Assembly (NCBI RefSeq): GCF_000189555.1
Contig: NC_017276.1
Origin: Saccharolobus islandicus REY15A
Lineage (GTDB): Archaea > Thermoproteota > Thermoprotei_A > Sulfolobales > Sulfolobaceae
Direction: 5' to 3' (one strand)
DNA: 64,000 nucleotides
Shown: positions 1 to 64,000 of the stretch, one piece after another
How positions within the stretch are numbered: the first letter of the stretch is position 1
Layout of the letters: each line of letters opens with the position of its first letter
Translations under genes and position numbers: made by a program
The notes under the pieces: model-generated
Seen by the model: only the letters and a program-made list of their open reading frames with translations
Told to the model about the DNA's origin: nothing
Database searches by the model: none

Positions 1-960
1 ACAGCGTACTTTAATGGCACACTGACTCCTGCCTTATTTTGGAAAGGAGAAGGCTTAGTTCCAGTAATGTCAGGTAAGGGAAACATACGCGCAGATTTTG
101 AGACGATAGAATTTTATGGAGTAAATGGTACAATTCTAGGATATGTACACATTTCGAGTATTGTTGGAAATCTAGAGATGATTCCAGTTAAGATTGGACT
201 TAATTATAACATCGCATTTACTGAACTTAAGATAGTTACGGTAAGTGGAGTAAAACAAGTACATGCCAACTTTATGGGTTACACTTACATTAATAAAGTC
301 CCAGTAATGATAGTAGGAAACGATGAAGGTAATATAACGTCAACTGCAATCGTTAACATTTCTCATTTAGTCATAGTGAATAATCATAAAGGCGTGCTAG
401 CGGAAATAACGTTAAATTCAACGTCAAAATTCGTAGTATTAACAGAAGCCAATACTACTCATAATGTTAGTGTAACACTTCCGCTATTGGTAAACGTTAC
501 CAATGTGCATTTAAACGGTAACGTTCATGTGGCACAGAAGGTCGTAGTCAACGTGTCTTCACAATACATCCTATTCAACGTTACGACGCTTAATAATGGT
601 TCCATAATTGGCGTCTATAAGGTAGAGAATGATACATTAGTTAAATTAAACTCTTCCAATTACTTCATCATAAATGGAAAACTGGAAATATTTGACGATC
701 CATCTTCAACATATTATGTAGTTTACTCCGCACAACCAACTACTTCAACGACATCCTCTACTACTTTAACATCTACAAGTACATCTAGTGCATCCACTAC
801 CGCAAGTGTCTCTACTACTTTAATATCTACGACATCTCCTTCAGCCACATCTAATATAACAGCAACTTCATCATCAAATACTATGACATATATAGCGATT
901 GGAATAATTGTACTAATAGTTATAATAGTAATAGCCGTGGTGTTAGTTAGAAGAAGGTAA
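1..960 (+). CDS. C-terminal part of a surface-anchored (glyco)protein, 5'-truncated by the window
   Basis: Frame is open from base 1 (TAYFNGTLTP...) into the 67..960 ORF; many N-x-S/T sequons, Ser/Thr-rich linker, C-terminal hydrophobic helix ending RRR-stop. Confidence 0.8.
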   Translation, partial: TAYFNGTLTPALFWKGEGLVPVMSGKGNIRADFETIEFYGVNGTILGYVHISSIVGNLEMIPVKIGLNYNIAFTELKIVTVSGVKQVHANFMGYTYINKVPVMIVGNDEGNITSTAIVNISHLVIVNNHKGVLAEITLNSTSKFVVLTEANTTHNVSVTLPLLVNVTNVHLNGNVHVAQKVVVNVSSQYILFNVTTLNNGSIIGVYKVENDTLVKLNSSNYFIINGKLEIFDDPSSTYYVVYSAQPTTSTTSSTTLTSTSTSSASTTASVSTTLISTTSPSATSNITATSSSNTMTYIAIGIIVLIVIIVIAVVLVRRR

Positions 961-1042
961 AAATTCTTTTTTAAATGTTTTTGTCCTTTTCCTTTGTTAT
1001 TAGTAGAAAAATTTATATACTTTAGGGTTACCCTAATACCAT

Positions 1043-1783
1043 ATGAGAGGAAAAGAACTCATAATTGCGCTTTCCATATCTCTCGGAATTGCAGTTGCTA
1101 TATTATCGTTGCCAGATATACTAGAGCCCATAGCACATAAAATATTATTAGTCTTAGGCATTTATTGGCCTTTAGCAATTTTTATAATAGGTATAGTTCA
1201 TGGACTTAAACCTGACGAACATACATGGCCAATTACCGTATCCTATGGAATAATGCAGAGGAATATGAAAGGTGCAATAGTTTCTACAAGCGTTTTCGCA
1301 GGGGCATTAACACTCGTCTGGGCTAGTTTGAGCGCATTGACTGGACAACTTCTCTCATTCTTTCAGAATTACAACTTAGACCCAATAGTAGATGTTATAG
1401 TAGGGCTGACAATGATAGGAGTTGCCTTAATTTTCATTATTAAAGGCAAGGATAAAGTTGTGGATAAAGATAATAATCCAGATTACAAATTAATCTGGAT
1501 TCACGGACTAGCTGCGGCCTTTGGAGGGGATTTTATAGTAATATTGTTATTAACCATTGCCCTAAGTACACTTATTAGTGTGAATGTCACCTTCTTAATT
1601 GGACTATTATTTGGAATAGGTTCATGGATAGCCCAATCCATAGTGGTTTTATTAATATACAAAGGTTTGGTCAAAGGAGTGAAAGCGAATTTCCAAATTC
1701 TAGCTAAGGCAGGGAGGCTATCACTACTATTTCTAGGAATTTTTATGATAGGGTTGGGAATTTTAAGCTCTCTAACCGGTTAA
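1043..1783 (+). CDS. Multi-pass membrane protein, NiCoT/UreH/RcnA-like metal transporter or DsbD-like permease
   Basis: About 6 TM helices with His motifs GIVHGLKPDEH and WIHGLAAAFGGD, resembling nickel/cobalt transporter superfamily motifs. Confidence 0.55.
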   Translation: MRGKELIIALSISLGIAVAILSLPDILEPIAHKILLVLGIYWPLAIFIIGIVHGLKPDEHTWPITVSYGIMQRNMKGAIVSTSVFAGALTLVWASLSALTGQLLSFFQNYNLDPIVDVIVGLTMIGVALIFIIKGKDKVVDKDNNPDYKLIWIHGLAAAFGGDFIVILLLTIALSTLISVNVTFLIGLLFGIGSWIAQSIVVLLIYKGLVKGVKANFQILAKAGRLSLLFLGIFMIGLGILSSLTG

Positions 1784-2442
1784 AAATCTTTTATACTCTT
1801 TTCGGTCAACTTCGCAATAGCCTTTCTTAAAACTTGCATTATGGCTGGTTTAGAAATACCCAACTCATTTGCTAACTCCTCTAGTCCTATTCTTTTAGGC
1901 GTTTCGAAGTATCCCTTATCAAAGGCTAGCTTCAGAATTGATAATTCCTTAGGCGTTAGCTCTTCCTTTACTGAAAGGAGTGGATTTGAAGATTCCTCAA
2001 TAATTTTAAACTCATAAGTAAGCTCTTTCACCTCTGGTATGATCTTAATGAAGTTTTCGGAGTCAGCAATTACGTTCCATCTTTCCATTCCTTCATATAT
2101 AGTTTCTGACATGCTAAAAATTCTACAATCCTTTAATAATCTTTCAGCTATTCTTCCTTTAAGACTCTCTATCGATGCGTATATTGCTCTGATATTAGAT
2201 TTGTTTTTGTACTCATCTATTATTCTGAAATCAATAGTTGTTTCATTTCTACTCAGCATTCTAATTATTTGCCTATAAGACTCCTTGTCCTTAGCGTAAA
2301 TTATACCCATAACGTTTTCAGTGAGTCCATCTAATGATGGAATTCTCCTTACAACCTTTACATATAATTCCTCTTCGTTAAATCTCTCAGTGTAACGACT
2401 CCAATCGTCGTGTGAGAGCACTATGGTGTAACTTTTTATCAT
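1780..2442 (-). CDS. HTH-10 (bacterio-opsin activator type) transcriptional regulator
   Basis: C-terminal LTPKELSILKLAFDKGYFETPKRIGLEELANELGISKPAIMQVLRKA is the HTH-10 signature. Confidence 0.85.
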   Translation of the reverse strand: MIKSYTIVLSHDDWSRYTERFNEEELYVKVVRRIPSLDGLTENVMGIIYAKDKESYRQIIRMLSRNETTIDFRIIDEYKNKSNIRAIYASIESLKGRIAERLLKDCRIFSMSETIYEGMERWNVIADSENFIKIIPEVKELTYEFKIIEESSNPLLSVKEELTPKELSILKLAFDKGYFETPKRIGLEELANELGISKPAIMQVLRKAIAKLTEKSIKDF

Positions 2443-2492
2443 TATAGAATATAGTAATGTTTGAATTTAAAAGGATTAGATGGTTCATCTTA

Positions 2493-4151
2493 CTATGAAA
2501 TTCTATCTTTCTCACGAATTATAATATATATTGCAATTGATACTAGTAATATGATAACATAGACGATAATATAATTCGTAAAGCTATCATTATCCCGAGG
2601 AATACTGAAATTTATCTCATGGAGTTTATCTCCCAGTGATAAGTACAATTTACCCTTATGATATAACACTATAGTATTATTATAAACTCCTACGACAAAA
2701 TATCCCCTAGGTATATAAATGGTGGAATTTGGCAAGCTTATAACTAATTCATAAGTACCGTTATTGTATTTCATTATTATGGGAGAACCTTGAATTAAAG
2801 GAAAGTTCTGATAGAAGAATATAGGATTATGGTAATACTGTACAGAGTTGTTCTCCACAACAAGACCAGTTGAAATCATTGTACCCGAGGGAAGGCTATT
2901 TAAACCTCTCTTACCAATTTGATAATATGATATAGTCGAATTGTAAAAAAGTATTAATAAGACAGATTTATTGTAAATATAAAAGTTCGATACGTTATGA
3001 ATATTTAGTCCATAAGTAGTATTAAATAGAACTAAGTATAGATAGGGATTGAAGTTGGCTAACAAATAATAATCTGAAATACGATTCGCAACCGATGGTA
3101 AAACGTTAACAGAATAATTGACTATGTTGATAATGGGCCCTACTTCAATAGACAGTGGGACAACAATTGGATTAACAAGGGTTAAGCTACTTGAAAGCAG
3201 TACTAAGGGAAAGAGCGGTGTATATATTGCATAAGGCTTCTCTAGTTGTTTGGTATAATTATTTATCTCTAAGCTTTCCATATAACTCCCATTAATAGAG
3301 TAAACCGAGATGTTACTTTCGTTGTAGAATACTAGAAATCGCAGACCCTCTAGGTTAGAAGGAATATATCCACTCATATACCCCCTAAATTTAATCTCTG
3401 TAGAACTTATTGACCCCGTATTTAAATTTACGGCTTCTATTTCATATTCCCCTATTGTGGAATTAGAATATATAGGATAAACTATGTAAATCCAGTTTTT
3501 ATATGTGAAAATGGGTAATACTTCATTTAGTGGAAAGAAAGACCCAGTTATAATATGATCTTTAATTAGTGTAAGATTTAAGGGATATCCGATAACATCG
3601 CTTATGCTAATATTCTTTTCATATTTATTAATAAAATTAGTTGCTGATATAGAAATATTATAAATGGGAATGTTTTCCTCTAAAAGTGAACCATTAGTGG
3701 TCATATTTCTACTTATTACTCCCACTAGCTTCTTGCTAATCAGAACTATATAGTCTCCAGTTAAGAGTGGATACTGAACAGAATAATTATAATTTAGCTT
3801 TATATTACTAATTAAGGTTAACGAGGAGTCTATAACATAGACTGTTAAACTTCCTTGTGCACGCATCTCAATTACTAGATATCCATCGTAAGTGTACGTT
3901 AGAACGTTGGACTCGTTAAGAGAAATGGTAGGCAAAGTTATTCTATTTCTATTAACATCTTCTAAAGTTATATTTAGAAAATCAGCTTTAGAAGTCTGGA
4001 TTACCATTATTGGCTTTCCTTCTAAGACAATTAAACTGATGAATATATTTTTCATACTGCTCGTCTTAACCAATATACCATTACAAAATTCTGATAAAAT
4101 CAATACTATTAATATGATCGTTAATACTCTTGACGCGCGCTTCTCACTCAT
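2493..4151 (-). CDS. Secreted/membrane-anchored hypothetical protein (beta-rich)
   Basis: 552-aa ORF with N-terminal hydrophobic signal, C-terminal TM helix plus basic tail, many sequons. Confidence 0.75.
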   Translation of the reverse strand: MSEKRASRVLTIILIVLILSEFCNGILVKTSSMKNIFISLIVLEGKPIMVIQTSKADFLNITLEDVNRNRITLPTISLNESNVLTYTYDGYLVIEMRAQGSLTVYVIDSSLTLISNIKLNYNYSVQYPLLTGDYIVLISKKLVGVISRNMTTNGSLLEENIPIYNISISATNFINKYEKNISISDVIGYPLNLTLIKDHIITGSFFPLNEVLPIFTYKNWIYIVYPIYSNSTIGEYEIEAVNLNTGSISSTEIKFRGYMSGYIPSNLEGLRFLVFYNESNISVYSINGSYMESLEINNYTKQLEKPYAIYTPLFPLVLLSSSLTLVNPIVVPLSIEVGPIINIVNYSVNVLPSVANRISDYYLLANFNPYLYLVLFNTTYGLNIHNVSNFYIYNKSVLLILFYNSTISYYQIGKRGLNSLPSGTMISTGLVVENNSVQYYHNPIFFYQNFPLIQGSPIIMKYNNGTYELVISLPNSTIYIPRGYFVVGVYNNTIVLYHKGKLYLSLGDKLHEINFSIPRDNDSFTNYIIVYVIILLVSIAIYIIIREKDRIS

Positions 4152-4213
4152 ATTTAAACATTACTTTTCTCACATTTATATATCAAATTTTAGAGGAACT
4201 GACATTTCTTGAT

Positions 4214-4385
4214 GGGGTTTGGGCTTCATTGAATTTTCATGAATTTGTATCCAATTCTCAGCCGTTGGGCTTCAACAGAGTCACGGGGCATTGCCCCGTT
4301 CATACCCCTCCGCCCCTTTAGCGGGATAACCCCAACCCACACCCGTGGAGTATCACGGATGTGGGGAAACCCGCACATCTTGAGG
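4214..4385 (-). ncRNA. Candidate omegaRNA (reRNA) scaffold overlapping the tnpB 3' end
   Basis: Stacked hairpins on the minus strand: GATGTG/CACATC, CCGTG/CACGG, ACGGGGC-AAT-GCCCCGT, AGCC/GGCT; position matches known TnpB right-end RNAs. Confidence 0.55.
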
Positions 4386-5521
4386 TAGATGTTGAGAGAT
4401 GCGTTCAACTGTCTATCCAAGGTGAACCCACACCTCACACACCTAAAAGTCCTGCCAACCTTTCGGGAAACCCATCCACATCTGGGGCAGGACTTGGAAG
4501 TGTGGTAAGGGTTAACCTCCTTCAAGAAGGAACCGTAAAGCGGTGCCCTGTACTTAAGCACACGGTGAATCGTCCTCCACACAGTCCTTGAAATCTTTTT
4601 AGAAAGGGAGTCGTTAGCGTCTTTGAACATCTCTTGCCTATTCAGTTTTTCAACAGCGAACATCGTGAGAGGATACATCTCCAGTAAACTGTTCACGAAC
4701 TTGTGAATATAATCCAGCACACGGTTCCTCTCTCTATGAGAATACTTCCTCAACAACTCCTTCCCCTTCCTACCATGCTTTGAAGCAAAACGTTGTATTC
4801 TACCCCTCTTTAGTTCCACACCGTATTTTAGACTATACAACTCCTTCAAGGAAAATGTAACGAACTTCTCTCCATCATAAGCATCTAGAGTATAAAGGTT
4901 ACTATCAATTGCTAGGAAATCTAGGGGAGTAAACCAAGGTAATCTGTAGCGGAACGGTAAATACACCTTATCCTCCTTAATTATGGGCTCACCTAACTCA
5001 AGCCCTTTAACCCGCTTAGAAAACCATTTGTGAGACCAAGAGAATGTGACGTATTCGTAAGGTCTTACAGTAATCCTAACACTCCCACCATTAACCTTTC
5101 TGAGCGTCGATTTTACTCTAACGTAAACCTTCTTTAGTCTAGGTTTCCTCAGTGATGCTTGCCCCTTCTCAGCCCTCCTCTTCCAACCCCTTAATATTGA
5201 GTAAGCGTCGTTTATTGCTTTGTCCACGTAGTGAGAAGCTAAAACGTTAATCTTCTCTAACTCGTCTCTCAACACCTTATTCACTTCCTTTTTCTTAGGT
5301 AACTTGACTTTGACCTTCGTGAGTACTTTTTTGCCCTTCTTCACTTCTTTTCTCTCTACCTTAGTCCTCTCCCACAGCCAGTCTAATGCTTTCTGTAGTA
5401 GGACTCTGTAGTTCTCCAGTAGTATTTTCGTCTCCTCCCTCTTGTTGTTCTTTATGGAGTAAGTTAGGTAAATGTACTCCTCCTCTGGTTTGAATGATTT
5501 AATTCTTAAGTTCTTCGACAC
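4226..5521 (-). CDS. tnpB: TnpB RNA-guided endonuclease
   Basis: RuvC-I AIDSN, RuvC-II FAVEKL, Zn finger CPRCG/CVRCG, RuvC-III DRQLNASLNI all present. Confidence 0.93.
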   Translation of the reverse strand: MSKNLRIKSFKPEEEYIYLTYSIKNNKREETKILLENYRVLLQKALDWLWERTKVERKEVKKGKKVLTKVKVKLPKKKEVNKVLRDELEKINVLASHYVDKAINDAYSILRGWKRRAEKGQASLRKPRLKKVYVRVKSTLRKVNGGSVRITVRPYEYVTFSWSHKWFSKRVKGLELGEPIIKEDKVYLPFRYRLPWFTPLDFLAIDSNLYTLDAYDGEKFVTFSLKELYSLKYGVELKRGRIQRFASKHGRKGKELLRKYSHRERNRVLDYIHKFVNSLLEMYPLTMFAVEKLNRQEMFKDANDSLSKKISRTVWRTIHRVLKYRAPLYGSFLKEVNPYHTSKSCPRCGWVSRKVGRTFRCVRCGFTLDRQLNASLNIYLKMCGFPHIRDTPRVWVGVIPLKGRRGMNGAMPRDSVEAQRLRIGYKFMKIQ

Positions 5522-6082
5522 ACTTCTTCACCTTTTCGTATTTGTGACTCCTCATTCCGTAGAGTTTTTCACTGAATGATACTAGGATTGAGATCAGATC
5601 CTCTATCAACTCTTGTTCTGGTGTTTTGTCCTCCCTATTAAGAACTACTATTTCGCAGTTGTGTGCTTTGCATACTTCTTCTATTATCTCGAAACCGAAT
5701 CTAACTAGTCTGTCTGGGTAAGCTATGACTACTTTTGACACCTCGTTGTTCAGTATCATTCTTAATAATTTGAGGAATCCCTTCCTCTTCATGTTTAACC
5801 CAGAACCTACGTCTGTTATTATTTGGTCGTAGTCCTTTACTTGTTCTTGCAGGTATTTTACTTGGTTTATTAAGTCGTCTTTTGTGTGTTTGATGGTACC
5901 CTAGCATAAAGTATCACTTTCCTCTTTCTTACAATCCCCATTAGCTTTTCCACATCCTCTTCTCTGAACCTCCACTTTCCAGTCTCTAGTATTACTGGTT
6001 TGATATAACCCTTCTTAACGTAGCTCTGTAAAGTGCGGTATGATATTCCTAAGCGTTGGCATACTTCCTTAGGTTTTAGAAT
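5499..6082 (-). pseudogene. tnpA: IS607 TnpA serine recombinase, inactivated
   Basis: Reconstructed (M)LKPKEVCQRLGISYRTL...ILYARVPSNTQ/KDDLINQ...; start is ATT (6080-6082), catalytic-motif Ser is Pro (CCA 5894-5896), 1-nt deletion in A-run at 5880-5883. Confidence 0.88.
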
Positions 6083-6373
6083 TGTAATTAAATGTGTATA
6101 TAAAGTATATAAACTTCACGATTTATCGAAAACTGCTAACAACGGCTTTTTGGAAAGTGCCGTCACTTAACTACAAATTAAGTAAGTTTACTGACCTTGA
6201 TAAAGAGAAGACGCTAAACCAATATAATTAATATACGTTTGGAATATCAAGGAGAGAATTTATAGCTTAATGACTGCATTATCTTCACATTCAAGCATTC
6301 AAGGAAAATCCTATAACTGCTGTTATCAAATCACAAGAAAATATATTAGGTTTTAAAACGAGTAAACTTTAAC

Positions 6374-7087
6374 GTGATAAGGGCAATAAACGTAAGTAAA
6401 ATTTTTCACGGAAGTTTTGCAGTAGTTGAAGTTAATCTAGAAATTTATGAGAACGAGAAGGTAGGAGTTATAGGTGTTCATAACTCAGGGAAGACTGTAC
6501 TACTTCAGATGCTAGCTGGAGATGTGAAACCAACTAAAGGTAAAGTGTATTTAGAAGATAAGAGGAAGATCGCTTATATACCTCAAGTACCCAAATTTAT
6601 ACCCACTATCAGTGTTAAAGACGTAATGACTTATGTTAATAAGGAGTATCATTATTTAGATTTTGTTGGCTTAGATGGAAATAAGAAGGTTAAGGATCTA
6701 TCCTTAGATGAGAAAAAGAGGTTGTCCTTAGCTCTTTCATTACCTTTTTCCCCTAACCACCTCATAGTCGATGACATGTCCCAAATTTCTTCTCTAACTA
6801 AAGATTTGATAAGGAGATTTAAAGGAGGTGTGATAATTGCTCACCATAACCTTAAGGATATATGGGATTTAATAGATAGAGTTATAATTATGTCTAAGGG
6901 TAGGGTCGTTTTCGATGGTCCCAAGAGTGGATTGTTGTACAAGGTTATAAGATTTAAGAATAGTGAGATATGGGAAAGGGAAAACGAGAATAGTATCGAA
7001 AGTGATTTAGATAAACGTGGAGTTAAGTATGAGGTTATTAGAGTGACACCAGATGAGGTTTTCCTATATTTTTATGCAGGAATTTAA
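6374..7087 (+). CDS. ABC transporter ATP-binding protein (degenerate motifs)
   Basis: Walker A GVHNSGKT, signature region LSLDEKKRL, Walker B LIVDD, H-loop IAHH. Confidence 0.8.
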   Translation: MIRAINVSKIFHGSFAVVEVNLEIYENEKVGVIGVHNSGKTVLLQMLAGDVKPTKGKVYLEDKRKIAYIPQVPKFIPTISVKDVMTYVNKEYHYLDFVGLDGNKKVKDLSLDEKKRLSLALSLPFSPNHLIVDDMSQISSLTKDLIRRFKGGVIIAHHNLKDIWDLIDRVIIMSKGRVVFDGPKSGLLYKVIRFKNSEIWERENENSIESDLDKRGVKYEVIRVTPDEVFLYFYAGI

Positions 7088-8057
7088 AAGATCAATTGTA
7101 TTCGTCTTCTTAATTCTTATAGCTCTGAGTCTGTCACTAATAGCTGCGCAAATTCTTTCCGAATCGATAAGCGTTATAGGAATCGTTGAGGGCTCTTCTT
7201 ATGGGATAAAAGTATCAGGCTATGTCTTTGACTTTCAAGGAAAAGGTGTAAGTTCAGAAATAAAGTTGTCATACTACAATTTCACAGAGAGCGTTAAGAC
7301 AAATAATGGGTCATTTTACTTGTATCTTCCAGTGGCTTATATTCAGAATAATACTAGGATTAACGTAATAATAAATTCATTTCAAAAGAACGTAAATCTA
7401 ACATTAACTATACCAAACTCTTCAACTACTTTCGGTTTTTCAAGCCTCTTTTTAAAATATTATTCCAGCCAAAATCTTTCAATAATAAGCGTTAAGGGTA
7501 AAACTTTCATCGCAGTAGATCCTAAACAAGATAGTTCAAATTATACAATTTTTGAGATTAATTCAGATAATGTTAATCTTCCTCTAGATGTCAATTTCAC
7601 CTACAATAATTTTTCAAACACGCTAAAGATACCTCTCATTATCCTTTTATTATTTTTCTTTTCCTTTATCGAATTGATGGACTACTATTTATTATCCTCT
7701 TTTCCTAGAGGCGAATTAAGGCAAATTATGAGGTTAGTAGGAACAATTAAAGTATATGTCGGAAAGTTAATAGCTGAGATACCTTTGACAATTATGTTAT
7801 CCAGTCTGCCATTTTATTTGTTTGAATTCATTTTGATAGGTAATGACATCGCCTTGATTTTACCTTATATGATAGCTTCAATCTCTTTCTCTTTAGGTGT
7901 TTACGGTTTGGCGCCATTCGGAAGTAAGAACATGATATATTATTCTGTAATATTAGGATTTTATATCATAAATTTAGTAATATATGATAGATACTTATAT
8001 TCTCTCTTAGCAACTCTTCTCCTAATAGTTGGATATATAAAACTGAGAATTTCCTAG
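7053..8057 (+). CDS. ABC transporter permease-like membrane protein with extracellular domain
   Basis: Overlaps the ATPase; N-terminal TM, large loop, several C-terminal TM helices. Confidence 0.65.
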
Positions 8058-8590
8058 ACAAGTATTAAATACACAATGACAGCAATGTATATCACACTAC
8101 CTACTATTATCCATAATATCTTGTTATTTACAACGTTAAACTTTCGTAAAACCAAAGAGTCTATTGAGAAATTACCAGAACCATAGGCTATTATGTACGC
8201 GTTTATTATCATCATTAGAAGATTTAACCCATATTCCTCAGCTCCAGTCCAGCTAGCAGATAAGAAGTAAATTAGGTTAGTGTAAAATGCTACTACACCA
8301 CATAGTCTGCTCATTAGCCCTATAAGGATTAGAATCCCAAAGCAGATCTCTCCTATCATCACTAAGGTTCCAACTAGAACCGGATGTGGCATTGCGACTA
8401 TGTATAAAAATTGCCTTATAATAGATCCTTGGGCTAAATACTGTATTGTAAAACCTACATATTGTTCGGAAGATGGATTCAGAAATCCTGAATTGAGAAG
8501 TTTTCCTAAAATACCCGCATAGAGCCATATGGAAGCCATTGATATCCTTAAAATTAATGTAAAATTATCGGAGATCATTGTCTTTGCCAT
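8054..8590 (-). CDS. DoxD/DoxX-family membrane protein (similar to thiosulfate:quinone oxidoreductase small subunit)
   Basis: [17 protein letters not shown]...[16 protein letters not shown]...GSGNFSID pattern typical of DoxX/DoxD. Confidence 0.7.
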
Positions 8591-9486
8591 AACAATCCCT
8601 CTCTTAATTTCTTGCTAATTTGTATGAGAGAGTACAATGATAAAGAGAGAATTGCCACTCCAGCAACTACGGGAGAGGAGAGTAATATTAATTGGGAGAT
8701 AGTAGAGAGTAAGGGCATTCCCATATAGATTGTGTACTTCCACACTAGGTTTTTACTTATTAATGGGAACGAGGAGGAAGCGAGATACAATAGTGAATTT
8801 ATTGCAGTAGGGGTTAAGCAGCAAATTCCCGCTATTGTTCCAATTGATGGGACAGAGGCTGTCAAAAATCCTCCTGCAATGTTTGTTGCAGTTATCCTAA
8901 AGGTCTTTGGTACTTTCCATTCCATTAAATTGTATGACACATATATTAGTGATATGGTATAGTAGCTTAGCATGAACGCAAATGATAGTATTAACGTGTT
9001 TAATAGAGCAAAGATGATCATTGGTATGTTAAGAACGAAGAAATTAAAGTAGGTTTGAATTCCATATGCATCGTATGTTATAGTTGTTAGCTTTAAAAAA
9101 TAGGGGCTAATGTTGATGTTCGGGACCAAGATGACTCCGCTAACTATTAGGAAGGATACTAAATAGGAAACTGAATAGAAAATTAGTATTTTTCTAAACG
9201 CCTTATCGTTTAGAAGACTCTTCATAATATTTAATACGGTAAAGTCTCCTTTCACTAGTATGAATTTGTTCTCCTTATGTCTATAAAGGAAGTACCCAAA
9301 TATACTAGAACAAGCAAGATATATAACGGTGAATGTTAAGAAGGGAAGTATAAACGTTTGTTGTCCGGTATCAGATAAGGGAGAATACCACAAACTAACT
9401 ATCCTAATCCCATTTATTAAAATTGGGAGAAATACGGTAAAATTAAAAAACAAAAAAGTATAGAAATATGGATGTAGGACTTTCAT
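8575..9486 (-). CDS. Multi-pass membrane protein with a vicinal-cysteine CCxxP motif
   Basis: Hydrophobic ORF; likely start ATG 9486 (MKVLHP) after a GGGGA RBS; motif [11 protein letters not shown]. Confidence 0.7.
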
Positions 9487-9496
9487 CCTTATTCCC

Positions 9497-10717
9497 CTAA
9501 CAGTGAAGCCCAGTAACTGGAGGTAACAAAACGTTATCAACTAGGTAAGTTGCTACTTGGTTTTGAACTGGAATTATCACTGCTGGAGCGGTAGACAAAG
9601 GTACATAGCTACTTACCGTTAAACTACTTACGGATATTAGAGCTATTATACCACCTGATTGTACATTACCGTGAATCACTACATATGCGTACTGCCCTCC
9701 AGGCATAAGTTCTATATCTGCTAAGCCTTTAACACTAAATGTTGGCAAGTCTATAGTTTTGACTATCTGAAAAGTGGATGTGGATATCACAAACACTTGA
9801 TTCGCATTTGAAGGTGCCTCAAGGTAGTAATCTCCATTTGGAGTGAATACACCCCTCTGTGGTATTGTACCGTTGGGCATTTGTAAGATGCCTAGCAATT
9901 TCAATGATGGTAGAGAGTAAAACCCAACTGAGTTATTTCCAACGTACTCTACCGCTACCATTGTGCCTTGCATATTAGGGCTTACCATATAGGGTTGTGA
10001 ACCAGCAGCAGTAGGTAAAACCTTAATTAAGCTACCGTTTAACGCTATAAGATCAACGCTGTTGTTAAATCTCATTGGAACTATTAAATAGTTTCCATCT
10101 GGACTCCATCTAACGTCACAAGGATAATACGTTCTACCATTAACTGGAGAGACGAAATGCTGTTCCCATAATACGTTAAGAGATGAAACGTTGATTAGAG
10201 CTAAGATACCGCTTGGACCATCTGCTACTGCGACTAGTTGTTGACTTGGTGAGTATGCAACTCCTATAAATCCTATACTATTTCCAAAATTGAATTCCTT
10301 TACGATCTTTAAACTATTAGCATCGATTGCGTAAACTGTACCATTATTTACTGGTATGAGGTAATATCGTGATTGTGCAGCATTTTCAAATGGATACTCA
10401 ACCCACCAGTATACTTGTTGTGGTACGTTTGTAGAGATGTTAATGGAATGCGTATATCCTTGGAAAGGAGTAGTGGATGATGGGTTTATTATTTCTGCAA
10501 TTCCTTTCTGTGTGAATACTAGGAAACTGTATTGAGGAGAATTAGTAGTAGAAACTGAACTACTGGTAGTTTGGGTCGAACTAGGTATTGATGACGATTG
10601 AGACTGCTTTAACATAATGTATGCAGCCCCTACTCCTATCAATATAATTATTATGAGTCCTACTATTAACCATAATTGATAACTGGACAACGCCTTTATT
10701 AACTGCTTTTTATTCAT
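9497..10717 (-). CDS. Membrane-anchored extracellular YVTN/YncE-like beta-propeller protein
   Basis: N-terminal TM, S/T linker, repeated blades (VAYSPSQQ, VRWSPDG, VSPNM, VFTPNG; VFVIST..IVKTI); ends GLHC. Confidence 0.8.
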   Translation of the reverse strand: MNKKQLIKALSSYQLWLIVGLIIIILIGVGAAYIMLKQSQSSSIPSSTQTTSSSVSTTNSPQYSFLVFTQKGIAEIINPSSTTPFQGYTHSINISTNVPQQVYWWVEYPFENAAQSRYYLIPVNNGTVYAIDANSLKIVKEFNFGNSIGFIGVAYSPSQQLVAVADGPSGILALINVSSLNVLWEQHFVSPVNGRTYYPCDVRWSPDGNYLIVPMRFNNSVDLIALNGSLIKVLPTAAGSQPYMVSPNMQGTMVAVEYVGNNSVGFYSLPSLKLLGILQMPNGTIPQRGVFTPNGDYYLEAPSNANQVFVISTSTFQIVKTIDLPTFSVKGLADIELMPGGQYAYVVIHGNVQSGGIIALISVSSLTVSSYVPLSTAPAVIIPVQNQVATYLVDNVLLPPVTGLHC

Positions 10718-10719
10718 TC

Positions 10720-10845
10720 GATTCCCTCAAAATATTACGTATTTTTAGGTAATTATAAAAGTTGTGATATTATAAACCCTTATTAAAGTTAATATAATTA
10801 AATTGTAATAATCATATCTACAGTATCTAATACTTTTGCATAAAA
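10720..10845 (-). repeat. Left copy of a perfect 126-bp inverted repeat (dsrE 3' end + promoter + RBS)
   Basis: Manual comparison: exact reverse complement of 12678-12803. Confidence 0.95.
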
Positions 10846-11016
10846 TTAAGAAAACCCTTGAACCAAAATAAATTAGGTGACTAAGAAAATTCTTCATCAA
10901 CATTTTTCTTATTGTTATATCATAAGAATAGACTTTTTATTCTTAAAATTAAATTCAGTTATGCACTAAATGGCTGAAGATAAGTTTTTTAAATAGAATT
11001 AACATCATTTTAAACA

Positions 11017-11991
11017 ATGATAGAGGAAACTACACTGATTTACGCTGAAGATTTCAAGTCATTGTTAGACCTCGAAAACTCGTATAAGTTATATAAATTA
11101 TCAAATATAAAAAAGCTAGATTTTGGGTATATTTGTTACCTCACCATATTCAGACTAAAAGTAGAATGTATATGCAAGCCGAAAAAGGATGGCCTTGATA
11201 TAATAGAAAAGAATGGAAGATTCATAATAAATATAACGTTCCAGAAGGAAAGCGAAGAGAGAATAAACGTAAAAATAAGTTACAGAGGAATTCTTGAAAA
11301 ACTCCTAAGTAGTATAGCAAATTCAATAAGGAAAAATTTAGAAGAATATTCAAAATATTTGGTAAGAAAGCAAAAAGTTGAAAATAATCTTAGAATTTCT
11401 ACTCTTAAGCCAGATAAAGTAGTAGATCTTAGAGGAGAAGAGTGCCCAGTTCCTGAAATAACGTTAAAGAGAGAATTGATGAAGGCTAATAGGGGAGAAA
11501 TAATAGAAGCTTTAACTGATAATCCAGCTGCAGTAGCTCACACTATCCCAGAAATAATTAAGTTATTTAACTGTAGATATGAGGTCCTAAAATATGAAGA
11601 TTACGTATCTTTTAGGATTTTAGTTTTAAGTAATACGATTAACACTGATGAATACGTTAAGGTAATTAAGGAATTCAACGAGGCTAGGATTAGAGAACTA
11701 ATTAGGGATAAGAAATTCATGTCGTTTTTATACACATATTTCGTGAAATTCCATAAAGCTGAAAAAGTTAATGATTTTAAGAATTATAGATTTAATTGTG
11801 AAAAAGACATTTGCCTAGTTTCATCAGCACCTTTAGGTAGGGGATGGCTATTTACTGGACTGATTAAGAGTAACAAAATGGTATGTGCTAGGATTGACAC
11901 TGAAAATGAAACCTTATTAGATTACCAAGCATTAGAATATTTAAAGAAGTTAGCTGGAGAAACAAATGTCATGTATTTATCGTTAGATTGA
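11017..11991 (+). CDS. Multidomain protein with a central TusA/SirA sulfurtransferase domain
   Basis: Central [13 protein letters not shown]...EALTDNP TusA motif, flanked by ~120-aa N-terminal and ~115-aa C-terminal domains. Confidence 0.8.
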   Translation: MIEETTLIYAEDFKSLLDLENSYKLYKLSNIKKLDFGYICYLTIFRLKVECICKPKKDGLDIIEKNGRFIINITFQKESEERINVKISYRGILEKLLSSIANSIRKNLEEYSKYLVRKQKVENNLRISTLKPDKVVDLRGEECPVPEITLKRELMKANRGEIIEALTDNPAAVAHTIPEIIKLFNCRYEVLKYEDYVSFRILVLSNTINTDEYVKVIKEFNEARIRELIRDKKFMSFLYTYFVKFHKAEKVNDFKNYRFNCEKDICLVSSAPLGRGWLFTGLIKSNKMVCARIDTENETLLDYQALEYLKKLAGETNVMYLSLD

Positions 11992-11995
11992 CTAT

Positions 11996-12397
11996 TTGCA
12001 AAAATTTATTTGGACTAAGCGTGTATTTCCCATTATGGAGCTTAAGGATGAATGTGGTTGCATAGTTAATAGGAAATACGCTTCAGACTTTCTAATGAAA
12101 AGGTTATTTAGCTATAAGAAGAAGATAAATGCCAAAAAATTGGGCTATTTTAGAATAGATAATTCTAGGTGGTTCACACTCTATAGGGCTCAAGATGGGA
12201 AAATATATTATGAAAGTTCTGAATGTCCACTACTCATAATAACCTTAGAAGCACTCTGTGAGAGATATATTGAAAATGAGGGAAAAATAAATAGAGATAA
12301 CTCCATGGAAAAACTACGTCAAATCAAGGGATTTACAACTAACCAGATAGTGAATGAAGTTGTTGAGAAATTTATAAATGGTGTCAGCAATGGTTAA
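11996..12397 (+). CDS. Hypothetical Cys-containing protein
   Basis: 133-aa ORF (TTG start) coupled to both neighbours; ECGC, SECP and LCE cysteines. Confidence 0.65.
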   Translation: MQKFIWTKRVFPIMELKDECGCIVNRKYASDFLMKRLFSYKKKINAKKLGYFRIDNSRWFTLYRAQDGKIYYESSECPLLIITLEALCERYIENEGKINRDNSMEKLRQIKGFTTNQIVNEVVEKFINGVSNG

Positions 12398-12725
12398 GAA
12401 AATTGCCTATATAGTTGAATCCAATTTGGGTTCTTATATTTTAGGGCAGATGGTAGTACCGCAGTTGGAGGAAAACAGACACAACGCTGAAGTTATTGGA
12501 ATGTTCTTTATACACGATAATGTCTATATTCTAATGAAAGATAATCCCTTAGCCGAAAGATTAGGTAAACTTAGTAGGGAAAGGGGCATATATTTGCAAG
12601 CCTGTGATCAATGCGTATACATGAGAAATTTAGCTGATAAACTAATAGAGGAAGCAAAGATAGGCTGTTTCCCTGACTTTTATGCAAAAGTATTAGATAC
12701 TGTAGATATGATTATTACAATTTAA
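12390..12725 (+). CDS. DsrE/DsrF (TusD)-like sulfur relay protein
   Basis: VIGMFFIHDNVY and LQACDQC motifs; likely start ATG 12390 after a GGTG RBS. Confidence 0.8.
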   Translation: MVKKIAYIVESNLGSYILGQMVVPQLEENRHNAEVIGMFFIHDNVYILMKDNPLAERLGKLSRERGIYLQACDQCVYMRNLADKLIEEAKIGCFPDFYAKVLDTVDMIITI

Positions 12726-12803
12726 TTATATTAACTTTAATAAGGGTTTATAATATCACAACTTTTATAATTACCTAAAAATACGTAATATTTTGAGGGA
12801 ATC
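12678..12803 (+). repeat. Right copy of the 126-bp inverted repeat
   Basis: Last 16 codons of dsrE, then TATA-like TTTATAAT/TTTTATAA and RBS GAGGGA before the tusA GTG. Confidence 0.95.
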
Positions 12804-12806
12804 AAA

Positions 12807-13055
12807 GTGGAAGATCTAACTTTAAGACAACCAGATGAGGTTCTTGATGTTAGAGGAGAGGAATGTCCTGTTCCAGAAATGAGCGCGAGCAAAAAATTGA
12901 AGAAAATGAAAGTAGGACAAATGTTAGAAGTGTTAACAGATCACGAACCCGCAGTACATGTTACTTTACCTTCTTTATGTAAATCCTTAGGATACCCATT
13001 TGTAGTGATAAGAGATAACGGACTTTACAAGGTGAGAATCCTAAAGGTGAAATAA
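12807..13055 (+). CDS. tusA: TusA/YeeD-family sulfur carrier
   Basis: [20 protein letters not shown]; 82 aa. Confidence 0.92.
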
Positions 13056-13058
13056 TCA

Positions 13059-14288
13059 ATGCCAAGTATGGTACTACAGCCAGTACTTCAAGAGAGTTGG
13101 GCATTAATCTACGGATTATTCGCTCTTTCTGGATTTATTTTGGGTTGGGCAGCCCAAAGAGGTAATTATTGTTTTGTAAACGCAATGACTTCAATATTTA
13201 CGGCCAAAAGTTATGAGCGATTTGGAGCCCTTTTAATACTATTCGGTTTGTCCGCGTTAGGAAGCGGATTATTAGTTGCATTTGGAGTTATTCCAGCATT
13301 TGATCAGTATTATTATAACTATTTTGCAGGTTGGTATATCCTTGTTGGCTCTATAATATTTGGCTTTGGTGCAGCATTAGCAGGTGGTTGTAATCTATCA
13401 ATGCTTTATAGGGCTGCTAGTGGGTATGTTCAAAATTGGATAGAGCTATTCGGAATGATGATAGGCACATATGTATTTGCAATAGGTATATGGCCCTTCC
13501 AGCTATACACAATGGCTAATGGGATTTTATCAACTACGAACGGAGGATATGTTGAATACTTGCCCTACATTATATTTCACTCAATTTCAAATATGTCAGT
13601 CTATATAACCACGTTAGTAGTTAGCCTACCACTAATATTCATTGGAATATACTTGCAACAGTACACTAAGAGAAAATGGGCAATCTCATCTAGTCTACGC
13701 ATCAATTTACCTGCAGCTAGAGCGTATTATAATCAAAACATAAGTACATCTGGAGAAGAAAATGTATCGTTAACCAAGGAAATTAAAGATTTGATACTAT
13801 TAAGAAAACCATATGGAACTAACTTAACTACAATAATATTGGCATTAGATTTACTTTTAGTTTTCATAGTTGGTGCTGGATACACCTTCAATTACCTAGT
13901 CATAACTTCGTCTGATGGCGGTAGATTCTTTGAATACTTGCTAATGTTAGGAAACGTCAAGTTATTTCTAAACACACCTTGGTTTAACGATTCGCTACCA
14001 ATTGTCGACCCAAGTACGCTAATGGTAATAATGTTGTGTATTGGAGCTTTCTCAGCATCATATCTAAGTGGTGACTTCAAAATACGAATACCAAGAAATA
14101 AGAGTAGACTGCTGATAGGGTTCGGAGGAGGAATGTTAGTTGGTATAGGCGTTAGAATGGCCCTTGGATGCAATGTAGGATTAATGTGGACTAATTTTGC
14201 CCAATTAGGTTATGACGGTATTATATTCCTCTTCGGAATGTTATTAGGAGTTTATTTAGCGATTAAAGTCCAAGAGAGGTGGCTATAA
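13059..14288 (+). CDS. yeeE: YeeE/YedE-family thiosulfate (sulfur compound) transporter
   Basis: Three conserved Cys motifs: QRGNYCF, ALAGGC, MALGCNVG; directly downstream of tusA. Confidence 0.88.
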   Translation: MPSMVLQPVLQESWALIYGLFALSGFILGWAAQRGNYCFVNAMTSIFTAKSYERFGALLILFGLSALGSGLLVAFGVIPAFDQYYYNYFAGWYILVGSIIFGFGAALAGGCNLSMLYRAASGYVQNWIELFGMMIGTYVFAIGIWPFQLYTMANGILSTTNGGYVEYLPYIIFHSISNMSVYITTLVVSLPLIFIGIYLQQYTKRKWAISSSLRINLPAARAYYNQNISTSGEENVSLTKEIKDLILLRKPYGTNLTTIILALDLLLVFIVGAGYTFNYLVITSSDGGRFFEYLLMLGNVKLFLNTPWFNDSLPIVDPSTLMVIMLCIGAFSASYLSGDFKIRIPRNKSRLLIGFGGGMLVGIGVRMALGCNVGLMWTNFAQLGYDGIIFLFGMLLGVYLAIKVQERWL

Positions 14289-14566
14289 TGATTTCCTTAC
14301 CAATTATTAGAAGATTATTAGCACCCTTAGTAGTAAGTTTATTTGCATTAGGTTGGTATGGATTCTCAGTACAATACATAGTTTCCAACAATAATGTGGC
14401 ATTAGAAAACGGCGTATTTTCAGCTTACATATCCCCATCACAATTGCAAGGATATATAGAGGCAACCAGATATATTTGTTATGTAGTAGTTTATTTGGGA
14501 CTCATATTCTTCTGGTATAATCTAGTTAAGACGGTTAGAGAATTGGAGGAGGCGAATAAACAATGA
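14279..14566 (+). CDS. Small two-TM membrane protein
   Basis: 95 aa, two hydrophobic segments, overlapping operon junctions. Confidence 0.65.
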   Translation: MAIMISLPIIRRLLAPLVVSLFALGWYGFSVQYIVSNNNVALENGVFSAYISPSQLQGYIEATRYICYVVVYLGLIFFWYNLVKTVRELEEANKQ

Positions 14567-14925
14567 GTGATTTATATGCAATAATGGTAATATCTGGAGA
14601 AGATGAAAAACTCTATATGGCCTATATAACTGCCATAGGCTACGCCTCTTCTGGAAATAAAGTGTACATGTTCTTCACCATGGATGGGTTAAGGGGAGTA
14701 ACAAAGGAAATAGAGAAAATACAGCTACCTAACGTAAAGCCATTATCCTATTACTATGAAAATCTAATAGAATTAGGAGGTGATGATATAGAACTTACAG
14801 CATGTGAATTTGGAATGAAAGTTAAGAACGTTAATCATGAAAGGCTATTGGATAAGGTTAAGATAAGCGGTGTTTCGGAATTCGCATTAAAGAGTTCCGA
14901 GGCTAAAGCCACATTAATCTTTTAA
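14563..14925 (+). CDS. DsrE/DsrF/DrsH-like (peroxiredoxin-family) protein
   Basis: VYMFFTMDGL and LTACEFGM motifs. Confidence 0.82.
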   Translation: MSDLYAIMVISGEDEKLYMAYITAIGYASSGNKVYMFFTMDGLRGVTKEIEKIQLPNVKPLSYYYENLIELGGDDIELTACEFGMKVKNVNHERLLDKVKISGVSEFALKSSEAKATLIF

Positions 14926-14958
14926 AAATTTTTTAGTGTCAATAACGTATTTCGTAAT

Positions 14959-15834
14959 ATGAGCGTGATTGATGCTATCAATTTAACAAAGAGGTATGGC
15001 GATATTGAGGTACTCCATGGCCTTACATTCCCCATAGAGGAAAAGAGTATAACCTTAGTAATGGGTCCTAATGGTGCGGGGAAATCAACACTGCTTAAAA
15101 TAATTGGCGGGCTAATAAATAGAACATCAGGCTATATAAGTGTTTTAGGAGAGGATCCTTGGAATAGCAACAAAATACCAAGAAAAGTTGGGATAATATT
15201 GGATAGGCCATTTTTACCACCATACCTTACTGTAATTGACATAGTGAAGGAAGTCTCCAGTGAATTTAGCTATCCTCTCAGCGACGCTAAAAGGTTATTA
15301 GAAGACTTTAATCTAGTACATTTTATGAAAAATAAAGTTAGAGAACTTTCAGCTGGTACTAAGCAGAAATTACAAATAGTCTTTTCCTTGATAAAAAATC
15401 CTGAAATAATTATAGCAGATGAACCTACAGCTAATCTGGACATAACATCACGATACGAGGTCTACAACACTTTTGCAGTGTTAAGAGAAAAAATGGGCTT
15501 AACTGTACTCATATCATCCCATATACCAGCTGAAATTTTAGCGTTCTCAACTCACGTCCTGGCAATAAACAATGGAATTATGAAGTTCTTCGGCAAAGTA
15601 GATAAGCTATTAAGAAATAATTTTCTCGAAGAGTTTTACATAGTGGTTGATAATATAGGTAAGGCTCTAGAAGCGTTAAAGGATAGGAGGATAGAAGTCA
15701 TAGGTAACCAGATAAGGATTTCTGGAAACTTAGCTGAAATTTCTAAAATCTTATCCAATGCTGGGGTAAGGATATTTTACGTTAGAAATTCTATAATAGA
15801 TAAAAGTATCAAAGGGGAGACGGGGTGGGAGTAG
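14959..15834 (+). CDS. ABC-2 type transporter ATP-binding protein
   Basis: GPNGAGKST, LSAGTKQKL, IIADEPT. Confidence 0.92.
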   Translation: MSVIDAINLTKRYGDIEVLHGLTFPIEEKSITLVMGPNGAGKSTLLKIIGGLINRTSGYISVLGEDPWNSNKIPRKVGIILDRPFLPPYLTVIDIVKEVSSEFSYPLSDAKRLLEDFNLVHFMKNKVRELSAGTKQKLQIVFSLIKNPEIIIADEPTANLDITSRYEVYNTFAVLREKMGLTVLISSHIPAEILAFSTHVLAINNGIMKFFGKVDKLLRNNFLEEFYIVVDNIGKALEALKDRRIEVIGNQIRISGNLAEISKILSNAGVRIFYVRNSIIDKSIKGETGWE

Positions 15835-16442
15835 TTAGCTTTCTAATCAAGCATCGATATGGTGAATATGGATTACTCTCGTACATTGACTTAGAGTTGG
15901 CCTTAAGTGTTAGTATAGTGGCATCATTTAATTTCTTTCATCCCCAGACTAGAAATGCAAGCGTTGATCAGCTCCTATTCAATATAATTACATTTACAAT
16001 AGGTATAATATTATCTACACTAGTTATAAGGAATATATGTCTAGGGATGGGGCAAGATCTATATGACGGAACAATAATATCGTTTTTACAAATGAGAAAT
16101 AGGAGGGCAATATTTCTTCTATCATATTTCATTGATGTTTTGCTAATAGGTGGACTATTTCTCTTGATTGCAGAATTAGTATTTCTTCTATCATCATTTA
16201 CTCCACCCATAACATGGATAAGCATTTTCATATCCGAATACTTACTCCTCTGTAACTCCTCCTATTTGATTGCAATATTGATTAAAAGACCCTTTAGAAG
16301 CTTCTTCATAAGTATAAGCTTAATCTTCCTCGTTCTTGGAATAGAAATAACTGGAAATATGATTATATTTAATTATCTTTTGCCACTAGATCTAATTTTG
16401 GGTTACCTAGCATACTATGCCTTTAGGAAGGTGCAGATATGA
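15825..16442 (+). CDS. ABC-2 type permease
   Basis: Multi-TM ORF overlapping the ATPase. Confidence 0.72.
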   Translation: MGVVSFLIKHRYGEYGLLSYIDLELALSVSIVASFNFFHPQTRNASVDQLLFNIITFTIGIILSTLVIRNICLGMGQDLYDGTIISFLQMRNRRAIFLLSYFIDVLLIGGLFLLIAELVFLLSSFTPPITWISIFISEYLLLCNSSYLIAILIKRPFRSFFISISLIFLVLGIEITGNMIIFNYLLPLDLILGYLAYYAFRKVQI

Positions 16443-16825
16443 TGAGAGTAGGCATATATTTAATCTCTTTAGGTATTTTCATACTAGTACTAGGAGAGAT
16501 AACGTTTCCTTTAAACACTACATTAAACGTCAACAATAGCAGTATGTATATAATCCCTCCATGGTATGAAAAGGCAAAAGTAAGTGTGAATAGTGGAAGT
16601 TTTCTCATAGTTTATCATAACTATACGTACATATTATTAGTAAAAGGGAGTATCACTATTAAACCAGCCTCAATACTATATGGAGTTGGCAACGCCAGTA
16701 TACTATTAGAAGGGTATAAGATTTTTTACAATCAATCATATATTGCAATTGGAATTTTCCTCATAATAGTAGGAGTTGGGCTAGAGATCATTAGATTTAA
16801 GAGAAGAAAAGATCACCAATTTTAG
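16439..16825 (+). CDS. Small membrane protein (TM-loop-TM)
   Basis: 128 aa, terminal TM helices, ATGA overlap with the previous gene. Confidence 0.65.
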   Translation: MMRVGIYLISLGIFILVLGEITFPLNTTLNVNNSSMYIIPPWYEKAKVSVNSGSFLIVYHNYTYILLVKGSITIKPASILYGVGNASILLEGYKIFYNQSYIAIGIFLIIVGVGLEIIRFKRRKDHQF

Positions 16826-17487
16826 ACCAGATTATCTACATAATTCCTAATTAACTTCCCCATTGCCCTCCTTAACGCTTGTAGGGTGGCTGCTTTACTT
16901 ATTCCTAATTCCTCTGATAATTCCTTCAAATCCACCTTTTTAGGCCAATCGAAATATCCCATCTTATACGCCTTATATATGATTTCAAACTCCTTACTTG
17001 TGAGCAAATTCTTCACAGACACTAAATTTCCATCATCTTTCTCGATGATCTTTAAACTGTAAGTATATTCTTTCAAGGTGGGTAATATTATTTCTCTGAA
17101 TATTTTATCATCTATTACTAAGGACCATTTTTCTAACCCGTTTGAAATTCGTTCGGAGATGTAGTATGCCCCCTTATTCATTAAGAGTTCGCTAATTCCT
17201 CCCCTTAACTTAGCTGACAACAATATTAAAGCTCTTAACTCGTTCTTTGTTCTAACATTTTCAATAATTTTTACTCTAGTCACCCTATTATTAGACTTAA
17301 TTATATTAATTAATTCATTAAGTATTAAAGGATCTCGGACATAAACCTCAGCTATTATATTCTCCTCCATCTTTTCAAACGATGGTGTACGAATTTTCAT
17401 CAGCACTCTTAGATCTTCTTCATCATACTTATCAGTTAGTAAAGTCCAGTCTTCATGCGATAATACTACGTTATAACTTCTTATCAC
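16822..17487 (-). CDS. HTH-10 (bacterio-opsin activator type) transcriptional regulator, paralog of 1780-2442
   Basis: LTSKEFEIIYKAYKMGYFDWPKKVDLKELSEELGISKAATLQALRRA; N-terminus aligns with the 1780-2442 protein. Confidence 0.87.
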   Translation of the reverse strand: MIRSYNVVLSHEDWTLLTDKYDEEDLRVLMKIRTPSFEKMEENIIAEVYVRDPLILNELINIIKSNNRVTRVKIIENVRTKNELRALILLSAKLRGGISELLMNKGAYYISERISNGLEKWSLVIDDKIFREIILPTLKEYTYSLKIIEKDDGNLVSVKNLLTSKEFEIIYKAYKMGYFDWPKKVDLKELSEELGISKAATLQALRRAMGKLIRNYVDNLV

Positions 17488-17540
17488 ATTATATTCTTCT
17501 AAATCTGTAGTTAAATGTCTTTTTGTTTCTATTTATTTCG

Positions 17541-18262
17541 AGTGTGTCCAACAATTTCATTCACCTTGTTGTAAGAGGTTGTATAAGGTGAAGAACGCCT
17601 TAACCCACCTCAGTATTGTAGCCTTACTGGCATTGTGTGGGAAGTGTTTGTCCATACTTGCAAGCCTTAACTTTAAACTTCTGAACATTTGTTCAACTAG
17701 GTTTCTCTTGCCAAAAGTCTCGTGTTCATGGTTAACGCCGAGTGTTGAAAGTATATTATACCAAGGTCCGCCGTCGTGAAGTATCTCCCTAACCTCTTCC
17801 ACCCTTATTCCACCACCCTCCAGTAAGAGTATAACATCTAGCCCGCTCCTAGTTTCTGAAAGCCTAACTGCAACCACTTTCCCCGTGTTCAAATCCCTCA
17901 CAACCCACAACCAGTAAAGTAAACCGTTAACAACTCTAATCCTAGTCTCGTCAACTGCTACACGAGTGGGGAGAAGAGTAATTAGCTAACTTCCTCCAAT
18001 AATACTGGACAGTATTTCTAGGGACGTGAAACAAGGCTTCAACCCTCCTCAAAGAAAGACCCAAGTAGTAGGCTGATAATGCTTTAGCAACCTCATCAAT
18101 AGTGTGAAAACGTGGAGAAAGGTTTAAAGCTGGAAAAAACAGAACTTAACATTAGGGCGGTGAGGTGCCTTAATTTGGTCTTGCTAATCATGGTTCCTCA
18201 ATAATACAACCTCACCGCCCTACAAATGTTTTATACAAAAAACAAAAATTGTTGGACACACT
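17541..18262 (-). mobile_element. IS6-family element with a frameshifted/deleted transposase
   Basis: Perfect 17-bp terminal IRs AGTGTGTCCAACAATTT (17541-17557 / 18246-18262); DDE pieces VAVDET, LHDGGPWY, RNLVEQMFRSLK; reading frame broken near 17970 and 18110. Confidence 0.85.
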
Positions 18263-18335
18263 GTATTTCTTAATAGTAGAATTTATAAACAAAAGGATGA
18301 ACTTGGCAAAGAAAAAGCAAAAAGTATGGAATAGC

Positions 18336-19607
18336 TCAACTCCTCCTGATAAGCAATGTTACTACACCAGCTAAAATTGAGAATAGCGCCATGACGTAAA
18401 TTCCATCTACAAATGATCCAGTGTATGATTTTAGAAATCCCACTACTATAGGACCGGCAATTCCTCCAAGATTTCCAATAGCGTTTATCAAACCTATAGC
18501 AGCTGCAGCTGCATCGCCAGATAAATAACCTTGAGGTACCGCCCAAAACGTTGCAATGAAGCTGTAAATCCCTATAGCAGCTATTGCGAAAAGCATGAAT
18601 GATAAAATAAATATACTCTGAGTTGCAGCACTTAATGCTAAACCAATTCCAGCAACTAGAAATACTGCAAAGGTTACAAATCTATGATTTTGCCTTCTAT
18701 CAGCATAGCGAGCTATGAGAATTAATGATATCGAGGCAATAACATATGGTACTATTGACAGAAAACTAGCAATTGTAGCATTAACTTTACCAATAAAGCT
18801 AATAATTGATGGTAACCAGATCGAATAGCCGTAAAGACTTGTAACTCCTAAAAAGTAAACAATGGCAAGTAATATTACATTTAAGTCAGCTAATGCTTTA
18901 GTCCAACTAACCTTAACCTTCTCCACCTCCTCCTCCTTAAATGCTTGCTCTAATGCACTCCTTTCGTCATTGCTTAACCACTTGGCATCTCTTGGGAAGT
19001 CTGTTAAAATAAAGTACGCAAGTAACCCACCAAATATTGCCAATATTCCTTCATACCAGAACAAATATCGCCATCCTGGATAGTTACCATAAGCTGCAAA
19101 TATTACTCCAGCAATTAGACTACCAAATATTCCAGATATTGGAATTGCAGCAGTAAAGAAACTATTGGCAGTAGCTCTTTCTGGTTTCAAGAACCACAAA
19201 CTCAGATAGAACATTACACCCGCAAAGAATGGTCCTTCAGCTATTCCAAGTAGAAATCTTAGTACGTATACTTGCGAAACTGAGGTTACAAAACCAGTTG
19301 CAATAGTTATTATGCCCCACGCTAGAAATGCTATAAGAAATATTTTCCTAACACCATATCTGTTAATACCGAGATTTGAGAAGATTTGGGGAATAAAATA
19401 ACCTACAAAGAATAATGATGAAGCTAGGGAAGCAATTATACCAACTTCCTTAGCAGAAACTCCTAGATATTGGAACATTCCGGCATCTATTGCATAGGAA
19501 ATATTTACTCTATCGAGAAAGTTCACTATATATAAGAAAAAGAGCATAGGGAGTAGTCTCACATATCTTTTACTTCTTGATGTTTCAACTAGAGAACGAT
19601 AACTCAT
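18336..19607 (-). CDS. MFS transporter, anion:cation symporter (phthalate/tartrate permease-like)
   Basis: [35 protein letters not shown]. Confidence 0.9.
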
Positions 19608-19660
19608 AAACTAATTATGGTAATAATACTTAATAAGTTTTAACGGATCAAAATAGTCCA

Positions 19661-19933
19661 TTAAAAGTTTTCATTTTCTAATATAAAATAAATTGAGATA
19701 AGGGTTATTGAACCGCCTATTATCTTCTGTAAATTAGGTATTTGATGATAAATTAGTATTGCTAGCAACGTTACAATCACTGGCTCAATCAACTCGACTA
19801 ACGTCACTAAACTTATCGGCAATTTGTTTGCTGTATATATAACAGAATCTTGACCAATCAATGTGAGAATAAAAACTAAGCCTAAGATTGCAAATATTGA
19901 AATCAAATTTAATAAAAACTGAAAGTACTCCAC
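19661..19933 (-). pseudogene. C-terminal fragment of an EamA/DMT transporter (paralog of 21848-22627)
   Basis: SVIYTANKLPISLVT..ELIEPV..T.LAI.I.HQIP is near-identical to the C-terminus of the intact EamA; no N-terminal half. Confidence 0.8.
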
Positions 19934-20076
19934 AAACCAAGGTGTAAATATAATTATCTTATTAATAGTTTAACCATCAAGACGGAATTAATTATAAAGT
20001 TTAGTATAATTCTGGGAATTCACAAAAGCAGAAATACTAGAAATGTTTATATACTAGTAATTTAAAAAGTAAATTT

Positions 20077-20298
20077 ATGGAGAGGGTAAAGGTTACGAGA
20101 AATTACCAGATAACTATTCCAGCCTCGGCTAGGAGTAAGATTAATATAAAAGAAGGAGATATACTTGAGGTTTACTTGAACGGTGACGAGATAGTACTTC
20201 GGAAGGTTAAGACTGAGAGGCCGAGGATAAGGCTAGGCAGTAAACTCTCACTGGGAGATATTGAGGAGGCAATAGAGCGTGGAGAAGGCAATAGTTGA
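20077..20298 (+). CDS. vapB: AbrB/MazE-type antitoxin VapB
   Basis: KVTRNYQITIPASARSKINIKEGD; overlaps the downstream PIN gene; TATA TTTATATA at 20046. Confidence 0.92.
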   Translation: MERVKVTRNYQITIPASARSKINIKEGDILEVYLNGDEIVLRKVKTERPRIRLGSKLSLGDIEEAIERGEGNS

Positions 20299-20683
20299 CA
20301 CTAACGTGATAATTTACGACTACGTTGAAGACTCCGAATATCATAAGAGGGCGGAAGAGCTTCTCGATAGTTTGGATAGGTGGGTAATTCCCGTGATTGT
20401 AGTTCATGAGATCATGTGGTTCTTAAAGGGCATGAAACTTGAAGACAAGGTAGATGACGTTTTGGCTTATATTAGAAGTGAGAAAGCTGAGGTTGTCTGC
20501 GATTGTACAGATAACGTCACTGACGCTATAGGAGTGCTGAAGAAGGAAAAGCTTCCCTTGGTCAGCTACAAAGATATGGTAATACTTTCTCACGCAATTA
20601 GAGAAAAATTGCCTTTAGCCACTTTTGATAGGAAACTCTCAAAGATAGCAAAGAAGTACTCCGTAAGTTTGCTACAGTCGTAA
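20279..20683 (+). CDS. vapC: PIN-domain toxin VapC (I recall this locus as vapBC22 in P2)
   Basis: IVDTNVII, HE, D.VIL, LATFDRKL PIN motifs. Confidence 0.92.
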   Translation: MEKAIVDTNVIIYDYVEDSEYHKRAEELLDSLDRWVIPVIVVHEIMWFLKGMKLEDKVDDVLAYIRSEKAEVVCDCTDNVTDAIGVLKKEKLPLVSYKDMVILSHAIREKLPLATFDRKLSKIAKKYSVSLLQS

Positions 20684-20689
20684 ATTCTT

Positions 20690-21091
20690 AGGGGGTGTTC
20701 TCATGCAGTTATGTTATTCAATAGTGAGCAGTAAAATTATATCAGTATGCCTCTAATATACTGTATTCCTCCTATGGTGGAAAACCAGCACATTAGGTTT
20801 GTTAGCTTCCGGTATAAAAACCTTTCCATGAAAAATCGAGCATAGTCCACACTACTTATGCAAGCGATGTCACCTGCTTTACTCGCTAGCATCAAAGGGC
20901 CTATTATAATACAACACAGCCCAAATAATAACAGCAAGCTTTCTGGTACACGCAACAATCAACTTCCTACCCCTAAGCCTACCCTTGTGCTCCTCATAAA
21001 AACGCTTAATAATAGGATTAACCTTGATAGCAGTCAAAGCTGCAAGATAGGAAGCCCTCCTCAAAACAGCATCACCCCTCCTAGATATGCC
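20690..21091 (-). mobile_element. 3' fragment of an IS110-family element (transposase C-terminus plus ~190-nt downstream non-coding end)
   Basis: GISRRGDAVLRRASYLAA...RKLAVIIWAVLYYNRPF; truncated at 21091 by a second element. Confidence 0.75.
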
Positions 21092-21626
21092 TATATAGGT
21101 TATATTAGCCGAGGAGAATAATACTCCTCGGCTGGGGAAACATGGTCGACTTAGAAATTGAAGAAAAATCTTCGGCGAGAGGCGTGACAAGCCCCTACCG
21201 TTGGACTGAACATTGTGATAAAATTCACGAATATAAGTTGTACACTGCTTTGGCTAGGAAGTTGGCAAGGATTGTTTGGAGTGTTTGGTATAATAATAGG
21301 CCTTATGAGCCTAAATAGGTGAATCCCTCCCTCGAATCGCCACGTGGGTTGAAAGGACCCACGTGGCAATCTTAGCTAATACTATGCTTGAAGTTTGACC
21401 GAAAGGTTTATTACTGAACGCCCTTATTCGGGCTTTTTGTCCAACTTCCGGTCTGAATTGGAGGCAGGCCAAGCTAACAGCCGAGCTTTGAGCCCAAGAG
21501 GCGTAACGGCCTCACCCAGTCAGATCTGTATTACTCAGATCTGAGTAATATGTTTTATATAAGAGGCATAGAGCATATAGTGCTTTAGGACTAGGGGAGC
21601 TTAAGCTTTGGATTGCAACCTATATA
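21092..21626 (+). mobile_element. Internally deleted IS110/IS1111-type element with a structured 3' non-coding region
   Basis: 10-bp IR TATATAGGTT/AACCTATATA at the ends; transposase C-terminal remnant EHCDK...ARKLARIVWSVWYNNRPYEPK-stop (21208-21318); several hairpins. Confidence 0.6.
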
Positions 21627-21847
21627 TAACGCCCCTACCTAATCAATCTTCTGTACTGGGTATTCCAGAACGGTTTCGTTCGGCGGAATTTCTTCTGCTG
21701 GGGGATCGACGTTTCTCTAAGAAGTAAAAAACCATTACCGAGAAATGGGGATGCCCTTCATAAGGGCGTCATACTTCACACCCTTCCTTAGTGTCTTCTC
21801 TAATGTTGATAATAAGGCACTCTTTTGATATAGTAACATAGAATGGT

Positions 21848-22627
21848 TTATCGTCTGAATGCAAAATATATGGAAATCAAGGTTATTGTTCCTCCTATGA
21901 GTTCTTGGGTATCTGGTATTTGGTGAAATATAGGTATTGCTAATATTGTAGCCATAACTGGTTCAATCAATTCCGCAGAAGTAACTAAACTGATCGGCAA
22001 CTTATTTGCAGTATATATGACTGAGCCATGGCCAATAAGAGTTGGAACTAACACTAAACCTAGTACAGCTAATATTGATATTGGGTTAATATCACCTAAA
22101 CCGTAAAATGGAAGGACTGGGATCATAAAAATAGAGGATATTAGATAAATAATAGGTATGATTGAAAGAGAGTCATAATCTAGTCTAGAAAGGAAATATG
22201 TGTAAATTGCAAATGAAATTGCTGAAAGTATAGCGAGTACATTGCCAAAAATATATCCAAACGAAGTGTTAAAATTCATGATAAATATTCCTAGGATTGC
22301 CATAATTATGAAAGGATCAATTTTCTTCTTAAATAACATTGCAAATATCGGGCTAGTAGAGACTAGAATGGTTGATGAAGCTATTGTAGTTAGAAATACA
22401 CTAGAAACAAAGAATAACATGTGAAGAGAAAGAAACAGAGATGGTAAGATAAATCGTTTTAAGATGATTTTCCTTCTTCTCTTTGACACGAATGGGAGAA
22501 GAAGAATCCCTGCTATTAAAAATCTTAGAAAAGTTATAAAAGGAGGAGTTATAGTACAAAATTTTACAAATATTGCAGCTGTTCCAAAGGCTACACCTCC
22601 TAAAAATAAAATTATTTTATCCCTCAT
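21848..22627 (-). CDS. EamA/DMT family transporter
   Basis: Two-repeat DMT pattern, about 10 TM helices. Confidence 0.88.
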   Translation of the reverse strand: MRDKIILFLGGVAFGTAAIFVKFCTITPPFITFLRFLIAGILLLPFVSKRRRKIILKRFILPSLFLSLHMLFFVSSVFLTTIASSTILVSTSPIFAMLFKKKIDPFIIMAILGIFIMNFNTSFGYIFGNVLAILSAISFAIYTYFLSRLDYDSLSIIPIIYLISSIFMIPVLPFYGLGDINPISILAVLGLVLVPTLIGHGSVIYTANKLPISLVTSAELIEPVMATILAIPIFHQIPDTQELIGGTITLISIYFAFRR

Positions 22628-22989
22628 ATTGTGAAAATAATCAGTAAGATATTTAAGTATACTGTAGCGGGAGATTATAGGTAAACTATTTTTGGAAAAC
22701 AGTGAATGTGTTGAAAGGGCTGAAGAATATTGTTGAAGGAAAGTAAATAGAGGAAAGGTTATTAAAATTAGTTTATAGAAAGAGCGAATGGGAGTGAGTT
22801 CTTAAACGAAGCTAATGTACGTACAGAAACTTTAAGTAACTTCTTGATTAGAAAGACATTATTTAACAGTTAGGGATGGTAAATTATTATCAGCTAGTTG
22901 ACTCTGTTAAATAAAGATGGTAAATCTTCTTTAATCTCTCAGTTAACTTTAAAATTCGTTTCGGTTACGATATCTTGTGTTTTTAATAG

Positions 22990-23643
22990 CTTTGCTGTTT
23001 ACGTAAAAGGCTTGTTAAGACATATAATGGCAAAGTAAAGGCACTTAATGGAATTGACTTAGAAGTTGAGTGGGGCACTGCGTTTGCCCTTCTACGTCCT
23101 AACGGCGCAGGAAAAACAACCTTAATCAGGATATTATCAATTCAAATACCACCAAGTGGAGGTTCGGCTTATATTGGTGGTTATAATGTAACTGATGATG
23201 CAAACAAAGCTAGAAAAATAATAGGATACGTCACTCAAGAGATAAGTGTTTGGACCGATCTCACTGCATACGATAATTTACTAATTTACAGTAAAATTTA
23301 CGGTATACCATCCTCGGAGAGAAAGGAAAAGTAGAATACATTCTAGCTATATAGGTTAGGATTATACGAGATCAGAAACGATCTAGCCTCTTTCATGAAA
23401 ACCAGGGAGATATTTATGGGAATGGGCAAGTAATAACTATGCCCTTATTCTTAGCTAGTAATGGACTTTACACATAGAACTAATGCCTTAGGTAATCCAT
23501 TAACTTATATTATAGATATTTGTAGGAGGCTAATGATAACTGGTAATACAGATGGTGTAGTATGTGATGTTTTAGCCATTTTAATATTTAACGTAGTAAT
23601 GTACTTCTTAGCATCTATAAGGTTTAAGAAGATTATAGAGTAA
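22990..23643 (+). pseudogene. Decayed ABC-2 exporter (ATPase 5' part fused by deletion to the permease 3' end)
   Basis: LVKTYNGKVKALNGIDL..RPNGAGKTTLIRILS then a stop near 23334; permease tail GNPLTYIIDICRRLMI. Confidence 0.78.
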
Positions 23644-23790
23644 TTTTATGCAGTTAGTCTATAATATTTACGTAATCAAGATTTCTTTATGAGAAAAATA
23701 TGGAGATTCAATACTCTATTTAATCTATATAATTGATATGATAGATAAGCTTATAAGTTTCTTTATCCAATTACGACATGGCGAAAAGAA

Positions 23791-24552
23791 ATGAATTACT
23801 TCCCAATCCTTTTAGGTCTAATAGCAGGAGGTACGGTTGCTATAGGAGCAATAATAATATCCAAAGGAAAATTCAACAAAACAACAATTGGATATCTAGG
23901 AGCGTTTACTGGAGGAATATTATCATATTTAGCATTGGATACTGGTTCGGAAGCTGAAGAAATAGTTACCAATTTCTTAGCGGTCAAAGATTACCCAGAT
24001 TTCACCGTTGCCCTTATCTTAACTTCAATAGGACTAATAGGAACATGGTTGCTTTTAAGTCTTTTAGAAAAGAACCCAAGTGGTGAAGGATTGCCGGTTG
24101 TTGTGGCTAGCGCTCTAGGATTTCACAATATAGGGGAAGGATTTGCCATAGCCGCAGCATTATTATCAGGGTCAGTAGCTGCAGCCTGGGCTTTTACGAT
24201 AGGGTTCGCTGTTCACAACGCGACTGAGGGATTTGCCATATCGTCACCAGCAGTAATGTCAAAAAGAGTAATGGGGCTAAAGGTTCTAATACCACTATCC
24301 CTACTTGCTGGTTTACCTACTACCTTAGGAGCTTCAATATACTATCTTGGTATTTCAAACGAAATATTCTTAGCATTTCTTAACGTAGTGGCCTCAGCTT
24401 CCTTAGTGTTTGTGATGATTAGGATTAACATAAACGCAGCATCACTACTAGGTGGATTTAAGGCTAGGTTCTGGACATGGCTATTTATAGGTATAGCGAC
24501 CACTTACGGACTTGAAGTATTGCTGGATATATTAGGAGGAGGGACTTTCTAA
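23791..24552 (+). CDS. ZIP-family (ZupT/GufA) divalent metal transporter
   Basis: GFHNIGEGFAI and AVHNATEGFAI motifs. Confidence 0.88.
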   Translation: MNYFPILLGLIAGGTVAIGAIIISKGKFNKTTIGYLGAFTGGILSYLALDTGSEAEEIVTNFLAVKDYPDFTVALILTSIGLIGTWLLLSLLEKNPSGEGLPVVVASALGFHNIGEGFAIAAALLSGSVAAAWAFTIGFAVHNATEGFAISSPAVMSKRVMGLKVLIPLSLLAGLPTTLGASIYYLGISNEIFLAFLNVVASASLVFVMIRININAASLLGGFKARFWTWLFIGIATTYGLEVLLDILGGGTF

Positions 24553-24589
24553 TTAAAATATTAAAGCCGTGTAGCGTTTATTTATATTT

Positions 24590-25498
24590 ATGAGATTAGA
24601 AGGTGTAGTAGTTCCATTAATCACACCCTTTTTAGAGGATTATTCAATAGATAAGGAAGGTCTTAAATGGTTAGTATCTTACTTAAGTGAAAATGGGGTT
24701 AACGGAATATTCGTAAATTCAAGCGTAGGTGAGTTCGCAAGCTTAACTCTAGACGAAATGAAACTAGTAACAAAGATAGCCTTAGATTCCAGAAAAAGTT
24801 ACAGCACATTAATTTTCGCGGGAGCTTCTACTAACTTTACAGAGGAAACCATAAAGCTAGCTAAGGATTTTAAGGATATGGGAGTTGATGCAATAGTAGT
24901 AATGGCTCCATATTTCTTTAAGGTAAGAGAAAAAGAGTTGTTGGATCACTTTTCAATGATAGCTGAGAAAGTGGATCTTCCTATCATTATATACAATATA
25001 CCCCTCTTCACCGGAATCGACATACCAATCTCAGTTTACAAGATGTTAGTATCTCAACACTCCAATATAATTGGAACTAAAGTAACCCTAGACAGCCTAA
25101 TTTTCTTCAAGAAGTTGATTAGTGAAATAAGAGAAATAAGAAAGGACTTTTCAATACTTACGGGGTTTGACGAGTACCTATTACCACTTCTATATATGGG
25201 TGGTAATGGTGGGGTAATGGGTCTAGCCAACGCCATCCCAAAGCTCCATTTGAAAGTGTACGAAAGTTGGAAAAATGGCAATCTTTCTGACGCTAATAAA
25301 TACTGGAGAAACGTATTAAACCTAACTGATATTTACGATTATTGTAACTCGTATACTGCATCAATTAAACTACTGCTTAAGGTATTGAATATGCCTATAA
25401 AAAACGTAGTAAGACCTCCTTTATCAATATGTGAAGAAGAGAGTAAAATACGAGGGATGATAAAAGATCTGTCACCTTTTCTCACAAATAGCAAATAA
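24590..25498 (+). CDS. DHDPS/NAL-family class I aldolase (KDG-aldolase-like)
   Basis: GVVVPLITPF, SSVGEF, IIYNIP, Schiff-base GTKVT, TGFD. Confidence 0.9.
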   Translation: MRLEGVVVPLITPFLEDYSIDKEGLKWLVSYLSENGVNGIFVNSSVGEFASLTLDEMKLVTKIALDSRKSYSTLIFAGASTNFTEETIKLAKDFKDMGVDAIVVMAPYFFKVREKELLDHFSMIAEKVDLPIIIYNIPLFTGIDIPISVYKMLVSQHSNIIGTKVTLDSLIFFKKLISEIREIRKDFSILTGFDEYLLPLLYMGGNGGVMGLANAIPKLHLKVYESWKNGNLSDANKYWRNVLNLTDIYDYCNSYTASIKLLLKVLNMPIKNVVRPPLSICEEESKIRGMIKDLSPFLTNSK

Positions 25499-26203
25499 CC
25501 TAGTTGGTCCTCCCTCAGCACCAACGATTTTTAGAGGCGCATAAAAGAATAGTGCCTCACCATTTTTACACTCTTCTAACACTTTCTTCATATTGTTCAC
25601 GCTTTCCAATATTATTATGCCATTACTAAGCAACTTATGATGTACGTAAACTACCTCATCCCAGTTTGTTCTAGGAGGATATTCCTTTCCTGCCCAACCA
25701 GCAATACTCATGCTTTCTATTCCCACAGCTCTTATCTTTTTACTCACCAAGTAATCAGCACCGTTAGAATCAAGATAAGGCCAATTGTATAGGAAGTCTT
25801 CTTTACCCCTTGTTGCTGAGAAACCAGTGTAGAGCATTACAACGTAATTCTCTTTTATCTTGTAATCAAACTTCTTTAGGTCATTGCTAGATATTGGTTC
25901 TCCTAATTTCTTATAACTTAAGTCTAAAACGTTGCCATAACCTATAAATTGTATTATGTTAAATTTTTCAACACTTTCTCCATTAGGTACGAAATGTAAA
26001 GGGAGGTCTATATGAGTGCCAGAGTGTAGCCCCATGTATACTGTTGAAAGTGTAACTTCGCCATATTTATTACCTTTCCTAAAATATTCGTGTTTAAATG
26101 GTGGATCTCCGATATACGTCTGCATTCCATTAAACATGTCGTAAGTCATATCTATTAGTAATAAGTTACCCTTTGACATTTGATCGAATAACTCCTCAAT
26201 CAT
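25472..26203 (-). CDS. Cyclase/kynurenine formamidase-like metal-dependent hydrolase
   Basis: HSGTHIDLPLHF (HxGTHxDxPxH) motif. Confidence 0.9.
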   Translation of the reverse strand: MIEELFDQMSKGNLLLIDMTYDMFNGMQTYIGDPPFKHEYFRKGNKYGEVTLSTVYMGLHSGTHIDLPLHFVPNGESVEKFNIIQFIGYGNVLDLSYKKLGEPISSNDLKKFDYKIKENYVVMLYTGFSATRGKEDFLYNWPYLDSNGADYLVSKKIRAVGIESMSIAGWAGKEYPPRTNWDEVVYVHHKLLSNGIIILESVNNMKKVLEECKNGEALFFYAPLKIVGAEGGPTRLFAICEKR

Positions 26204-26322
26204 ATTGAAAAATAAGTTATTGTCATTATAATAACGTTTTCGCTAACCTGTCAACAAAACTATAGGCTAACATAATAAAAAAGATTAAGTATAATGTTTT
26301 AATAAATATAAAACTTCCCCAA

Positions 26323-27438
26323 CTATTTTATAATTTGTGTTTTACTAGTAATCAAATTACTCCCATTCAGATCGAATATTTTTACTTTATTTGGTTTAGC
26401 TAGTAGATGAGTTTCAATTCCAGTCTCTAATGGTTCTTCTGCATCAACTATTATATCTATATTTTCGTCAGTAATTGGAGATACAACTATCTTAAATATA
26501 CCAGCACCATAACTTACCAACTTTACTTTTACAATACCCATGTCTATATACTTATCTAGTAAAGTATCAGAAAGAGTTAGGTCATCTGGTCTTAACCCTA
26601 TAACTATATTGCTTTGTCCTTTTAATTCCATATTATTTAGGGGTACTTTTAAGTTAGCTATTATCGCATTATTTTCTATTATCTTTGCTTGTATCAAGTT
26701 TATTTCACCAGTTAGCCTAGCTATTAGATCTGTCGCAGGATATTCATATATTTCAGTTGGAGTACCTATTTGGGCGAATTTTCCATTAACAATAACTCCA
26801 GCTTTATTTGCTATAGCAAATATGTCTGCTGGGTCATGGGATACAATTAGTGTAGTTAGCTTTCTCTCTCTTTGTATCTTCCTTACTAAAGCCCTTGCGC
26901 TTTCCCTAATCTGCGCATCCAGATTACTGAAGGGCTCGTCTAACAGAAGAACCTTAGGATCTTTTACTAACGCTCTAGCTATTGCTGTTCTTTGCATTTG
27001 ACCTCCAGACAGTTCTTTAGGGTATCTGTTTAAAACACCGGATAAACCTAATTCTTCAGAAACTTCCTTAACCTTGTTTTCTATCTTATCTTTAGGTACC
27101 TTGGCCAGTTTTAATGGAAAGGCTATATTATCGAAAACAGTCATATTGGGATATAAGGCCCAATTCTGAAAGACCATTGCAATGCCTCTTTTCTCCGGAC
27201 TCATCACAACTCTACGTGGTGATGATACTGCCTCATTATCGAAATATATATAACCACTAGTAGGTTCTTCTAATCCTGCTATCAACCTTAGAAATGTAGT
27301 CTTTCCGTGACCGCTTGGTCCTAAAACACCAAAAGCCATTCCCGAGTCTATTGTTATTGACACATTATCCACTGCCTTTACTTCTGTTTTACCTTTTTTG
27401 AATATTTTAGATAGATTTTCTACTCTAATTGTGGTCAT
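26323..27438 (-). CDS. araV: Arabinose ABC transporter ATP-binding protein AraV
   Basis: Recognised sequence MTTIRVENLSKIFKKGKTEVKAVD; GPSGHGKTT, LSGGQMQR. Confidence 0.93.
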   Translation of the reverse strand: MTTIRVENLSKIFKKGKTEVKAVDNVSITIDSGMAFGVLGPSGHGKTTFLRLIAGLEEPTSGYIYFDNEAVSSPRRVVMSPEKRGIAMVFQNWALYPNMTVFDNIAFPLKLAKVPKDKIENKVKEVSEELGLSGVLNRYPKELSGGQMQRTAIARALVKDPKVLLLDEPFSNLDAQIRESARALVRKIQRERKLTTLIVSHDPADIFAIANKAGVIVNGKFAQIGTPTEIYEYPATDLIARLTGEINLIQAKIIENNAIIANLKVPLNNMELKGQSNIVIGLRPDDLTLSDTLLDKYIDMGIVKVKLVSYGAGIFKIVVSPITDENIDIIVDAEEPLETGIETHLLAKPNKVKIFDLNGSNLITSKTQIIK

Positions 27439-27443
27439 TATCT

Positions 27444-28331
27444 CTACACCCCTTTAGCTCCTCCACCTAATGCTGCTAATCCACGTATAAAATATCTTCC
27501 GAGAAATATAAATATTATTAACGGTATTAAGGAAGAAATAACTCCAGCTGCAAACGACCTATTATAAATTAACGCATAGGCAGCAGTATAGAATCTAGCT
27601 GCTACCGGTAACATTAACATGTTTGGTGTATTTGTAAGTATTAATGGTATGAAGAACTCATTCCAAATCTGTAAGAAAACGAATATTAAAGTTGATAGGA
27701 ATCCGGGGAATATCAATGGGAATACTACTCTCCACAGTATAGTCCAGTCTCCAGCTCCATCCATTCTAGCTGATTCTATTAAGTACTTAGGAACTACGGG
27801 AAGAAATATTGACATTAGTAACGCAGAAGTCGGTACATAGAATATTAGCATAGCGAATATCAACCCTATATAAGTATTGTAAACGTTTAGAGAAGTCTCT
27901 AACTCAATCAATGGAAACGTAACTGTTTCTATAGGAAGGAAGGTTGCTAAGGCCATTATGGAAAATAAGCCATTGCTTATTATTCCATGTTTCTCACTAA
28001 GTACAAAGAAGAAATAAGCAGTCATCGTCCCTATTACTACCGATAGTAATACGGATGGTATGGCTACAAGGAGATATCTTAACAGTGTTGGTTCCAATCC
28101 GGGAATAGTTGCATATCCAAACCAAGCAAAAGCGTATGCGTCTAGTGATGGCTTAGATGGAGGAAGGAGTATCGGAGTACTAGCTGCTTCTAAATTGGAT
28201 TTTAATCCCCCTAAAATCATAGCGTACAACGGAACTAACCACATGATAACGAGTATTGCAGCTATTATTTCCAATAATGCATACTTAATTGAACTTGTTA
28301 TATAACTGCCTTTACTTACAGATCTTTCCAT
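27444..28331 (-). CDS. araU: Arabinose ABC transporter permease
   Basis: CUT1 EAA motif IESARMDGA; operon position. Confidence 0.88.
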   Translation of the reverse strand: MERSVSKGSYITSSIKYALLEIIAAILVIMWLVPLYAMILGGLKSNLEAASTPILLPPSKPSLDAYAFAWFGYATIPGLEPTLLRYLLVAIPSVLLSVVIGTMTAYFFFVLSEKHGIISNGLFSIMALATFLPIETVTFPLIELETSLNVYNTYIGLIFAMLIFYVPTSALLMSIFLPVVPKYLIESARMDGAGDWTILWRVVFPLIFPGFLSTLIFVFLQIWNEFFIPLILTNTPNMLMLPVAARFYTAAYALIYNRSFAAGVISSLIPLIIFIFLGRYFIRGLAALGGGAKGV

Positions 28332-28337
28332 TTTACC

Positions 28338-29195
28338 TCACCTTCTAAACACCCATCTTTTTAAACCTAGTATTGCGTAAGGAATAATTACTACTGCAGC
28401 TATTAATGCCACTAACGATGATAATGCTGAAGATAAAGAGAAATACTCAGTACTAAACAAAATGTAAATATATTCTACTAGGCTCATCATATTTGGGTTT
28501 GTAGGACCTCCTATAGTAAACGGTACAGTAAATATTCTAAATGAGAATAGAAATAGAAGAGCTGTAGATACTATTAGTCCATTCATTGAGTTTGGTAATA
28601 TGATCCTAAATAATAAATAAAAATTATTTGCACCATCTATTTTAGCTGCCTCAATAATAGATTTATCCACGCTCATAAAAGAAGCAAGAAAGAATAGCAC
28701 TGCTAAACCAGTATATGCCCATGTTTCTATAATTATCATCCCTGCGTAAATAGTGGGTTGTGTAGTTAGCCAAATTATATTTGGGAAGTGGAATATTCTT
28801 AAGACTAAATTAATGCCAGTTTGAGGATTAAATAACCACTGCCAAGTTATGGCGTAAGTAGAAGAAGGTACAGCTAAGGGATATAAAAATACAGATAAGT
28901 AAATGGCTCTTCTCGTATTACTCTTTAAAAAATATAAAATTCCAGCTCCCAGTATTCCAAGTATATTACCTATTGCAACAGCAGCTATAGTATATACAAT
29001 TGTATGAGTAACGGCTAAACTAAAAAAGTATTCTGAAAATAAAGTCTGATAAGTGCCTAAACCTGCAAAACTCGGATGTAAATTAAATAATGACCAATTC
29101 AAAAGTGAAAAGTAAACATTGAGAGCCAATAAGTATATCAAAAAAGCTGCAAATATAAATCCCGGTATAGACATTAAGATGGCTCCTTTCCTCAT
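28338..29195 (-). CDS. araT: Arabinose ABC transporter permease
   Basis: IIEAAKIDGA motif; operon position. Confidence 0.88.
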   Translation of the reverse strand: MRKGAILMSIPGFIFAAFLIYLLALNVYFSLLNWSLFNLHPSFAGLGTYQTLFSEYFFSLAVTHTIVYTIAAVAIGNILGILGAGILYFLKSNTRRAIYLSVFLYPLAVPSSTYAITWQWLFNPQTGINLVLRIFHFPNIIWLTTQPTIYAGMIIIETWAYTGLAVLFFLASFMSVDKSIIEAAKIDGANNFYLLFRIILPNSMNGLIVSTALLFLFSFRIFTVPFTIGGPTNPNMMSLVEYIYILFSTEYFSLSSALSSLVALIAAVVIIPYAILGLKRWVFRR

Positions 29196-29198
29196 TAC

Positions 29199-31094
29199 TT
29201 ATACACCTAAGTATAAAGTAAAATTAAAGGTTAAAAATTTAGATAAAAATATATTTGAAAAAAAGTTTATTTTATTTAAGAATGTATTTATAACATATTT
29301 ATATCTAGTTTGATCTAAATATATCATTAATACGATTAGCAATGGAAATGGTAATAAATTAACACCGTTTACAGCATAGTAATTTACACTATTAACCTTA
29401 TTAGCATATTGCTGTTGTCCAAGTTTCTTAAGATATGGCAATAAATAGTGAGGTGGTGTTAGTAAGAATGATGGAGTATAACTTGAATTATATGTATAAG
29501 TGCTTGGATTGACCCATGGTGGTAGATAATTACCAAATGGATTTCCTCTTTGTCCCACGAAGCCGAAACCATCTTTCGCAGCTATTTGCCATTCGTGGAA
29601 TGTCATATTTTCAGCTTTGAATAGAGCTGCGTTAAATGTGGGAAGATACGATGAACCTTGCTCTTGTAGATTCAACTCTTGCGCTATTAGGAAGTAGAAC
29701 ACATCATCAAATAGGGTCCCATCAGCGAACGCCCATGTAAAGTTCTGTGCTGGCGTATTTAGTAAAGATTGATAATCATACCACTGCATTGGAGTAGAAT
29801 AGTAATCTGTTGAATTAGCCCATATTGACACACCCTTGTAGTATGTCCATATCTTCTGTCCTTCATACGAAGTCCAGAATTTTGCAAAATTTATAGCAGC
29901 TTGCTCTTGTGGATTATTAACAGTAGGTATTGCAACAGAGTCCATATCTATAACGTAAATACCTTGTGTACCAGGGAATGGCATCGCCATTAGTGTAATA
30001 TTGGACCAGTTTAGATAGGGTTGTATAGCAGGATAAGTAGTAGTATTATACCATATAGCTGCGTATTCAGCAAGCCAATTGCCACCAGCTTCGAATACAG
30101 TTTGTCCTTTTATTACTAGTGCTAAAGCGGACCATATAGATTGACTTTGCCAGCTCGGAATCACACTGCTTTGACCTACAAACTGCAAGAATACGTTATC
30201 AGTTTCGTTAATAATCTTTTGAACTGTTACGTTATTTAAGTTAAGCACTCCATACATTAACTCATTTGATAATTTAGCAGCTCCTGCAGCTCCATAGTAT
30301 TGCGCAGCTACAGATAGGAATATTGCGAACCACAAATGTAATTGTTCATATCCACCTTCAGCGCCAGACATTGCCCACGGATTTATTCCATGTGCTTCTA
30401 ATTGTTGAGTATCATAGATTAGTAAACTTAAATTGGTAGGAATTGGTAAATTGTATTTCTTAAGGATTTGAGGATTGAAGTATAACTCCTCTGCTCTGTG
30501 CACGTTTGTTGGAGAGCCGAATATTGTACCATTATAAGATATAGCCATAAGTGCTTCCGTGACACCCTTCTGGAATAATCCCTCTTGGGCTAACAGTGGG
30601 GTCATATTGTATAAATCGTGGGGGCTAGGTAATAGTTCAACATAGGAAAGTACTTCTGGGCCTCCATGAGCCCAAAAGATACCCTGTAGCTTACCAGCCT
30701 CAATATCGTTAATTACAACATACCTCTCCTCTACACCACTAGCTCCTGGTAATGATGTGAATTGCACTGAATAGCCAGGGTAGTAAATTGAGAAATTTCC
30801 TCCAATCCATTTTAGTCCTACAGGGTCTTCAGCACCCCACGGATTTATAAAGTCTACTACATATGATGAAGCAGTTGATGTCGTTGTCGTAATAGAAGAT
30901 AAGGTAGAAGTTGTAGAAGAAGTCGTCACGGATAAACTGCTACTCGTACTGGTTAAACTCGTACTGGTAGCGGGTGGTTTGCTAGAGCTATAATATGCTG
31001 CAAGACCTCCAGCAATTGCTGCAATTATAATTACTACTACAATTATTATTATTGCTGTTCTAGATATCGCCTTGTATAATCTACGCCTAGACAT
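29199..31094 (-). CDS. araS: Arabinose-binding protein AraS
   Basis: Class III signal peptide (KAIS-RT..hydrophobic), S/T linker, CUT1 binding domain, known araS promoter upstream. Confidence 0.92.
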   Translation of the reverse strand: MSRRRLYKAISRTAIIIIVVVIIIAAIAGGLAAYYSSSKPPATSTSLTSTSSSLSVTTSSTTSTLSSITTTTSTASSYVVDFINPWGAEDPVGLKWIGGNFSIYYPGYSVQFTSLPGASGVEERYVVINDIEAGKLQGIFWAHGGPEVLSYVELLPSPHDLYNMTPLLAQEGLFQKGVTEALMAISYNGTIFGSPTNVHRAEELYFNPQILKKYNLPIPTNLSLLIYDTQQLEAHGINPWAMSGAEGGYEQLHLWFAIFLSVAAQYYGAAGAAKLSNELMYGVLNLNNVTVQKIINETDNVFLQFVGQSSVIPSWQSQSIWSALALVIKGQTVFEAGGNWLAEYAAIWYNTTTYPAIQPYLNWSNITLMAMPFPGTQGIYVIDMDSVAIPTVNNPQEQAAINFAKFWTSYEGQKIWTYYKGVSIWANSTDYYSTPMQWYDYQSLLNTPAQNFTWAFADGTLFDDVFYFLIAQELNLQEQGSSYLPTFNAALFKAENMTFHEWQIAAKDGFGFVGQRGNPFGNYLPPWVNPSTYTYNSSYTPSFLLTPPHYLLPYLKKLGQQQYANKVNSVNYYAVNGVNLLPFPLLIVLMIYLDQTRYKYVINTFLNKINFFSNIFLSKFLTFNFTLYLGV

Positions 31095-31123
31095 ATTCTC
31101 GGGTACTTTTATGACCTAACTAT

Positions 31124-31158
31124 TTTATAAATAGTATACCTAACTTGTTTAACATTTA
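31124..31158 (-). promoter_or_regulatory. araS promoter: ARA box AACAAGTT (31142-31149) 10 nt upstream of TATA TTTATAAA (31124-31131)
   Basis: Matches the characterised arabinose-inducible araS promoter. Confidence 0.92.
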
Positions 31159-31341
31159 TATATCCGTAAAAGACGTTTTGTTAACATATTGGATGTTTTT
31201 CTAAAAATAACTATAATATAACTATTTTTCAATTAATGTTTTGATACATAATTTATGTTTATGGGAGTCCTTAAATGATCGTGAAAATTCAACATGACCA
31301 CAATGCACATAAAAGATCAAACTCAGATTATCTAAGATCTT

Positions 31342-32883
31342 CTAAGCTTCATCTCTAAATACTCTCCTCATTATTTTTCCAGATGGGGTTTTAGGGATAT
31401 CATTCACGAATCTAACTTGCTTGGGAACCTTATATGGAGCTAAATGCATTCTACAATACTTTATTATATCGGCAGCCAAGTCATCTGAAAGTGAATATCC
31501 CTTTTTCAGCTTCACGTAAGCCACAATATTTTCTCCCCTATACTCATCTGGCACTCCAACAACTACGGCCTCATCTACGGCATAATGTTGGTATATTACT
31601 TCCTCAACCTCTCTAGGCATTACCTTAAAACCAGAGGCGTTTATTATATCCTTCTTTCTATCGATAATGTAAACCCAATTGTTTATTATTTTTCCTATGT
31701 CTCCAGTTGGCAACCAACCATCCTTAAACTCACCCATCCCCCAATACCCCTTAACGACTTGCGGTCCTCTAACGAATATTTCCCCATCCTCCCCTATCAT
31801 TATTTCAGTATTGTATACTGGAATTCCCGAACTCACAATACCGTATTCTGGCTCAACCGGCAAATTACCGTTATAGGGATATGGCCATAAAGTTGCAGGC
31901 GAAGTAGTTTCAGTTAATCCCCATGCCATGTAAACCCAATCCCCTACTCTCTTCCTCCATTCTTCCTCTATTACTCTCGGCATGGCCATCCCTCCAGAGG
32001 ACCAAAGTCTCATGCTTGACAAATCTTGCTTATCTAATACGTTCAGCATGGCCCTATATACAGTTGCTACAGCCATTGTTAATGTAGTTTTATTCTCTTC
32101 AATAATTCTAAGGGAAAGTTCTGGATCAAATCTAAATGAAGTGTAAATTGATGAGCCGGCTAGGATTGAAGTTGTTATGTGAAATATTTGGCCAGTTATG
32201 TGGAAAAATGGAGCTATGCCTAGTATCTTATCATTTTCAGTATACTTGAACCAATTTTTATAAATCCACGAGGAGGCGTAAATATTAGAGTGAGTTATTG
32301 GAACGCCTTTAGGTTTTCCCGTAGTACCCGAAGTATACACTAATAAGGCTAAATCATCAACGTTTACCTTTACGTTATCCACTTTAAATTTATTACTTTT
32401 GAGGTTCAATTCTTCCTCACAATGATCTTCGACTCTCCATTTTCCCTTATACTCATATGGTAATTCATGGAAAGTATTGGGATTAGTTGTGATTATTTTT
32501 ATTATGTCACTTAATTTCCTAACATTAGATTCACATGAGGCAATAGCTATTTTTGGATTAGCATCTTGTATTAAGTATTTTAATTCATATTCAGTATAGG
32601 AAGGATTAACTGGTAATACTACTCCCCCCAATTTCCATATTGCATATTCTGCTATAATAAATTGGGGAATGTTTTGTGTAGATATAATTACAACATTTCC
32701 TTTTTTAACGTACTCTGATAGCTGGCTAGCAATAGAGTTTGCCATACGATGAAGCTCTTCAAAAGTAATTTTGTTTCCGAAATAGTCTAGTGCAATCCTA
32801 TCCTTGAATAACTTTACACTTTCATTAATTGTATCAATTTGAGTTTTAGGTTCCCAAAACTCTTCTTTTCCCTTTATGTTCAT
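31342..32883 (-). CDS. Long-chain acyl-CoA synthetase (AMP-binding)
   Basis: YTSGTTGKPKG, WGLTE, GWLPTGD, PKTPSGKI. Confidence 0.92.
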   Translation of the reverse strand: MNIKGKEEFWEPKTQIDTINESVKLFKDRIALDYFGNKITFEELHRMANSIASQLSEYVKKGNVVIISTQNIPQFIIAEYAIWKLGGVVLPVNPSYTEYELKYLIQDANPKIAIASCESNVRKLSDIIKIITTNPNTFHELPYEYKGKWRVEDHCEEELNLKSNKFKVDNVKVNVDDLALLVYTSGTTGKPKGVPITHSNIYASSWIYKNWFKYTENDKILGIAPFFHITGQIFHITTSILAGSSIYTSFRFDPELSLRIIEENKTTLTMAVATVYRAMLNVLDKQDLSSMRLWSSGGMAMPRVIEEEWRKRVGDWVYMAWGLTETTSPATLWPYPYNGNLPVEPEYGIVSSGIPVYNTEIMIGEDGEIFVRGPQVVKGYWGMGEFKDGWLPTGDIGKIINNWVYIIDRKKDIINASGFKVMPREVEEVIYQHYAVDEAVVVGVPDEYRGENIVAYVKLKKGYSLSDDLAADIIKYCRMHLAPYKVPKQVRFVNDIPKTPSGKIMRRVFRDEA

Positions 32884-33023
32884 AATTAATAATTAAACGT
32901 TTTCTTATTAAGTGCTTAACCCTTTACATCTCTAATATAATTAGAGGTTTTAAATGAAGCTAAGCATTATTGCGTCTTTACTAGTAAAGATGCTAAAATA
33001 AAGAATCTAGATAAGTATTTTAC

Positions 33024-33180
33024 ATGAGTGAGCGAGAAAATAAGTCTGAAGAAGTATATATGAGACGTACAAGGATTTAAGGCAATAGGAGTAAGACCTA
33101 TACCCAAGAATTTCGGTTATATGTCTCCTTCAAAAATATTCATATTTTGGGCTGTGGCTAGAGCATCGGCTCACTCATAG
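33024..33180 (+). pseudogene. 5' remnant of an NCS1 (purine/cytosine) permease
   Basis: Broken frame giving GVRPIPKNFGYMSPSKIFIFWA; lies just before the nucleoside hydrolase remnant. Confidence 0.45.
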
Positions 33181-33224
33181 AGGCATTGTTATATTACTTA
33201 TATTAAATGGAAAAAGTGAAATAG

Positions 33225-34439
33225 ATAAGATACTTCATAATAGACTGTGACACTGCAGAAGATGATATAATGAGTTTGATAATGCTGATTAAAAACAATA
33301 TACAAGTTGTCGGGATTACTATTGTTGAAGGTAATGTAAACTTTAATCAGCAAGTAGACACTATGTTATGGGCTTTAGAGTTTCTAAATATCGATATTCC
33401 AGTATATCCAATTCAAAAACACCACTAGTTAAGTGTTTACCCGTGGCGTAACTTTTCCTTACTTTTAATTACTTCTAATTCCGCCACGGGCACCCCTCCT
33501 AAGGGATCATACACAGTCACCCTTAAATCATTGGGGCTGGTCGAGGGAAACACCACTACCCTCCCATCCACACTTTTATCACTCCCCAAACCTCGTGAGC
33601 AGTCATCAGTTGGGAGATCATCAATAAAAAATACAGTGTAATACTATATAAACATTATTTAATCAAAACGGTATTTAGAAGTAATTAAAAATAACGAGTA
33701 GTTACATGAAAGAATTACAGTCTTTTAAAACCGTAGAAGATGTTCATGGAAAGGGAGGAATAGAAATGAGATTGTAAAACCAAATAAGACTTAAGGCACA
33801 AAGTAAGCATGCTGTTGATGCTATAACGGAGTTATGTGAAACGTATTTCGGGGAATTAGAGTTTTTAGCTATCTCTCCGTTAACTAATTTAGCCTTAGCA
33901 TATCTAAAGTATTCTAGATTAACTGAATGTATACATTATGGGTGGTACAATCTATGGAAGAGGCAACATTACACCAATAGCAGAATATAATTTTTGGGTA
34001 GACCAGCGTAAAGATAGCATTACACGCTGGTTTCACTAACGTAACATTAGTTCCTTGAGAGGTTGCAGTGGCTAATACTATTGATCCTAATATCTGGAGT
34101 TTCATAAATCCCTTAATATAAAACTTTCTAATTTTTACGTTAAGATTTATTCACATTATAGAACATTTTCGATGCGGATATAAAGAATGAGGGGAAATCC
34201 ACATCCAGACGTTATTACAGCACCTATAGCCATTGACCCAAATATTATTAAAAAATCTAATAAAGAGTACGTAGATGTTGAAACTAATGAGGGGTTAACT
34301 AGAGGTGTCACTATAATAGATTACGTGGACCCTGACATATTATTGGTAACAATAAACCTAACGCCGAAGTCTATATAACATCAATTATGAGAAATTTATC
34401 CAAACCTTACTAAAAAACTTTAACTTCAGATTGAGTTAA
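33225..34439 (+). pseudogene. Inosine/uridine-preferring nucleoside hydrolase, multiply disrupted
   Basis: [13 protein letters not shown] (DxDxxxDD), [29 protein letters not shown]; start is ATA, several frameshifts, ~287-bp insertion. Confidence 0.88.
33438..33724 (-). mobile_element. Miniature IS200/IS605-derived non-autonomous element (SMN1-like)
   Basis: Removing it rejoins PLVK-C-FKTVED in frame; no TSD; TTTAA immediately 5' of its left end on the minus strand; 15-bp internal IR and 9-bp GC stem. Confidence 0.7.
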
Positions 34440-35116
34440 TCCATCAAGTCAGAGATTTTTTTAAGTATCTTCCTTAAAGAGAAAGAGATATTCATCTTAC
34501 TAACTCCCAATTGTTTAGCTAGCTCTTGAGAGTTCCTATCTCTAGGCACATTAAAATAACCTAACTCTCTTGCCTTTCTCAATAGCATTCTCTCCTTTTC
34601 AGTTAGGAGCATCTCGAACGAGTTCCTACTTATTACTTTGAATATTATTTCCTCATTAACGTCCTTCTCCACGAAGTTGATAATTTTTACCCTGTCATCC
34701 TTTATTATGGCGTCTACAACTAAAGTCTTAACGTCTCTTGGTACTATAACGTCGTAGATCTCCTTACCATCTCGTATGGTAGTCCCAATGATAGAAGTAC
34801 CCTTAGCTCTCAGTTTACTTATCATCGTATTCTCAGCCTCTTGTAACATCGATATTAAATAGATTGAGTACTTATTATTATCACTAACAATCTCTGATAT
34901 ATCAAAGTCTATAATACTCCTATCTTTAGTCATAATGTTCTTAATCTGACCTTTAATATTTTCTTTACTCCCTCTAATCATAGCAATCCTACTTGCCTTA
35001 AGTACATCAAAACTAGAGTACTCAATGTTAATTAACGTATCAATATAATTTCCACTCGTGAGCTCCGACCAACAGCCATGATGCGAAACCATCACGTTAA
35101 TGTACTTATGGCTCAC
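34436..35116 (-). CDS. HTH-10 (bacterio-opsin activator type) regulator, divergent from the fucosidase; candidate pentose/fucose activator
   Basis: LTEKERMLLRKARELGYFNVPRDRNSQELAKQLGVSK; likely GTG start 35116 (ORF track extends to 35173). Confidence 0.85.
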   Translation of the reverse strand: MSHKYINVMVSHHGCWSELTSGNYIDTLINIEYSSFDVLKASRIAMIRGSKENIKGQIKNIMTKDRSIIDFDISEIVSDNNKYSIYLISMLQEAENTMISKLRAKGTSIIGTTIRDGKEIYDVIVPRDVKTLVVDAIIKDDRVKIINFVEKDVNEEIIFKVISRNSFEMLLTEKERMLLRKARELGYFNVPRDRNSQELAKQLGVSKMNISFSLRKILKKISDLMD

Positions 35117-35211
35117 AAGTTCATACTTTTTTAAAAGTTTAAAAGCTTTCCAATTATACGTTAATGAAAGCATTTTCCCAAAACTGCTTTTCCCTAAAAG
35201 ACATTATCAGC

Positions 35212-35245
35212 TAAATGTTAATCAACTTAAGAGAAAGTTTAAGTA
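35212..35245 (+). promoter_or_regulatory. Fucosidase promoter with an ARA-box-like element
   Basis: TAAATGTTAATCAACTTA matches the araS TAAATGTTAAACAAGTTA at 16/18 positions, then TATA TTTAAGTA at 35238. Confidence 0.6.
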
Positions 35246-35278
35246 TACTTCCTTTAATCAAATAGGTAGGTCAGTTAA

Positions 35279-36781
35279 ATGTCACAAAATTCTTACAAAA
35301 TCTTGAAATCACTTCCAGTACCATCTAATGGTCCTTTCAAACCTACCTGGAGTTCATTAAAAAAGTATAGAGTCCCATCGTGGCTTACTACCTCTAAATT
35401 CGGTATTTTTATCCATTGGGGAGTATACTCAGTACCAGCATTTGGTAATGAATGGTACCCTAGATACATGTACATGCCAGATAGACCAGAACACCAATAT
35501 CACCTAAAAAACTTCGGCCCAGTAACCGATTTCGGATATAAGGATTTCATACCGATGTTCACTGGAGAGAATTGGGATCCATATGAGTGGGCTAAGCTCT
35601 TTAAGAAAAGTGGAGCTAAATTCGTAGTCCTAGTTGCAGAACATCACGATGGATTTGCACTATGGGAATCAAATTACACTAGGTGGTGTGCAACCAAGAT
35701 TGGACCTAAAAGAGACATTGTTAGAGAACTTAAGGAAGCTGTTGAAGGTCAAGGGCTAATATTTGGCATTTCGTATCATAGGGCTGAGCACTGGTGGTTT
35801 TTCGATCAAGGGATGAAAATAGAGTCTGATGTAAAGGATCCCAGATATCTCGATTTATATGGTCCAGCTCAGTCTGCTTCCCTAAATCCTAGAGATCCAC
35901 CTTCAAAGGATAATGTACAGCCAAATGATGAGTTTCTAATGGATTGGTTGCTTAGAATTGTTGAGGCTGTTGAAAAGTATAGGCCATGGCTAGTCTATTT
36001 CGACTGGTGGATTGCCAATCCCTCTTTCCAACCATACTTGAAAGCTTTTGCATCCTATTACTATAATAGGTCATATAAATGGGGAATAGAACCCGTAATA
36101 ATTTACAAGCAAGGGGCATTTGAGGAAGGTACAGCCATACCGGATTTAGCTGAAAGGGGAACAATAAAGAACGTATATCCCTCCACATGGTTAGCTGACA
36201 CTTCTATAGACTACAAATCCTGGGGTTACATCAAAGATGCTGAATACAAGCTACCTAGTGTTATATTATCCCATTTAGGTGATGTTGTTAGTAAAAATGG
36301 AGTTTTTCTCTTGAATATAGGACCTAAAGCTGACGGTACGATACCAGAAGAGGCTAAGAGAATTTTACTTGATGTTGGGGATTGGCTAAATGTAAATGGC
36401 GAAACGATTTTCGGATCAAAACCGTGGAGAGTTTACGGAGAAGGTCCTTCGGAAATTAATGAAGGGGGATCCTTTACAGAGAGAAAAATTACTTTAGGCG
36501 ATCAAGATGTGAGATACACTGTGAAAGACTATTATCCGCGACAAAGGCATATTTACGCTATTGTCTTCGGAAAGCCTAAGGAAATTACGTTAAGGTCGTT
36601 TATGAAAAATCTAAAGCTAATAGAAGAAGGTGTAATAGTAGATGTAAGCAGATTAGATGGGAAAGGTAAGTTAGAGTGGAGTTTAAGTGATGAAGGTTTA
36701 AAGATAAAAATAGAGGAAGTTACAAGGGCTCCCCTTGTTATAAGGGTTATCCTAGATTATAGATTAGGTAGCGCTACTTAG
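35279..36781 (+). CDS. fucA1: Alpha-L-fucosidase GH29, uninterrupted allele
   Basis: KFGIFIHWGVYSVP, AEHHDGFALW, nucleophile motif VYFDWW; single 500-aa ORF. Confidence 0.95.
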   Translation: MSQNSYKILKSLPVPSNGPFKPTWSSLKKYRVPSWLTTSKFGIFIHWGVYSVPAFGNEWYPRYMYMPDRPEHQYHLKNFGPVTDFGYKDFIPMFTGENWDPYEWAKLFKKSGAKFVVLVAEHHDGFALWESNYTRWCATKIGPKRDIVRELKEAVEGQGLIFGISYHRAEHWWFFDQGMKIESDVKDPRYLDLYGPAQSASLNPRDPPSKDNVQPNDEFLMDWLLRIVEAVEKYRPWLVYFDWWIANPSFQPYLKAFASYYYNRSYKWGIEPVIIYKQGAFEEGTAIPDLAERGTIKNVYPSTWLADTSIDYKSWGYIKDAEYKLPSVILSHLGDVVSKNGVFLLNIGPKADGTIPEEAKRILLDVGDWLNVNGETIFGSKPWRVYGEGPSEINEGGSFTERKITLGDQDVRYTVKDYYPRQRHIYAIVFGKPKEITLRSFMKNLKLIEEGVIVDVSRLDGKGKLEWSLSDEGLKIKIEEVTRAPLVIRVILDYRLGSAT

Positions 36782-37373
36782 TAGTATATATTGGGTTACA
36801 ATTTACTATTGCTTAGTATTTAATAGGCTTCAAATCTTTTTGCCAAGATACCTAGTGCATACTATAACGAGAACTTTAAAAGGATGTATTCAAATTATAT
36901 TGTGTTAAGTGAATTCGTAGAAAAGTTGAATAATGTTTATAAAATAGTCTACAATACCATTCCTTAGTGAAAAAGAATTAGCATATCATCACATGAAAAT
37001 ACATTATTGTTAATAGTTACGGATCTGAAGTTAAAATATTTATTCATGTGATTTTTCTGGTTTAAATAGCGGTACTAACCTATAAAAGTATTTAGTAAAA
37101 TTTAAACATGACAGAGTTCTTTATATGATTAAATTTAATTTAAGTTAAAATTCAGTTATTTCATATCGATAAGTTTCCCTTTCTTTTAAGTATATGCTAC
37201 TTAGTACAATGAATTATGAATATCACATAATCTTTATGTGATTTCTTTTACCTATATTCTTAATTGCTAGTATTAAATATATCTAAATATCTAACTTGAT
37301 TTAATGTATAGGAAGTTAGTAAAAGTTTTTAAAAATAGTAAAAATCTGGATATATCTTCTTAATACATTAGAA

Positions 37374-38345
37374 TCATTTTCTATTCTTATAATTTCCTAA
37401 CATTGGTACTTCTATTATCTCCTGTTCCTCAGGTATAACAATCTTTTCCGGAATTACCTTAGGTTTAACCTCTTTTAGTCTAGGATCAATAAACTCGTCT
37501 ATTCCTATATTCAATATCCCTAGACCAGCGCCTAATATCATAATTGGTATTATCGCACCTAATATCCACCACCACTGATTACTTAGGTAAGCTCCGTTGG
37601 ATGAGATAAAGAATAGCATAGTTCCTAAATTGTTTATGTTAGTTGGCAATACACCCCAAAATTCTGCAGTAATTAGTGATAAGATTCCATATAATACTCC
37701 AAAAAGAAACTGTGCAACTGTTAAAGGAAGTATCGATGGTAATATTTGATTAAATATTATTCTCCAAGATTTCTCTCCAATTAATCTTGAAGCGATAATA
37801 TAATCCCTTTTTGATATAGAAAGGACTTGAGCTCTTATTTGCTTGGCACCGAAAGCCCAACTAGTTATTGCAAGTCCTATAACAACTATTATGTAACTCA
37901 AGGTTATATTTATAGTCGAACTAGCAGCTCTAAAATACGCTTCTATTATTACTAATAAGATGACACCTGGAATAGTTAAAGCGGTAATAGTTAATATATC
38001 AATTATTACACCACTTATCTTACCACCGTAGTAGCCTCCAAACAATCCAATTAGCGTACTAATAATTGCAATTGATGCTCCAACTGAAATTCCTACAATT
38101 AGAGAGGTTAGTGTAGATGCCATCATCACTGAGAGAACATCATGACCAAATTCATCAGTCCCTAAGATATGAGCTGAACTAGGAGGAAGAGAAATTCCGA
38201 AGGTTTCTGAAACTGGATATGGTGTCCAAAAAGCTCCCACTATCCCTATCGCAAAGTCTACTAGGATTATTACAAGTCCAGCTAATATAAATTTATTATT
38301 AAGTAATGTTTTTCTAATTCTATTATAATATTTACTCACTTTCAC
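37374..38345 (-). CDS. Family-5 (Opp/Dpp-type) oligosaccharide ABC permease, OppC-like
   Basis: HILGTDEFGHDV, DYIIASRLIG; syntenic with the P2 maltose/oligosaccharide transporter. Confidence 0.88.
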   Translation of the reverse strand: MKVSKYYNRIRKTLLNNKFILAGLVIILVDFAIGIVGAFWTPYPVSETFGISLPPSSAHILGTDEFGHDVLSVMMASTLTSLIVGISVGASIAIISTLIGLFGGYYGGKISGVIIDILTITALTIPGVILLVIIEAYFRAASSTINITLSYIIVVIGLAITSWAFGAKQIRAQVLSISKRDYIIASRLIGEKSWRIIFNQILPSILPLTVAQFLFGVLYGILSLITAEFWGVLPTNINNLGTMLFFISSNGAYLSNQWWWILGAIIPIMILGAGLGILNIGIDEFIDPRLKEVKPKVIPEKIVIPEEQEIIEVPMLGNYKNRK

Positions 38346-39342
38346 TCACCCTTGCTCTAGGATCTAGGATAGTATAGATTGCTTCAACTACAGCTATTGA
38401 AAGTATTAACATTATTGCGATAAATAAGAAAATCCCTTGAAGAAGGGGTAAATCCTTTGAAGTTAATGCTAATCCAAAGAAGAATCCCACACCCGGTGTC
38501 GTTAATAGACCTTCTACAGTCAGTGACTGGCTTATTGCGAGACCTAATATTATTGCGAAGGCGGTTATGTTTGGTAACAATGAGTTTTTGTAAACCATCT
38601 TTCTAATTCGATTACGATCTAATCCAAGAATCTCTGCGTAAGTTACATAATTATCTCTAATTGTATGTAGCATATTATTTCTCATTCCCAGCACAAATCC
38701 CGATAATGATGTAAACATTAACGCTATTATTGGGAGTGTATAAAATCTTGCAAGGGCCATAATTGAATTGGGACTAGTATTAATTTTGCTTGGGAAGCTT
38801 ATAAGAAATATTCCGTGTTGCACGGATAACCACATTTCTAAATACATTAAAATAACGAATGAAGGCAAAGCAGCCAAGATTGATGTAATTATTAATATTA
38901 CTAAATCTTTTCTACTTCTTCTGTTAAAACCGGCTATACTTCCAAGATAACTTCCAAGGAAGAAGGCTATGATTGCTCCAACTACGACTAGAAATAATGT
39001 CCAAGGTAATCCGCTTAAAATTATGGAGAGTACAGGAGTTGGGTAATATGTTATGCTGGCTCCTAGATTTAACGTAAATATTCCTTGTATGTAATGCGCA
39101 TACTGTACATACCATGGGGCAGGAGTTAAACCAAATGCAGCTTCAAGCTGGCTTACTTCAAGGGCTATCGCGCTACTTCCAGCTGTAGCAGCGACACCAT
39201 TCTGTCCTTCAATTAAGGATATTACTACAGCAAGAGCGCTTCCTGGCATTAATCTTGGTAATATGAAGTTTACTGTTATGACCACAAAAAATGTGGCCAC
39301 ATAAATTGCAAGTTTGTAGAGAATATAAGTTACTTTCGTCAG
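38332..39342 (-). CDS. Family-5 ABC permease, OppB-like
   Basis: NFILPRLMPG, DNYVTYAEILG; frame open to CTG 39342 after a GGTGA RBS (track start GTG 39300). Confidence 0.88.
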   Translation of the reverse strand: MTKVTYILYKLAIYVATFFVVITVNFILPRLMPGSALAVVISLIEGQNGVAATAGSSAIALEVSQLEAAFGLTPAPWYVQYAHYIQGIFTLNLGASITYYPTPVLSIILSGLPWTLFLVVVGAIIAFFLGSYLGSIAGFNRRSRKDLVILIITSILAALPSFVILMYLEMWLSVQHGIFLISFPSKINTSPNSIMALARFYTLPIIALMFTSLSGFVLGMRNNMLHTIRDNYVTYAEILGLDRNRIRKMVYKNSLLPNITAFAIILGLAISQSLTVEGLLTTPGVGFFFGLALTSKDLPLLQGIFLFIAIMLILSIAVVEAIYTILDPRARVSESE

Positions 39343-39516
39343 TTATCACCAAATATAATTATGTTTTACCATTGTATATAAACTTTTGTCATTCTGATAC
39401 TGAGATTAAACTAAATCGATTCAATCGTCTTTCTATACGAAAATACAGAATAACAATATATCGCAAAAAGTTTTTATTTTAGAGTTACTATGTTTTTTGT
39501 TAAAGTGGAGGAGATT

Positions 39517-41358
39517 ATGGATAGTTTGCTCAAGGTAAATGAATTAACAGCAGGTTATTTTAATCAAGATGGATTTGTAATTGGTGTTACTAACGTTAAT
39601 TTTGAGGTATATCCAAATGAGATTTTCGCTATAGCGGGCGAATCTGGATGTGGGAAGTCTACGTTAGCAATGGCAATTTACGGCTTACTTAAGTACCCTG
39701 GAGTAGTCCTTAGGGGCCACGTTTATTTGAAAGACAAAGATATCTTATCAATTACTCAGGAAGAACTCAGAAAGCTTAGAATGAAAGAGTTCGTGTATGT
39801 ACCTCAGTTTGCTATGGATGCGTTAGATCCAGTAGCTAAAATAGGTGATCAAATGATGCGAGCTGCGGTAAGTCATGGAGTAAATGTGGAAGAGGCACGT
39901 AAGTTAATAAAAGAGAAACTGGAGTTAGTGGATCTTCCTTATAATGTAGTTAGTATGTATCCGCATGAGTTATCAGGCGGTATGAGGCAAAGAGTTGTAA
40001 TAGCTACGTCTATTCTCTTAAACCCCTCTTTAATAATACTCGATGAGCCTACAACAGGACTGGACGTTATTGTCCAATATGAAATACTTAAGGATCTAAA
40101 GAGAATACAAAGACAGTTAGGTGTTTCTTTAGTAATTATATCTCATGATATATCAATGTTGTTGATGATATCGGATAGAGTAGGCATAATGTATGCTGGT
40201 GAGATAGTAGAGATTGGATCAAAGGAGGAAATTATAAAAAGGCCGTCTCATCCATATACATACCTTCTTATAAGTAGCCTCCCGTCTTTGGTAAAGAGAC
40301 GAGAGAAATTATTATCAATACCAGGGAATCCACCATTTATGCTATCGAAAGTACCTAATTCATGTAGGTTTTATGATAGATGTCCATTCAAGATGGAAAA
40401 ATGTAGCACTCTTAACCCAGCTTTAGGAGATATAATGGATGGTCATAAGGCTAGGTGTTTCCTACAAAAAGGGGGATATGTTGACTTATCTACTCTTCCC
40501 ATACCGTTAGAATATTATGCTGAGGAGAAGGCAGAAACTGATTTATCAGAGAGCAATCAACATGAGGTTGTAATGAAGATACTGAATTTAAGTAAAATTT
40601 ATTATATTAGAAAAAACCTTATTTTAAGTGAACCCATCAATGCTGTTAATGATGTATCCTTTGAGTTAAAGAAGGGCACTATAACAGCATTGGTAGGCGG
40701 AAGTGGACATGGTAAGTCTACTATCGCTAAAATACTAGCTGGTATGATTCAACAGACTTCTGGTAAGATAATTCTATTAGGAAAAGATGTGAGTGAATAC
40801 GGTGTGAGGAACTCTATGTGGTATAAGGAGAACGTTCAGATGATATTCCAAGATCCTTACTCTTCGCTTGATCCTCGTCATACTGTTAGGTGGCACGTAG
40901 AGAGACCTTTACTCATACATAAAAAGGTTTCAAATAAAGATCAATTATTACCGAAAATAATTGAGGTTCTTAAAAATGTAGGATTAAAGCCACCCGAGAA
41001 ATATCTATATAAATATCCTCATGAGCTATCTGGTGGAGAAAGGCAAAGGGTGGCAATAGCTAGAGCAACTGCTGTAGAACCTAAAGTGTTAGTTGCTGAT
41101 GAACCAGTTTCCATGTTAGATGCCTCGTTGAGGGCAAGCATATTAAATCTAATTAAGAAGTTTAAAAAGAATGGTATCAGCATATTATACATAACCCACG
41201 ACATTGCAACTGTAAATTATATTGCTGACGAGATTATGGTTATTTATAAGGGAAGGATAGTAGAAAAGGGAAACACTTATGAAGTTATATCCAATCCATC
41301 TCATGAGTATACTAAACGTTTAATAGAGGCAGTGCCGGATCCATATAAAACTATCTAA
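39517..41358 (+). CDS. Fused double ABC ATPase (OppD/OppF type)
   Basis: Two Walker A (GESGCGKS, GGSGHGKS), two LSGG signatures; RBS GGAGGAG before ATG 39517. Confidence 0.92.
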   Translation: MDSLLKVNELTAGYFNQDGFVIGVTNVNFEVYPNEIFAIAGESGCGKSTLAMAIYGLLKYPGVVLRGHVYLKDKDILSITQEELRKLRMKEFVYVPQFAMDALDPVAKIGDQMMRAAVSHGVNVEEARKLIKEKLELVDLPYNVVSMYPHELSGGMRQRVVIATSILLNPSLIILDEPTTGLDVIVQYEILKDLKRIQRQLGVSLVIISHDISMLLMISDRVGIMYAGEIVEIGSKEEIIKRPSHPYTYLLISSLPSLVKRREKLLSIPGNPPFMLSKVPNSCRFYDRCPFKMEKCSTLNPALGDIMDGHKARCFLQKGGYVDLSTLPIPLEYYAEEKAETDLSESNQHEVVMKILNLSKIYYIRKNLILSEPINAVNDVSFELKKGTITALVGGSGHGKSTIAKILAGMIQQTSGKIILLGKDVSEYGVRNSMWYKENVQMIFQDPYSSLDPRHTVRWHVERPLLIHKKVSNKDQLLPKIIEVLKNVGLKPPEKYLYKYPHELSGGERQRVAIARATAVEPKVLVADEPVSMLDASLRASILNLIKKFKKNGISILYITHDIATVNYIADEIMVIYKGRIVEKGNTYEVISNPSHEYTKRLIEAVPDPYKTI

Positions 41359-41439
41359 TAATTTCCAAATGTTGAATATAAATGACTTAACTATAGATTT
41401 TTTTGTAATTTAAAATTATATTGGCAAAGTACTTAAAAG

Positions 41440-42546
41440 TTATTCAAATCTTTTTATAATCTTATTATATTTAATTTCCCAATTTACCTTAACGTGTTTT
41501 GAAATTTCGTCTAACTTCTTATATGTATCATTCGATATCTTCACATTTAGGCTCTCAATGTTTTCCTCTAGCTGATTAATTTTTGTAACCCCTATTATAG
41601 GGACTATGGTAATTTGATTGATTTCTTGAATCTTGAAAATCCACGCTAAGGCTAATTGGGTATCTGTGACTCCTAGTTCCTTAGCAATTTCATGAAATTC
41701 CCTTAAAACCTCGAAATTCTCTTTAGTAAAATACCTATTAGATATTTCGGGTACGTATGTAGCTCTACTCATATCTGGAGTAGTATTAAGGTATTTACCT
41801 GTAAGAACTCCTTGTGCTAAGGGTATATATGCCATTATTCCTAATCCATACGTTTTTGCCAGTATAAATTTATCTTTTTCTATGTCTCTCTCTAAAAAAT
41901 TATAGGGTTCTTGCATGGCTATGAAAGGAACATGTAGGTCTTTTGCAATCTTAACTAAATAGGGTATGTCTGTCGGATCAAAATAACTCTCACCAATGTA
42001 GTGTATTTTACCTTGTCTTACCAAATCGTGAAATGTTTCCATAGTCTCTTCTATTGGTGTATCTGGGTCTGGTCTATGCATTAAATATATATCGATATAA
42101 TCAGTATTCAATCTCTTCAACGATTCTCTTACTTGCCACATAATGTGCTTTCTTGAAAGTCCTTCACCATTAGCATGTTCAGCCATCTTCCCGCGAACCT
42201 TTGTAGCTAAAACTAACGATTCTCTATCGTATCCCTTAATTGCCTCCCCTAATATCCTTTCAGCATTACCTACATGGAAAACGTCTGGTCCCTGCATCAC
42301 ACCATGATAGACATTAGCAGTATCAAAGAAATTTACGCCAAGATCTATTGCCTTTACAATTGTCTTTTTACTCTCTTCCTCATCTACCTTATAAACCCCG
42401 TAGCTATCCCTTTCCTTAGACGGAGGTAAATGCCATGTACCTAGACAAAACTTCGACACTTTTAAACCACTATTACCAAATTTCATATACTCCATCTTAT
42501 TACACATTTTGTATGTTTGATACCATAAATATAAAAGTTTCGCCAT
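41440..42546 (-). CDS. Aldo/keto reductase
   Basis: FGNSGLKVSKFCLGT, FDTANVY, DYIDIYLMHRPD; true start probably an internal Met (MEYMKFG). Confidence 0.92.
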   Translation of the reverse strand: MAKLLYLWYQTYKMCNKMEYMKFGNSGLKVSKFCLGTWHLPPSKERDSYGVYKVDEEESKKTIVKAIDLGVNFFDTANVYHGVMQGPDVFHVGNAERILGEAIKGYDRESLVLATKVRGKMAEHANGEGLSRKHIMWQVRESLKRLNTDYIDIYLMHRPDPDTPIEETMETFHDLVRQGKIHYIGESYFDPTDIPYLVKIAKDLHVPFIAMQEPYNFLERDIEKDKFILAKTYGLGIMAYIPLAQGVLTGKYLNTTPDMSRATYVPEISNRYFTKENFEVLREFHEIAKELGVTDTQLALAWIFKIQEINQITIVPIIGVTKINQLEENIESLNVKISNDTYKKLDEISKHVKVNWEIKYNKIIKRFE

Positions 42547-42623
42547 TTTTCTTCCTTAATATTTTATTAAATTTTAATTCTTTATAAATCCCTTGACGAT
42601 ATAAATTCTGTCCCCTATTCAAC

Positions 42624-42651
42624 TTAACTAGTTAACATAAAAGTTTATATA
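42624..42651 (+). promoter_or_regulatory. Promoter of the binding-protein gene: palindrome TTAACTAGTTAA with core AACTAGTT 10 nt before TATA TTTATATA
   Basis: Seen directly; same spacing as the araS ARA box. Confidence 0.6.
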
Positions 42652-42683
42652 TGCATAATATCGAATGAAACGTAAGTGAAGTT

Positions 42684-44852
42684 ATGAACAAAAAGATAAA
42701 AAATGTAATAGGGCTTACTGCATTAATATTAATGGCACTTTCAGCCTTTATGCCATTTATTATCAGTAGCAGAGTAGTCAATTCACAATCACCTCAATTA
42801 AATCCGGCAGCAAGCTATAGTTTTCCATGGGCATCGTCATATCCAACTTTTGGAGTAACAACCGGAAGTGGACCTATTGTACCTAATAATTGGAACGTGT
42901 TTGGAGTAGGAGAGAGATCCGATGATATTCCTTATGAGTTTATATTCGAGACATTAGGAATTGCAGATTTCATGACAGGTCAGGTTTATCCATGGTTGGC
43001 GACAAACTGGACATTCACAGATAATAATACAAATTTCATTGTATATCTAAGACATGGAGTTTATTTCTACTATAATGGAACATTACCTAATGGTACGCAA
43101 GGACAAATATTATGGCCATTTTCAGCTAAGGATGTGGTTGCAACTTATCAAGACTATTTTAAGGTCTATGGAAATCCATTTAATGTTACAGTAACCGAAG
43201 TTAATCCATACGAGGTTATTTTCCATTTTGGTAAACCAAACGTCCAGTACGCGTTGTATGACTTATTAGAGCAATTTATTGTCCCTTGGGAACAATACGC
43301 TAATTTAACGAATCCAGCTGCAGCAGTAATACCCATACCTGTGGGAACAGGTCCATATTATTTAGCTAAGGCCACAGAAACCCAAGCTACATTCTATAGA
43401 AATCCATACTACTGGATCCCAGGTAGGCCATTTATATCAACGTTCACATACTATGTTGGGATTAGTAATGCTCAAGCATATGGCCTTCTAGCTAAAGGAA
43501 CCGCGCAGTGGGGTGGAACTGGAAGTACTGGATCAACTCCTTTCAGTCAGTTATTTACATATGCTAATCCTCAATATTATCATGGTATGGCAAGTATAGG
43601 GAATGGATCTGGAGGTCAACCCTCGTTCTTGTGGATAAACTTTGCTAGGCTTAACTATTGGCCTTGGAACGAGACCTGGTTTAGATACGCGTTGTCATTA
43701 GCCTTAAATAGAACACAAATTTCTTTAGGTTCGCAATATGGGATACCTACCGGAGCTCCTCCAACACCTGCTGACTTCTTACCATCTCCAATGGAAGAAA
43801 TCTGGTTAAATTCAACAATTATACAGGAAGCCCATCAAGTAGATCAATATAATCTCACTGAAGCTATACAGATTTTGGAATCGCACGGTCTAAAAATAAT
43901 TAATGGAAAATTAAGTTTCCCTAATGGTACACCACTACCAACTTATACAATGATAAATTATCAAGGTTTCTCTGATACCTATGCCACTACTCAACTAATT
44001 GCAGAGGATCTAGCACAGATAGGACTACAGATTAATGTTGTGTCAGAAACTCCTTCACAAATGTTCGGCCCGGCTCTTGATGGGGGTCAGTATGATTTAA
44101 TATACTGGATCACTAATGCTTACAGTCCTTATTATGTGTGGGAATCTGCGTTCATACCTCCACTTATACCTGGTACTGATCAGCCAAACGTAACTGCTCT
44201 AGAAACTATTGGGGTATATGTATATTCTGATTTTGGTAGATGGATCCCTCCTAAGGAATTTATAGACCTTTGGATACAGGCTGGAGATACAACAAATGTA
44301 ACATTACTAAAACAGATATATAATAAAATGGCAGCTATTCTAATAAAGGATTTACCCGCAATCCCAGTGGTCTTTGACGCATATCCAAGATACGAATATG
44401 AGGACCAATACTATATTGGATTTTCGACTCCACAATACTTCTATACATGGAATGTGGAACCTTGGATAGGAGGAAATCTATTAATGTTAATGAATCTTGC
44501 TCCTAGACCTCCTGGTATGTCTAACGCACAAGAGGTTGCTTATACTCAAGCTGCTTGGCAAGATTTACTTGCATTCATATACGGTAAGGCCAATACTGCA
44601 ACACCACCATCATTATTAGCTATGTTGCAGCCTTCCACATCAACAGTAACTCAGACTTCCACAAGTACTTCAACTGTTACTACAACGAGTGCGTCAACAT
44701 CTGTCACTACTACAACCTCTATGAGTACTACTTCGGTAACTAGTACTGTGTCAACATCTAGTGGGTTATCTACTGGTGTTATTGCTGGTATAATTGTTGT
44801 TATAATTGTAATTATAGCAGTAGTAGCTTATGTAGTGGTAAGAAGAAGATAA
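42684..44852 (+). CDS. Family-5 extracellular oligosaccharide-binding protein (SSO3053-like; reported maltose/oligosaccharide binding)
   Basis: Signal peptide, PWLATNWT and GTGPY motifs, S/T linker, TM, RRR. Confidence 0.9.
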   Translation: MNKKIKNVIGLTALILMALSAFMPFIISSRVVNSQSPQLNPAASYSFPWASSYPTFGVTTGSGPIVPNNWNVFGVGERSDDIPYEFIFETLGIADFMTGQVYPWLATNWTFTDNNTNFIVYLRHGVYFYYNGTLPNGTQGQILWPFSAKDVVATYQDYFKVYGNPFNVTVTEVNPYEVIFHFGKPNVQYALYDLLEQFIVPWEQYANLTNPAAAVIPIPVGTGPYYLAKATETQATFYRNPYYWIPGRPFISTFTYYVGISNAQAYGLLAKGTAQWGGTGSTGSTPFSQLFTYANPQYYHGMASIGNGSGGQPSFLWINFARLNYWPWNETWFRYALSLALNRTQISLGSQYGIPTGAPPTPADFLPSPMEEIWLNSTIIQEAHQVDQYNLTEAIQILESHGLKIINGKLSFPNGTPLPTYTMINYQGFSDTYATTQLIAEDLAQIGLQINVVSETPSQMFGPALDGGQYDLIYWITNAYSPYYVWESAFIPPLIPGTDQPNVTALETIGVYVYSDFGRWIPPKEFIDLWIQAGDTTNVTLLKQIYNKMAAILIKDLPAIPVVFDAYPRYEYEDQYYIGFSTPQYFYTWNVEPWIGGNLLMLMNLAPRPPGMSNAQEVAYTQAAWQDLLAFIYGKANTATPPSLLAMLQPSTSTVTQTSTSTSTVTTTSASTSVTTTTSMSTTSVTSTVSTSSGLSTGVIAGIIVVIIVIIAVVAYVVVRRR

Positions 44853-45049
44853 TAAACTCTATTATATAAGGTATTTTATTTTTTGCATTTATATAAATAC
44901 AAGGAAACTAGTGTAGGAAGTGCAAAGAATCTTTCTAATAAATTATTTTAAGAGCCAGTATTAATAGTTAACTCATTATAATGAAACTTTCAAATATAAC
45001 TGAAGAGATTTAAAATAATTTATCTCATATAATTCGTATTATAAATGAA

Positions 45050-45682
45050 TCATATTTCCAATACCTCAAGCAGCTTTAAGGCAATTACCATGTGCCCTGT
45101 GAAATTTGGATGAACTGGTTCTGGTGCGTAGACGTTAGGTTCCCTTATATTAACTAGTTTTTTAAAAGTGTCGTGAAGGTCAATATAAGTTGCAGAGAAC
45201 TCGTTAGATAGTAATCTAACTTTCTCTGTATATTGAGGTAATAGTTCCAGCACCTTAGCCCTAAATCCACCCTCAAGTTTATTCCTACTGATATAAAATG
45301 GGGTCATTAAAATAAAATTCACGTTGTTAAGCACTTTTCTAGTATATTTTAGTAGACGTCTCAAGTTTTCATAGTAGTTTTCAGGGTTAAATGTCGTTAA
45401 GCCACCTAGAAACTTATGTAGGTCATTTATACCAATTAAAATCGATATCCAATTAGGTTTATAACTTAGCACATCATCGTCCCATCTATCTATGAGGTCG
45501 ATTACAGTATTTCCACTTATACCAGAATTTATAACAGTAATTTTCGTCTCTGGATGTTTAGCCAACATAAGATTATAAAAAAGATTGACATACCCATACC
45601 CTAAAGGAGCGTTGTTTGACTTCTCACGATCGGTTATACTATCTCCAGCAAACACTATAACGTCTCCATTACTTAACCGCAA
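45050..45682 (-). CDS. SGNH/GDSL esterase (carbohydrate esterase-like)
   Basis: FAGDSIT, GISGNT, IGIND, EPVHPN blocks. Confidence 0.9.
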   Translation of the reverse strand: MRLSNGDVIVFAGDSITDREKSNNAPLGYGYVNLFYNLMLAKHPETKITVINSGISGNTVIDLIDRWDDDVLSYKPNWISILIGINDLHKFLGGLTTFNPENYYENLRRLLKYTRKVLNNVNFILMTPFYISRNKLEGGFRAKVLELLPQYTEKVRLLSNEFSATYIDLHDTFKKLVNIREPNVYAPEPVHPNFTGHMVIALKLLEVLEI

Positions 45683-46102
45683 GACAGATCATTTATGATA
45701 TGATATAGGGTTAGTATATAAATCTATTTTGTTAAACCTTCTTTAATTAAGGATTAGCATAGTTAGTTAAAAGTGTGTCTCGAATGCATGTTATTGGTTA
45801 GCATTTTACGTAAAATCCTAGGGTTATATAGTTTTTAAAAGAATTATGTTTGAGCTAATAATGTTTTTATATTAAAATTGTTAGTATCCATTATTTATCT
45901 TTAAGTAATAGCAAATATTAAGGTAGGTATTCATAGGAATTATCGAATTCAACGCTTTTCCAATAAATACTAATTGGTTTAAACTTAACGTTATGTAGTT
46001 AGTTATTGTCATAATCCGAAAATAGGATAACAATCTAGTTGTTAGATAAACTAGATAAAGAAAGCTTTATATTTTGAAGAGAATTGTATACGGTGATAAG
46101 GG

Positions 46103-48184
46103 ATGCAGACAATAAAAATATACGAGAACAAAGGCGTTTACAAAGTAGTTATAGGAGAACCATTTCCCCCCATAGAATTCCCACTTGAGCAAAAGATATC
46201 ATCGAATAAATCTTTATCAGAGTTGGGTTTAACAATAGTTCAACAAGGTAACAAGGTTATTGTCGAGAAATCATTGGATTTGAAAGAGCACATTATAGGA
46301 TTGGGAGAGAAGGCGTTTGAGTTGGATAGAAAGAGGAAAAGGTATGTGATGTATAACGTTGACGCTGGGGCTTATAAGAAATATCAAGATCCACTTTACG
46401 TTAGTATACCCTTATTTATATCAGTGAAAGACGGCGTTGCAACTGGTTACTTCTTCAACTCAGCTTCTAAAGTGATCTTCGACGTGGGACTTGAGGAATA
46501 CGATAAAGTAATTGTTACAATTCCAGAGGACTCAGTAGAGTTTTACGTGATTGAAGGGCCAAGAATTGAGGACGTTCTAGAGAAATACACGGAGCTTACC
46601 GGAAAACCTTTCCTACCTCCCATGTGGGCTTTCGGTTACATGATATCACGCTACTCTTACTACCCCCAGGGTAAGGTTGTTGAGTTAGTAGATATAATGC
46701 AAAAGGAGGGTTTTAGAGTAGCTGGAGTATTCTTAGATATACACTACATGGACTCCTATAAGTTATTTACATGGCATCCTTATAGGTTCCCAGAACCTAA
46801 AAAGCTAATTGACGAATTACACAAGAGAAACATTAAGCTAATTACAATAGTTGACCACGGAATAAGGGTTGATCAGAATTATTCACCATTTCTTTCCGGA
46901 ATGGGAAAATTCTGTGAGATTGAAAGTGGTGAACTATTCGTAGGTAAAATGTGGCCTGGTACTACTGTCTATCCAGACTTCTTCAGGGAGGATACTAGAG
47001 AATGGTGGGCTGGGTTAATCTCCGAATGGCTTTCACAAGGAGTTGATGGTATTTGGCTAGACATGAATGAACCAACTGACTTCTCTAGGGCTATTGAGAT
47101 TAGAGACGTTTTATCTTCGTTACCCGTACAGTTCAGAGATGATAGACTTGTTACCACTTTTCCAGATAACGTAGTTCACTACTTGAGGGGAAAGAGGGTT
47201 AAACACGAAAAAGTTAGAAATGCTTATCCTTTATATGAGGCTATGGCAACGTTTAAGGGGTTTAGGACAAGCCATAGGAATGAAATATTTATCTTGAGTA
47301 GAGCCGGTTATGCCGGAATACAAAGATACGCATTCATCTGGACTGGTGATAATACCCCTTCATGGGATGATTTGAAGCTTCAACTACAATTGGTTCTCGG
47401 CTTATCGATTTCTGGTGTACCATTTGTAGGTTGTGATATAGGGGGATTTCAAGGCAGGAACTTCGCGGAAATTGACAACTCTATGGATTTATTAGTCAAA
47501 TATTATGCTTTAGCCTTGTTCTTCCCCTTCTATAGGTCACACAAGGCAACTGATGGTATAGATACGGAACCAGTTTTCCTGCCAGATTACTATAAGGAGA
47601 AAGTAAAGGAAATCGTGGAGTTGAGGTATAAGTTCTTACCCTATATTTATTCCTTAGCTTTAGAGGCTAGTGAGAAGGGACATCCGGTAATTAGACCTCT
47701 ATTTTACGAATTCCAGGATGATGACGACATGTATAGAATAGAAGACGAGTATATGGTTGGTAAGTATTTGCTTTACGCTCCAATTGTAAGTAAAGAGGAG
47801 AGTAGGTTAGTAACATTACCTAGAGGTAAGTGGTACAATTACTGGAATGGCGAGATAATAAACGGTAAGAGTGTTGTTAAGTCTACTCATGAGTTGCCAA
47901 TTTACTTGAGAGAAGGATCAATAATCCCGTTGGAGGGTGACGAGTTAATAGTTTACGGTGAGACCTCGTTCAAGCGTTACGATAATGCTGAAATTACCTC
48001 CTCAAGTAATGAAATTAAGTTTTCAAGGGAGATTTATGTATCTAAGCTAACTGTCACATCAGAGAAACCAGTGAGCAAGATAATAGTTGACGATAGTAAG
48101 GAAATTCAAGTAGAGAAGACAATGCAAAACACTTACGTTGCTAAGATTAATCAAAAAATTAGGGGAAAGATTAACTTAGAGTAG
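46103..48184 (+). CDS. malA: Alpha-glucosidase GH31 MalA
   Basis: Recognised [11 protein letters not shown]...; GIWLDMNEP nucleophile, WTGDN. Confidence 0.97.
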
Positions 48185-48874
48185 TTTTTTCACGTACTCC
48201 AAGGACTTAATTATTCCCGGGAGAGGGTTCTCTGGTTCTGGCTCATATTCTATCATTAGCGGTATGTCTAGATTCAACTCCTTTACCTTGCCTATAACTC
48301 TCTTCACATCTAAAATTCCACTACCCACTATTACATCCTCTCCCTTATTATTTACATCTTTTACATGAATGTCGTGAATTCTATCCCTTAGCGTATTTAC
48401 TGCCTCAATTGGATTCTCACCATATCTAAATAAGTGGGCTAGATCAAGACACATTCCAACTCTATGATCTAAGTTTTTCGTGAACTCGTAAATCTTCTTA
48501 TAAGACCCCCATCTATGAGAGGGACCATGATTATGTATGGCAACTTTAATGTCGTATTCCTTTACTAGGTCACTCATCAAGTTAAGGGAATCCTCATCTG
48601 GATCCGCAGTTATTACCTCAATTTCAACCTTGTTTGCGAAGTCGAAGATGCTTCTCAACTCTTTCTCATCGCTCTTAAGATGGTTAACACCATGGGCGAT
48701 AACTTTGACTCCGTTTTCTTTATGTAAATTGATTATATCCTTAACACTATTAGAAGAAGGAGGCAAGTGTCTTGGGAACGCTTCAACGTAGGATATTCCT
48801 TGTTCAGACATTACCTTTAAAGCATTCTCATAAGTTAATTTCCTAAGCGAATAACTTTGTACTCCGAGTTTCAT
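48176..48874 (-). CDS. Sugar phosphate isomerase/epimerase (AP endonuclease 2 TIM barrel)
   Basis: VAIHNH, CLDLAH, IHVKD, IEYE metal-binding motifs. Confidence 0.88.
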
Positions 48875-49055
48875 AGATGAGAGGAACAGGTATTTGATAT
48901 TTAAATTTAGCTTTAACTAGTTAACCAAAAAATTATTAAAGAGTAGTAAGCACTGTTCAACTTTTTTGAGATCTAGAATAGTTTTAAAAAATAAGGAAAG
49001 ATGCGAGAAAAAGTTCTTAATCGTAATCAGCTAGGCAGTATGAATAATAAAATGG

Positions 49056-50126
49056 TTATACTACAATCCTAACATCTAAAGGTAACTTCACTACTTGTCT
49101 ATTAACTGAGGAAAGGTAAACGGCTTTTATCACCTCTAAGCTTTTCATACCCTCTTTTCCATTTATTGGAAAATCATTATCCTCTGATAGAGCCCTTAAG
49201 AAATCTCTGAGCAACTCCTTATGCAAATTACCTGGTTGAGCTATCGTTTCTTTCTTATATTCAACACTGGATTTTGACTCCTCTATTTTACCCTCAATTG
49301 CGACTGTACTAAGACTACCGTCAGTAATTTCCACAAACCCATTACTTCCATTTACCCTAATCTTCCTGTACTGGTAAGTAGTGGGCTTCATTGAGACTGT
49401 TTGAGAAATAGTACCTAATGCTCCGTTCTTGTATCTCATAATCGCGACTGCTGTGTCCTCGACTTCGATTCCATCATGAGTTAAATTGTCAACAAATCCA
49501 GACACCTCTTCCACTTCACCATTAAGCCATATCATTAAATCAATAGTATGTATACCTTGATTTGTCATAACTCCACCTCCTTCCGTGTTCCACATGCCCC
49601 TCCAACTCCTAGCTATCTCATCCCTCTTATAATATCCCTTCATATCACGGTACCATTTCAATTCTGACTCTATCAAATATATTCTACCAAGCTCTTTCAA
49701 GATATCGTTCTTTAACCTCCTTATGTCAGGGGCATATCTCTCTTGGAATATTACTCCTAGTTTAACCTCATTTCTCTCAGCCCTACTTACCATCTCTCTA
49801 GCTCCAGCTAGAGTGGTAGCCATTGGCTTTTCGACTATTACGTGTTTTCCATATTCAATTGCTAAAATAGCCTGGGGTGCGTGCAAATAGGAAGGGGTTG
49901 CTATGCTTATGACATCGACCTCTGAGTTTCTTAATACTTCATCTATAGTGGTATAATAGGGTGTACCGTATTCACTTCCTATTTTTTCTGCTATTGACTT
50001 AATCTGATCCACTACCGCAACTAGTTTTACGAATTCTGTTTCCTTTTCTAAGTCCTTTAATGCTTTTACGTGAGTTTTACCAATTGAGCCTAGACCTACA
50101 ACCGCTACACCAATTCTCTTTGACAT
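49056..50126 (-). CDS. Gfo/Idh/MocA-family NAD-dependent oxidoreductase
   Basis: VVGLGSIG, VEKPMA, GGGVMTNQGIHTID; likely start MSKRIG at 50126. Confidence 0.92.
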   Translation of the reverse strand: MSKRIGVAVVGLGSIGKTHVKALKDLEKETEFVKLVAVVDQIKSIAEKIGSEYGTPYYTTIDEVLRNSEVDVISIATPSYLHAPQAILAIEYGKHVIVEKPMATTLAGAREMVSRAERNEVKLGVIFQERYAPDIRRLKNDILKELGRIYLIESELKWYRDMKGYYKRDEIARSWRGMWNTEGGGVMTNQGIHTIDLMIWLNGEVEEVSGFVDNLTHDGIEVEDTAVAIMRYKNGALGTISQTVSMKPTTYQYRKIRVNGSNGFVEITDGSLSTVAIEGKIEESKSSVEYKKETIAQPGNLHKELLRDFLRALSEDNDFPINGKEGMKSLEVIKAVYLSSVNRQVVKLPLDVRIVV

Positions 50127-50647
50127 GTATTGAGAGTTAAATATTAAAATAAAAAATAATATAGTCTTCACGCTTAGGAAGGAACTGCTTCATGCAGTAA
50201 AAATGATCTAACTAGTAACTAAAATCAACAAACTTAAGAGGGATACATAACGAGGAGATTAGTCTTATTGAGTAAAAGCTGTTATTTTGTGATATGCTGA
50301 GAAAAAAGAGAGACAGAACTTCGTTAAGTCTAAAGACTATTTTCAATTTTTAATACGATTTAACACTTCTTTTATCACAACCCTTGTGCAGATACTCATT
50401 TAAAGATCTAGAACTGTTTTAGTGGTTTAAGTTTTTTACATATAATATTTATGAAGTGCGGATAATAATTTCATTTATTTGAAACTTAGTTTAAATTTCT
50501 CTAATATTAATTTTGTTAAATCTTTTAATTGTGTAACAAAATTTTTTGAAAAAGGATTTAGAAATTGCGACATTTTCTCTTCGTCAACAGTAAAATCATA
50601 TGTAGAATTGAAAATAAATGAATACTTTATATGATTTATACTAAATT

Positions 50648-50680
50648 AACAACATTGTTGTTGATACTCATATTTATATA
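50648..50680 (+). promoter_or_regulatory. Promoter of the second family-5 ABC operon with palindrome AACAACATTGTTGTT ending 10 nt before TATA TTTATATA
   Basis: Seen directly. Confidence 0.5.
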
Positions 50681-50714
50681 TCTCTATTTCAAAGATTCTA
50701 ATAGTGGGTCTCTA

Positions 50715-51743
50715 GTGAGACGAGATTTCTTGATCAAAAGGGGTATATATTACATTATAGTTTGGTTTGTTGGAATTACAATAGATTTTGTCCTTCCTAG
50801 GCTAATACCTGGTAGTGCATTGGCAAGCATAATTTATAGTAGAATTGGTGGAGCTGGATCCAATTATGGGCAAAATGTTCAACAAGAGATTCAAATTCTT
50901 GTTCAGCAATTAGGTTTAGCTCAGTATCAACAACCTCTTTATATTCAGTATTTTAATTACTTAAAAGAAATAGTTACACTGAATTTCGGTGTTTCTCTTA
51001 CCGAATTCCCAGTATCTGTAAGCACAATAATAACTGAAGCTGCTCCTTGGACTTTTGGTATAGTAATACCAGCTATTGTAGCTTCTTTCTTCATAGGTAA
51101 TTTGCTTGGCAGAGTGGCTGCTTTGTCAAGAGGTAAAATAAGTGACTACGCCATATTGGGACTCATGATGTTTTTATATACGTTTCCGGTTTTTGTTACT
51201 GGTGAGATTTTAATAGAAGTACTAGCAATTGATCTTCACATATTCCCTACCGGTGGGCAGTATAATACCTTTCAATTTCTCAAACCTACTATGAGTTTGC
51301 CCTTTGTGTGGTCCGTAATATATCATGCAATATTACCCACATTAACACTAATTATCTTTTCCCTAGCTGGTTGGATAATGGGAATGAGGAATAATATGAT
51401 ACCCATTTTACAAGAGGATTATATGAATTATTATAGGTTAATGGGGGTATCAGAAAAAATGGTTGCAAGTAAGGCCTATAGGTTAGCATTATTACCTAAC
51501 TTTACCAGTTTCTCCATTTCCTTAGGATACTCTGTGTTGGGTGCTGTTGCGATAGAGTATTTATTTAACTATGCAGGTTTGGGCTACTTCTTTAATCAAG
51601 CCATTACCGGTTTGGATTACCCGTTACTAAGCGGAATATTTTTCATGCTAGTCACTGCGATGGTATTAAGTAATTTCGTCGCCGATATAATTTACACAAT
51701 TATAGATCCTAGGACAAGTCAAGAGGAGACGGAGGGTGTATAA
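50715..51743 (+). CDS. Family-5 ABC permease OppB-like
   Basis: DFVLPRLIPG, GMRNNM; likely GTG start 50715. Confidence 0.88.
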   Translation: MRRDFLIKRGIYYIIVWFVGITIDFVLPRLIPGSALASIIYSRIGGAGSNYGQNVQQEIQILVQQLGLAQYQQPLYIQYFNYLKEIVTLNFGVSLTEFPVSVSTIITEAAPWTFGIVIPAIVASFFIGNLLGRVAALSRGKISDYAILGLMMFLYTFPVFVTGEILIEVLAIDLHIFPTGGQYNTFQFLKPTMSLPFVWSVIYHAILPTLTLIIFSLAGWIMGMRNNMIPILQEDYMNYYRLMGVSEKMVASKAYRLALLPNFTSFSISLGYSVLGAVAIEYLFNYAGLGYFFNQAITGLDYPLLSGIFFMLVTAMVLSNFVADIIYTIIDPRTSQEETEGV

Positions 51744-52716
51744 GATGGCTAGCAGAAAGTTATATACTTTTAATTTAAAAATAGACAAGTACGGTCCGGT
51801 TTATAATCTAATAAGAGGTGTGTGGGAACAAAGAGTATCAAGAGTTGGGTTCTATATACTACTAGGGATAATAGTATTTTCCTTAATAGGCATATTTTAT
51901 ACTCCATATAATCCAAGCGCGACTAACTTTCCTAGGGATCTACCACCCTCACCTCAACACCTATTAGGCACGGATGATTATGGCCATGATATTTTTTCTC
52001 AACTTTTAGTAGGTGGATTTCCAGTAATTGGAGTAGGTTTTGCTGTAGGATTAATAGGTACGCTAATAGCTATCCTCATAGGAGTAACTGCAGGATTATA
52101 TGCAGAGACAATGATTGATAGAGTATTAAGTGCAATAACTCAGATTTTCTTAATAATACCCGGTATTTTGATTATCGAATTAATAGGAGCATATCTAGGA
52201 GCAGTACAGTTTAAATTAGGATATATAACAATTTTGTTCGCCCTTTCATTAACAGGCTGGGCATGGGGTGCTAGAGTGCTGAGATCTTTAGTGTTATCGT
52301 TAAGGAGGAGAGAGTATATACTATCTTCTGATCTTATTGGCGAGTCTAAATTAAGTATAATTTTTAATCAAATAATACCTAATAACCTACCGTTCATAGC
52401 TTCAAACTTCTTCTTTACTGCAATTTATGGTATCGCTGGCTTTACATTCATTTATTATTTTGGATTGGGTAGTCTAACACAAGTCAATTGGGGAACCATG
52501 CTCTATTGGTCTTTAGGAGGAGAGGCTTATCTAAGAGGATTATGGTGGTGGTACATTCCCCCTGGACTCATGATTGGTTTAGTGGCTTTTTCATTCGCTT
52601 TAATTAACATAGGGATTGATAGAGTTGCGAATCCAAGGCTAAGAATATGGGACGTAAAGAAATATATGAAAAAAATAGAAAAAGCAAAAGAGAAGGAGGA
52701 GGTGTTGACTAGATGA
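51736..52716 (+). CDS. Family-5 ABC permease OppC-like
   Basis: HLLGTDDYGHDI, EYILSSDLIG. Confidence 0.88.
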   Translation: MYKMASRKLYTFNLKIDKYGPVYNLIRGVWEQRVSRVGFYILLGIIVFSLIGIFYTPYNPSATNFPRDLPPSPQHLLGTDDYGHDIFSQLLVGGFPVIGVGFAVGLIGTLIAILIGVTAGLYAETMIDRVLSAITQIFLIIPGILIIELIGAYLGAVQFKLGYITILFALSLTGWAWGARVLRSLVLSLRRREYILSSDLIGESKLSIIFNQIIPNNLPFIASNFFFTAIYGIAGFTFIYYFGLGSLTQVNWGTMLYWSLGGEAYLRGLWWWYIPPGLMIGLVAFSFALINIGIDRVANPRLRIWDVKKYMKKIEKAKEKEEVLTR

Positions 52717-53708
52717 GTGAAATCTCGATATCAGTAAAAAACCTAAACGTGGGTTACTTATCAGACTATGGTATAATAAAAGTCCTAAGAGATGTCAGTA
52801 TTGACATTCCAGAAAGTAAAATAACAGGTATTGCAGGAGAGTCAGGTTCTGGAAAATCTACTCTGGCAACAACGATAATGGGATTTATAAATCCCCCATT
52901 ATACGTACAAAGGGGTAGTGTAATTGTAGATGGCAAGTACGATATTCTATCGATGTCTAGAGATGAGTTAAATAAAATAAGGGGAAGTGTAATATCTTAC
53001 GTTCCTCAAGCTGCTCAAAACTCCCTAAACCCAATTAGAAAGGTTAAGGAAACTTTTACAGATATCTTAAAGGCTAAAGGAATGGATTATTATGCCAACA
53101 TTAACGTTGTATATAACGCGTTGGAAGAAGTAGGGTTAACTGATAGGCAAGTACTAGATATGTACCCTTTCCAGTTGTCTGGTGGTATGAAACAGAGGGT
53201 TGTAATTGCAATCTCACTCCTATTAAATCCAAAAATACTCATAATGGACGAACCCACTACGGGATTAGACGTAGTAGTTCAATATGAAATACTCAAATTA
53301 TTAAAGAAAATACAGAAGGAAAAGGATTTAACATTGGTAATTATAAGTCATGACATAGCAATGCTATTCCAAATATCAGATTACATAGCTGTAATGTACG
53401 GTGGGCAAATAGTAGAGTATGGGAAGTATAATACGTTATTAGAGGAAGCTTATCATCCCTACACTTATCTTCTGCTTAGTAGTGTACCTACTGTTAGATC
53501 TAGAGGGAAGAAACTACCTAGAATCCCTGGGGATTTTGAAGGTTTTATAAGATATCCTAAAGGCTGTGTCTTTTCTTCGAGATGTCCCTTTGCCACGATT
53601 ACATGTAAAGAAGCTCCACCTCAAACCGTAGCATATGATAAGTTTGGATTTTATAAGTGTATTAGGTATCCAGAATGGAGAAATGAGGTGAAAAAAGCTT
53701 ATGAGTGA
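52713..53708 (+). CDS. ABC ATPase OppD-like
   Basis: GESGSGKS, LSGGMKQR, C-terminal Cys cluster. Confidence 0.92.
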   Translation: MSEISISVKNLNVGYLSDYGIIKVLRDVSIDIPESKITGIAGESGSGKSTLATTIMGFINPPLYVQRGSVIVDGKYDILSMSRDELNKIRGSVISYVPQAAQNSLNPIRKVKETFTDILKAKGMDYYANINVVYNALEEVGLTDRQVLDMYPFQLSGGMKQRVVIAISLLLNPKILIMDEPTTGLDVVVQYEILKLLKKIQKEKDLTLVIISHDIAMLFQISDYIAVMYGGQIVEYGKYNTLLEEAYHPYTYLLLSSVPTVRSRGKKLPRIPGDFEGFIRYPKGCVFSSRCPFATITCKEAPPQTVAYDKFGFYKCIRYPEWRNEVKKAYE

Positions 53709-54504
53709 TAGGCTCATTGAGCTAATACATGTGTATAAAGACTTCATAGTTAGAAAAGGAGTTTTTGGAAAAGAGCATAGACCGGGGATATGGGATGTGA
53801 ATATGGATATAAGGAAGAACGAGATTGTGGGGATGGTTGGAGGAAGCGGTGGGGGTAAGACAGTAATAGCTTGGATGATAGTAGGGTTATTGAAACCGAC
53901 CAAAGGTTCAATAATTTATACCCCTATGGGTTTAGATGTTACCAAGGCGGATAAAAAACAACTAAAACAGTATAGAGCTGATGTTCAATTAGTTTTCCAA
54001 GATCCCTATTCCTCTCTAGACCCAGCTCATACGGTTAAATGGCATATAGAAAGACCGCTAAAAATATACAAATATAAGGGCGATATTGAAGAGAGAATCA
54101 AAGAGTTATTAAGAGAAGTTGCATTAACTCCTCCAGAAGACTTTCTCAATAAGTATCCGTTCCAACTTTCTGGAGGGCAAAGACAAAGAGTCTATTTAGC
54201 TAGGGTATTGGCACTAAATCCTAAGGTGCTAATAGCTGATGAGCCTGTATCAAACGTAGATGCCTCAATAAGGGCATCACTACTAGACTTATTTAAGAGG
54301 TTAAGAGATGAGAAAGGGATATCAATTATGTACATCACTCACGATATTGCTACAATTGGATATGTAGCTGATAGGGTATATGTCGTGAAGAATGGTAGGA
54401 TAGTGGAGGAGGGCGATGTGGAAACTATTATTTCCCATCCAAAACACGAGTATACCAGACTATTAGCAGAAGCGGTACCAGATCCATATAAAAGAATTGA
54501 ATAA
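53701..54504 (+). CDS. ABC ATPase OppF-like
   Basis: GGSGGGKT, LSGGQRQR, LIADEP. Confidence 0.92.
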   Translation: MSDRLIELIHVYKDFIVRKGVFGKEHRPGIWDVNMDIRKNEIVGMVGGSGGGKTVIAWMIVGLLKPTKGSIIYTPMGLDVTKADKKQLKQYRADVQLVFQDPYSSLDPAHTVKWHIERPLKIYKYKGDIEERIKELLREVALTPPEDFLNKYPFQLSGGQRQRVYLARVLALNPKVLIADEPVSNVDASIRASLLDLFKRLRDEKGISIMYITHDIATIGYVADRVYVVKNGRIVEEGDVETIISHPKHEYTRLLAEAVPDPYKRIE

Positions 54505-54658
54505 CATTTTTATATTCCTAATTTCTATTGAATTTGTTTGAAAAACTATTAAGAGATTGTATCACTAATTAGGTTGCAAGGAAATTGTGATTTTGGTAGT
54601 GAAGAAAAGTTTAAATATGGCTAAAATGCTATTATAAATCGATAAGTGGTAGATAGGT

Positions 54659-56821
54659 ATGAAAAGATACAAGATAATTTCTATAATAATCACATTATTG
54701 ATGTTAATAAGCATAGGAATATTTGCAATGCCAATACTATCACAGCCAACATCAGTACAACCAGAAGGAAGTATGGTAGTTATGCCTTCTCCGGGCATAG
54801 TATGGCAAGATAATTTTAATCCATGGAACGCTCCAGCTTTACCCGGTGGTCTAATTTGGCTTATTTACGAACCACTCGCCCTAGTTAATTCGCTAAGTGG
54901 TCAAACTATTCCATGGTTAGCCACCAATTGGACATTTACTACTGGTTATGTTTACTTGCCAAATGGTACTAAGGTACAAACATTGGCATTAATATTATAC
55001 TTAAGGCATGATGTATACTTCACCGATGGTACACCATTTAACGCTACAGCAGTATGGTACACATTAGCGTTAGAACAAGCGTACCCACAACTGGGATATT
55101 CGGCTAATCAAATAGCTAACATGACAATAATAAATCCATATGAGCTAGAAGTGGTATTTAAACCTGGAGTAACACCAATGGTATTGTATACTATTTTGGA
55201 GCAATGGCCTGTGGACCCAGCACAATGGGGTAAAATATTCCCAGTAGAGCAATTACCAAATGGAACATATCTAGGACTAAACAAGACTGGAAATCCATTC
55301 ACATACCCTAATACAAATCCAATAGGTACTGGACCTTATATGCTATATAGTTTCAGCCCGCAAGAAATAGTACTAGTGGCCAACCCACACTATTGGATGC
55401 CGGGAGAACCCAGAATAAAATACTTACTCTATCCATCATATCCTAGTAATGTTCAAGCAGATACTGCATTAAATAATGGGCAAATAACTTGGGCTGGACT
55501 ATTCGAACCAAATATACAACAGCAATTTGTGGCAAAAGATCCTCTACACTATCATTACTATTTTGCTCCTGGATTTCCAACAATGTTGACACTCAATAAC
55601 CTAAAATGGCCTTTATCCGATCCAGTTTTAAGACAAGCAATAAGCCTTGCGATCAATAGAACAGCAATATACTATTTGGGCGAATATGGATACGAACTGC
55701 CAGCAACTACGCCTCTTCCATTACCTCCACAACAGATACAATATCTAAATTCTTCGGTATTGCAGCTTGCTGAGCAGTTTGCTCCATCTCAAGGTAATGT
55801 TACTGCTGCATTACAGTTACTTGAATCCCATGGCTATAAATTAGTTAATGGCCAACTAATTGCACCAAATGGTACTGCAGTACCAACAATGACCATAATT
55901 ACGGTAGCCGGATGGACTGATTGGGATGCTGATTTAACTATAATTGCACAGGATTTGAAGCAAATAGGCATAACTGTGGAAGTACAAACACCACCGTTTA
56001 CAACATGGTTTAATTACATGGAAACTGGCAATTACTGGATGGGACTAATGTGGGATTTAATTAGCGGTCCTACTCCTATACAACCACTTTCTGGGTATTT
56101 GTATGGTTATTGGAATTCCCCCGGCAACATAACACCGATAGGAAATAGCACATATTTTAACATAGAAAGGTTTAATTTATCAATTATCCATCCAACGTTC
56201 GAACAACTTGTGAACTGGGCAAATGGTAACTTCAGCATAAACGATAATGCCTATTATAGTATAGTAAATAAGCTAGCTGCTCTATGGATAAAATATATGC
56301 CTTCCATTGCTCTAGTATACGGCGCAGAGTGGTATGAGTATGTTAACAATACTGTTACTGGTTGGCCAACTCAGCAAAACTATTATTGGCCGGCTCCCCC
56401 ATGGACCAGTCTTCCCTCAACTCCTTTACCTGTTGTTTTAGCTTTGCATTTGGTTAATCAGTCTGTTCCTGAGCCTTGGTGGTATTATACTTCGCAAGTT
56501 CCTTCAAGTTGGTATACTTCCAATGACCCATTCGTGTATCAAACAACCACAACTACTACAACACCTAGTACTACCACAAGTACATCAACAACTACTACAA
56601 CAACCACATCCACCACAACAAGTACTACTACTACAACAACAAGTACTACTACTACGAGTGTTTCTACTACCACAAGTGTCTCTACATCCGTAAGCACTAC
56701 TACGGCTACTGTTACTACTACTGTAAGCTCATCATCCAATACCGCACTATATGTCATAATAGCAGTTGTAATAATAGTCATAATAATAGCTGTTGTAGTA
56801 CTAGGCCTAAGAAGAAGATAA
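54659..56821 (+). CDS. Family-5 extracellular solute (oligosaccharide/peptide)-binding protein
   Basis: Signal peptide, PWLATNWT, GTGPY, long Thr-rich linker, TM, RRR. Confidence 0.9.
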   Translation: MKRYKIISIIITLLMLISIGIFAMPILSQPTSVQPEGSMVVMPSPGIVWQDNFNPWNAPALPGGLIWLIYEPLALVNSLSGQTIPWLATNWTFTTGYVYLPNGTKVQTLALILYLRHDVYFTDGTPFNATAVWYTLALEQAYPQLGYSANQIANMTIINPYELEVVFKPGVTPMVLYTILEQWPVDPAQWGKIFPVEQLPNGTYLGLNKTGNPFTYPNTNPIGTGPYMLYSFSPQEIVLVANPHYWMPGEPRIKYLLYPSYPSNVQADTALNNGQITWAGLFEPNIQQQFVAKDPLHYHYYFAPGFPTMLTLNNLKWPLSDPVLRQAISLAINRTAIYYLGEYGYELPATTPLPLPPQQIQYLNSSVLQLAEQFAPSQGNVTAALQLLESHGYKLVNGQLIAPNGTAVPTMTIITVAGWTDWDADLTIIAQDLKQIGITVEVQTPPFTTWFNYMETGNYWMGLMWDLISGPTPIQPLSGYLYGYWNSPGNITPIGNSTYFNIERFNLSIIHPTFEQLVNWANGNFSINDNAYYSIVNKLAALWIKYMPSIALVYGAEWYEYVNNTVTGWPTQQNYYWPAPPWTSLPSTPLPVVLALHLVNQSVPEPWWYYTSQVPSSWYTSNDPFVYQTTTTTTTPSTTTSTSTTTTTTTSTTTSTTTTTTSTTTTSVSTTTSVSTSVSTTTATVTTTVSSSSNTALYVIIAVVIIVIIIAVVVLGLRRR

Positions 56822-56859
56822 AAAAATAAATAAAGATTAAAAAGTTTTTTATATTTATT

Positions 56860-57990
<1,131 letters not shown>

Positions 57991-58016
57991 CTATATAACC
58001 TTTTTGGATAAATTGT

Positions 58017-58886
58017 TCAAATTAAGAATTTGTAACTCTGTAGTCCTCTGATATTTACCTTGGTAGTAAATAGTCTTCCAGCAAGAGGTTCACCTCCTCT
58101 ACTCATAGTAGTTATAAATATTCGATTCATTTCCGGGCTGCCAAAAGTAACTGATGAAACGTATACTACTGGAAGTTTTATTTCAAATACTTTTTCTCCG
58201 TTCTTCGGATTCCACCTACTAACCTTACCACCTGCAGAATGAGCTATCCATAAATGGCCTTCCTCATCAACTGTCATCCCGTCTGGTCTGCCCGGTTCAT
58301 CCTTAAAATCGATAACAACCCTTTTGTTATAGATATCTCCCTTATTTTTATCGAAGTCGAATTCAAAAACTTTCCTAAGCGGGGTATCTATCAAGTAAAA
58401 TAATTCATTATCGGGATCCCAGCCGAGTCCATTAGATCTATAAAGTTTTTCCAAGACCTTAGTCAATTTCTTATCTTCTAATTTATATAAACTAGCAGTG
58501 GGTTTTGGGCTCTCGATGTCTAGATTCATTGTACCAGCCCAATACCTACCCATCACATCGCATTTTCCATCATTAAATCTATTCTCTTTATCATTCTGTA
58601 ATTCTAAAAATGGTAGTATCTTTCCGGTAGTCAGGTCTAGGATATGAAATCCATGACGTAAAGTTACTATAATCCTAATATTATCAATTAGGCATAGGGA
58701 AGTTACTACATCCGGAGTATTATAATAATTCTCCTCATTGGTATCTAGACTATTTACTATTATTTTCTTTCCATCTATATCCACCCAGAATAGTTTGTTT
58801 TTCTCCATATCATAAACTGGGCTTTCCCCTAAAACCGACTTGTAGTTTCCCAAAGTTTTTAATTCTATTGCCATCTCTACACTCAT
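58017..58886 (-). CDS. SMP-30/gluconolactonase family sugar lactonase
   Basis: LGESPVY, RFNDGKCD, SNGLGW, PDGMTVD. Confidence 0.92.
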   Translation of the reverse strand: MSVEMAIELKTLGNYKSVLGESPVYDMEKNKLFWVDIDGKKIIVNSLDTNEENYYNTPDVVTSLCLIDNIRIIVTLRHGFHILDLTTGKILPFLELQNDKENRFNDGKCDVMGRYWAGTMNLDIESPKPTASLYKLEDKKLTKVLEKLYRSNGLGWDPDNELFYLIDTPLRKVFEFDFDKNKGDIYNKRVVIDFKDEPGRPDGMTVDEEGHLWIAHSAGGKVSRWNPKNGEKVFEIKLPVVYVSSVTFGSPEMNRIFITTMSRGGEPLAGRLFTTKVNIRGLQSYKFLI

Positions 58887-59119
58887 TGGTCAAGTCAAAA
58901 ATTAAAACTTATTACTAAACATTTTATTGCATAATGAATCATAAGATGATAAAGTATCTAGCAAATTATAGTAATGAAGTCGTTTAATTATTACTTTGTC
59001 ACTACATTCTTCGTCCTTAAGTTTCGACTACATCATGAATTAGTTCAGAAATATGAAGAAAACCACTTTGATTGATGTGCTATGAAAGCTTATTTACTAG
59101 ACAAAATAAACGAAAGTGT

Positions 59120-61531
59120 ATGAAATACAAATACTCCTATGCCTTAGATTCTGGAATTCCTCTAGGTGGGATAGGGACTGGATCTGTGGAAATAAGGGCA
59201 GATGGTAGATTATACTCGTGGACCATATTTAACAACGGGGGAATAGCAGAAAAAAATGAGGATAGGTACAAATATTTCTTAACAGAGTTCGACTCCTTCT
59301 TCGCATATGAAGATGGAAAGACTATAAGAATTCTCCAAGCATTTGACTATTATTTTGGAGCAAATCCATACACAAGACCTTGGATAAGGCCAATAAGGGA
59401 AATTGAGTTTATAGGAGAAATGCCAATTGCTTACCTAAATTACGATAATAAAATAAAACTAAAGGCATTTTCACCATTTATACCCCTAGATGTGAAGAAC
59501 TCTTCTCTACCGGTATCAATATTTAAATTTAATGGTGAGAAGAATACAAGATTCTTCTTCGGAATTAACAATTCTTTTGAAAAAGGTCAAATAGAAGTTA
59601 AAGGCGATATGATAATATTTAAAGGGGAAACATCTCCAGATGATCCTAGATATCAAGGAAGCCTATGCGTTAAGATAATTGGAGATGAACCTTTCTCTGT
59701 AGCTTATAATCAAATTTTCGACTTCTGGGACGATTATAGATCTAACAATCTAGCCAAGAAGAAGGGGGATAATCTAGCAATTATAAGTGGTAAAGGAAGC
59801 AACGTAACTTTCATAATTACTTGGTTCTTCCCTAATTTTGTACTTAAAGATGGTAAGAGAGTTGGGCACTATTACGAGAACTTTTTCAATAACTGCGTAG
59901 AAGTAATGGATTACGTAATGAGAAATCTAAATTACCTAGAGGAGAAGACTATGCAATTTCACGATTTATTTTATAATGCAGAAGGTATAGAATCGTGGAT
60001 TACTGATTTAATTGGAGCACAGATAGCTACACTTGTGAAAAGTACTTGGCTAACTAAGGACGGATTCTTTGGAATATGGGAAGGATATTTCGATGCCTCA
60101 GATCATAGGAAAGTTGGGAAGTATCCCTATACAGATGGTCCGGAAAACACTGCATTAAATACCATAGACGTACTGCTATACGCACTACCGGGAGTAATGC
60201 TACTATTTCCAGATTTAGCAAAGAATATTGTAAAAGACCTTTCCAATAGAGCATTAAAGGAGGATACCCCAGAATACGTTATATTTTCATTAGCGTTCCC
60301 AGAGAATTTAATGAAGTATAAGGAGGAGATTATGAAAGATCCCACTATAAGTACTGATCTCAAAAAATTATATGGAACTATAAAGAGAATTGCCAATGAG
60401 ACTGGTAAGGATCCTAAGGGCAGGATGCCTCATTATATTCGCTACTCATTAACAGTAGATACTTACGAGAGAATAGATATTAATCCAGAATTTGTACTAC
60501 TCTATTATTTAATAGCAAAGTATACGGGTGATAGGGAGTTACTAAAGAGCGTTTACGAAGTAGCAAGAAACGCGATCGAGAGTATTATGAGGACACAGAC
60601 CATGGATGGTTTACCATACCTTACTTTACCATCTGGAATAGAGTGGATAAGATATGTGAATAGCATGCTAAGAGCTAACGATGCTCACAAGATTTTAGGT
60701 TATCACTCTTTGGCATTATCAATGCAAACACTAGACGATTGGTCATGGTTAGGCTTTTCTCCATACGTATCCTTTCTATGGATATCAGCACTAGAAGCAC
60801 TAAATGAAGCGTCAAAACTACTTAATAACCCTCAAAACTACGAGGTAAAAGAGCTAATAGAAAAAGTTAATAAATACTTGTGGAATGGGGAGTATTATAT
60901 GGACTGGTATGATCCCATTTCAAATTTAAGAGATGACTCGTCAAATGCATCCCAAATAACGGGTGACTGGTATGTTCAAATGTTGGATCTTCCAGAATTT
61001 TTAGACTACGAGAGAAGGAAATCCGTTTTCTCCTCAATAATGAAGTATAACTACAGTGGAGAGGAGGGAGTTAGAAATGGCTCATCAAATGATGATATTA
61101 CACCTTTAGGAGTTAAACTTTCAATACAATCAAAAGCTCCTTGGAGTGGCGTAGAGTATTATCTAGCATCACATATGTTTTATAGCGGTTTTGACGAATA
61201 TGCGAAGAAGATTTTGAGGAATGTTTATGAGAGGTATGAGATTGCAGGTAGTTTCTGGAACCATATTGAGTGGGGCGCAAGATATATGAGACCATTAGTG
61301 GCTTTAAGCATGATTTACGCTATTGAAGGTATGAAGGTTAATATGTTAAACAACGAGGTCATTATAGGCAAAAGTAAGAATTTGAAGTGGATATTGTTAC
61401 TACCTACAGCGTGGGGCTTGCTAATAGTTAATAATGGAAAGATAAGGATAAAGATTTCTCATGGAGAGTTTAAAGGTAAAATAAATGGAATTGTTACTAC
61501 CTTAAAAGAGAACGAAGAAATAGAAATATAA
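59120..61531 (+). CDS. GH116 beta-glucosidase/N-acetyl-beta-glucosaminidase (SSO3039-like)
   Basis: GIPLGGIGTG N-terminus, GIWEG, TLDDW, HIEWGARYMRP; likely start ATG 59120. Confidence 0.88.
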   Translation: MKYKYSYALDSGIPLGGIGTGSVEIRADGRLYSWTIFNNGGIAEKNEDRYKYFLTEFDSFFAYEDGKTIRILQAFDYYFGANPYTRPWIRPIREIEFIGEMPIAYLNYDNKIKLKAFSPFIPLDVKNSSLPVSIFKFNGEKNTRFFFGINNSFEKGQIEVKGDMIIFKGETSPDDPRYQGSLCVKIIGDEPFSVAYNQIFDFWDDYRSNNLAKKKGDNLAIISGKGSNVTFIITWFFPNFVLKDGKRVGHYYENFFNNCVEVMDYVMRNLNYLEEKTMQFHDLFYNAEGIESWITDLIGAQIATLVKSTWLTKDGFFGIWEGYFDASDHRKVGKYPYTDGPENTALNTIDVLLYALPGVMLLFPDLAKNIVKDLSNRALKEDTPEYVIFSLAFPENLMKYKEEIMKDPTISTDLKKLYGTIKRIANETGKDPKGRMPHYIRYSLTVDTYERIDINPEFVLLYYLIAKYTGDRELLKSVYEVARNAIESIMRTQTMDGLPYLTLPSGIEWIRYVNSMLRANDAHKILGYHSLALSMQTLDDWSWLGFSPYVSFLWISALEALNEASKLLNNPQNYEVKELIEKVNKYLWNGEYYMDWYDPISNLRDDSSNASQITGDWYVQMLDLPEFLDYERRKSVFSSIMKYNYSGEEGVRNGSSNDDITPLGVKLSIQSKAPWSGVEYYLASHMFYSGFDEYAKKILRNVYERYEIAGSFWNHIEWGARYMRPLVALSMIYAIEGMKVNMLNNEVIIGKSKNLKWILLLPTAWGLLIVNNGKIRIKISHGEFKGKINGIVTTLKENEEIEI

Positions 61532-61539
61532 AAAGCTTT

Positions 61540-63010
61540 TTACTCTAAAATTATTTCTGCTTGAAGTAGGTCTATACTCTCATCTAATTTAAACGCAATT
61601 ATATCGTAATAGCTGTTCAAGTCTATTATATTCCATCCCAGTATTCAGTGTAACAGTATCATCTCTAACCTTTGAGAGTAGTGAGTACTCGGCAATCCTC
61701 ATCTTAGTTGACTTTGCAGTGTAAACTCTTACTTTCTTTTCGCTTAACCCTTTCAGTGGATTACCACCAAACCAACCATCTATTCCTGCGGTTTGCGAAT
61801 ACGGACCATCATGAATCCATATCCTTAGCGGATTCCACGGTTTCTTAAACAGTTCACTTACTGGAATTGCAAATACTCCACCATCACCAGCCCTATAAGT
61901 GTATACTCCCGTGTGATTGGCATATGAAGCGCCAATATATAAATATTCACCATCGTGTGTCATGCCAAAGGTTGCTCCACTTTCCGTAATTATCTGAGGT
62001 ACTACTGGGTCAATCCTTAAGAGTAGACCAAATGTGGTCCTTGATGACATATCCCTTAAGTCCTCTGCAAGATTTAGTGATATAATAGGTATACCTATTA
62101 TGTAAGCTTTTTGAGCTCTAAATCCTGGAATATAGGTGGGTCTTTCCGATTCTGGATTGCGAATATCTAGAAATGGATATAACCTATATACATCCTTTTG
62201 TGGATCAATATGTATGAGGGTACCACCATAGAATGCAATTAGCTTGTTCTGTATTTTTGCACCATTTGTCCTCCAACACGTCTTATCTGTATCTTCTTAT
62301 TGCTTTCTAATGGAAAGTCAAATGACTCTACAAACTTGTATTCACCATTAAGTGTATTATATACCATTATCGATGAAACATCAGTGTGTATAGGATTAAA
62401 TATCGTGGCGTAGATTTTATTATCCTTCATTTCCATCTTATATACAGTACGATTCTTCACCAGAAATTCTGCATCTCTAGTAGATACACCTACTTTTCAC
62501 AAGCCTAATTCAGCATGCCCATCGGCTCTACTGAAGTAGACTGCATCCTCGTGCTGGTCGTAAAGTAAGTCAGTTACCTCACCATACCAATTGTTTGGAG
62601 GAATTTTATCATCCCACTTCCTACTCCATAGAATTTCTACTTTATCATCGTCATATATCATGTGTATATGACTATACTTCATCCGCATATCCTGATATTT
62701 CAAAATCCTCTCATATTGTGATACCTCTATCATTCCCGGAGGTGTCTTAAGCCATCCACCTATGAATAATAAATCTTTAGACCAAGTTAATGCAGCATAT
62801 GTATCATCTGCTACTCTAGGTGGCTTGGCTAACTTTTCATTTCTATATATTACTTCTCCATTGGAATAAACTTTAGCCGCATGTCCATCATGAACTATCA
62901 TGTTTCTGGAAATCGGATGAAAGCCTATAGAGAGATCTAAACTGATGATGACCTAATGCTATTTCATTATGTTGAACAAACTCTTTTAAGACTAGCTTTG
63001 GCTTATCCAA
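61540..63010 (-). pseudogene. ~490-codon conserved-hypothetical gene (possibly beta-propeller, DUF2139-like) broken by four lesions
   Basis: TTG start 63010 after GGGGT; +1 shift ~62905, in-frame TGA 62497-62499, A-run deletion ~62255, +1 G ~61635; the pieces join into one continuous protein. Confidence 0.75.
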
Positions 63011-63127
63011 TATTTACCCCGAATAGAAGTATATGAGATTGCCTATTTAATTCTTTAGCGTTACTATTTAGAAGTTTCTAATATTTTAATAAAGCTTTAA
63101 TTACACTCTCTTGTTTGTAGATACTAT

Positions 63128-64000
63128 ATGAGATCGTTTTATAGGCCAAAAATAGATCTTCAAGGCTTTTGGAAATTCAAGATAGATAGTGAGAATGTTG
63201 GGGAAAAGAACGAGTGGGGTAAAGGTTTAGAATCTGAAGATATTATTTACGTGCCGGCTTCTTGGAATGAGCAAAACCCACAATGGGATCAGTTTTCTAG
63301 TATAGCGTGGTATCAGAAGGATCTGTTTGTTAGTAGTTATGAGAGTAAGAAGGCTTGGATAGTATTTGAGGGGGCAGGATACATCACAAAACTTTGGATT
63401 AATGGAGAATATGTAGGAACTCATGAGGGATCATTTACACAATTCAAATTTCCAATTAAACTTAATACTAATGAATTTAATAAAATAGTAGTAAAGATAG
63501 ATAACACACCATCACCCTACAACTTACCCCCAGCTAAAGATCTAAACATTGCAGCATTTGACTTCTTCAACTATGGAGGGATCCAGAGACCAGTTTACAT
63601 AGAGTTTGTAGATGAATGTCACGTAGAAGATATAACAGTATATACTAAATCCAATGGACATCTAAAGGTAGAGATTTTGCCAGAATGTAATCAAAAGTAC
63701 AGCCTAAGATTTAAATTAGTTGATAAAGAGGGAAAAGTCCTATTAGATGAGGAGAGTAGTAACGAAATATATGAAAAAGATGTAGGTAATGTTACGCCGT
63801 GGTCTCCAGATAATCCTTACTTATACACTCTCATAGTGGAAATATACGTTGATGAAAATCTGAAGGACTCGATTTATGAACGTATAGGCTTTAGAGATGT
63901 AGAGGTGAAGAATGGCAGAATATACTTGAACGGTAAGCCCATATTCTTAAAGGGCTTTGGAAGACATGAGGATTTTCCAATACTAGGTAAATTTATGTAC
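63128..64000 (+). CDS. gusB: GH2 beta-glucuronidase, 3'-truncated by the window
   Basis: MRSFYRPKIDLQGFWKF, VPASWNEQ, FFNYGGIQRPV, GFRDVEV..IYLNGKPIFLKGFGRHED. Confidence 0.92.
   Translation, partial: MRSFYRPKIDLQGFWKFKIDSENVGEKNEWGKGLESEDIIYVPASWNEQNPQWDQFSSIAWYQKDLFVSSYESKKAWIVFEGAGYITKLWINGEYVGTHEGSFTQFKFPIKLNTNEFNKIVVKIDNTPSPYNLPPAKDLNIAAFDFFNYGGIQRPVYIEFVDECHVEDITVYTKSNGHLKVEILPECNQKYSLRFKLVDKEGKVLLDEESSNEIYEKDVGNVTPWSPDNPYLYTLIVEIYVDENLKDSIYERIGFRDVEVKNGRIYLNGKPIFLKGFGRHEDFPILGKFMY

Follow-up and report, generated by a model that had tools for sequence, protein, structure and literature searches.

Among the described systems closest to the locus studied here, tetrathionate hydrolase (TetH) is a PQQ-like propeller of eight blades, the DoxDA enzyme TQO uses thiosulfate to reduce caldariellaquinone, and MerT has a vicinal Cys-Cys followed by x-x-Pro in a transmembrane (TM) helix near the outer face, the pair being located in its first TM helix. 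Free thiosulfate is decomposed by hot acid. How inorganic sulfur crosses the membrane of thermoacidophilic archaea is, according to the Sulfolobales literature, unclear (PMC5461723), and thiosulfate uptake via YeeE has been proposed (PMC11323534); canonical doxDA pairs are found elsewhere in Sulfolobales genomes, for example two in A. brierleyi (supplement of PMC11323534).

Here we analyse three genes, called PROP, MEMB and DoxD-like, in a window of 64,000 nt (the whole stretch of DNA that was analysed) from Saccharolobus islandicus REY15A. A literature search yielded no description of such a propeller/CC-protein/DoxD-like cluster. A preliminary description had read the genes as a candidate TetH/DoxD-like thiosulfate-tetrathionate module, with metal uptake as the alternative. 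Our data suggest that the three-gene set probably encodes the outer part of a system for sulfur uptake, a part not described before, rather than a tetrathionate hydrolase.

Results

Gene organization and a duplicated leader

All three genes were confirmed on the minus strand (Table 1) and are tightly coupled. The most likely start of MEMB is the ATG at 9486, 10 nt past the TAG of PROP and with GGGG..AGG upstream, which gives the 303 aa also found in public gene calls (the mechanical ORF start is a TTG at 9540), and the DoxD-like gene overlaps the preceding MEMB gene by 16 nt. The coupling that had been claimed for them thus stands, but a promoter physically shared with tusA-yeeE does not, since tusA-yeeE (12807-14288) is encoded by the plus strand at a distance of about 2 kb and the two operons are therefore separate transcription units. 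It is the promoter sequence that is duplicated: a 134-nt inverted repeat with 98% complementary arms places an identical sequence of ~127 nt directly ahead of the start codons of both PROP and tusA, so that the two operons carry two copies of one promoter/leader. This leader contains the SaoD-like gene's final 16 codons, a AAGGGTTTATAAT box and GAGG, the promoter boxes being read directly in the sequence given that the host is an archaeon. Similar AAGGGTTTA(T/A)AA boxes occur upstream of both PROP and tusA in other Sulfolobales. To see whether the duplicated leader might encode a riboswitch or another leader RNA, positions 7800-15000 were compared with Rfam, without a match at E<=1. The ABC ATPase and the 334-aa membrane protein on the other side (6374-8057) were rejected as members of the system, as they adjoin the cluster only in Saccharolobus.

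Table 1. Position of the genes and repeat arms of the locus within the window, with the basis of each assignment
Feature	Position	Strand	Description and basis
PROP	9497..10717	minus	seven-bladed beta-propeller, 406 aa, predicted to be membrane-anchored and extracellular (ORF, TM helix, sequons, AF2, Foldseek)
MEMB	8575..9486	minus	orphan polytopic membrane protein, 303 aa, ~6 predicted TM helices (alignment, profile searches, hydropathy)
DoxD-like	8054..8590	minus	DoxD/DoxX-family four-TM protein, 178 aa (Pfam DoxD, orthologue distribution)
Inverted repeat, left arm	10717..10850	none	promoter/leader ahead of PROP; includes a remnant of the SaoD-like gene (its last 16 codons)
TusA-domain fusion protein	11017..11991	plus	324 aa, central TusA domain with CPxP (Pfam TusA 55.6 bits)
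p133	11996..12397	plus	small conserved protein, about 120-133 aa, function unknown (synteny)
SaoD-like DsrE-family protein	12378..12725	plus	115 aa, CxxC motif (NCBIfam SaoD 131 bits, Pfam DsrE)
Inverted repeat, right arm	12673..12806	none	supplies tusA with the identical promoter/leader
TusA/YeeD-type sulfur carrier	12807..13055	plus	82 aa, ECPVPE motif (Pfam TusA 69.4 bits)
YeeE/YedE-family transporter	13059..14288	plus	409 aa (Pfam Sulf_transp PF04143 188 bits; alignment to 6LEO)
small95	14279..14566	plus	small two-TM protein (synteny)
DsrE-family protein	14563..14925	plus	120 aa, last gene of the tusA-yeeE operon (Pfam DsrE/DrsE_2, synteny)

The propeller protein

PROP is predicted to lie outside the cell, as had been proposed, given its N-terminal TM helix, a Ser/Thr-rich linker and seven N-x-S/T sequons. 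Its C-terminus reads PPVTGLHC, which confirms the His-Cys ending noticed earlier, and 28 of 29 relatives likewise end in LHC; the sole relative without it (P0164) is a family member on a Nitrososphaerales-type contig. A further cysteine, C200, is nearly invariant. In the AF2 model (pLDDT 82.9) residues 403-406 fall below 50, and the tail carrying the conserved His-Cys is probably flexible.

The closest structure found by Foldseek was the YVTN propeller 1L0Q (E 1e-16, TM-score 0.60), followed by generic WD40 propellers, and as modelled PROP is a generic seven-bladed YVTN-type propeller. Pfam gave only weak Lactonase/YVTN-type matches and no PQQ family at E<=0.1, while the PDB entries matched by its profile included hydrazine synthase beta, lactonases and BamB, with TetH absent from the matches. 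The specific kinship to TetH suggested in the preliminary description is thus supported neither by fold nor by profile, and PROP is probably not a tetrathionate hydrolase. The comparison with YncE went the same way, the score against the seven-bladed YncE model (NCBIfam NF052280) being 12 bits (E 0.067) for a cut-off of 400 bits. AztD gave no significant Pfam or NCBIfam match to PROP, and Pfam found no SoxY or DsrC domain that would place it among carriers of that type. The public name 'YncE family protein' is therefore a fold-level label only and, like 'TQO small subunit DoxD' for the third gene, does not describe what the gene does.

The membrane protein

The vicinal cysteines first noticed in MEMB hold up well, the motif ICCLTPT being invariant in 25 relatives at 33-86% identity (alignment A1). 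Judged from the alignments, this invariance and the conservation of the terminal LHC in PROP are beyond chance. Hydropathy and positive-inside counts place Cys222-Cys223 at the outer end of the fifth predicted TM helix, with both termini predicted inside. This is the single conserved cysteine pair of MEMB, and no recognisable catalytic domain was found; since there is no conserved cytoplasmic cysteine either, MEMB alone could not pass electrons across the membrane.

No match to MEMB was found in Pfam, in NCBIfam or in a profile search of the PDB, and an HMM profile search of 1.84 billion proteins retrieved only its own family or fragments thereof. The AF2 model (pLDDT 70.9) gave nothing below E=1 in Foldseek, and hhalign of MEMB against the YeeE and DoxD-like profiles detected no homology beyond its own family. 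By sequence, MEMB thus defines an orphan family of membrane proteins in which the Cys-Cys motif does not vary. An identification with MerT was considered and rejected, given the lack of a Pfam or NCBIfam match, the profile search that found only its own family and the position of the Cys-Cys in the fifth predicted helix.

The DoxD-like protein

The claim of a DoxD/DoxX protein with no adjacent DoxA was upheld. The match to Pfam DoxD (PF04173) is strong (211 bits, E 1.3e-62) and no DoxA was matched among the flanking ORFs, MEMB and the 334-aa neighbour being devoid of any Pfam match; public gene calls of S. tokodaii, S. acidocaldarius and S. islandicus also lack an adjacent DoxA. However, the protein scores only 31.4 bits against the TQO_large_DoxD model (NCBIfam NF041179, equivalog cut-off 300 bits), and by sequence it is not the TQO subunit DoxD itself but its paralogue. 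Its orthologues form a group of their own at 50-93% identity (alignment A3), have no conserved Cys or His and occur in Sulfolobales only, which makes the protein an add-on and not part of the module core. Its profile gave no match in the PDB.

Neighbouring sulfur genes

In YeeE, the invariant C38, C111 and C371 align with C22, C91 and C293 of 6LEO, the three cysteines that are essential in this solved thiosulfate importer (PMC7449682). With its Sulf_transp domain, three loop cysteines and adjacent TusA-like CPxP protein, YeeE has the features expected of sulfur uptake. Its scores are below both equivalog cut-offs (TsuA, 71.9 bits for a cut-off of 645; the selenium-linked YedE/FdhT, 100.9 bits for a cut-off of 350), hence we assign no substrate to it. 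The SaoD-like protein contains a CDQC motif and a further Cys and scores 131 bits against NCBIfam NF040732 (cut-off 169 bits); it probably belongs to a related, non-SAO branch, and its gene is directly upstream of PROP in most Sulfolobales. The TusA fusion is part of a Sulfolobales-specific module normally ahead of PROP, p133 is always between this fusion and the SaoD-like gene in Sulfolobales, and small95 follows YeeE in every lineage.

Conservation of the cluster in archaea

Co-occurrence with yeeE and tusA was the refutation test set beforehand for the proposed sulfur link, and the link passed it. Anchoring on MEMB, PROP and MEMB were found within a few kb of TusA-YeeE in 18 of 18 informative loci (15 GTDB loci, S. 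tokodaii, S. acidocaldarius SUSAZ and a Marsarchaeota MAG, one truncated contig excepted). Anchoring on YeeE, PROP/MEMB were present in 24 of 25 informative metagenome loci; L036 has a YeeE operon with no PROP-MEMB within 7 kb. These loci come from three archaeal lineages, the Sulfolobales, Marsarchaeota and Nitrososphaerales, and judged by gene neighbourhood the link of PROP-MEMB to sulfur trafficking is well supported. Reshuffling has changed the gene order from genus to genus, and even among strains of S. islandicus, without separating the genes, and PROP and MEMB are strictly adjacent and one-to-one in all lineages, with gaps of 1-20 nt.

The overlap of MEMB and DoxD-like genes is seen in every Sulfolobales locus, whereas in Nitrososphaerales and Marsarchaeota PROP-MEMB occur without the DoxD-like protein. 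The distribution is complementary, a 300-aa membrane protein with two invariant His being present in these other lineages. In Nitrososphaerales the neighbours include a bona fide protein disulfide oxidoreductase (PDO; 212 bits, cut-off 185) and a CysK/M-like enzyme carrying a rhodanese insert. The PROP-MEMB module was also observed in Nitrososphaerales of soil and peat.

Discussion

We propose, with a probability of roughly 0.45, that PROP and MEMB, with the DoxD-like protein in Sulfolobales, form an extracytoplasmic and membrane-bound, cysteine-based accessory module of TusA-YeeE-DsrE sulfur acquisition. This reading draws on the persistence of PROP-MEMB with TusA-YeeE despite repeated rearrangement, the shared leader, the conserved cysteines, the topology and export signals and the cysteine triad of YeeE. 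The chemistry of the module we infer as follows. The terminal Cys of PROP would act as a swinging-arm carrier, by analogy with the C-terminal arms of SoxY or DsrC, and would catch an inorganic sulfur species at the acidic cell surface, candidate cargoes being tetrathionate, thiosulfate or polysulfide held as a Cys-S-thiosulfonate or persulfide. The bound sulfur may then be exchanged with the Cys-Cys pair of MEMB beside YeeE, whose triad would hand it inward to TusA and the DsrE proteins. In Sulfolobales the DoxD-like protein might link the caldariellaquinone pool with the thiol/disulfide state of the module, for instance in a quinol-driven release of thiosulfate from tetrathionate, and the membrane protein with two invariant His could take this place in the other lineages. 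It is the family membership of the DoxD-like protein that suggests a quinone role. That all of these steps form one complete outside-to-inside relay, from the PROP arm through the Cys-Cys of MEMB and the YeeE triad to TusA/DsrE, with a quinone- or heme-linked subunit resetting the outer thiols, is rather doubtful. The poor nucleophilicity of thiolates at pH 2-3 counts against the accessory-module reading, as do the lack of a conserved cytoplasmic Cys in MEMB, that of conserved Cys or His in the DoxD-like protein, the YeeE scores below both equivalog cut-offs and the L036 locus.

Since the hosts include heterotrophs, and since the Nitrososphaerales neighbours are a cysteine-synthase-like enzyme and PDO, the distribution points to sulfur assimilation at low pH and not to energy metabolism. 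A sulfur-induced YeeE has been reported in Sulfolobaceae and said to be absent from S. tokodaii (PMC11323534); as S. tokodaii carries the PROP-MEMB-YeeE cluster, that YeeE may be a different paralogue and lends no expression support to ours.

If the locus were involved in energy metabolism, the three proteins could form a thiosulfate- or tetrathionate-converting quinone oxidoreductase of the TQO/TetH kind, with the DoxD-like protein as quinone site, PROP and MEMB replacing DoxA, and a dissimilatory turnover at the surface. The 211-bit DoxD match, the constant overlap with MEMB in Sulfolobales, a missing DoxA that calls for a different partner, the established reduction of caldariellaquinone by TQO and the sulfur neighbourhood are all compatible with such an enzyme. 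We nevertheless consider it unlikely, given that two lineages have PROP-MEMB without any DoxD-like protein, that the latter is so far under the TQO cut-off (31 against 300 bits), that the YVTN propeller carries no TetH or PQQ signal and that some hosts are heterotrophs that do not oxidise sulfur; moreover, what constantly accompanies PROP-MEMB is an importer together with sulfur carriers of the cytoplasm, as would be expected for uptake more than for an energy-yielding reaction at the surface.

The metal-uptake alternative of the preliminary description has been weakened. As we phrase it, a MerT-like CCxxP, a His-Cys metal-chaperone site and the SaoD-/YedE-like neighbours would form a route for soft metals or metalloids (Hg, Cu, Zn or Se). 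Both His-Cys and Cys-Cys are typical ligands of soft metals, the best NCBIfam match of YeeE is the selenium-linked YedE/FdhT (101 bits), and the CC-L-x-P in a TM helix recalls MerT, a resemblance that we take as a lead. SaoD relatives outside the SAO system have been reported beside the propeller chaperone AztD and binding proteins of metal ABC systems (bioRxiv 10.1101/2022.07.06.499078), which also speaks for a metal. On the other hand, MerT, AztD and YncE gave no significant Pfam/NCBIfam match (12 bits for YncE, cut-off 400), YeeE remains under the 350-bit YedE cut-off, and no metal ATPase, mer, cop or ABC metal-uptake gene is conserved nearby; the conserved partners are TusA in several copies, DsrE and YeeE, joined in Nitrososphaerales by PDO and the cysteine-synthase-like enzyme with rhodanese, so that we regard a metal route as quite improbable. 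We give even less credence to an anchoring or maturation pair, in which MEMB would tether or process the C-terminus of PROP (by a disulfide or other modification of Cys406, for example) and PROP would be a non-covalent binding protein or scaffold for YeeE. The strict one-to-one adjacency of the two genes, the C-terminal helix and tail of PROP, which are conserved and resemble a docking peptide, and the one conserved Cys pair of a MEMB without recognisable catalytic domain would suit it, but PROP already has an N-terminal anchor and no sortase-type tripartite signal, MEMB is unlike archaeosortase/exosortase or any other known family, and the DoxD-like protein, or the two-His protein in its place, would be left unexplained.

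With the accessory-module reading, PROP, MEMB and the DoxD-like protein become concrete and genetically tractable candidates for the missing extracellular step of sulfur import, and the occurrence of PROP-MEMB in Nitrososphaerales (soil, peat) and Marsarchaeota widens the question beyond hot springs. If the relay is true, acid-dwelling archaea could use it to import sulfur species whose free ions are unstable or do not react at low pH, and MEMB would represent a new class of membrane proteins for the transfer of sulfur or thiols.

Comparison with known systems

TetH of Acidithiobacillus and Acidianus is, like PROP, an extracytoplasmic beta-propeller of acidophiles; PROP differs in having seven blades of YVTN/lactonase type and no PQQ-family or TetH match. 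The YVTN propeller 1L0Q, from an S-layer protein of Methanosarcina mazei, is its best fold match and also a seven-bladed archaeal surface protein, but the identity is 18%, PROP lacks the PKD domain, and its family has its own conserved Cys200 and C-terminal tail. SoxY (GGCGG end) and DsrC/TusE also have a conserved Cys ending a flexible C-terminal arm, a functional resemblance only, since the propeller fold is unrelated and the terminal motif is LHC; a carrier role for PROP is proposed by analogy. MEMB shares with the mercury transporter MerT a Cys-Cys-x-x-Pro in a TM helix near the outer face, but no sequence or profile similarity, and it differs in size, helix number and a neighbourhood related to sulfur rather than mer. 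With DoxDA TQO of Acidianus ambivalens the DoxD-like protein has in common the Pfam DoxD/DoxX family, the host order and a thiosulfate-related context, whereas the cluster is without DoxA and the protein is below the equivalog cut-off in a separate, Sulfolobales-only orthologue group. Finally, the bacterial YeeE(TsuA)-YeeD(TsuB) thiosulfate uptake system, solved for Spirochaeta thermophila (6LEO/8K1R), has the same Sulf_transp domain, three cysteines, TusA-like partner and cysteine-guided logic of import; the bacterial systems are two-component, and the archaeal cluster adds to them the propeller, MEMB, a small two-TM protein, DsrE proteins and, depending on the lineage, a DoxD paralogue or a two-His membrane protein.

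The propeller and its coupled genes

The beta-propeller gene PROP lies in a window of about 33% GC, and its product shares 99% identity with the propeller protein of S. islandicus Y.G.57.14. The protein begins with a short, basic N-terminus; residues 17-35 make up a single hydrophobic helix, and beyond a Ser/Thr-rich linker lies a domain in which seven N-x-S/T sequons occur. Judging from the sequence, this would be the usual look of a membrane-anchored, glycosylated Sulfolobales surface protein. The AF2 model, made with 29 relatives, was graded good (pLDDT 82.9) and lists 26 strands, matching seven four-stranded blades, then a short helix (386-396) and a low-confidence tail (403-406). Its top Foldseek match in the PDB was 1L0Q (E 1e-16), a YVTN propeller with seven blades from a Methanosarcina S-layer protein, followed by generic WD40 propellers and NirN/NirF. 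Pfam/NCBIfam matches were weak and fold-level (Lactonase, 21.8 bits; lactonase-type NosZ; hydrazine synthase beta). When PDB sequences were searched with the profile, hydrazine synthase beta again matched (E 2.5e-8), as did BamB and lactonase-like proteins, with no TetH, YncE or AztD among the matches. PROP therefore has no specific kinship with TetH, and the TetH-like propeller of the preliminary description is not borne out. The YncE model of NCBIfam scored 12 bits vs a cut-off of 400.

What is specific to the family is a nearly invariant C-terminal YL(V/A)DNVLxPPVTGLHC, PROP itself ending in ...PPVTGLHC. The extracellular propeller ending in His-Cys, as first described, agrees with the transmembrane helix and sequons; this dipeptide is kept in 28 of 29 sequences (39-93% identity), the sole relative without it (P0164) ending in GQQG. 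Cys200, within YPCDVRW, is nearly invariant as well.

The most likely start of the membrane protein gene MEMB, an ATG, lies 10 nt past the PROP TAG and is preceded by GGGGAATAAGG; together with the 16-nt overlap between MEMB and the DoxD-like gene, this upholds the translational coupling proposed for the three genes. No Pfam or NCBIfam model matched MEMB. A word-indexed search found 82 relatives, every one annotated 'hypothetical', in Sulfolobales, Candidatus Aramenus, Nitrososphaerales/Thaumarchaeota and metagenome contigs, and a HMMER profile of 25 relatives run against 1.84 billion representative proteins recovered nothing beyond the MEMB family, fragments and a single frameshifted copy. 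Confidence in the AF2 model is moderate (pLDDT 70.9, pTM 0.72) and lowest immediately after the cysteines; the model gave no Foldseek match under E=1, the profile had no match in the PDB, and hhalign detected no relationship of MEMB to YeeE or to the DoxD-like protein. MEMB is an orphan family. Its vicinal cysteines, already noticed in the preliminary description, stand in an ICCLTPT motif that is invariant throughout the alignment. Hydropathy and Lys/Arg distribution predict six helices with both termini inside, and by these simple rules the outer end of helix 5 would hold Cys222-Cys223, on the same side as the propeller.

The third gene product has a strong match to Pfam DoxD (211 bits); with the NCBI equivalog model of the TQO subunit it scored 31.4 bits vs a cut-off of 300. 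Its orthologues (50-93% identity) are restricted to Sulfolobales and share no conserved Cys or His. In agreement with the preliminary description, none of the gene's neighbours matched DoxA, and canonical doxD adjoins doxA, as in the two pairs of A. brierleyi listed in a supplement (PMC11323534). The sub-cut-off score, the Sulfolobales-only orthologues and the lack of a DoxA neighbour therefore identify a DoxD paralogue, and its public annotation as 'TQO small subunit DoxD' goes further than the evidence does.

Features of the cluster and its surroundings, with positions in the window unless a relative's locus (L0xx) is named
Feature	Position	Strand	Remarks
PROP, 406 aa	10717-9497	-	ORF reading
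MEMB, 303 aa	start ATG 9486 (most likely)	-	ORF reading; public gene calls also 303 aa
DoxD-like, 178 aa	8590-8054	-	ORF reading; 16-nt overlap with MEMB end
Repeat-flanked segment, 2.1 kb	10717-12806		TusA-fusion, p133, SaoD-like; arms 10717-10850 and 12673-12806
small95, 95 aa, two TM	14279-14566	+	overlaps yeeE end
ABC ATPase (291 aa) and two membrane/unknown ORFs (205, 128 aa)	14959-16825	+	immediately past DsrE gene
Second ABC ATPase and membrane protein	6374-8057
IS607-type element	4226-5907	-	TnpB/Cas12f-like ORF (431 aa) and truncated serine-recombinase (Resolvase) ORF
Two-His membrane protein, ~300 aa	L009-L015, L019, L038-L056 (e.g. L010:8211-9143)		motif W/G-x-x-N-G/L ... H
CysK/M-like enzyme and PDO region	L010:1608-3104 and L010:5603-6253		same genes in L011, L042, L060

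The partner operon

YeeE has a Sulf_transp domain (188 bits) and scores under the NCBI cut-offs of both TsuA and the selenium-linked YedE/FdhT. In an alignment with the Spirochaeta thermophila thiosulfate importer, whose structure is solved, its three invariant cysteines C38, C111 and C371 pair with C22, C91 and C293. E. coli YeeE cannot do without its equivalents of these residues (PMC7449682). TusA carries a CPxP motif. The small95 gene, whose product has no family assignment, directly follows YeeE in Sulfolobales, Marsarchaeota and Nitrososphaerales and likely encodes a small subunit, so far undescribed, of this YeeE clade. Between Sulfolobales and Nitrososphaerales, YeeE shows 62-65% identity (alignment A4: window 13059-14288 vs L009, L010, L013 and L015), whereas at the same loci PROP (44-48%) and MEMB (36-39%) are far lower; the high YeeE value suggests either very strong constraint or lateral transfer among acid-adapted archaea. 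The two groups of ABC genes adjoin the cluster only in Saccharolobus, and the IS607-type element sits between ABC transporter genes and a 552-aa ORF, where other S. islandicus have about 290 bp.

Gene neighbourhood across lineages

Scanning one genome per GTDB species gave 15 MEMB-anchored loci, to which S. tokodaii, S. acidocaldarius SUSAZ and one Marsarchaeota MAG were added. Wherever the locus was uncut by a contig end, PROP stands immediately before MEMB (18/18; gap 1-20 nt) and a TusA-YeeE pair lies a few kb away at most (18/18). Anchoring in reverse, with the YeeE of this clade as query against metagenomes, gave 25 loci with enough flank, and PROP and/or MEMB is present in 24 of them. 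The preliminary description had named rare linkage to sulfur genes as evidence against its proposal; linkage is clearly not rare, and it holds through repeated rearrangement and identities down to 34-39% (MEMB) and 44-48% (PROP).

The synteny counts rule out chance adjacency. The one YeeE-anchored locus without PROP or MEMB, L036, comes from the L037 population as a variant: it is 99.9% identical to L037/L054 from just upstream of tusA on, leftward the sequences are wholly different, and it lacks PROP-MEMB-DoxD near YeeE. Either the strains have been rearranged here or the assembly was wrongly joined.

The full Sulfolobales set comprises [TusA-fusion]-[p133]-[SaoD-like]-PROP-MEMB-DoxD-like and TusA-YeeE-small95-DsrE, which in Stygiolobus, Metallosphaera and Acidianus form a single co-directional string and in S. 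tokodaii, S. acidocaldarius and Saccharolobus are split into 2-3 blocks of varied orientation. A DDE transposase lies inside the conserved block of S. solfataricus, between TusA-fusion and p133 (L071/L072, ~2955-3920). Nitrososphaerales and Marsarchaeota retain PROP-MEMB, TusA-YeeE and small95, lack the DoxD-like gene and the SaoD block, and have an extra membrane protein of about 300 aa whose internally repeated motif contains two invariant His. This protein, which matched no Pfam or NCBIfam model, accompanies the cluster only where the DoxD-like protein is absent, and it may have taken that protein's place as a non-orthologous substitute, perhaps as a redox subunit that binds heme or metal. 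All Nitrososphaerales loci have a protein disulfide oxidoreductase (TIGR02187, 212 bits vs a cut-off of 185), further additions being DUF169, an AAA ATPase and an HxlR regulator, and some (L010, L011, L042 and L060) also have a CysK/M-like PLP enzyme into which a rhodanese domain is inserted. From its gene content, the Nitrososphaerales version reads like a thiosulfate-to-cysteine assimilation island.

Promoters and a segment found in both orientations

Because of a 134-nt inverted repeat whose arms are 98% complementary, PROP and tusA have one and the same ~127-nt sequence immediately before their start codons. It carries the final 16 codons of the SaoD-like gene and after them a leader of 80 nt that includes a GAGG as well as the boxes AAGGGTTTATAAT and TTTTATAATT. 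In other Sulfolobales a AAGGGTTTA(T/A)AA box lies 55-65 nt ahead of the start codon of PROP and tusA alike, and this suggests that two similar promoters rather than one serve the operons. The proposal of the same promoter for the three genes and tusA-yeeE fails in its literal sense, since tusA-yeeE (12807-14288) is on the plus strand, although the upstream sequence is duplicated.

The 2.1-kb segment is flipped in metagenome contigs of 99% identity. Of eight S. islandicus-like places where the PROP protein is identical, two share the orientation of the window and six have the opposite one (SaoD-like then PROP), which is the arrangement of the remaining Sulfolobales. The two orientations may reflect active switching or a polymorphism fixed between strains. 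The SaoD-like gene stays intact either way because the repeat contains its 3' end, and the flip sets which operon, PROP-MEMB-DoxD or tusA-yeeE, is downstream of the three-gene block.

Proposed function

PROP and MEMB are tightly coupled, the invariant cysteines of both are predicted to face outside, and the pair is inherited together with sulfur carriers of the cytoplasm and an importer lined by cysteines. We give a role of the PROP-MEMB module in sulfur uptake a probability of roughly 80%. Marsarchaeota and Nitrososphaerales are among the hosts, as are S. acidocaldarius SUSAZ and S. islandicus, a heterotroph. This range, along with the cysteine-synthase/PDO neighbours in some Nitrososphaerales loci, points to assimilation, not respiration.

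A TQO/TetH-like oxidoreductase, which for Sulfolobales overlaps the uptake reading, is unlikely given that some lineages have no DoxD-like protein, the equivalog test failed and there is zero TetH signal. The CCxxP motif of MEMB recalls MerT, and by this analogy, as by the metal-ligand character of His-Cys, the module could belong to a metal or metalloid route. Relatives of SaoD have also been reported beside metal-uptake genes and the propeller chaperone AztD (Haft; bioRxiv 10.1101/2022.07.06.499078). However, no conserved metal gene occurs at the cluster and all conserved partners are sulfur-trafficking proteins, which leaves such a route improbable. That PROP and MEMB form a tether or maturation pair would account for their strict one-to-one adjacency but leaves the redox-type third subunit unexplained, and of the three alternatives it seems to us the least probable.

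For sulfur uptake by PROP, MEMB and their partners, a chemistry can be outlined. The sulfur carriers SoxY and DsrC bear a terminal Cys on a flexible arm. With a similar design, the terminal Cys of PROP would form a covalent bond with a sulfur species at the cell surface. A good candidate substrate is tetrathionate, given its stability in acid. It also passes a thiosulfonate group to cysteines of Metallosphaera DsrE3A and TusA (Liu et al. 2014, as summarised in PMC5461723). A swap with the Cys-Cys pair of MEMB would free thiosulfate at the YeeE mouth; the resulting disulfide could be reset in Sulfolobales via the DoxD-like subunit and the quinone pool, and in other lineages the two-His membrane protein might do so. 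Uptake and this cysteine chemistry taken together we hold to be tentative, at a little under even odds.

No description of the cluster was found in the literature searched, and there is a substantial chance that the system uses a new mechanism. The transporter and carriers belong to known types; the new additions are the orphan membrane family with its Cys-Cys pair, a third subunit specific to the lineage, and the surface propeller that ends in Cys.

Follow-up and report, generated by a model that had tools for sequence, protein, structure and literature searches.

Genome comparisons indicate repeated flipping of a three-gene cassette between 126-bp inverted repeats in Saccharolobus

Comparison of public genomes indicates that a three-gene sulfur-relay cassette of Saccharolobus, which lies between two 126-bp inverted repeats, has flipped repeatedly. 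The cassette was analysed in a 64-kb window of the Saccharolobus islandicus REY15A genome (the window being the whole stretch of DNA studied; Table 1), and its orientation was scored at 23 related loci, all represented by consensus assemblies. In orientation A, that of the window, the dsrE-like gene of the cassette is followed by tusA-yeeE. In orientation B the cassette is flipped and the dsrE-like gene is followed by the propeller-DoxD operon. Twelve of the 23 loci are in orientation A and 11 in orientation B, and in the latter the 1,832-bp segment is flipped exactly at the repeats. An earlier reading of this DNA, made from sequence alone (the sequence-only reading), had proposed such a comparison across genomes; both orientations were found, with no single fixed state.

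Orientation A occurs in the window, LAL14/1, CP046616, P2, SULA, Y.N.15.51, L.D.8.5, a shibatae-like MAG and four S. islandicus M.16-series drafts (GCA_000245195/215/115/095). Orientation B occurs in M.14.25, M.16.27, the draft GCA_000245255, L.S.2.15, E11-6, P1 and five metagenome contigs; these loci were retrieved by searching for sequences identical to the DsrE-like protein of 115 aa. At five loci (L003, L004, L005, L007 and L009) the flanks are exchanged precisely at the arm edges and nothing else is altered. Every ORF is intact in A and in B, and the DsrE-like protein is both intact and identical in the two states. According to the sequence-only reading, the cassette would be inverted, and dsrE restored, if the arms recombined with each other; this flipped state is what natural genomes carry, with its breakpoints at the arm edges.

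Table 1. Positions of the cassette, its repeats and neighbouring features in the 64-kb window
Feature	Position	Strand	Basis or remark
IS607-type element, strain-specific, not part of the system	4226..5792	-	Absent from loci L001-L010
P operon (propeller-DoxD)	8054..10717	-	ORF table, Pfam
DoxD-family protein, P operon	8054-8590	-	Pfam
321-aa polytopic membrane protein, P operon	8575-9540	-	
Membrane-anchored YncE-like beta-propeller, P operon	9497-10717	-	Weak Pfam match
Left arm (P arm)	10720..10845	-	Identical in 20 related loci
Second copy of the 27-nt core	10753-10779	-	In left arm
Invertible cassette, 1,832 bp	10846..12677	+	Both orientations relative to flanks in public genomes
Region I, inside cassette	10846..11016	.	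Sequence comparison with outgroups
324-aa protein with central TusA domain (residues 134-201)	11017..11991	+	Pfam
Small Cys-containing protein	11996..12397	+	ORF table, Pfam
DsrE-like protein, 115 aa, CxxC motif	12378..12725	+	Last 48 nt in right arm
Right arm (T arm)	12678..12803	+	Sequence comparison, ORF table
27-nt repeat core GGGTTTATAATATCACAACTTTTATAA, two TATA-like boxes	12744..12770	+	Near-invariant even in outgroups of ~60% identity
T operon	12807..16825	+	ORF table, Pfam
tusA, first gene of T operon	12807-13055	+	
yeeE/Sulf_transp, T operon	13059-14288	+	Pfam
95-aa ORF, T operon, between yeeE and the DsrE-family gene		+	
DsrE-family gene, T operon	14563-14925	+	Pfam
ABC ATPase, T operon	14959-15834	+	
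Two small membrane-protein ORFs, end of T operon		+	

Direct comparison of the two arms in the window gave a match at 126 of 126 positions in reverse complement. Outside both edges matching falls to the random level, so the exact inverted repeat with sharp edges described from the sequence alone is real. A repeat search lengthens the pair to 134 nt at 98%. The unit occurs in two copies only within the 64-kb window, where the sole other repeat of at least 40 nt is a weak 61-nt pair (74%). The right arm begins at a codon boundary of dsrE, as had also been noted, 300 nt inside the ORF. It holds the functional tail of the dsrE-like gene (15 codons, FYAKVLDTVDMIITI, plus stop; 48 nt) and, after this, a spacer of 78 nt, and the GTG of tusA lies 3 nt beyond it. 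Read on the minus strand, the left arm repeats the final 15 dsrE-like codons and stop in non-coding form, then the 78-nt putative promoter/leader, and the propeller ATG is 2 nt beyond its edge. Two HTH_10 regulator genes flank the locus, at 1780-2442 and 16822-17487. Among the cassette proteins, the DsrE-like one matches the SaoD/DsrE family at 131 bits, under the equivalog cut-off. The Cys-containing protein had no family match; its length is 133 aa if a TTG is the start, and 120 aa if translation starts at the ATG (12035) called in other genomes.

The two arms have changed in concert. E11-6 and P1 diverge from the window by 9-12% in the flanks and cassette, and within each of these lineages the two arms share derived bases (AT>CT in E11-6, AT>GG in P1, plus three more sites). 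The arms of these genomes differ from each other at only 3 sites, all within the outermost 8 nt, plus 1 interior site in E11-6. In a relative with 92% protein identity (L016; SRR7545550), the arm ends are exact complements with two changes common to both. Lineage-specific substitutions common to both arms point to ongoing gene conversion and rule out a recent origin. The sequence-only reading had left these two explanations for arm identity side by side; the first stands and the second does not.

Three relatives with ~60% protein identity (L011, L013 and L015) served as outgroups. They have a B-like gene order without the flanking repeat, and each carries one homologue of S, as we term the 126-bp unit, that is 79-81% identical and located at the dsrE-to-propeller junction. 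The outgroup tusA promoter is unrelated to S. Because the outgroups carry their single S at the dsrE-to-propeller junction, the copy upstream of tusA is the derived one. Region I, by the same sequence comparison, is a remnant of the ancestral divergent intergenic region between tusA and the fusion gene. Its right end retains a conserved TATA (TTTTTTAAATAG) ~30 nt upstream of the fusion-gene ATG, and its middle is weakly homologous to the tusA leader of the outgroups (L016 versus L011: 8 of 2000 shuffles, uncorrected for multiple tests). A TusA-fusion alignment scan of species-representative genomes returned relatives of 32-37% identity only (Acidianus copahuensis, Aramenus and others), none of which carried the repeat, and the scan thus does not help to date it.

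Other origins for the repeat were considered and rejected. Outgroup tusA and propeller promoters are no more similar than shuffled sequence, the Shine-Dalgarno region excepted, which argues against ectopic conversion seeded by a pre-existing likeness of the promoters. An inversion model with staggered breaks at both ends predicts that the first ~30 nt of Region I are a decayed copy of the tusA 5′ end, but they do not resemble it above shuffles. A mobile element (composite transposon or MITE) is disfavoured by the two copies in the window, by the lack of any match for the cassette and repeat in plasmid and phage collections, and by the homology of the arm to a resident intergenic region of the outgroups. 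When metagenomes were scanned for exact matches to the repeat core, this locus alone was recovered, and no further copies.

Recurrence is indicated by the distribution of the two states. Each of the Kamchatka, Lassen and Yellowstone/solfataricus haplotype groups contains both A and B, and the two are interleaved inside haplotype clusters that differ by 4-9 SNPs over ~5.6 kb. Fitch parsimony on a neighbour-joining tree of the locus required at least 6 changes, of which 3 or more are robust, a count that homologous gene flow in S. islandicus could inflate by shifting flanking SNPs between A and B chromosomes. The tempo appears to be slow. None of the 11 locus pairs with ≤3 SNPs, which are few and non-independent, is mismatched in orientation, compared with 132 of 242 pairs with ≥4 SNPs. 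Moreover, P2 and three other S. solfataricus genomes (AKA accessions) are apparently all A, as judged from GenBank accession order. The best reading of these sequences is that flipping is recurrent and slow, on an evolutionary rather than a generational timescale. Because near-identical haplotypes share orientation, there is no sign of a fast switch, and a fast or regulated one is not supported by the genomes compared.

What a flip would change depends on the content of the arms. By comparison with the outgroups, the strongly conserved 78-nt spacer originally belonged to the propeller operon alone and was copied upstream of tusA. S is a putative promoter, and the sequence-only reading that one promoter serves two operons fits these observations and is plausible. 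This promoter-like element sits in the arms and not in the invertible core, and is upstream of both operons in A and in B. Both operons therefore retain the repeat-borne putative promoter in either state, and only read-through coupling can differ. Inspection of the sequence revealed no oligo-T run of ≥5 after the dsrE stop codon, which makes read-through into the downstream operon plausible. Orientation would thus alter which operon receives read-through from the cassette.

The likely explanation is that homologous recombination between the duplicated repeats, each bearing the putative promoter, flips the cassette slowly and recurrently, with an effect that is probably near-neutral. S, comprising the 3′ end of the dsrE-like gene and a conserved promoter/leader, originally lay between that gene and the propeller-DoxD operon. 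It was then probably duplicated in inverted orientation in the ancestor shared by S. solfataricus, S. islandicus, S. shibatae and E11-6, the new copy landing immediately before the tusA start codon and displacing tusA's own leader. Occasional recombination between the arms, of the RadA type and without a dedicated invertase, would flip the three-gene cassette, and the same process would homogenise the arms through gene conversion. From the arm length, the arm homogenisation and the lack of a recombinase, we infer that flipping relies on the general recombination machinery. Genes stay intact and both operons keep S in either state because each arm holds the gene tail, the putative promoter and the ribosome-binding site. 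The two states coexist in natural populations, the expected regulatory difference is limited to the target of cassette read-through, and A and B are probably close to neutral with respect to each other.

Balancing selection acting on some functional difference would likewise account for the ~50:50 split of A and B, both of which are present in the three groups of haplotypes.

It is conceivable, and in our view unlikely, that the locus is a selected, reversible expression switch. Under such bet-hedging, homologous recombination would re-partner a constitutively promoted cassette with the YeeE/TusA operon for import or with the propeller/DoxD operon for membrane proteins, and the states would give differing sulfur-handling phenotypes, so that selection retains both. 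The occurrence of A and B in each of the three haplotype groups, at about 50:50 overall, fits this proposal, but symmetric neutral toggling likewise drifts to about 50:50. The repeat spans exactly a gene tail, promoter and ribosome-binding site, such that neither state is damaging, and conversion has kept the arms perfect across at least 9-12% sequence divergence; both points favour a switch, as does the plausible read-through where no oligo-T run of ≥5 follows the dsrE stop. Yet the same putative S promoter precedes both operons in either state, confining any difference to read-through. Orientation is also shared among near-identical haplotypes and, by accession order, apparently among P2 and the three S. 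solfataricus genomes with AKA accessions, which counts against a selected switch. We are similarly doubtful that this is an invertase-free archaeal phase-variation device, in which general recombination at a repeat maintained by conversion would toggle co-transcription of the cassette between the two operons, and selection would keep both states in every hot-spring population as bet-hedging against fluctuating sulfur/selenium chemistry.

The interleaving of A and B could alternatively descend from a single ancient inversion, maintained as a trans-population polymorphism and blurred by later gene flow or gene conversion of SNPs. S. islandicus recombines frequently, and the Kamchatka cluster haplotypes are visibly mosaic, as this scenario would lead one to expect. 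However, cassette SNPs are population-specific, and within any one population A and B share them. A single site out of 1,832 separates L001 (A) from L004 (B), for instance, whereas 14-16 sites separate each of these from the Yellowstone/solfataricus cluster. A single inversion would need repeated conversion across the inverted segment in several isolated populations, which is less parsimonious than re-flipping at a perfect 126-bp repeat, and we consider it very improbable.

A classical inverton would require a tyrosine or serine recombinase, encoded elsewhere, that drives fast programmed inversion at a core site in the repeat. This has little to recommend it. Inverted repeats do surround the invertible segment and both orientations are found, but the sites of typical recombinases are 4-10 times shorter than the 126-bp arms. 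The arms are homogenised over almost their whole length, a signature of homologous recombination, and near-identical haplotypes inherit their orientation stably. Pfam tables covering 10 kb on each side of ten loci include no integrase or resolvase, in agreement with the sequence-only reading that no dedicated invertase is adjacent. Its description of the IS607 tnpA as dead is likewise borne out by an N-terminal truncation in an element specific to the window's strain. In detail, an intact TnpB (4226-5521) adjoins a truncated TnpA ORF (5499-5792) whose match to the Resolvase N-terminal profile (145 positions) is confined to positions 48-141. The N-terminal part, where the catalytic serine of serine recombinases is expected, is absent. 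Fragments of IS110-type transposases occur near the locus in some strains only. We rejected both IS607 TnpA and the IS110 fragments as the invertase, as they are truncated or strain-limited and the strains that lack them include both A and B. In favour of an inverton, a long-read study has described putative examples in Archaea (PMC10028968).

It is scarcely credible that the second arm or the alternate orientation comes from a mis-assembled repeat: some short-read assemblies do break at the arms (L016, L019, L020 and L040), but de Bruijn assemblers can be expected to break at an inverted repeat of 126 bp even when the genome is clonal, and both arms and both orientations are present in finished genomes and in 'k141_' contigs. 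The latter are presumably MEGAHIT contigs with k=141, longer than the repeat. Both arms recur in more than 20 independent assemblies, which we take to come from differing technologies, P2 presumably being an early Sanger-era genome; this check counts against an artefact. Metagenome contigs L019 and L020 end within the repeat, which is uninformative about mixed orientations because a de Bruijn assembler gives the same result for a clonal genome, and the resolved metagenome contigs are all B. Some M.16 genomes are drafts in which mis-orientation across the 126-bp repeat is conceivable; the conclusion is independent of them.

Our search of the literature on Sulfolobus inversions, inverted repeats, TusA/DsrE/YeeE/DoxD and LAL14/1 comparative genomics brought up nothing beyond large inversions (0.2-0.5 Mb) and IS/MITE elements. 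Small chromosomal inversions that toggle functional states are barely documented in Archaea. A long-read survey, in which just six datasets were crenarchaeal, listed only 12 putative archaeal invertons (PMC10028968). The locus offers a natural example of how a short inverted duplication of a gene tail plus putative promoter makes a segment harmlessly flippable, with repeated flips in wild populations and a repeat kept perfect by gene conversion over ~10% divergence. It could be used to measure inverted-repeat recombination and conversion in the genetically tractable Saccharolobus, and it illustrates how a tusA-yeeE operon may gain the regulatory region of another operon (promoter capture). It also carries a warning, as gene order here varies among otherwise near-identical genomes and short-read assemblers break or guess. 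If orientation affects expression, recombination-driven phase variation would extend to Crenarchaeota.

Several known systems resemble this locus in part. Bacterial invertons and phase-variable promoters (fimS/FimBE, hin/hix, Bacteroides capsule) have been surveyed (PMC10028968, PMC9881135, PMC5903667). As in these, inverted repeats flank invertible DNA beside operon starts and both orientations are seen. Unlike them, the cassette has flanking inverted repeats without an associated recombinase gene (ten loci, 10 kb per side) and without a promoter or coding on-off core. Its repeat far exceeds theirs in size, with homogenisation running along it, the putative promoter lies in the repeat rather than the core, and the segment is a 1.8-kb three-gene cassette.

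At the sap (S-layer) locus of Campylobacter fetus, RecA-dependent inversion uses homologous sequences that lie in inverted orientation at the 5′ end of each flanking gene; a single promoter inside the invertible segment gives on/off antigenic variation at measurable rates. The two loci share a small segment, the apparent use of general homologous recombination without an invertase, and a flip that changes which flanking gene is coupled to the promoter-bearing segment. In contrast to sap, each arm here has its own putative promoter copy, so both operons would be promoted in either state, and switching looks slow.

Plastid genomes and haloarchaeal plasmids (pNRC100) undergo flip-flop isomerisation between repeats of many kilobases, and their isomers interconvert rapidly and coexist within cells. 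There too, two isomers arise by homologous recombination at inverted repeats whose identity is maintained by gene conversion, but whole single-copy regions flip, rather than a short cassette at an operon junction.

Human inverted segmental duplications, and Drosophila inversions with inverted duplications, toggle recurrently by non-allelic homologous recombination. The cassette resembles them in its long near-identical inverted duplicates with breakpoints inside, in recurrence on different haplotypes, in arms that undergo concerted evolution, and in the apparent lack of a dedicated enzyme. The arms are 126 bp and the segment 1.8 kb here, versus kilobases to megabases in those systems, and the host is a crenarchaeon. 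The arms also differ in consisting of a gene tail and putative promoter, so that both states are functional operon arrangements. Three features that mark a recurrent inversion by homologous recombination were nevertheless found at this locus: breakpoints at inverted duplicates, recurrence on independent haplotypes, and arms that evolve in concert, as seen in E11-6, P1 and L016.

Direct comparison of the left arm with the reverse complement of the right arm gave identity at 126 of 126 bases, confirming what the sequence-only reading had seen, and an automated repeat search returned the same pair as 134 nt at 98%. Outside either arm edge, base matching is at the random level. The pair is the sole long repeat within the 64-kb window; a second inverted repeat is weak (table). 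The right arm starts at a codon boundary of the dsrE-like ORF and holds the final 15 codons and stop of that ORF, then a 78-nt AT-rich spacer ending in GAGGGAATC.

Features of the invertible locus and its surroundings (window coordinates unless a related locus is named)
Feature	Position	Strand	Remark
Left arm	10720-10845	-	126 bp
Right arm	12678-12803	+	126 bp
Region I	10846-11016		inside cassette
dsrE-like ORF	12378-12725		start overlaps 3' end of small Cys-protein ORF by 20 nt (12378-12397)
tusA start, GTG	12807	+	3 nt beyond right arm
Propeller-protein start, ATG	10717	-	2 nt beyond left arm
Polytopic membrane-protein gene	8575-9540	-	between propeller and DoxD genes
Secreted or anchored protein	2493-4151	-	552 aa, no family match
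HTH_10 regulator	1780-2442	-	220 aa
HTH_10 regulator	16822-17487	-	221 aa
ABC-transporter modules	6374-8057; 14959-16825		each adjoins an HTH_10 gene
IS607-type element	4226-5907		window's strain only
Weak inverted repeat	26972-27032 / 41006-41066		61 nt, 74%, arms 14 kb apart
IS in S. solfataricus P1	L044:3383-4348		321-aa DDE_Tnp_1 transposase
tusA / TusA-domain inverted similarity	L011:7777-7826 / 8400-8449
tusA / TusA-domain inverted similarity	L013:3031-3077 / 4123-4169

Related loci were retrieved from public assemblies by exact look-up of the 115-aa dsrE-like protein, and further look-ups brought the loci placed to 23. The retrieved loci show two gene orders: orientation A, the window's own, is propeller(-) / cassette(+) / tusA-yeeE(+), and orientation B is tusA-yeeE(-) / cassette(+) / propeller(+). 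Orientation A comprises 12 loci (the window; S. islandicus LAL14/1, Y.N.15.51 and L.D.8.5; four M.16-series drafts; CP046616; S. solfataricus P2 and SULA; a shibatae-like MAG) and orientation B comprises 11 (S. islandicus M.14.25, M.16.27 and L.S.2.15; one M.16-series draft; Sulfolobus sp. E11-6; S. solfataricus P1; five metagenome contigs). All loci from the 115-aa look-up have identical 126-bp arms around a 1,832-bp cassette (1,831 bp in P2). In the B loci the outer flanks are exchanged precisely at the arm edges, with no other change. The flip predicted by the sequence-only reading thus occurs in nature and, as that reading also foresaw, the dsrE-like gene survives it, the 115-aa protein being identical in both orders. 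The flip is real, recurrent and leaves every gene intact. GenBank accession order further suggests orientation A for M.16.4 and three S. shibatae strains, and B for Y.G.57.14 and E5-1-F.

Comparison of about 5.6-7.7 kb around the locus revealed three haplotype groups (Kamchatka; Yellowstone/Lassen/solfataricus; Iceland), and both orientations are intermixed within each of the first two. Four SNPs separate M.16.27 (B) from an A draft; M.14.25 (B) differs from another A draft by 5 SNPs and from M.16.27 by 7-8; Y.N.15.51 (A) and the B metagenome contigs are 4-5 SNPs apart; and L.D.8.5 (A) has L.S.2.15 (B) as its sister on the locus tree. Fitch parsimony on a neighbour-joining tree requires 6 orientation changes; we treat no fewer than 3 of them as robust, given that the count could be inflated by gene flow. 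Orientation is discordant in none of the 11 locus pairs with ≤3 SNPs and in 132 of the 242 with ≥4 SNPs. At the substitution rate of 4.66e-9 per site per year quoted in PMC3718332, 4 SNPs in 5.6 kb would correspond roughly to 1e4-1e5 years, the pairs being few and non-independent. The flip rate thus looks low, which points to an evolutionary timescale, not that of phase variation.

Sulfolobales recombine efficiently across short homologies. Homologous recombination fits the long arms, their near-full-length homogenisation, breakpoints anywhere in identical sequence, and slow recurrent toggling. General homologous recombination between the arms would flip the cassette, and in either state both flanking operons would have identical promoter and ribosome-binding-site sequences, supplied by the repeat. 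Since these are unchanged by a flip, the only predicted effect is on which operon, downstream of the cassette, can receive read-through; the sequence, read directly, has no run of ≥5 T after the dsrE stop codon. We consider slow, essentially neutral toggling by homologous recombination the probable explanation. Flipping by the same route under selection, as a switch, seems unlikely: the 23-locus comparison gave no evidence of fast or regulated switching, and the most similar haplotypes agree in orientation. One ancient inversion with later shuffling by gene flow is very unlikely, as cassette SNPs are population-specific and common to A and B within a population, which argues against it. Also very unlikely is a distant site-specific recombinase; ten loci carry no conserved integrase or resolvase within 10 kb on either side, and the IS607 TnpA is truncated and strain-specific, in line with the earlier remark that no dedicated invertase is adjacent. 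The chance of an artefact is negligible: finished genomes and two metagenome contigs named 'k141_' (assembly k-mer longer than the repeat) are among the orientation-called loci, so the calls are not assembler guesses.

E11-6 and P1 are 9-12% diverged from the window in both flanks and cassette. Their arms differ from each other at 3 sites in the outermost 8 nt only, plus 1 interior site in E11-6. One dinucleotide is alike in both arms of each lineage (AT in the window, CT in E11-6, GG in P1), and three more substitutions are mirrored in both arms in the E11-6/P1 comparison, two of which alter dsrE-tail amino acids and were also copied into the non-coding pseudo-tail. The related locus L016 (92% protein identity) has the same pattern of shared changes at the arm ends, and in the shibatae-like MAG the flanks are 2.5-4% diverged and the arms identical to the window's. 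Independent arm evolution cannot explain lineage-specific changes common to both arms. Of the two origins first offered for the arm identity, ongoing gene conversion holds and a recent origin is ruled out.

Three relatives with TusA-fusion proteins 59-63% identical (L011/L012, L013, L015) served as outgroups. Their gene order is B-like, with the cassette co-directional with propeller-membrane protein-DoxD and divergent from tusA-yeeE. None has a flanking inverted repeat; each has exactly one repeat-unit homologue (79-81% identical), at the dsrE-to-propeller junction, indicating that the arm before tusA is the derived copy. The outgroup tusA promoters are conserved among themselves and unrelated to the repeat unit. 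The propeller operon's regulatory region was captured by the tusA-yeeE operon. Region I retains the conserved promoter of the TusA-fusion gene and a weak remnant of the former tusA leader. A double staggered-break model predicts that the tusA end was also duplicated; a test for this was negative. The repeat goes back to an old duplication of promoter plus gene tail and is kept up by gene conversion. The 27-nt spacer core AAGGGTTTATAAtATCACAACTTTTATAA, with two TATA-like boxes, is nearly invariant across these distant relatives and exceeds the neighbouring coding sequence of that alignment in conservation; on this ground we take it to be a putative functional promoter or operator.

Near the outgroup cassette, inverted similarity is confined to one pairing (47-50 nt, 77-82%), of tusA with the TusA domain encoded by the fusion gene; it is coding-sequence paralogy around the CPxP active site. 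L013 and L014 each carry an additional small tusA gene. In L014 (Sulfolobus sp. D5), a relative at 41% identity, the TusA-fusion gene has neither the Cys protein nor the dsrE-like gene beside it; a divergent propeller-DoxD operon lies on one side of it and a convergent tusA-tusA-yeeE-dsrE operon on the other, so that the three-gene cassette itself was assembled later.

Pfam and NCBIfam matched a TusA domain in the 324-aa cassette protein, and also TusA, YeeE/Sulf_transp, a DsrE-family protein, DoxD and a weak beta-propeller. The cassette 'dsrE' scores 131 bits to the SaoD/DsrE family, below the equivalog cut-off, and is more aptly called a SaoD/DsrE-family protein bearing a CxxC motif; its start is annotated two ways across genomes, giving 115 or 111 aa. 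The polytopic membrane protein is called as 321, 303 or 272 aa by strain (L001-L010 equivalents), the last leaving a gap of ~100 nt behind the propeller gene. Small indels occur in this flank, and start-site or frameshift variation may be involved. For the equivalent of the 552-aa protein (L003, L005), one metagenome contig has two pieces of 264 + 277 aa, and others have a 535-aa form. The two HTH_10 genes enclose the whole region and, with the ABC modules on both sides, make the neighbourhood look roughly two-fold symmetric about the cassette; their products are candidate regulators of the 27-nt core.

At the corresponding site, L001-L010 lack the IS607-type element. Its TnpB is intact (431 aa, OrfB_IS605/Cas12f-like TNB domain) and its serine-recombinase TnpA is a 97-aa fragment lacking the N-terminal part. 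The P1 insertion sequence interrupts the cassette after the TusA-fusion gene, which is lengthened to 336 aa, and before the small Cys-protein gene; the P1 cassette measures 3,279 bp. Over the equivalent of 8800-14700, the P2 (L008) and SULA (L032) loci are 99.7-99.9% identical to Yellowstone S. islandicus; the P1 allele is ~10% diverged and groups with E11-6. The whole locus seems to have been replaced in one lineage via horizontal transfer or recombination.

A literature search found no earlier description of this locus; a comparison of ten S. islandicus genomes mentions only inversions of 0.2-0.5 Mb (PMC3718332), and archaeal invertons are described as 'minimally investigated' (PMC10028968). 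If orientation controls expression, the locus gains interest. We rejected a mobile element, as cassette and repeat had no match in plasmid and phage collections. Two defining features of classical invertons are an associated recombinase and a promoter or coding change that depends on the orientation of the invertible core; the locus lacks both. In its mode of working, it is similar to inversions that recur across inverted duplications, and to the RecA-dependent sap inversion in Campylobacter fetus.
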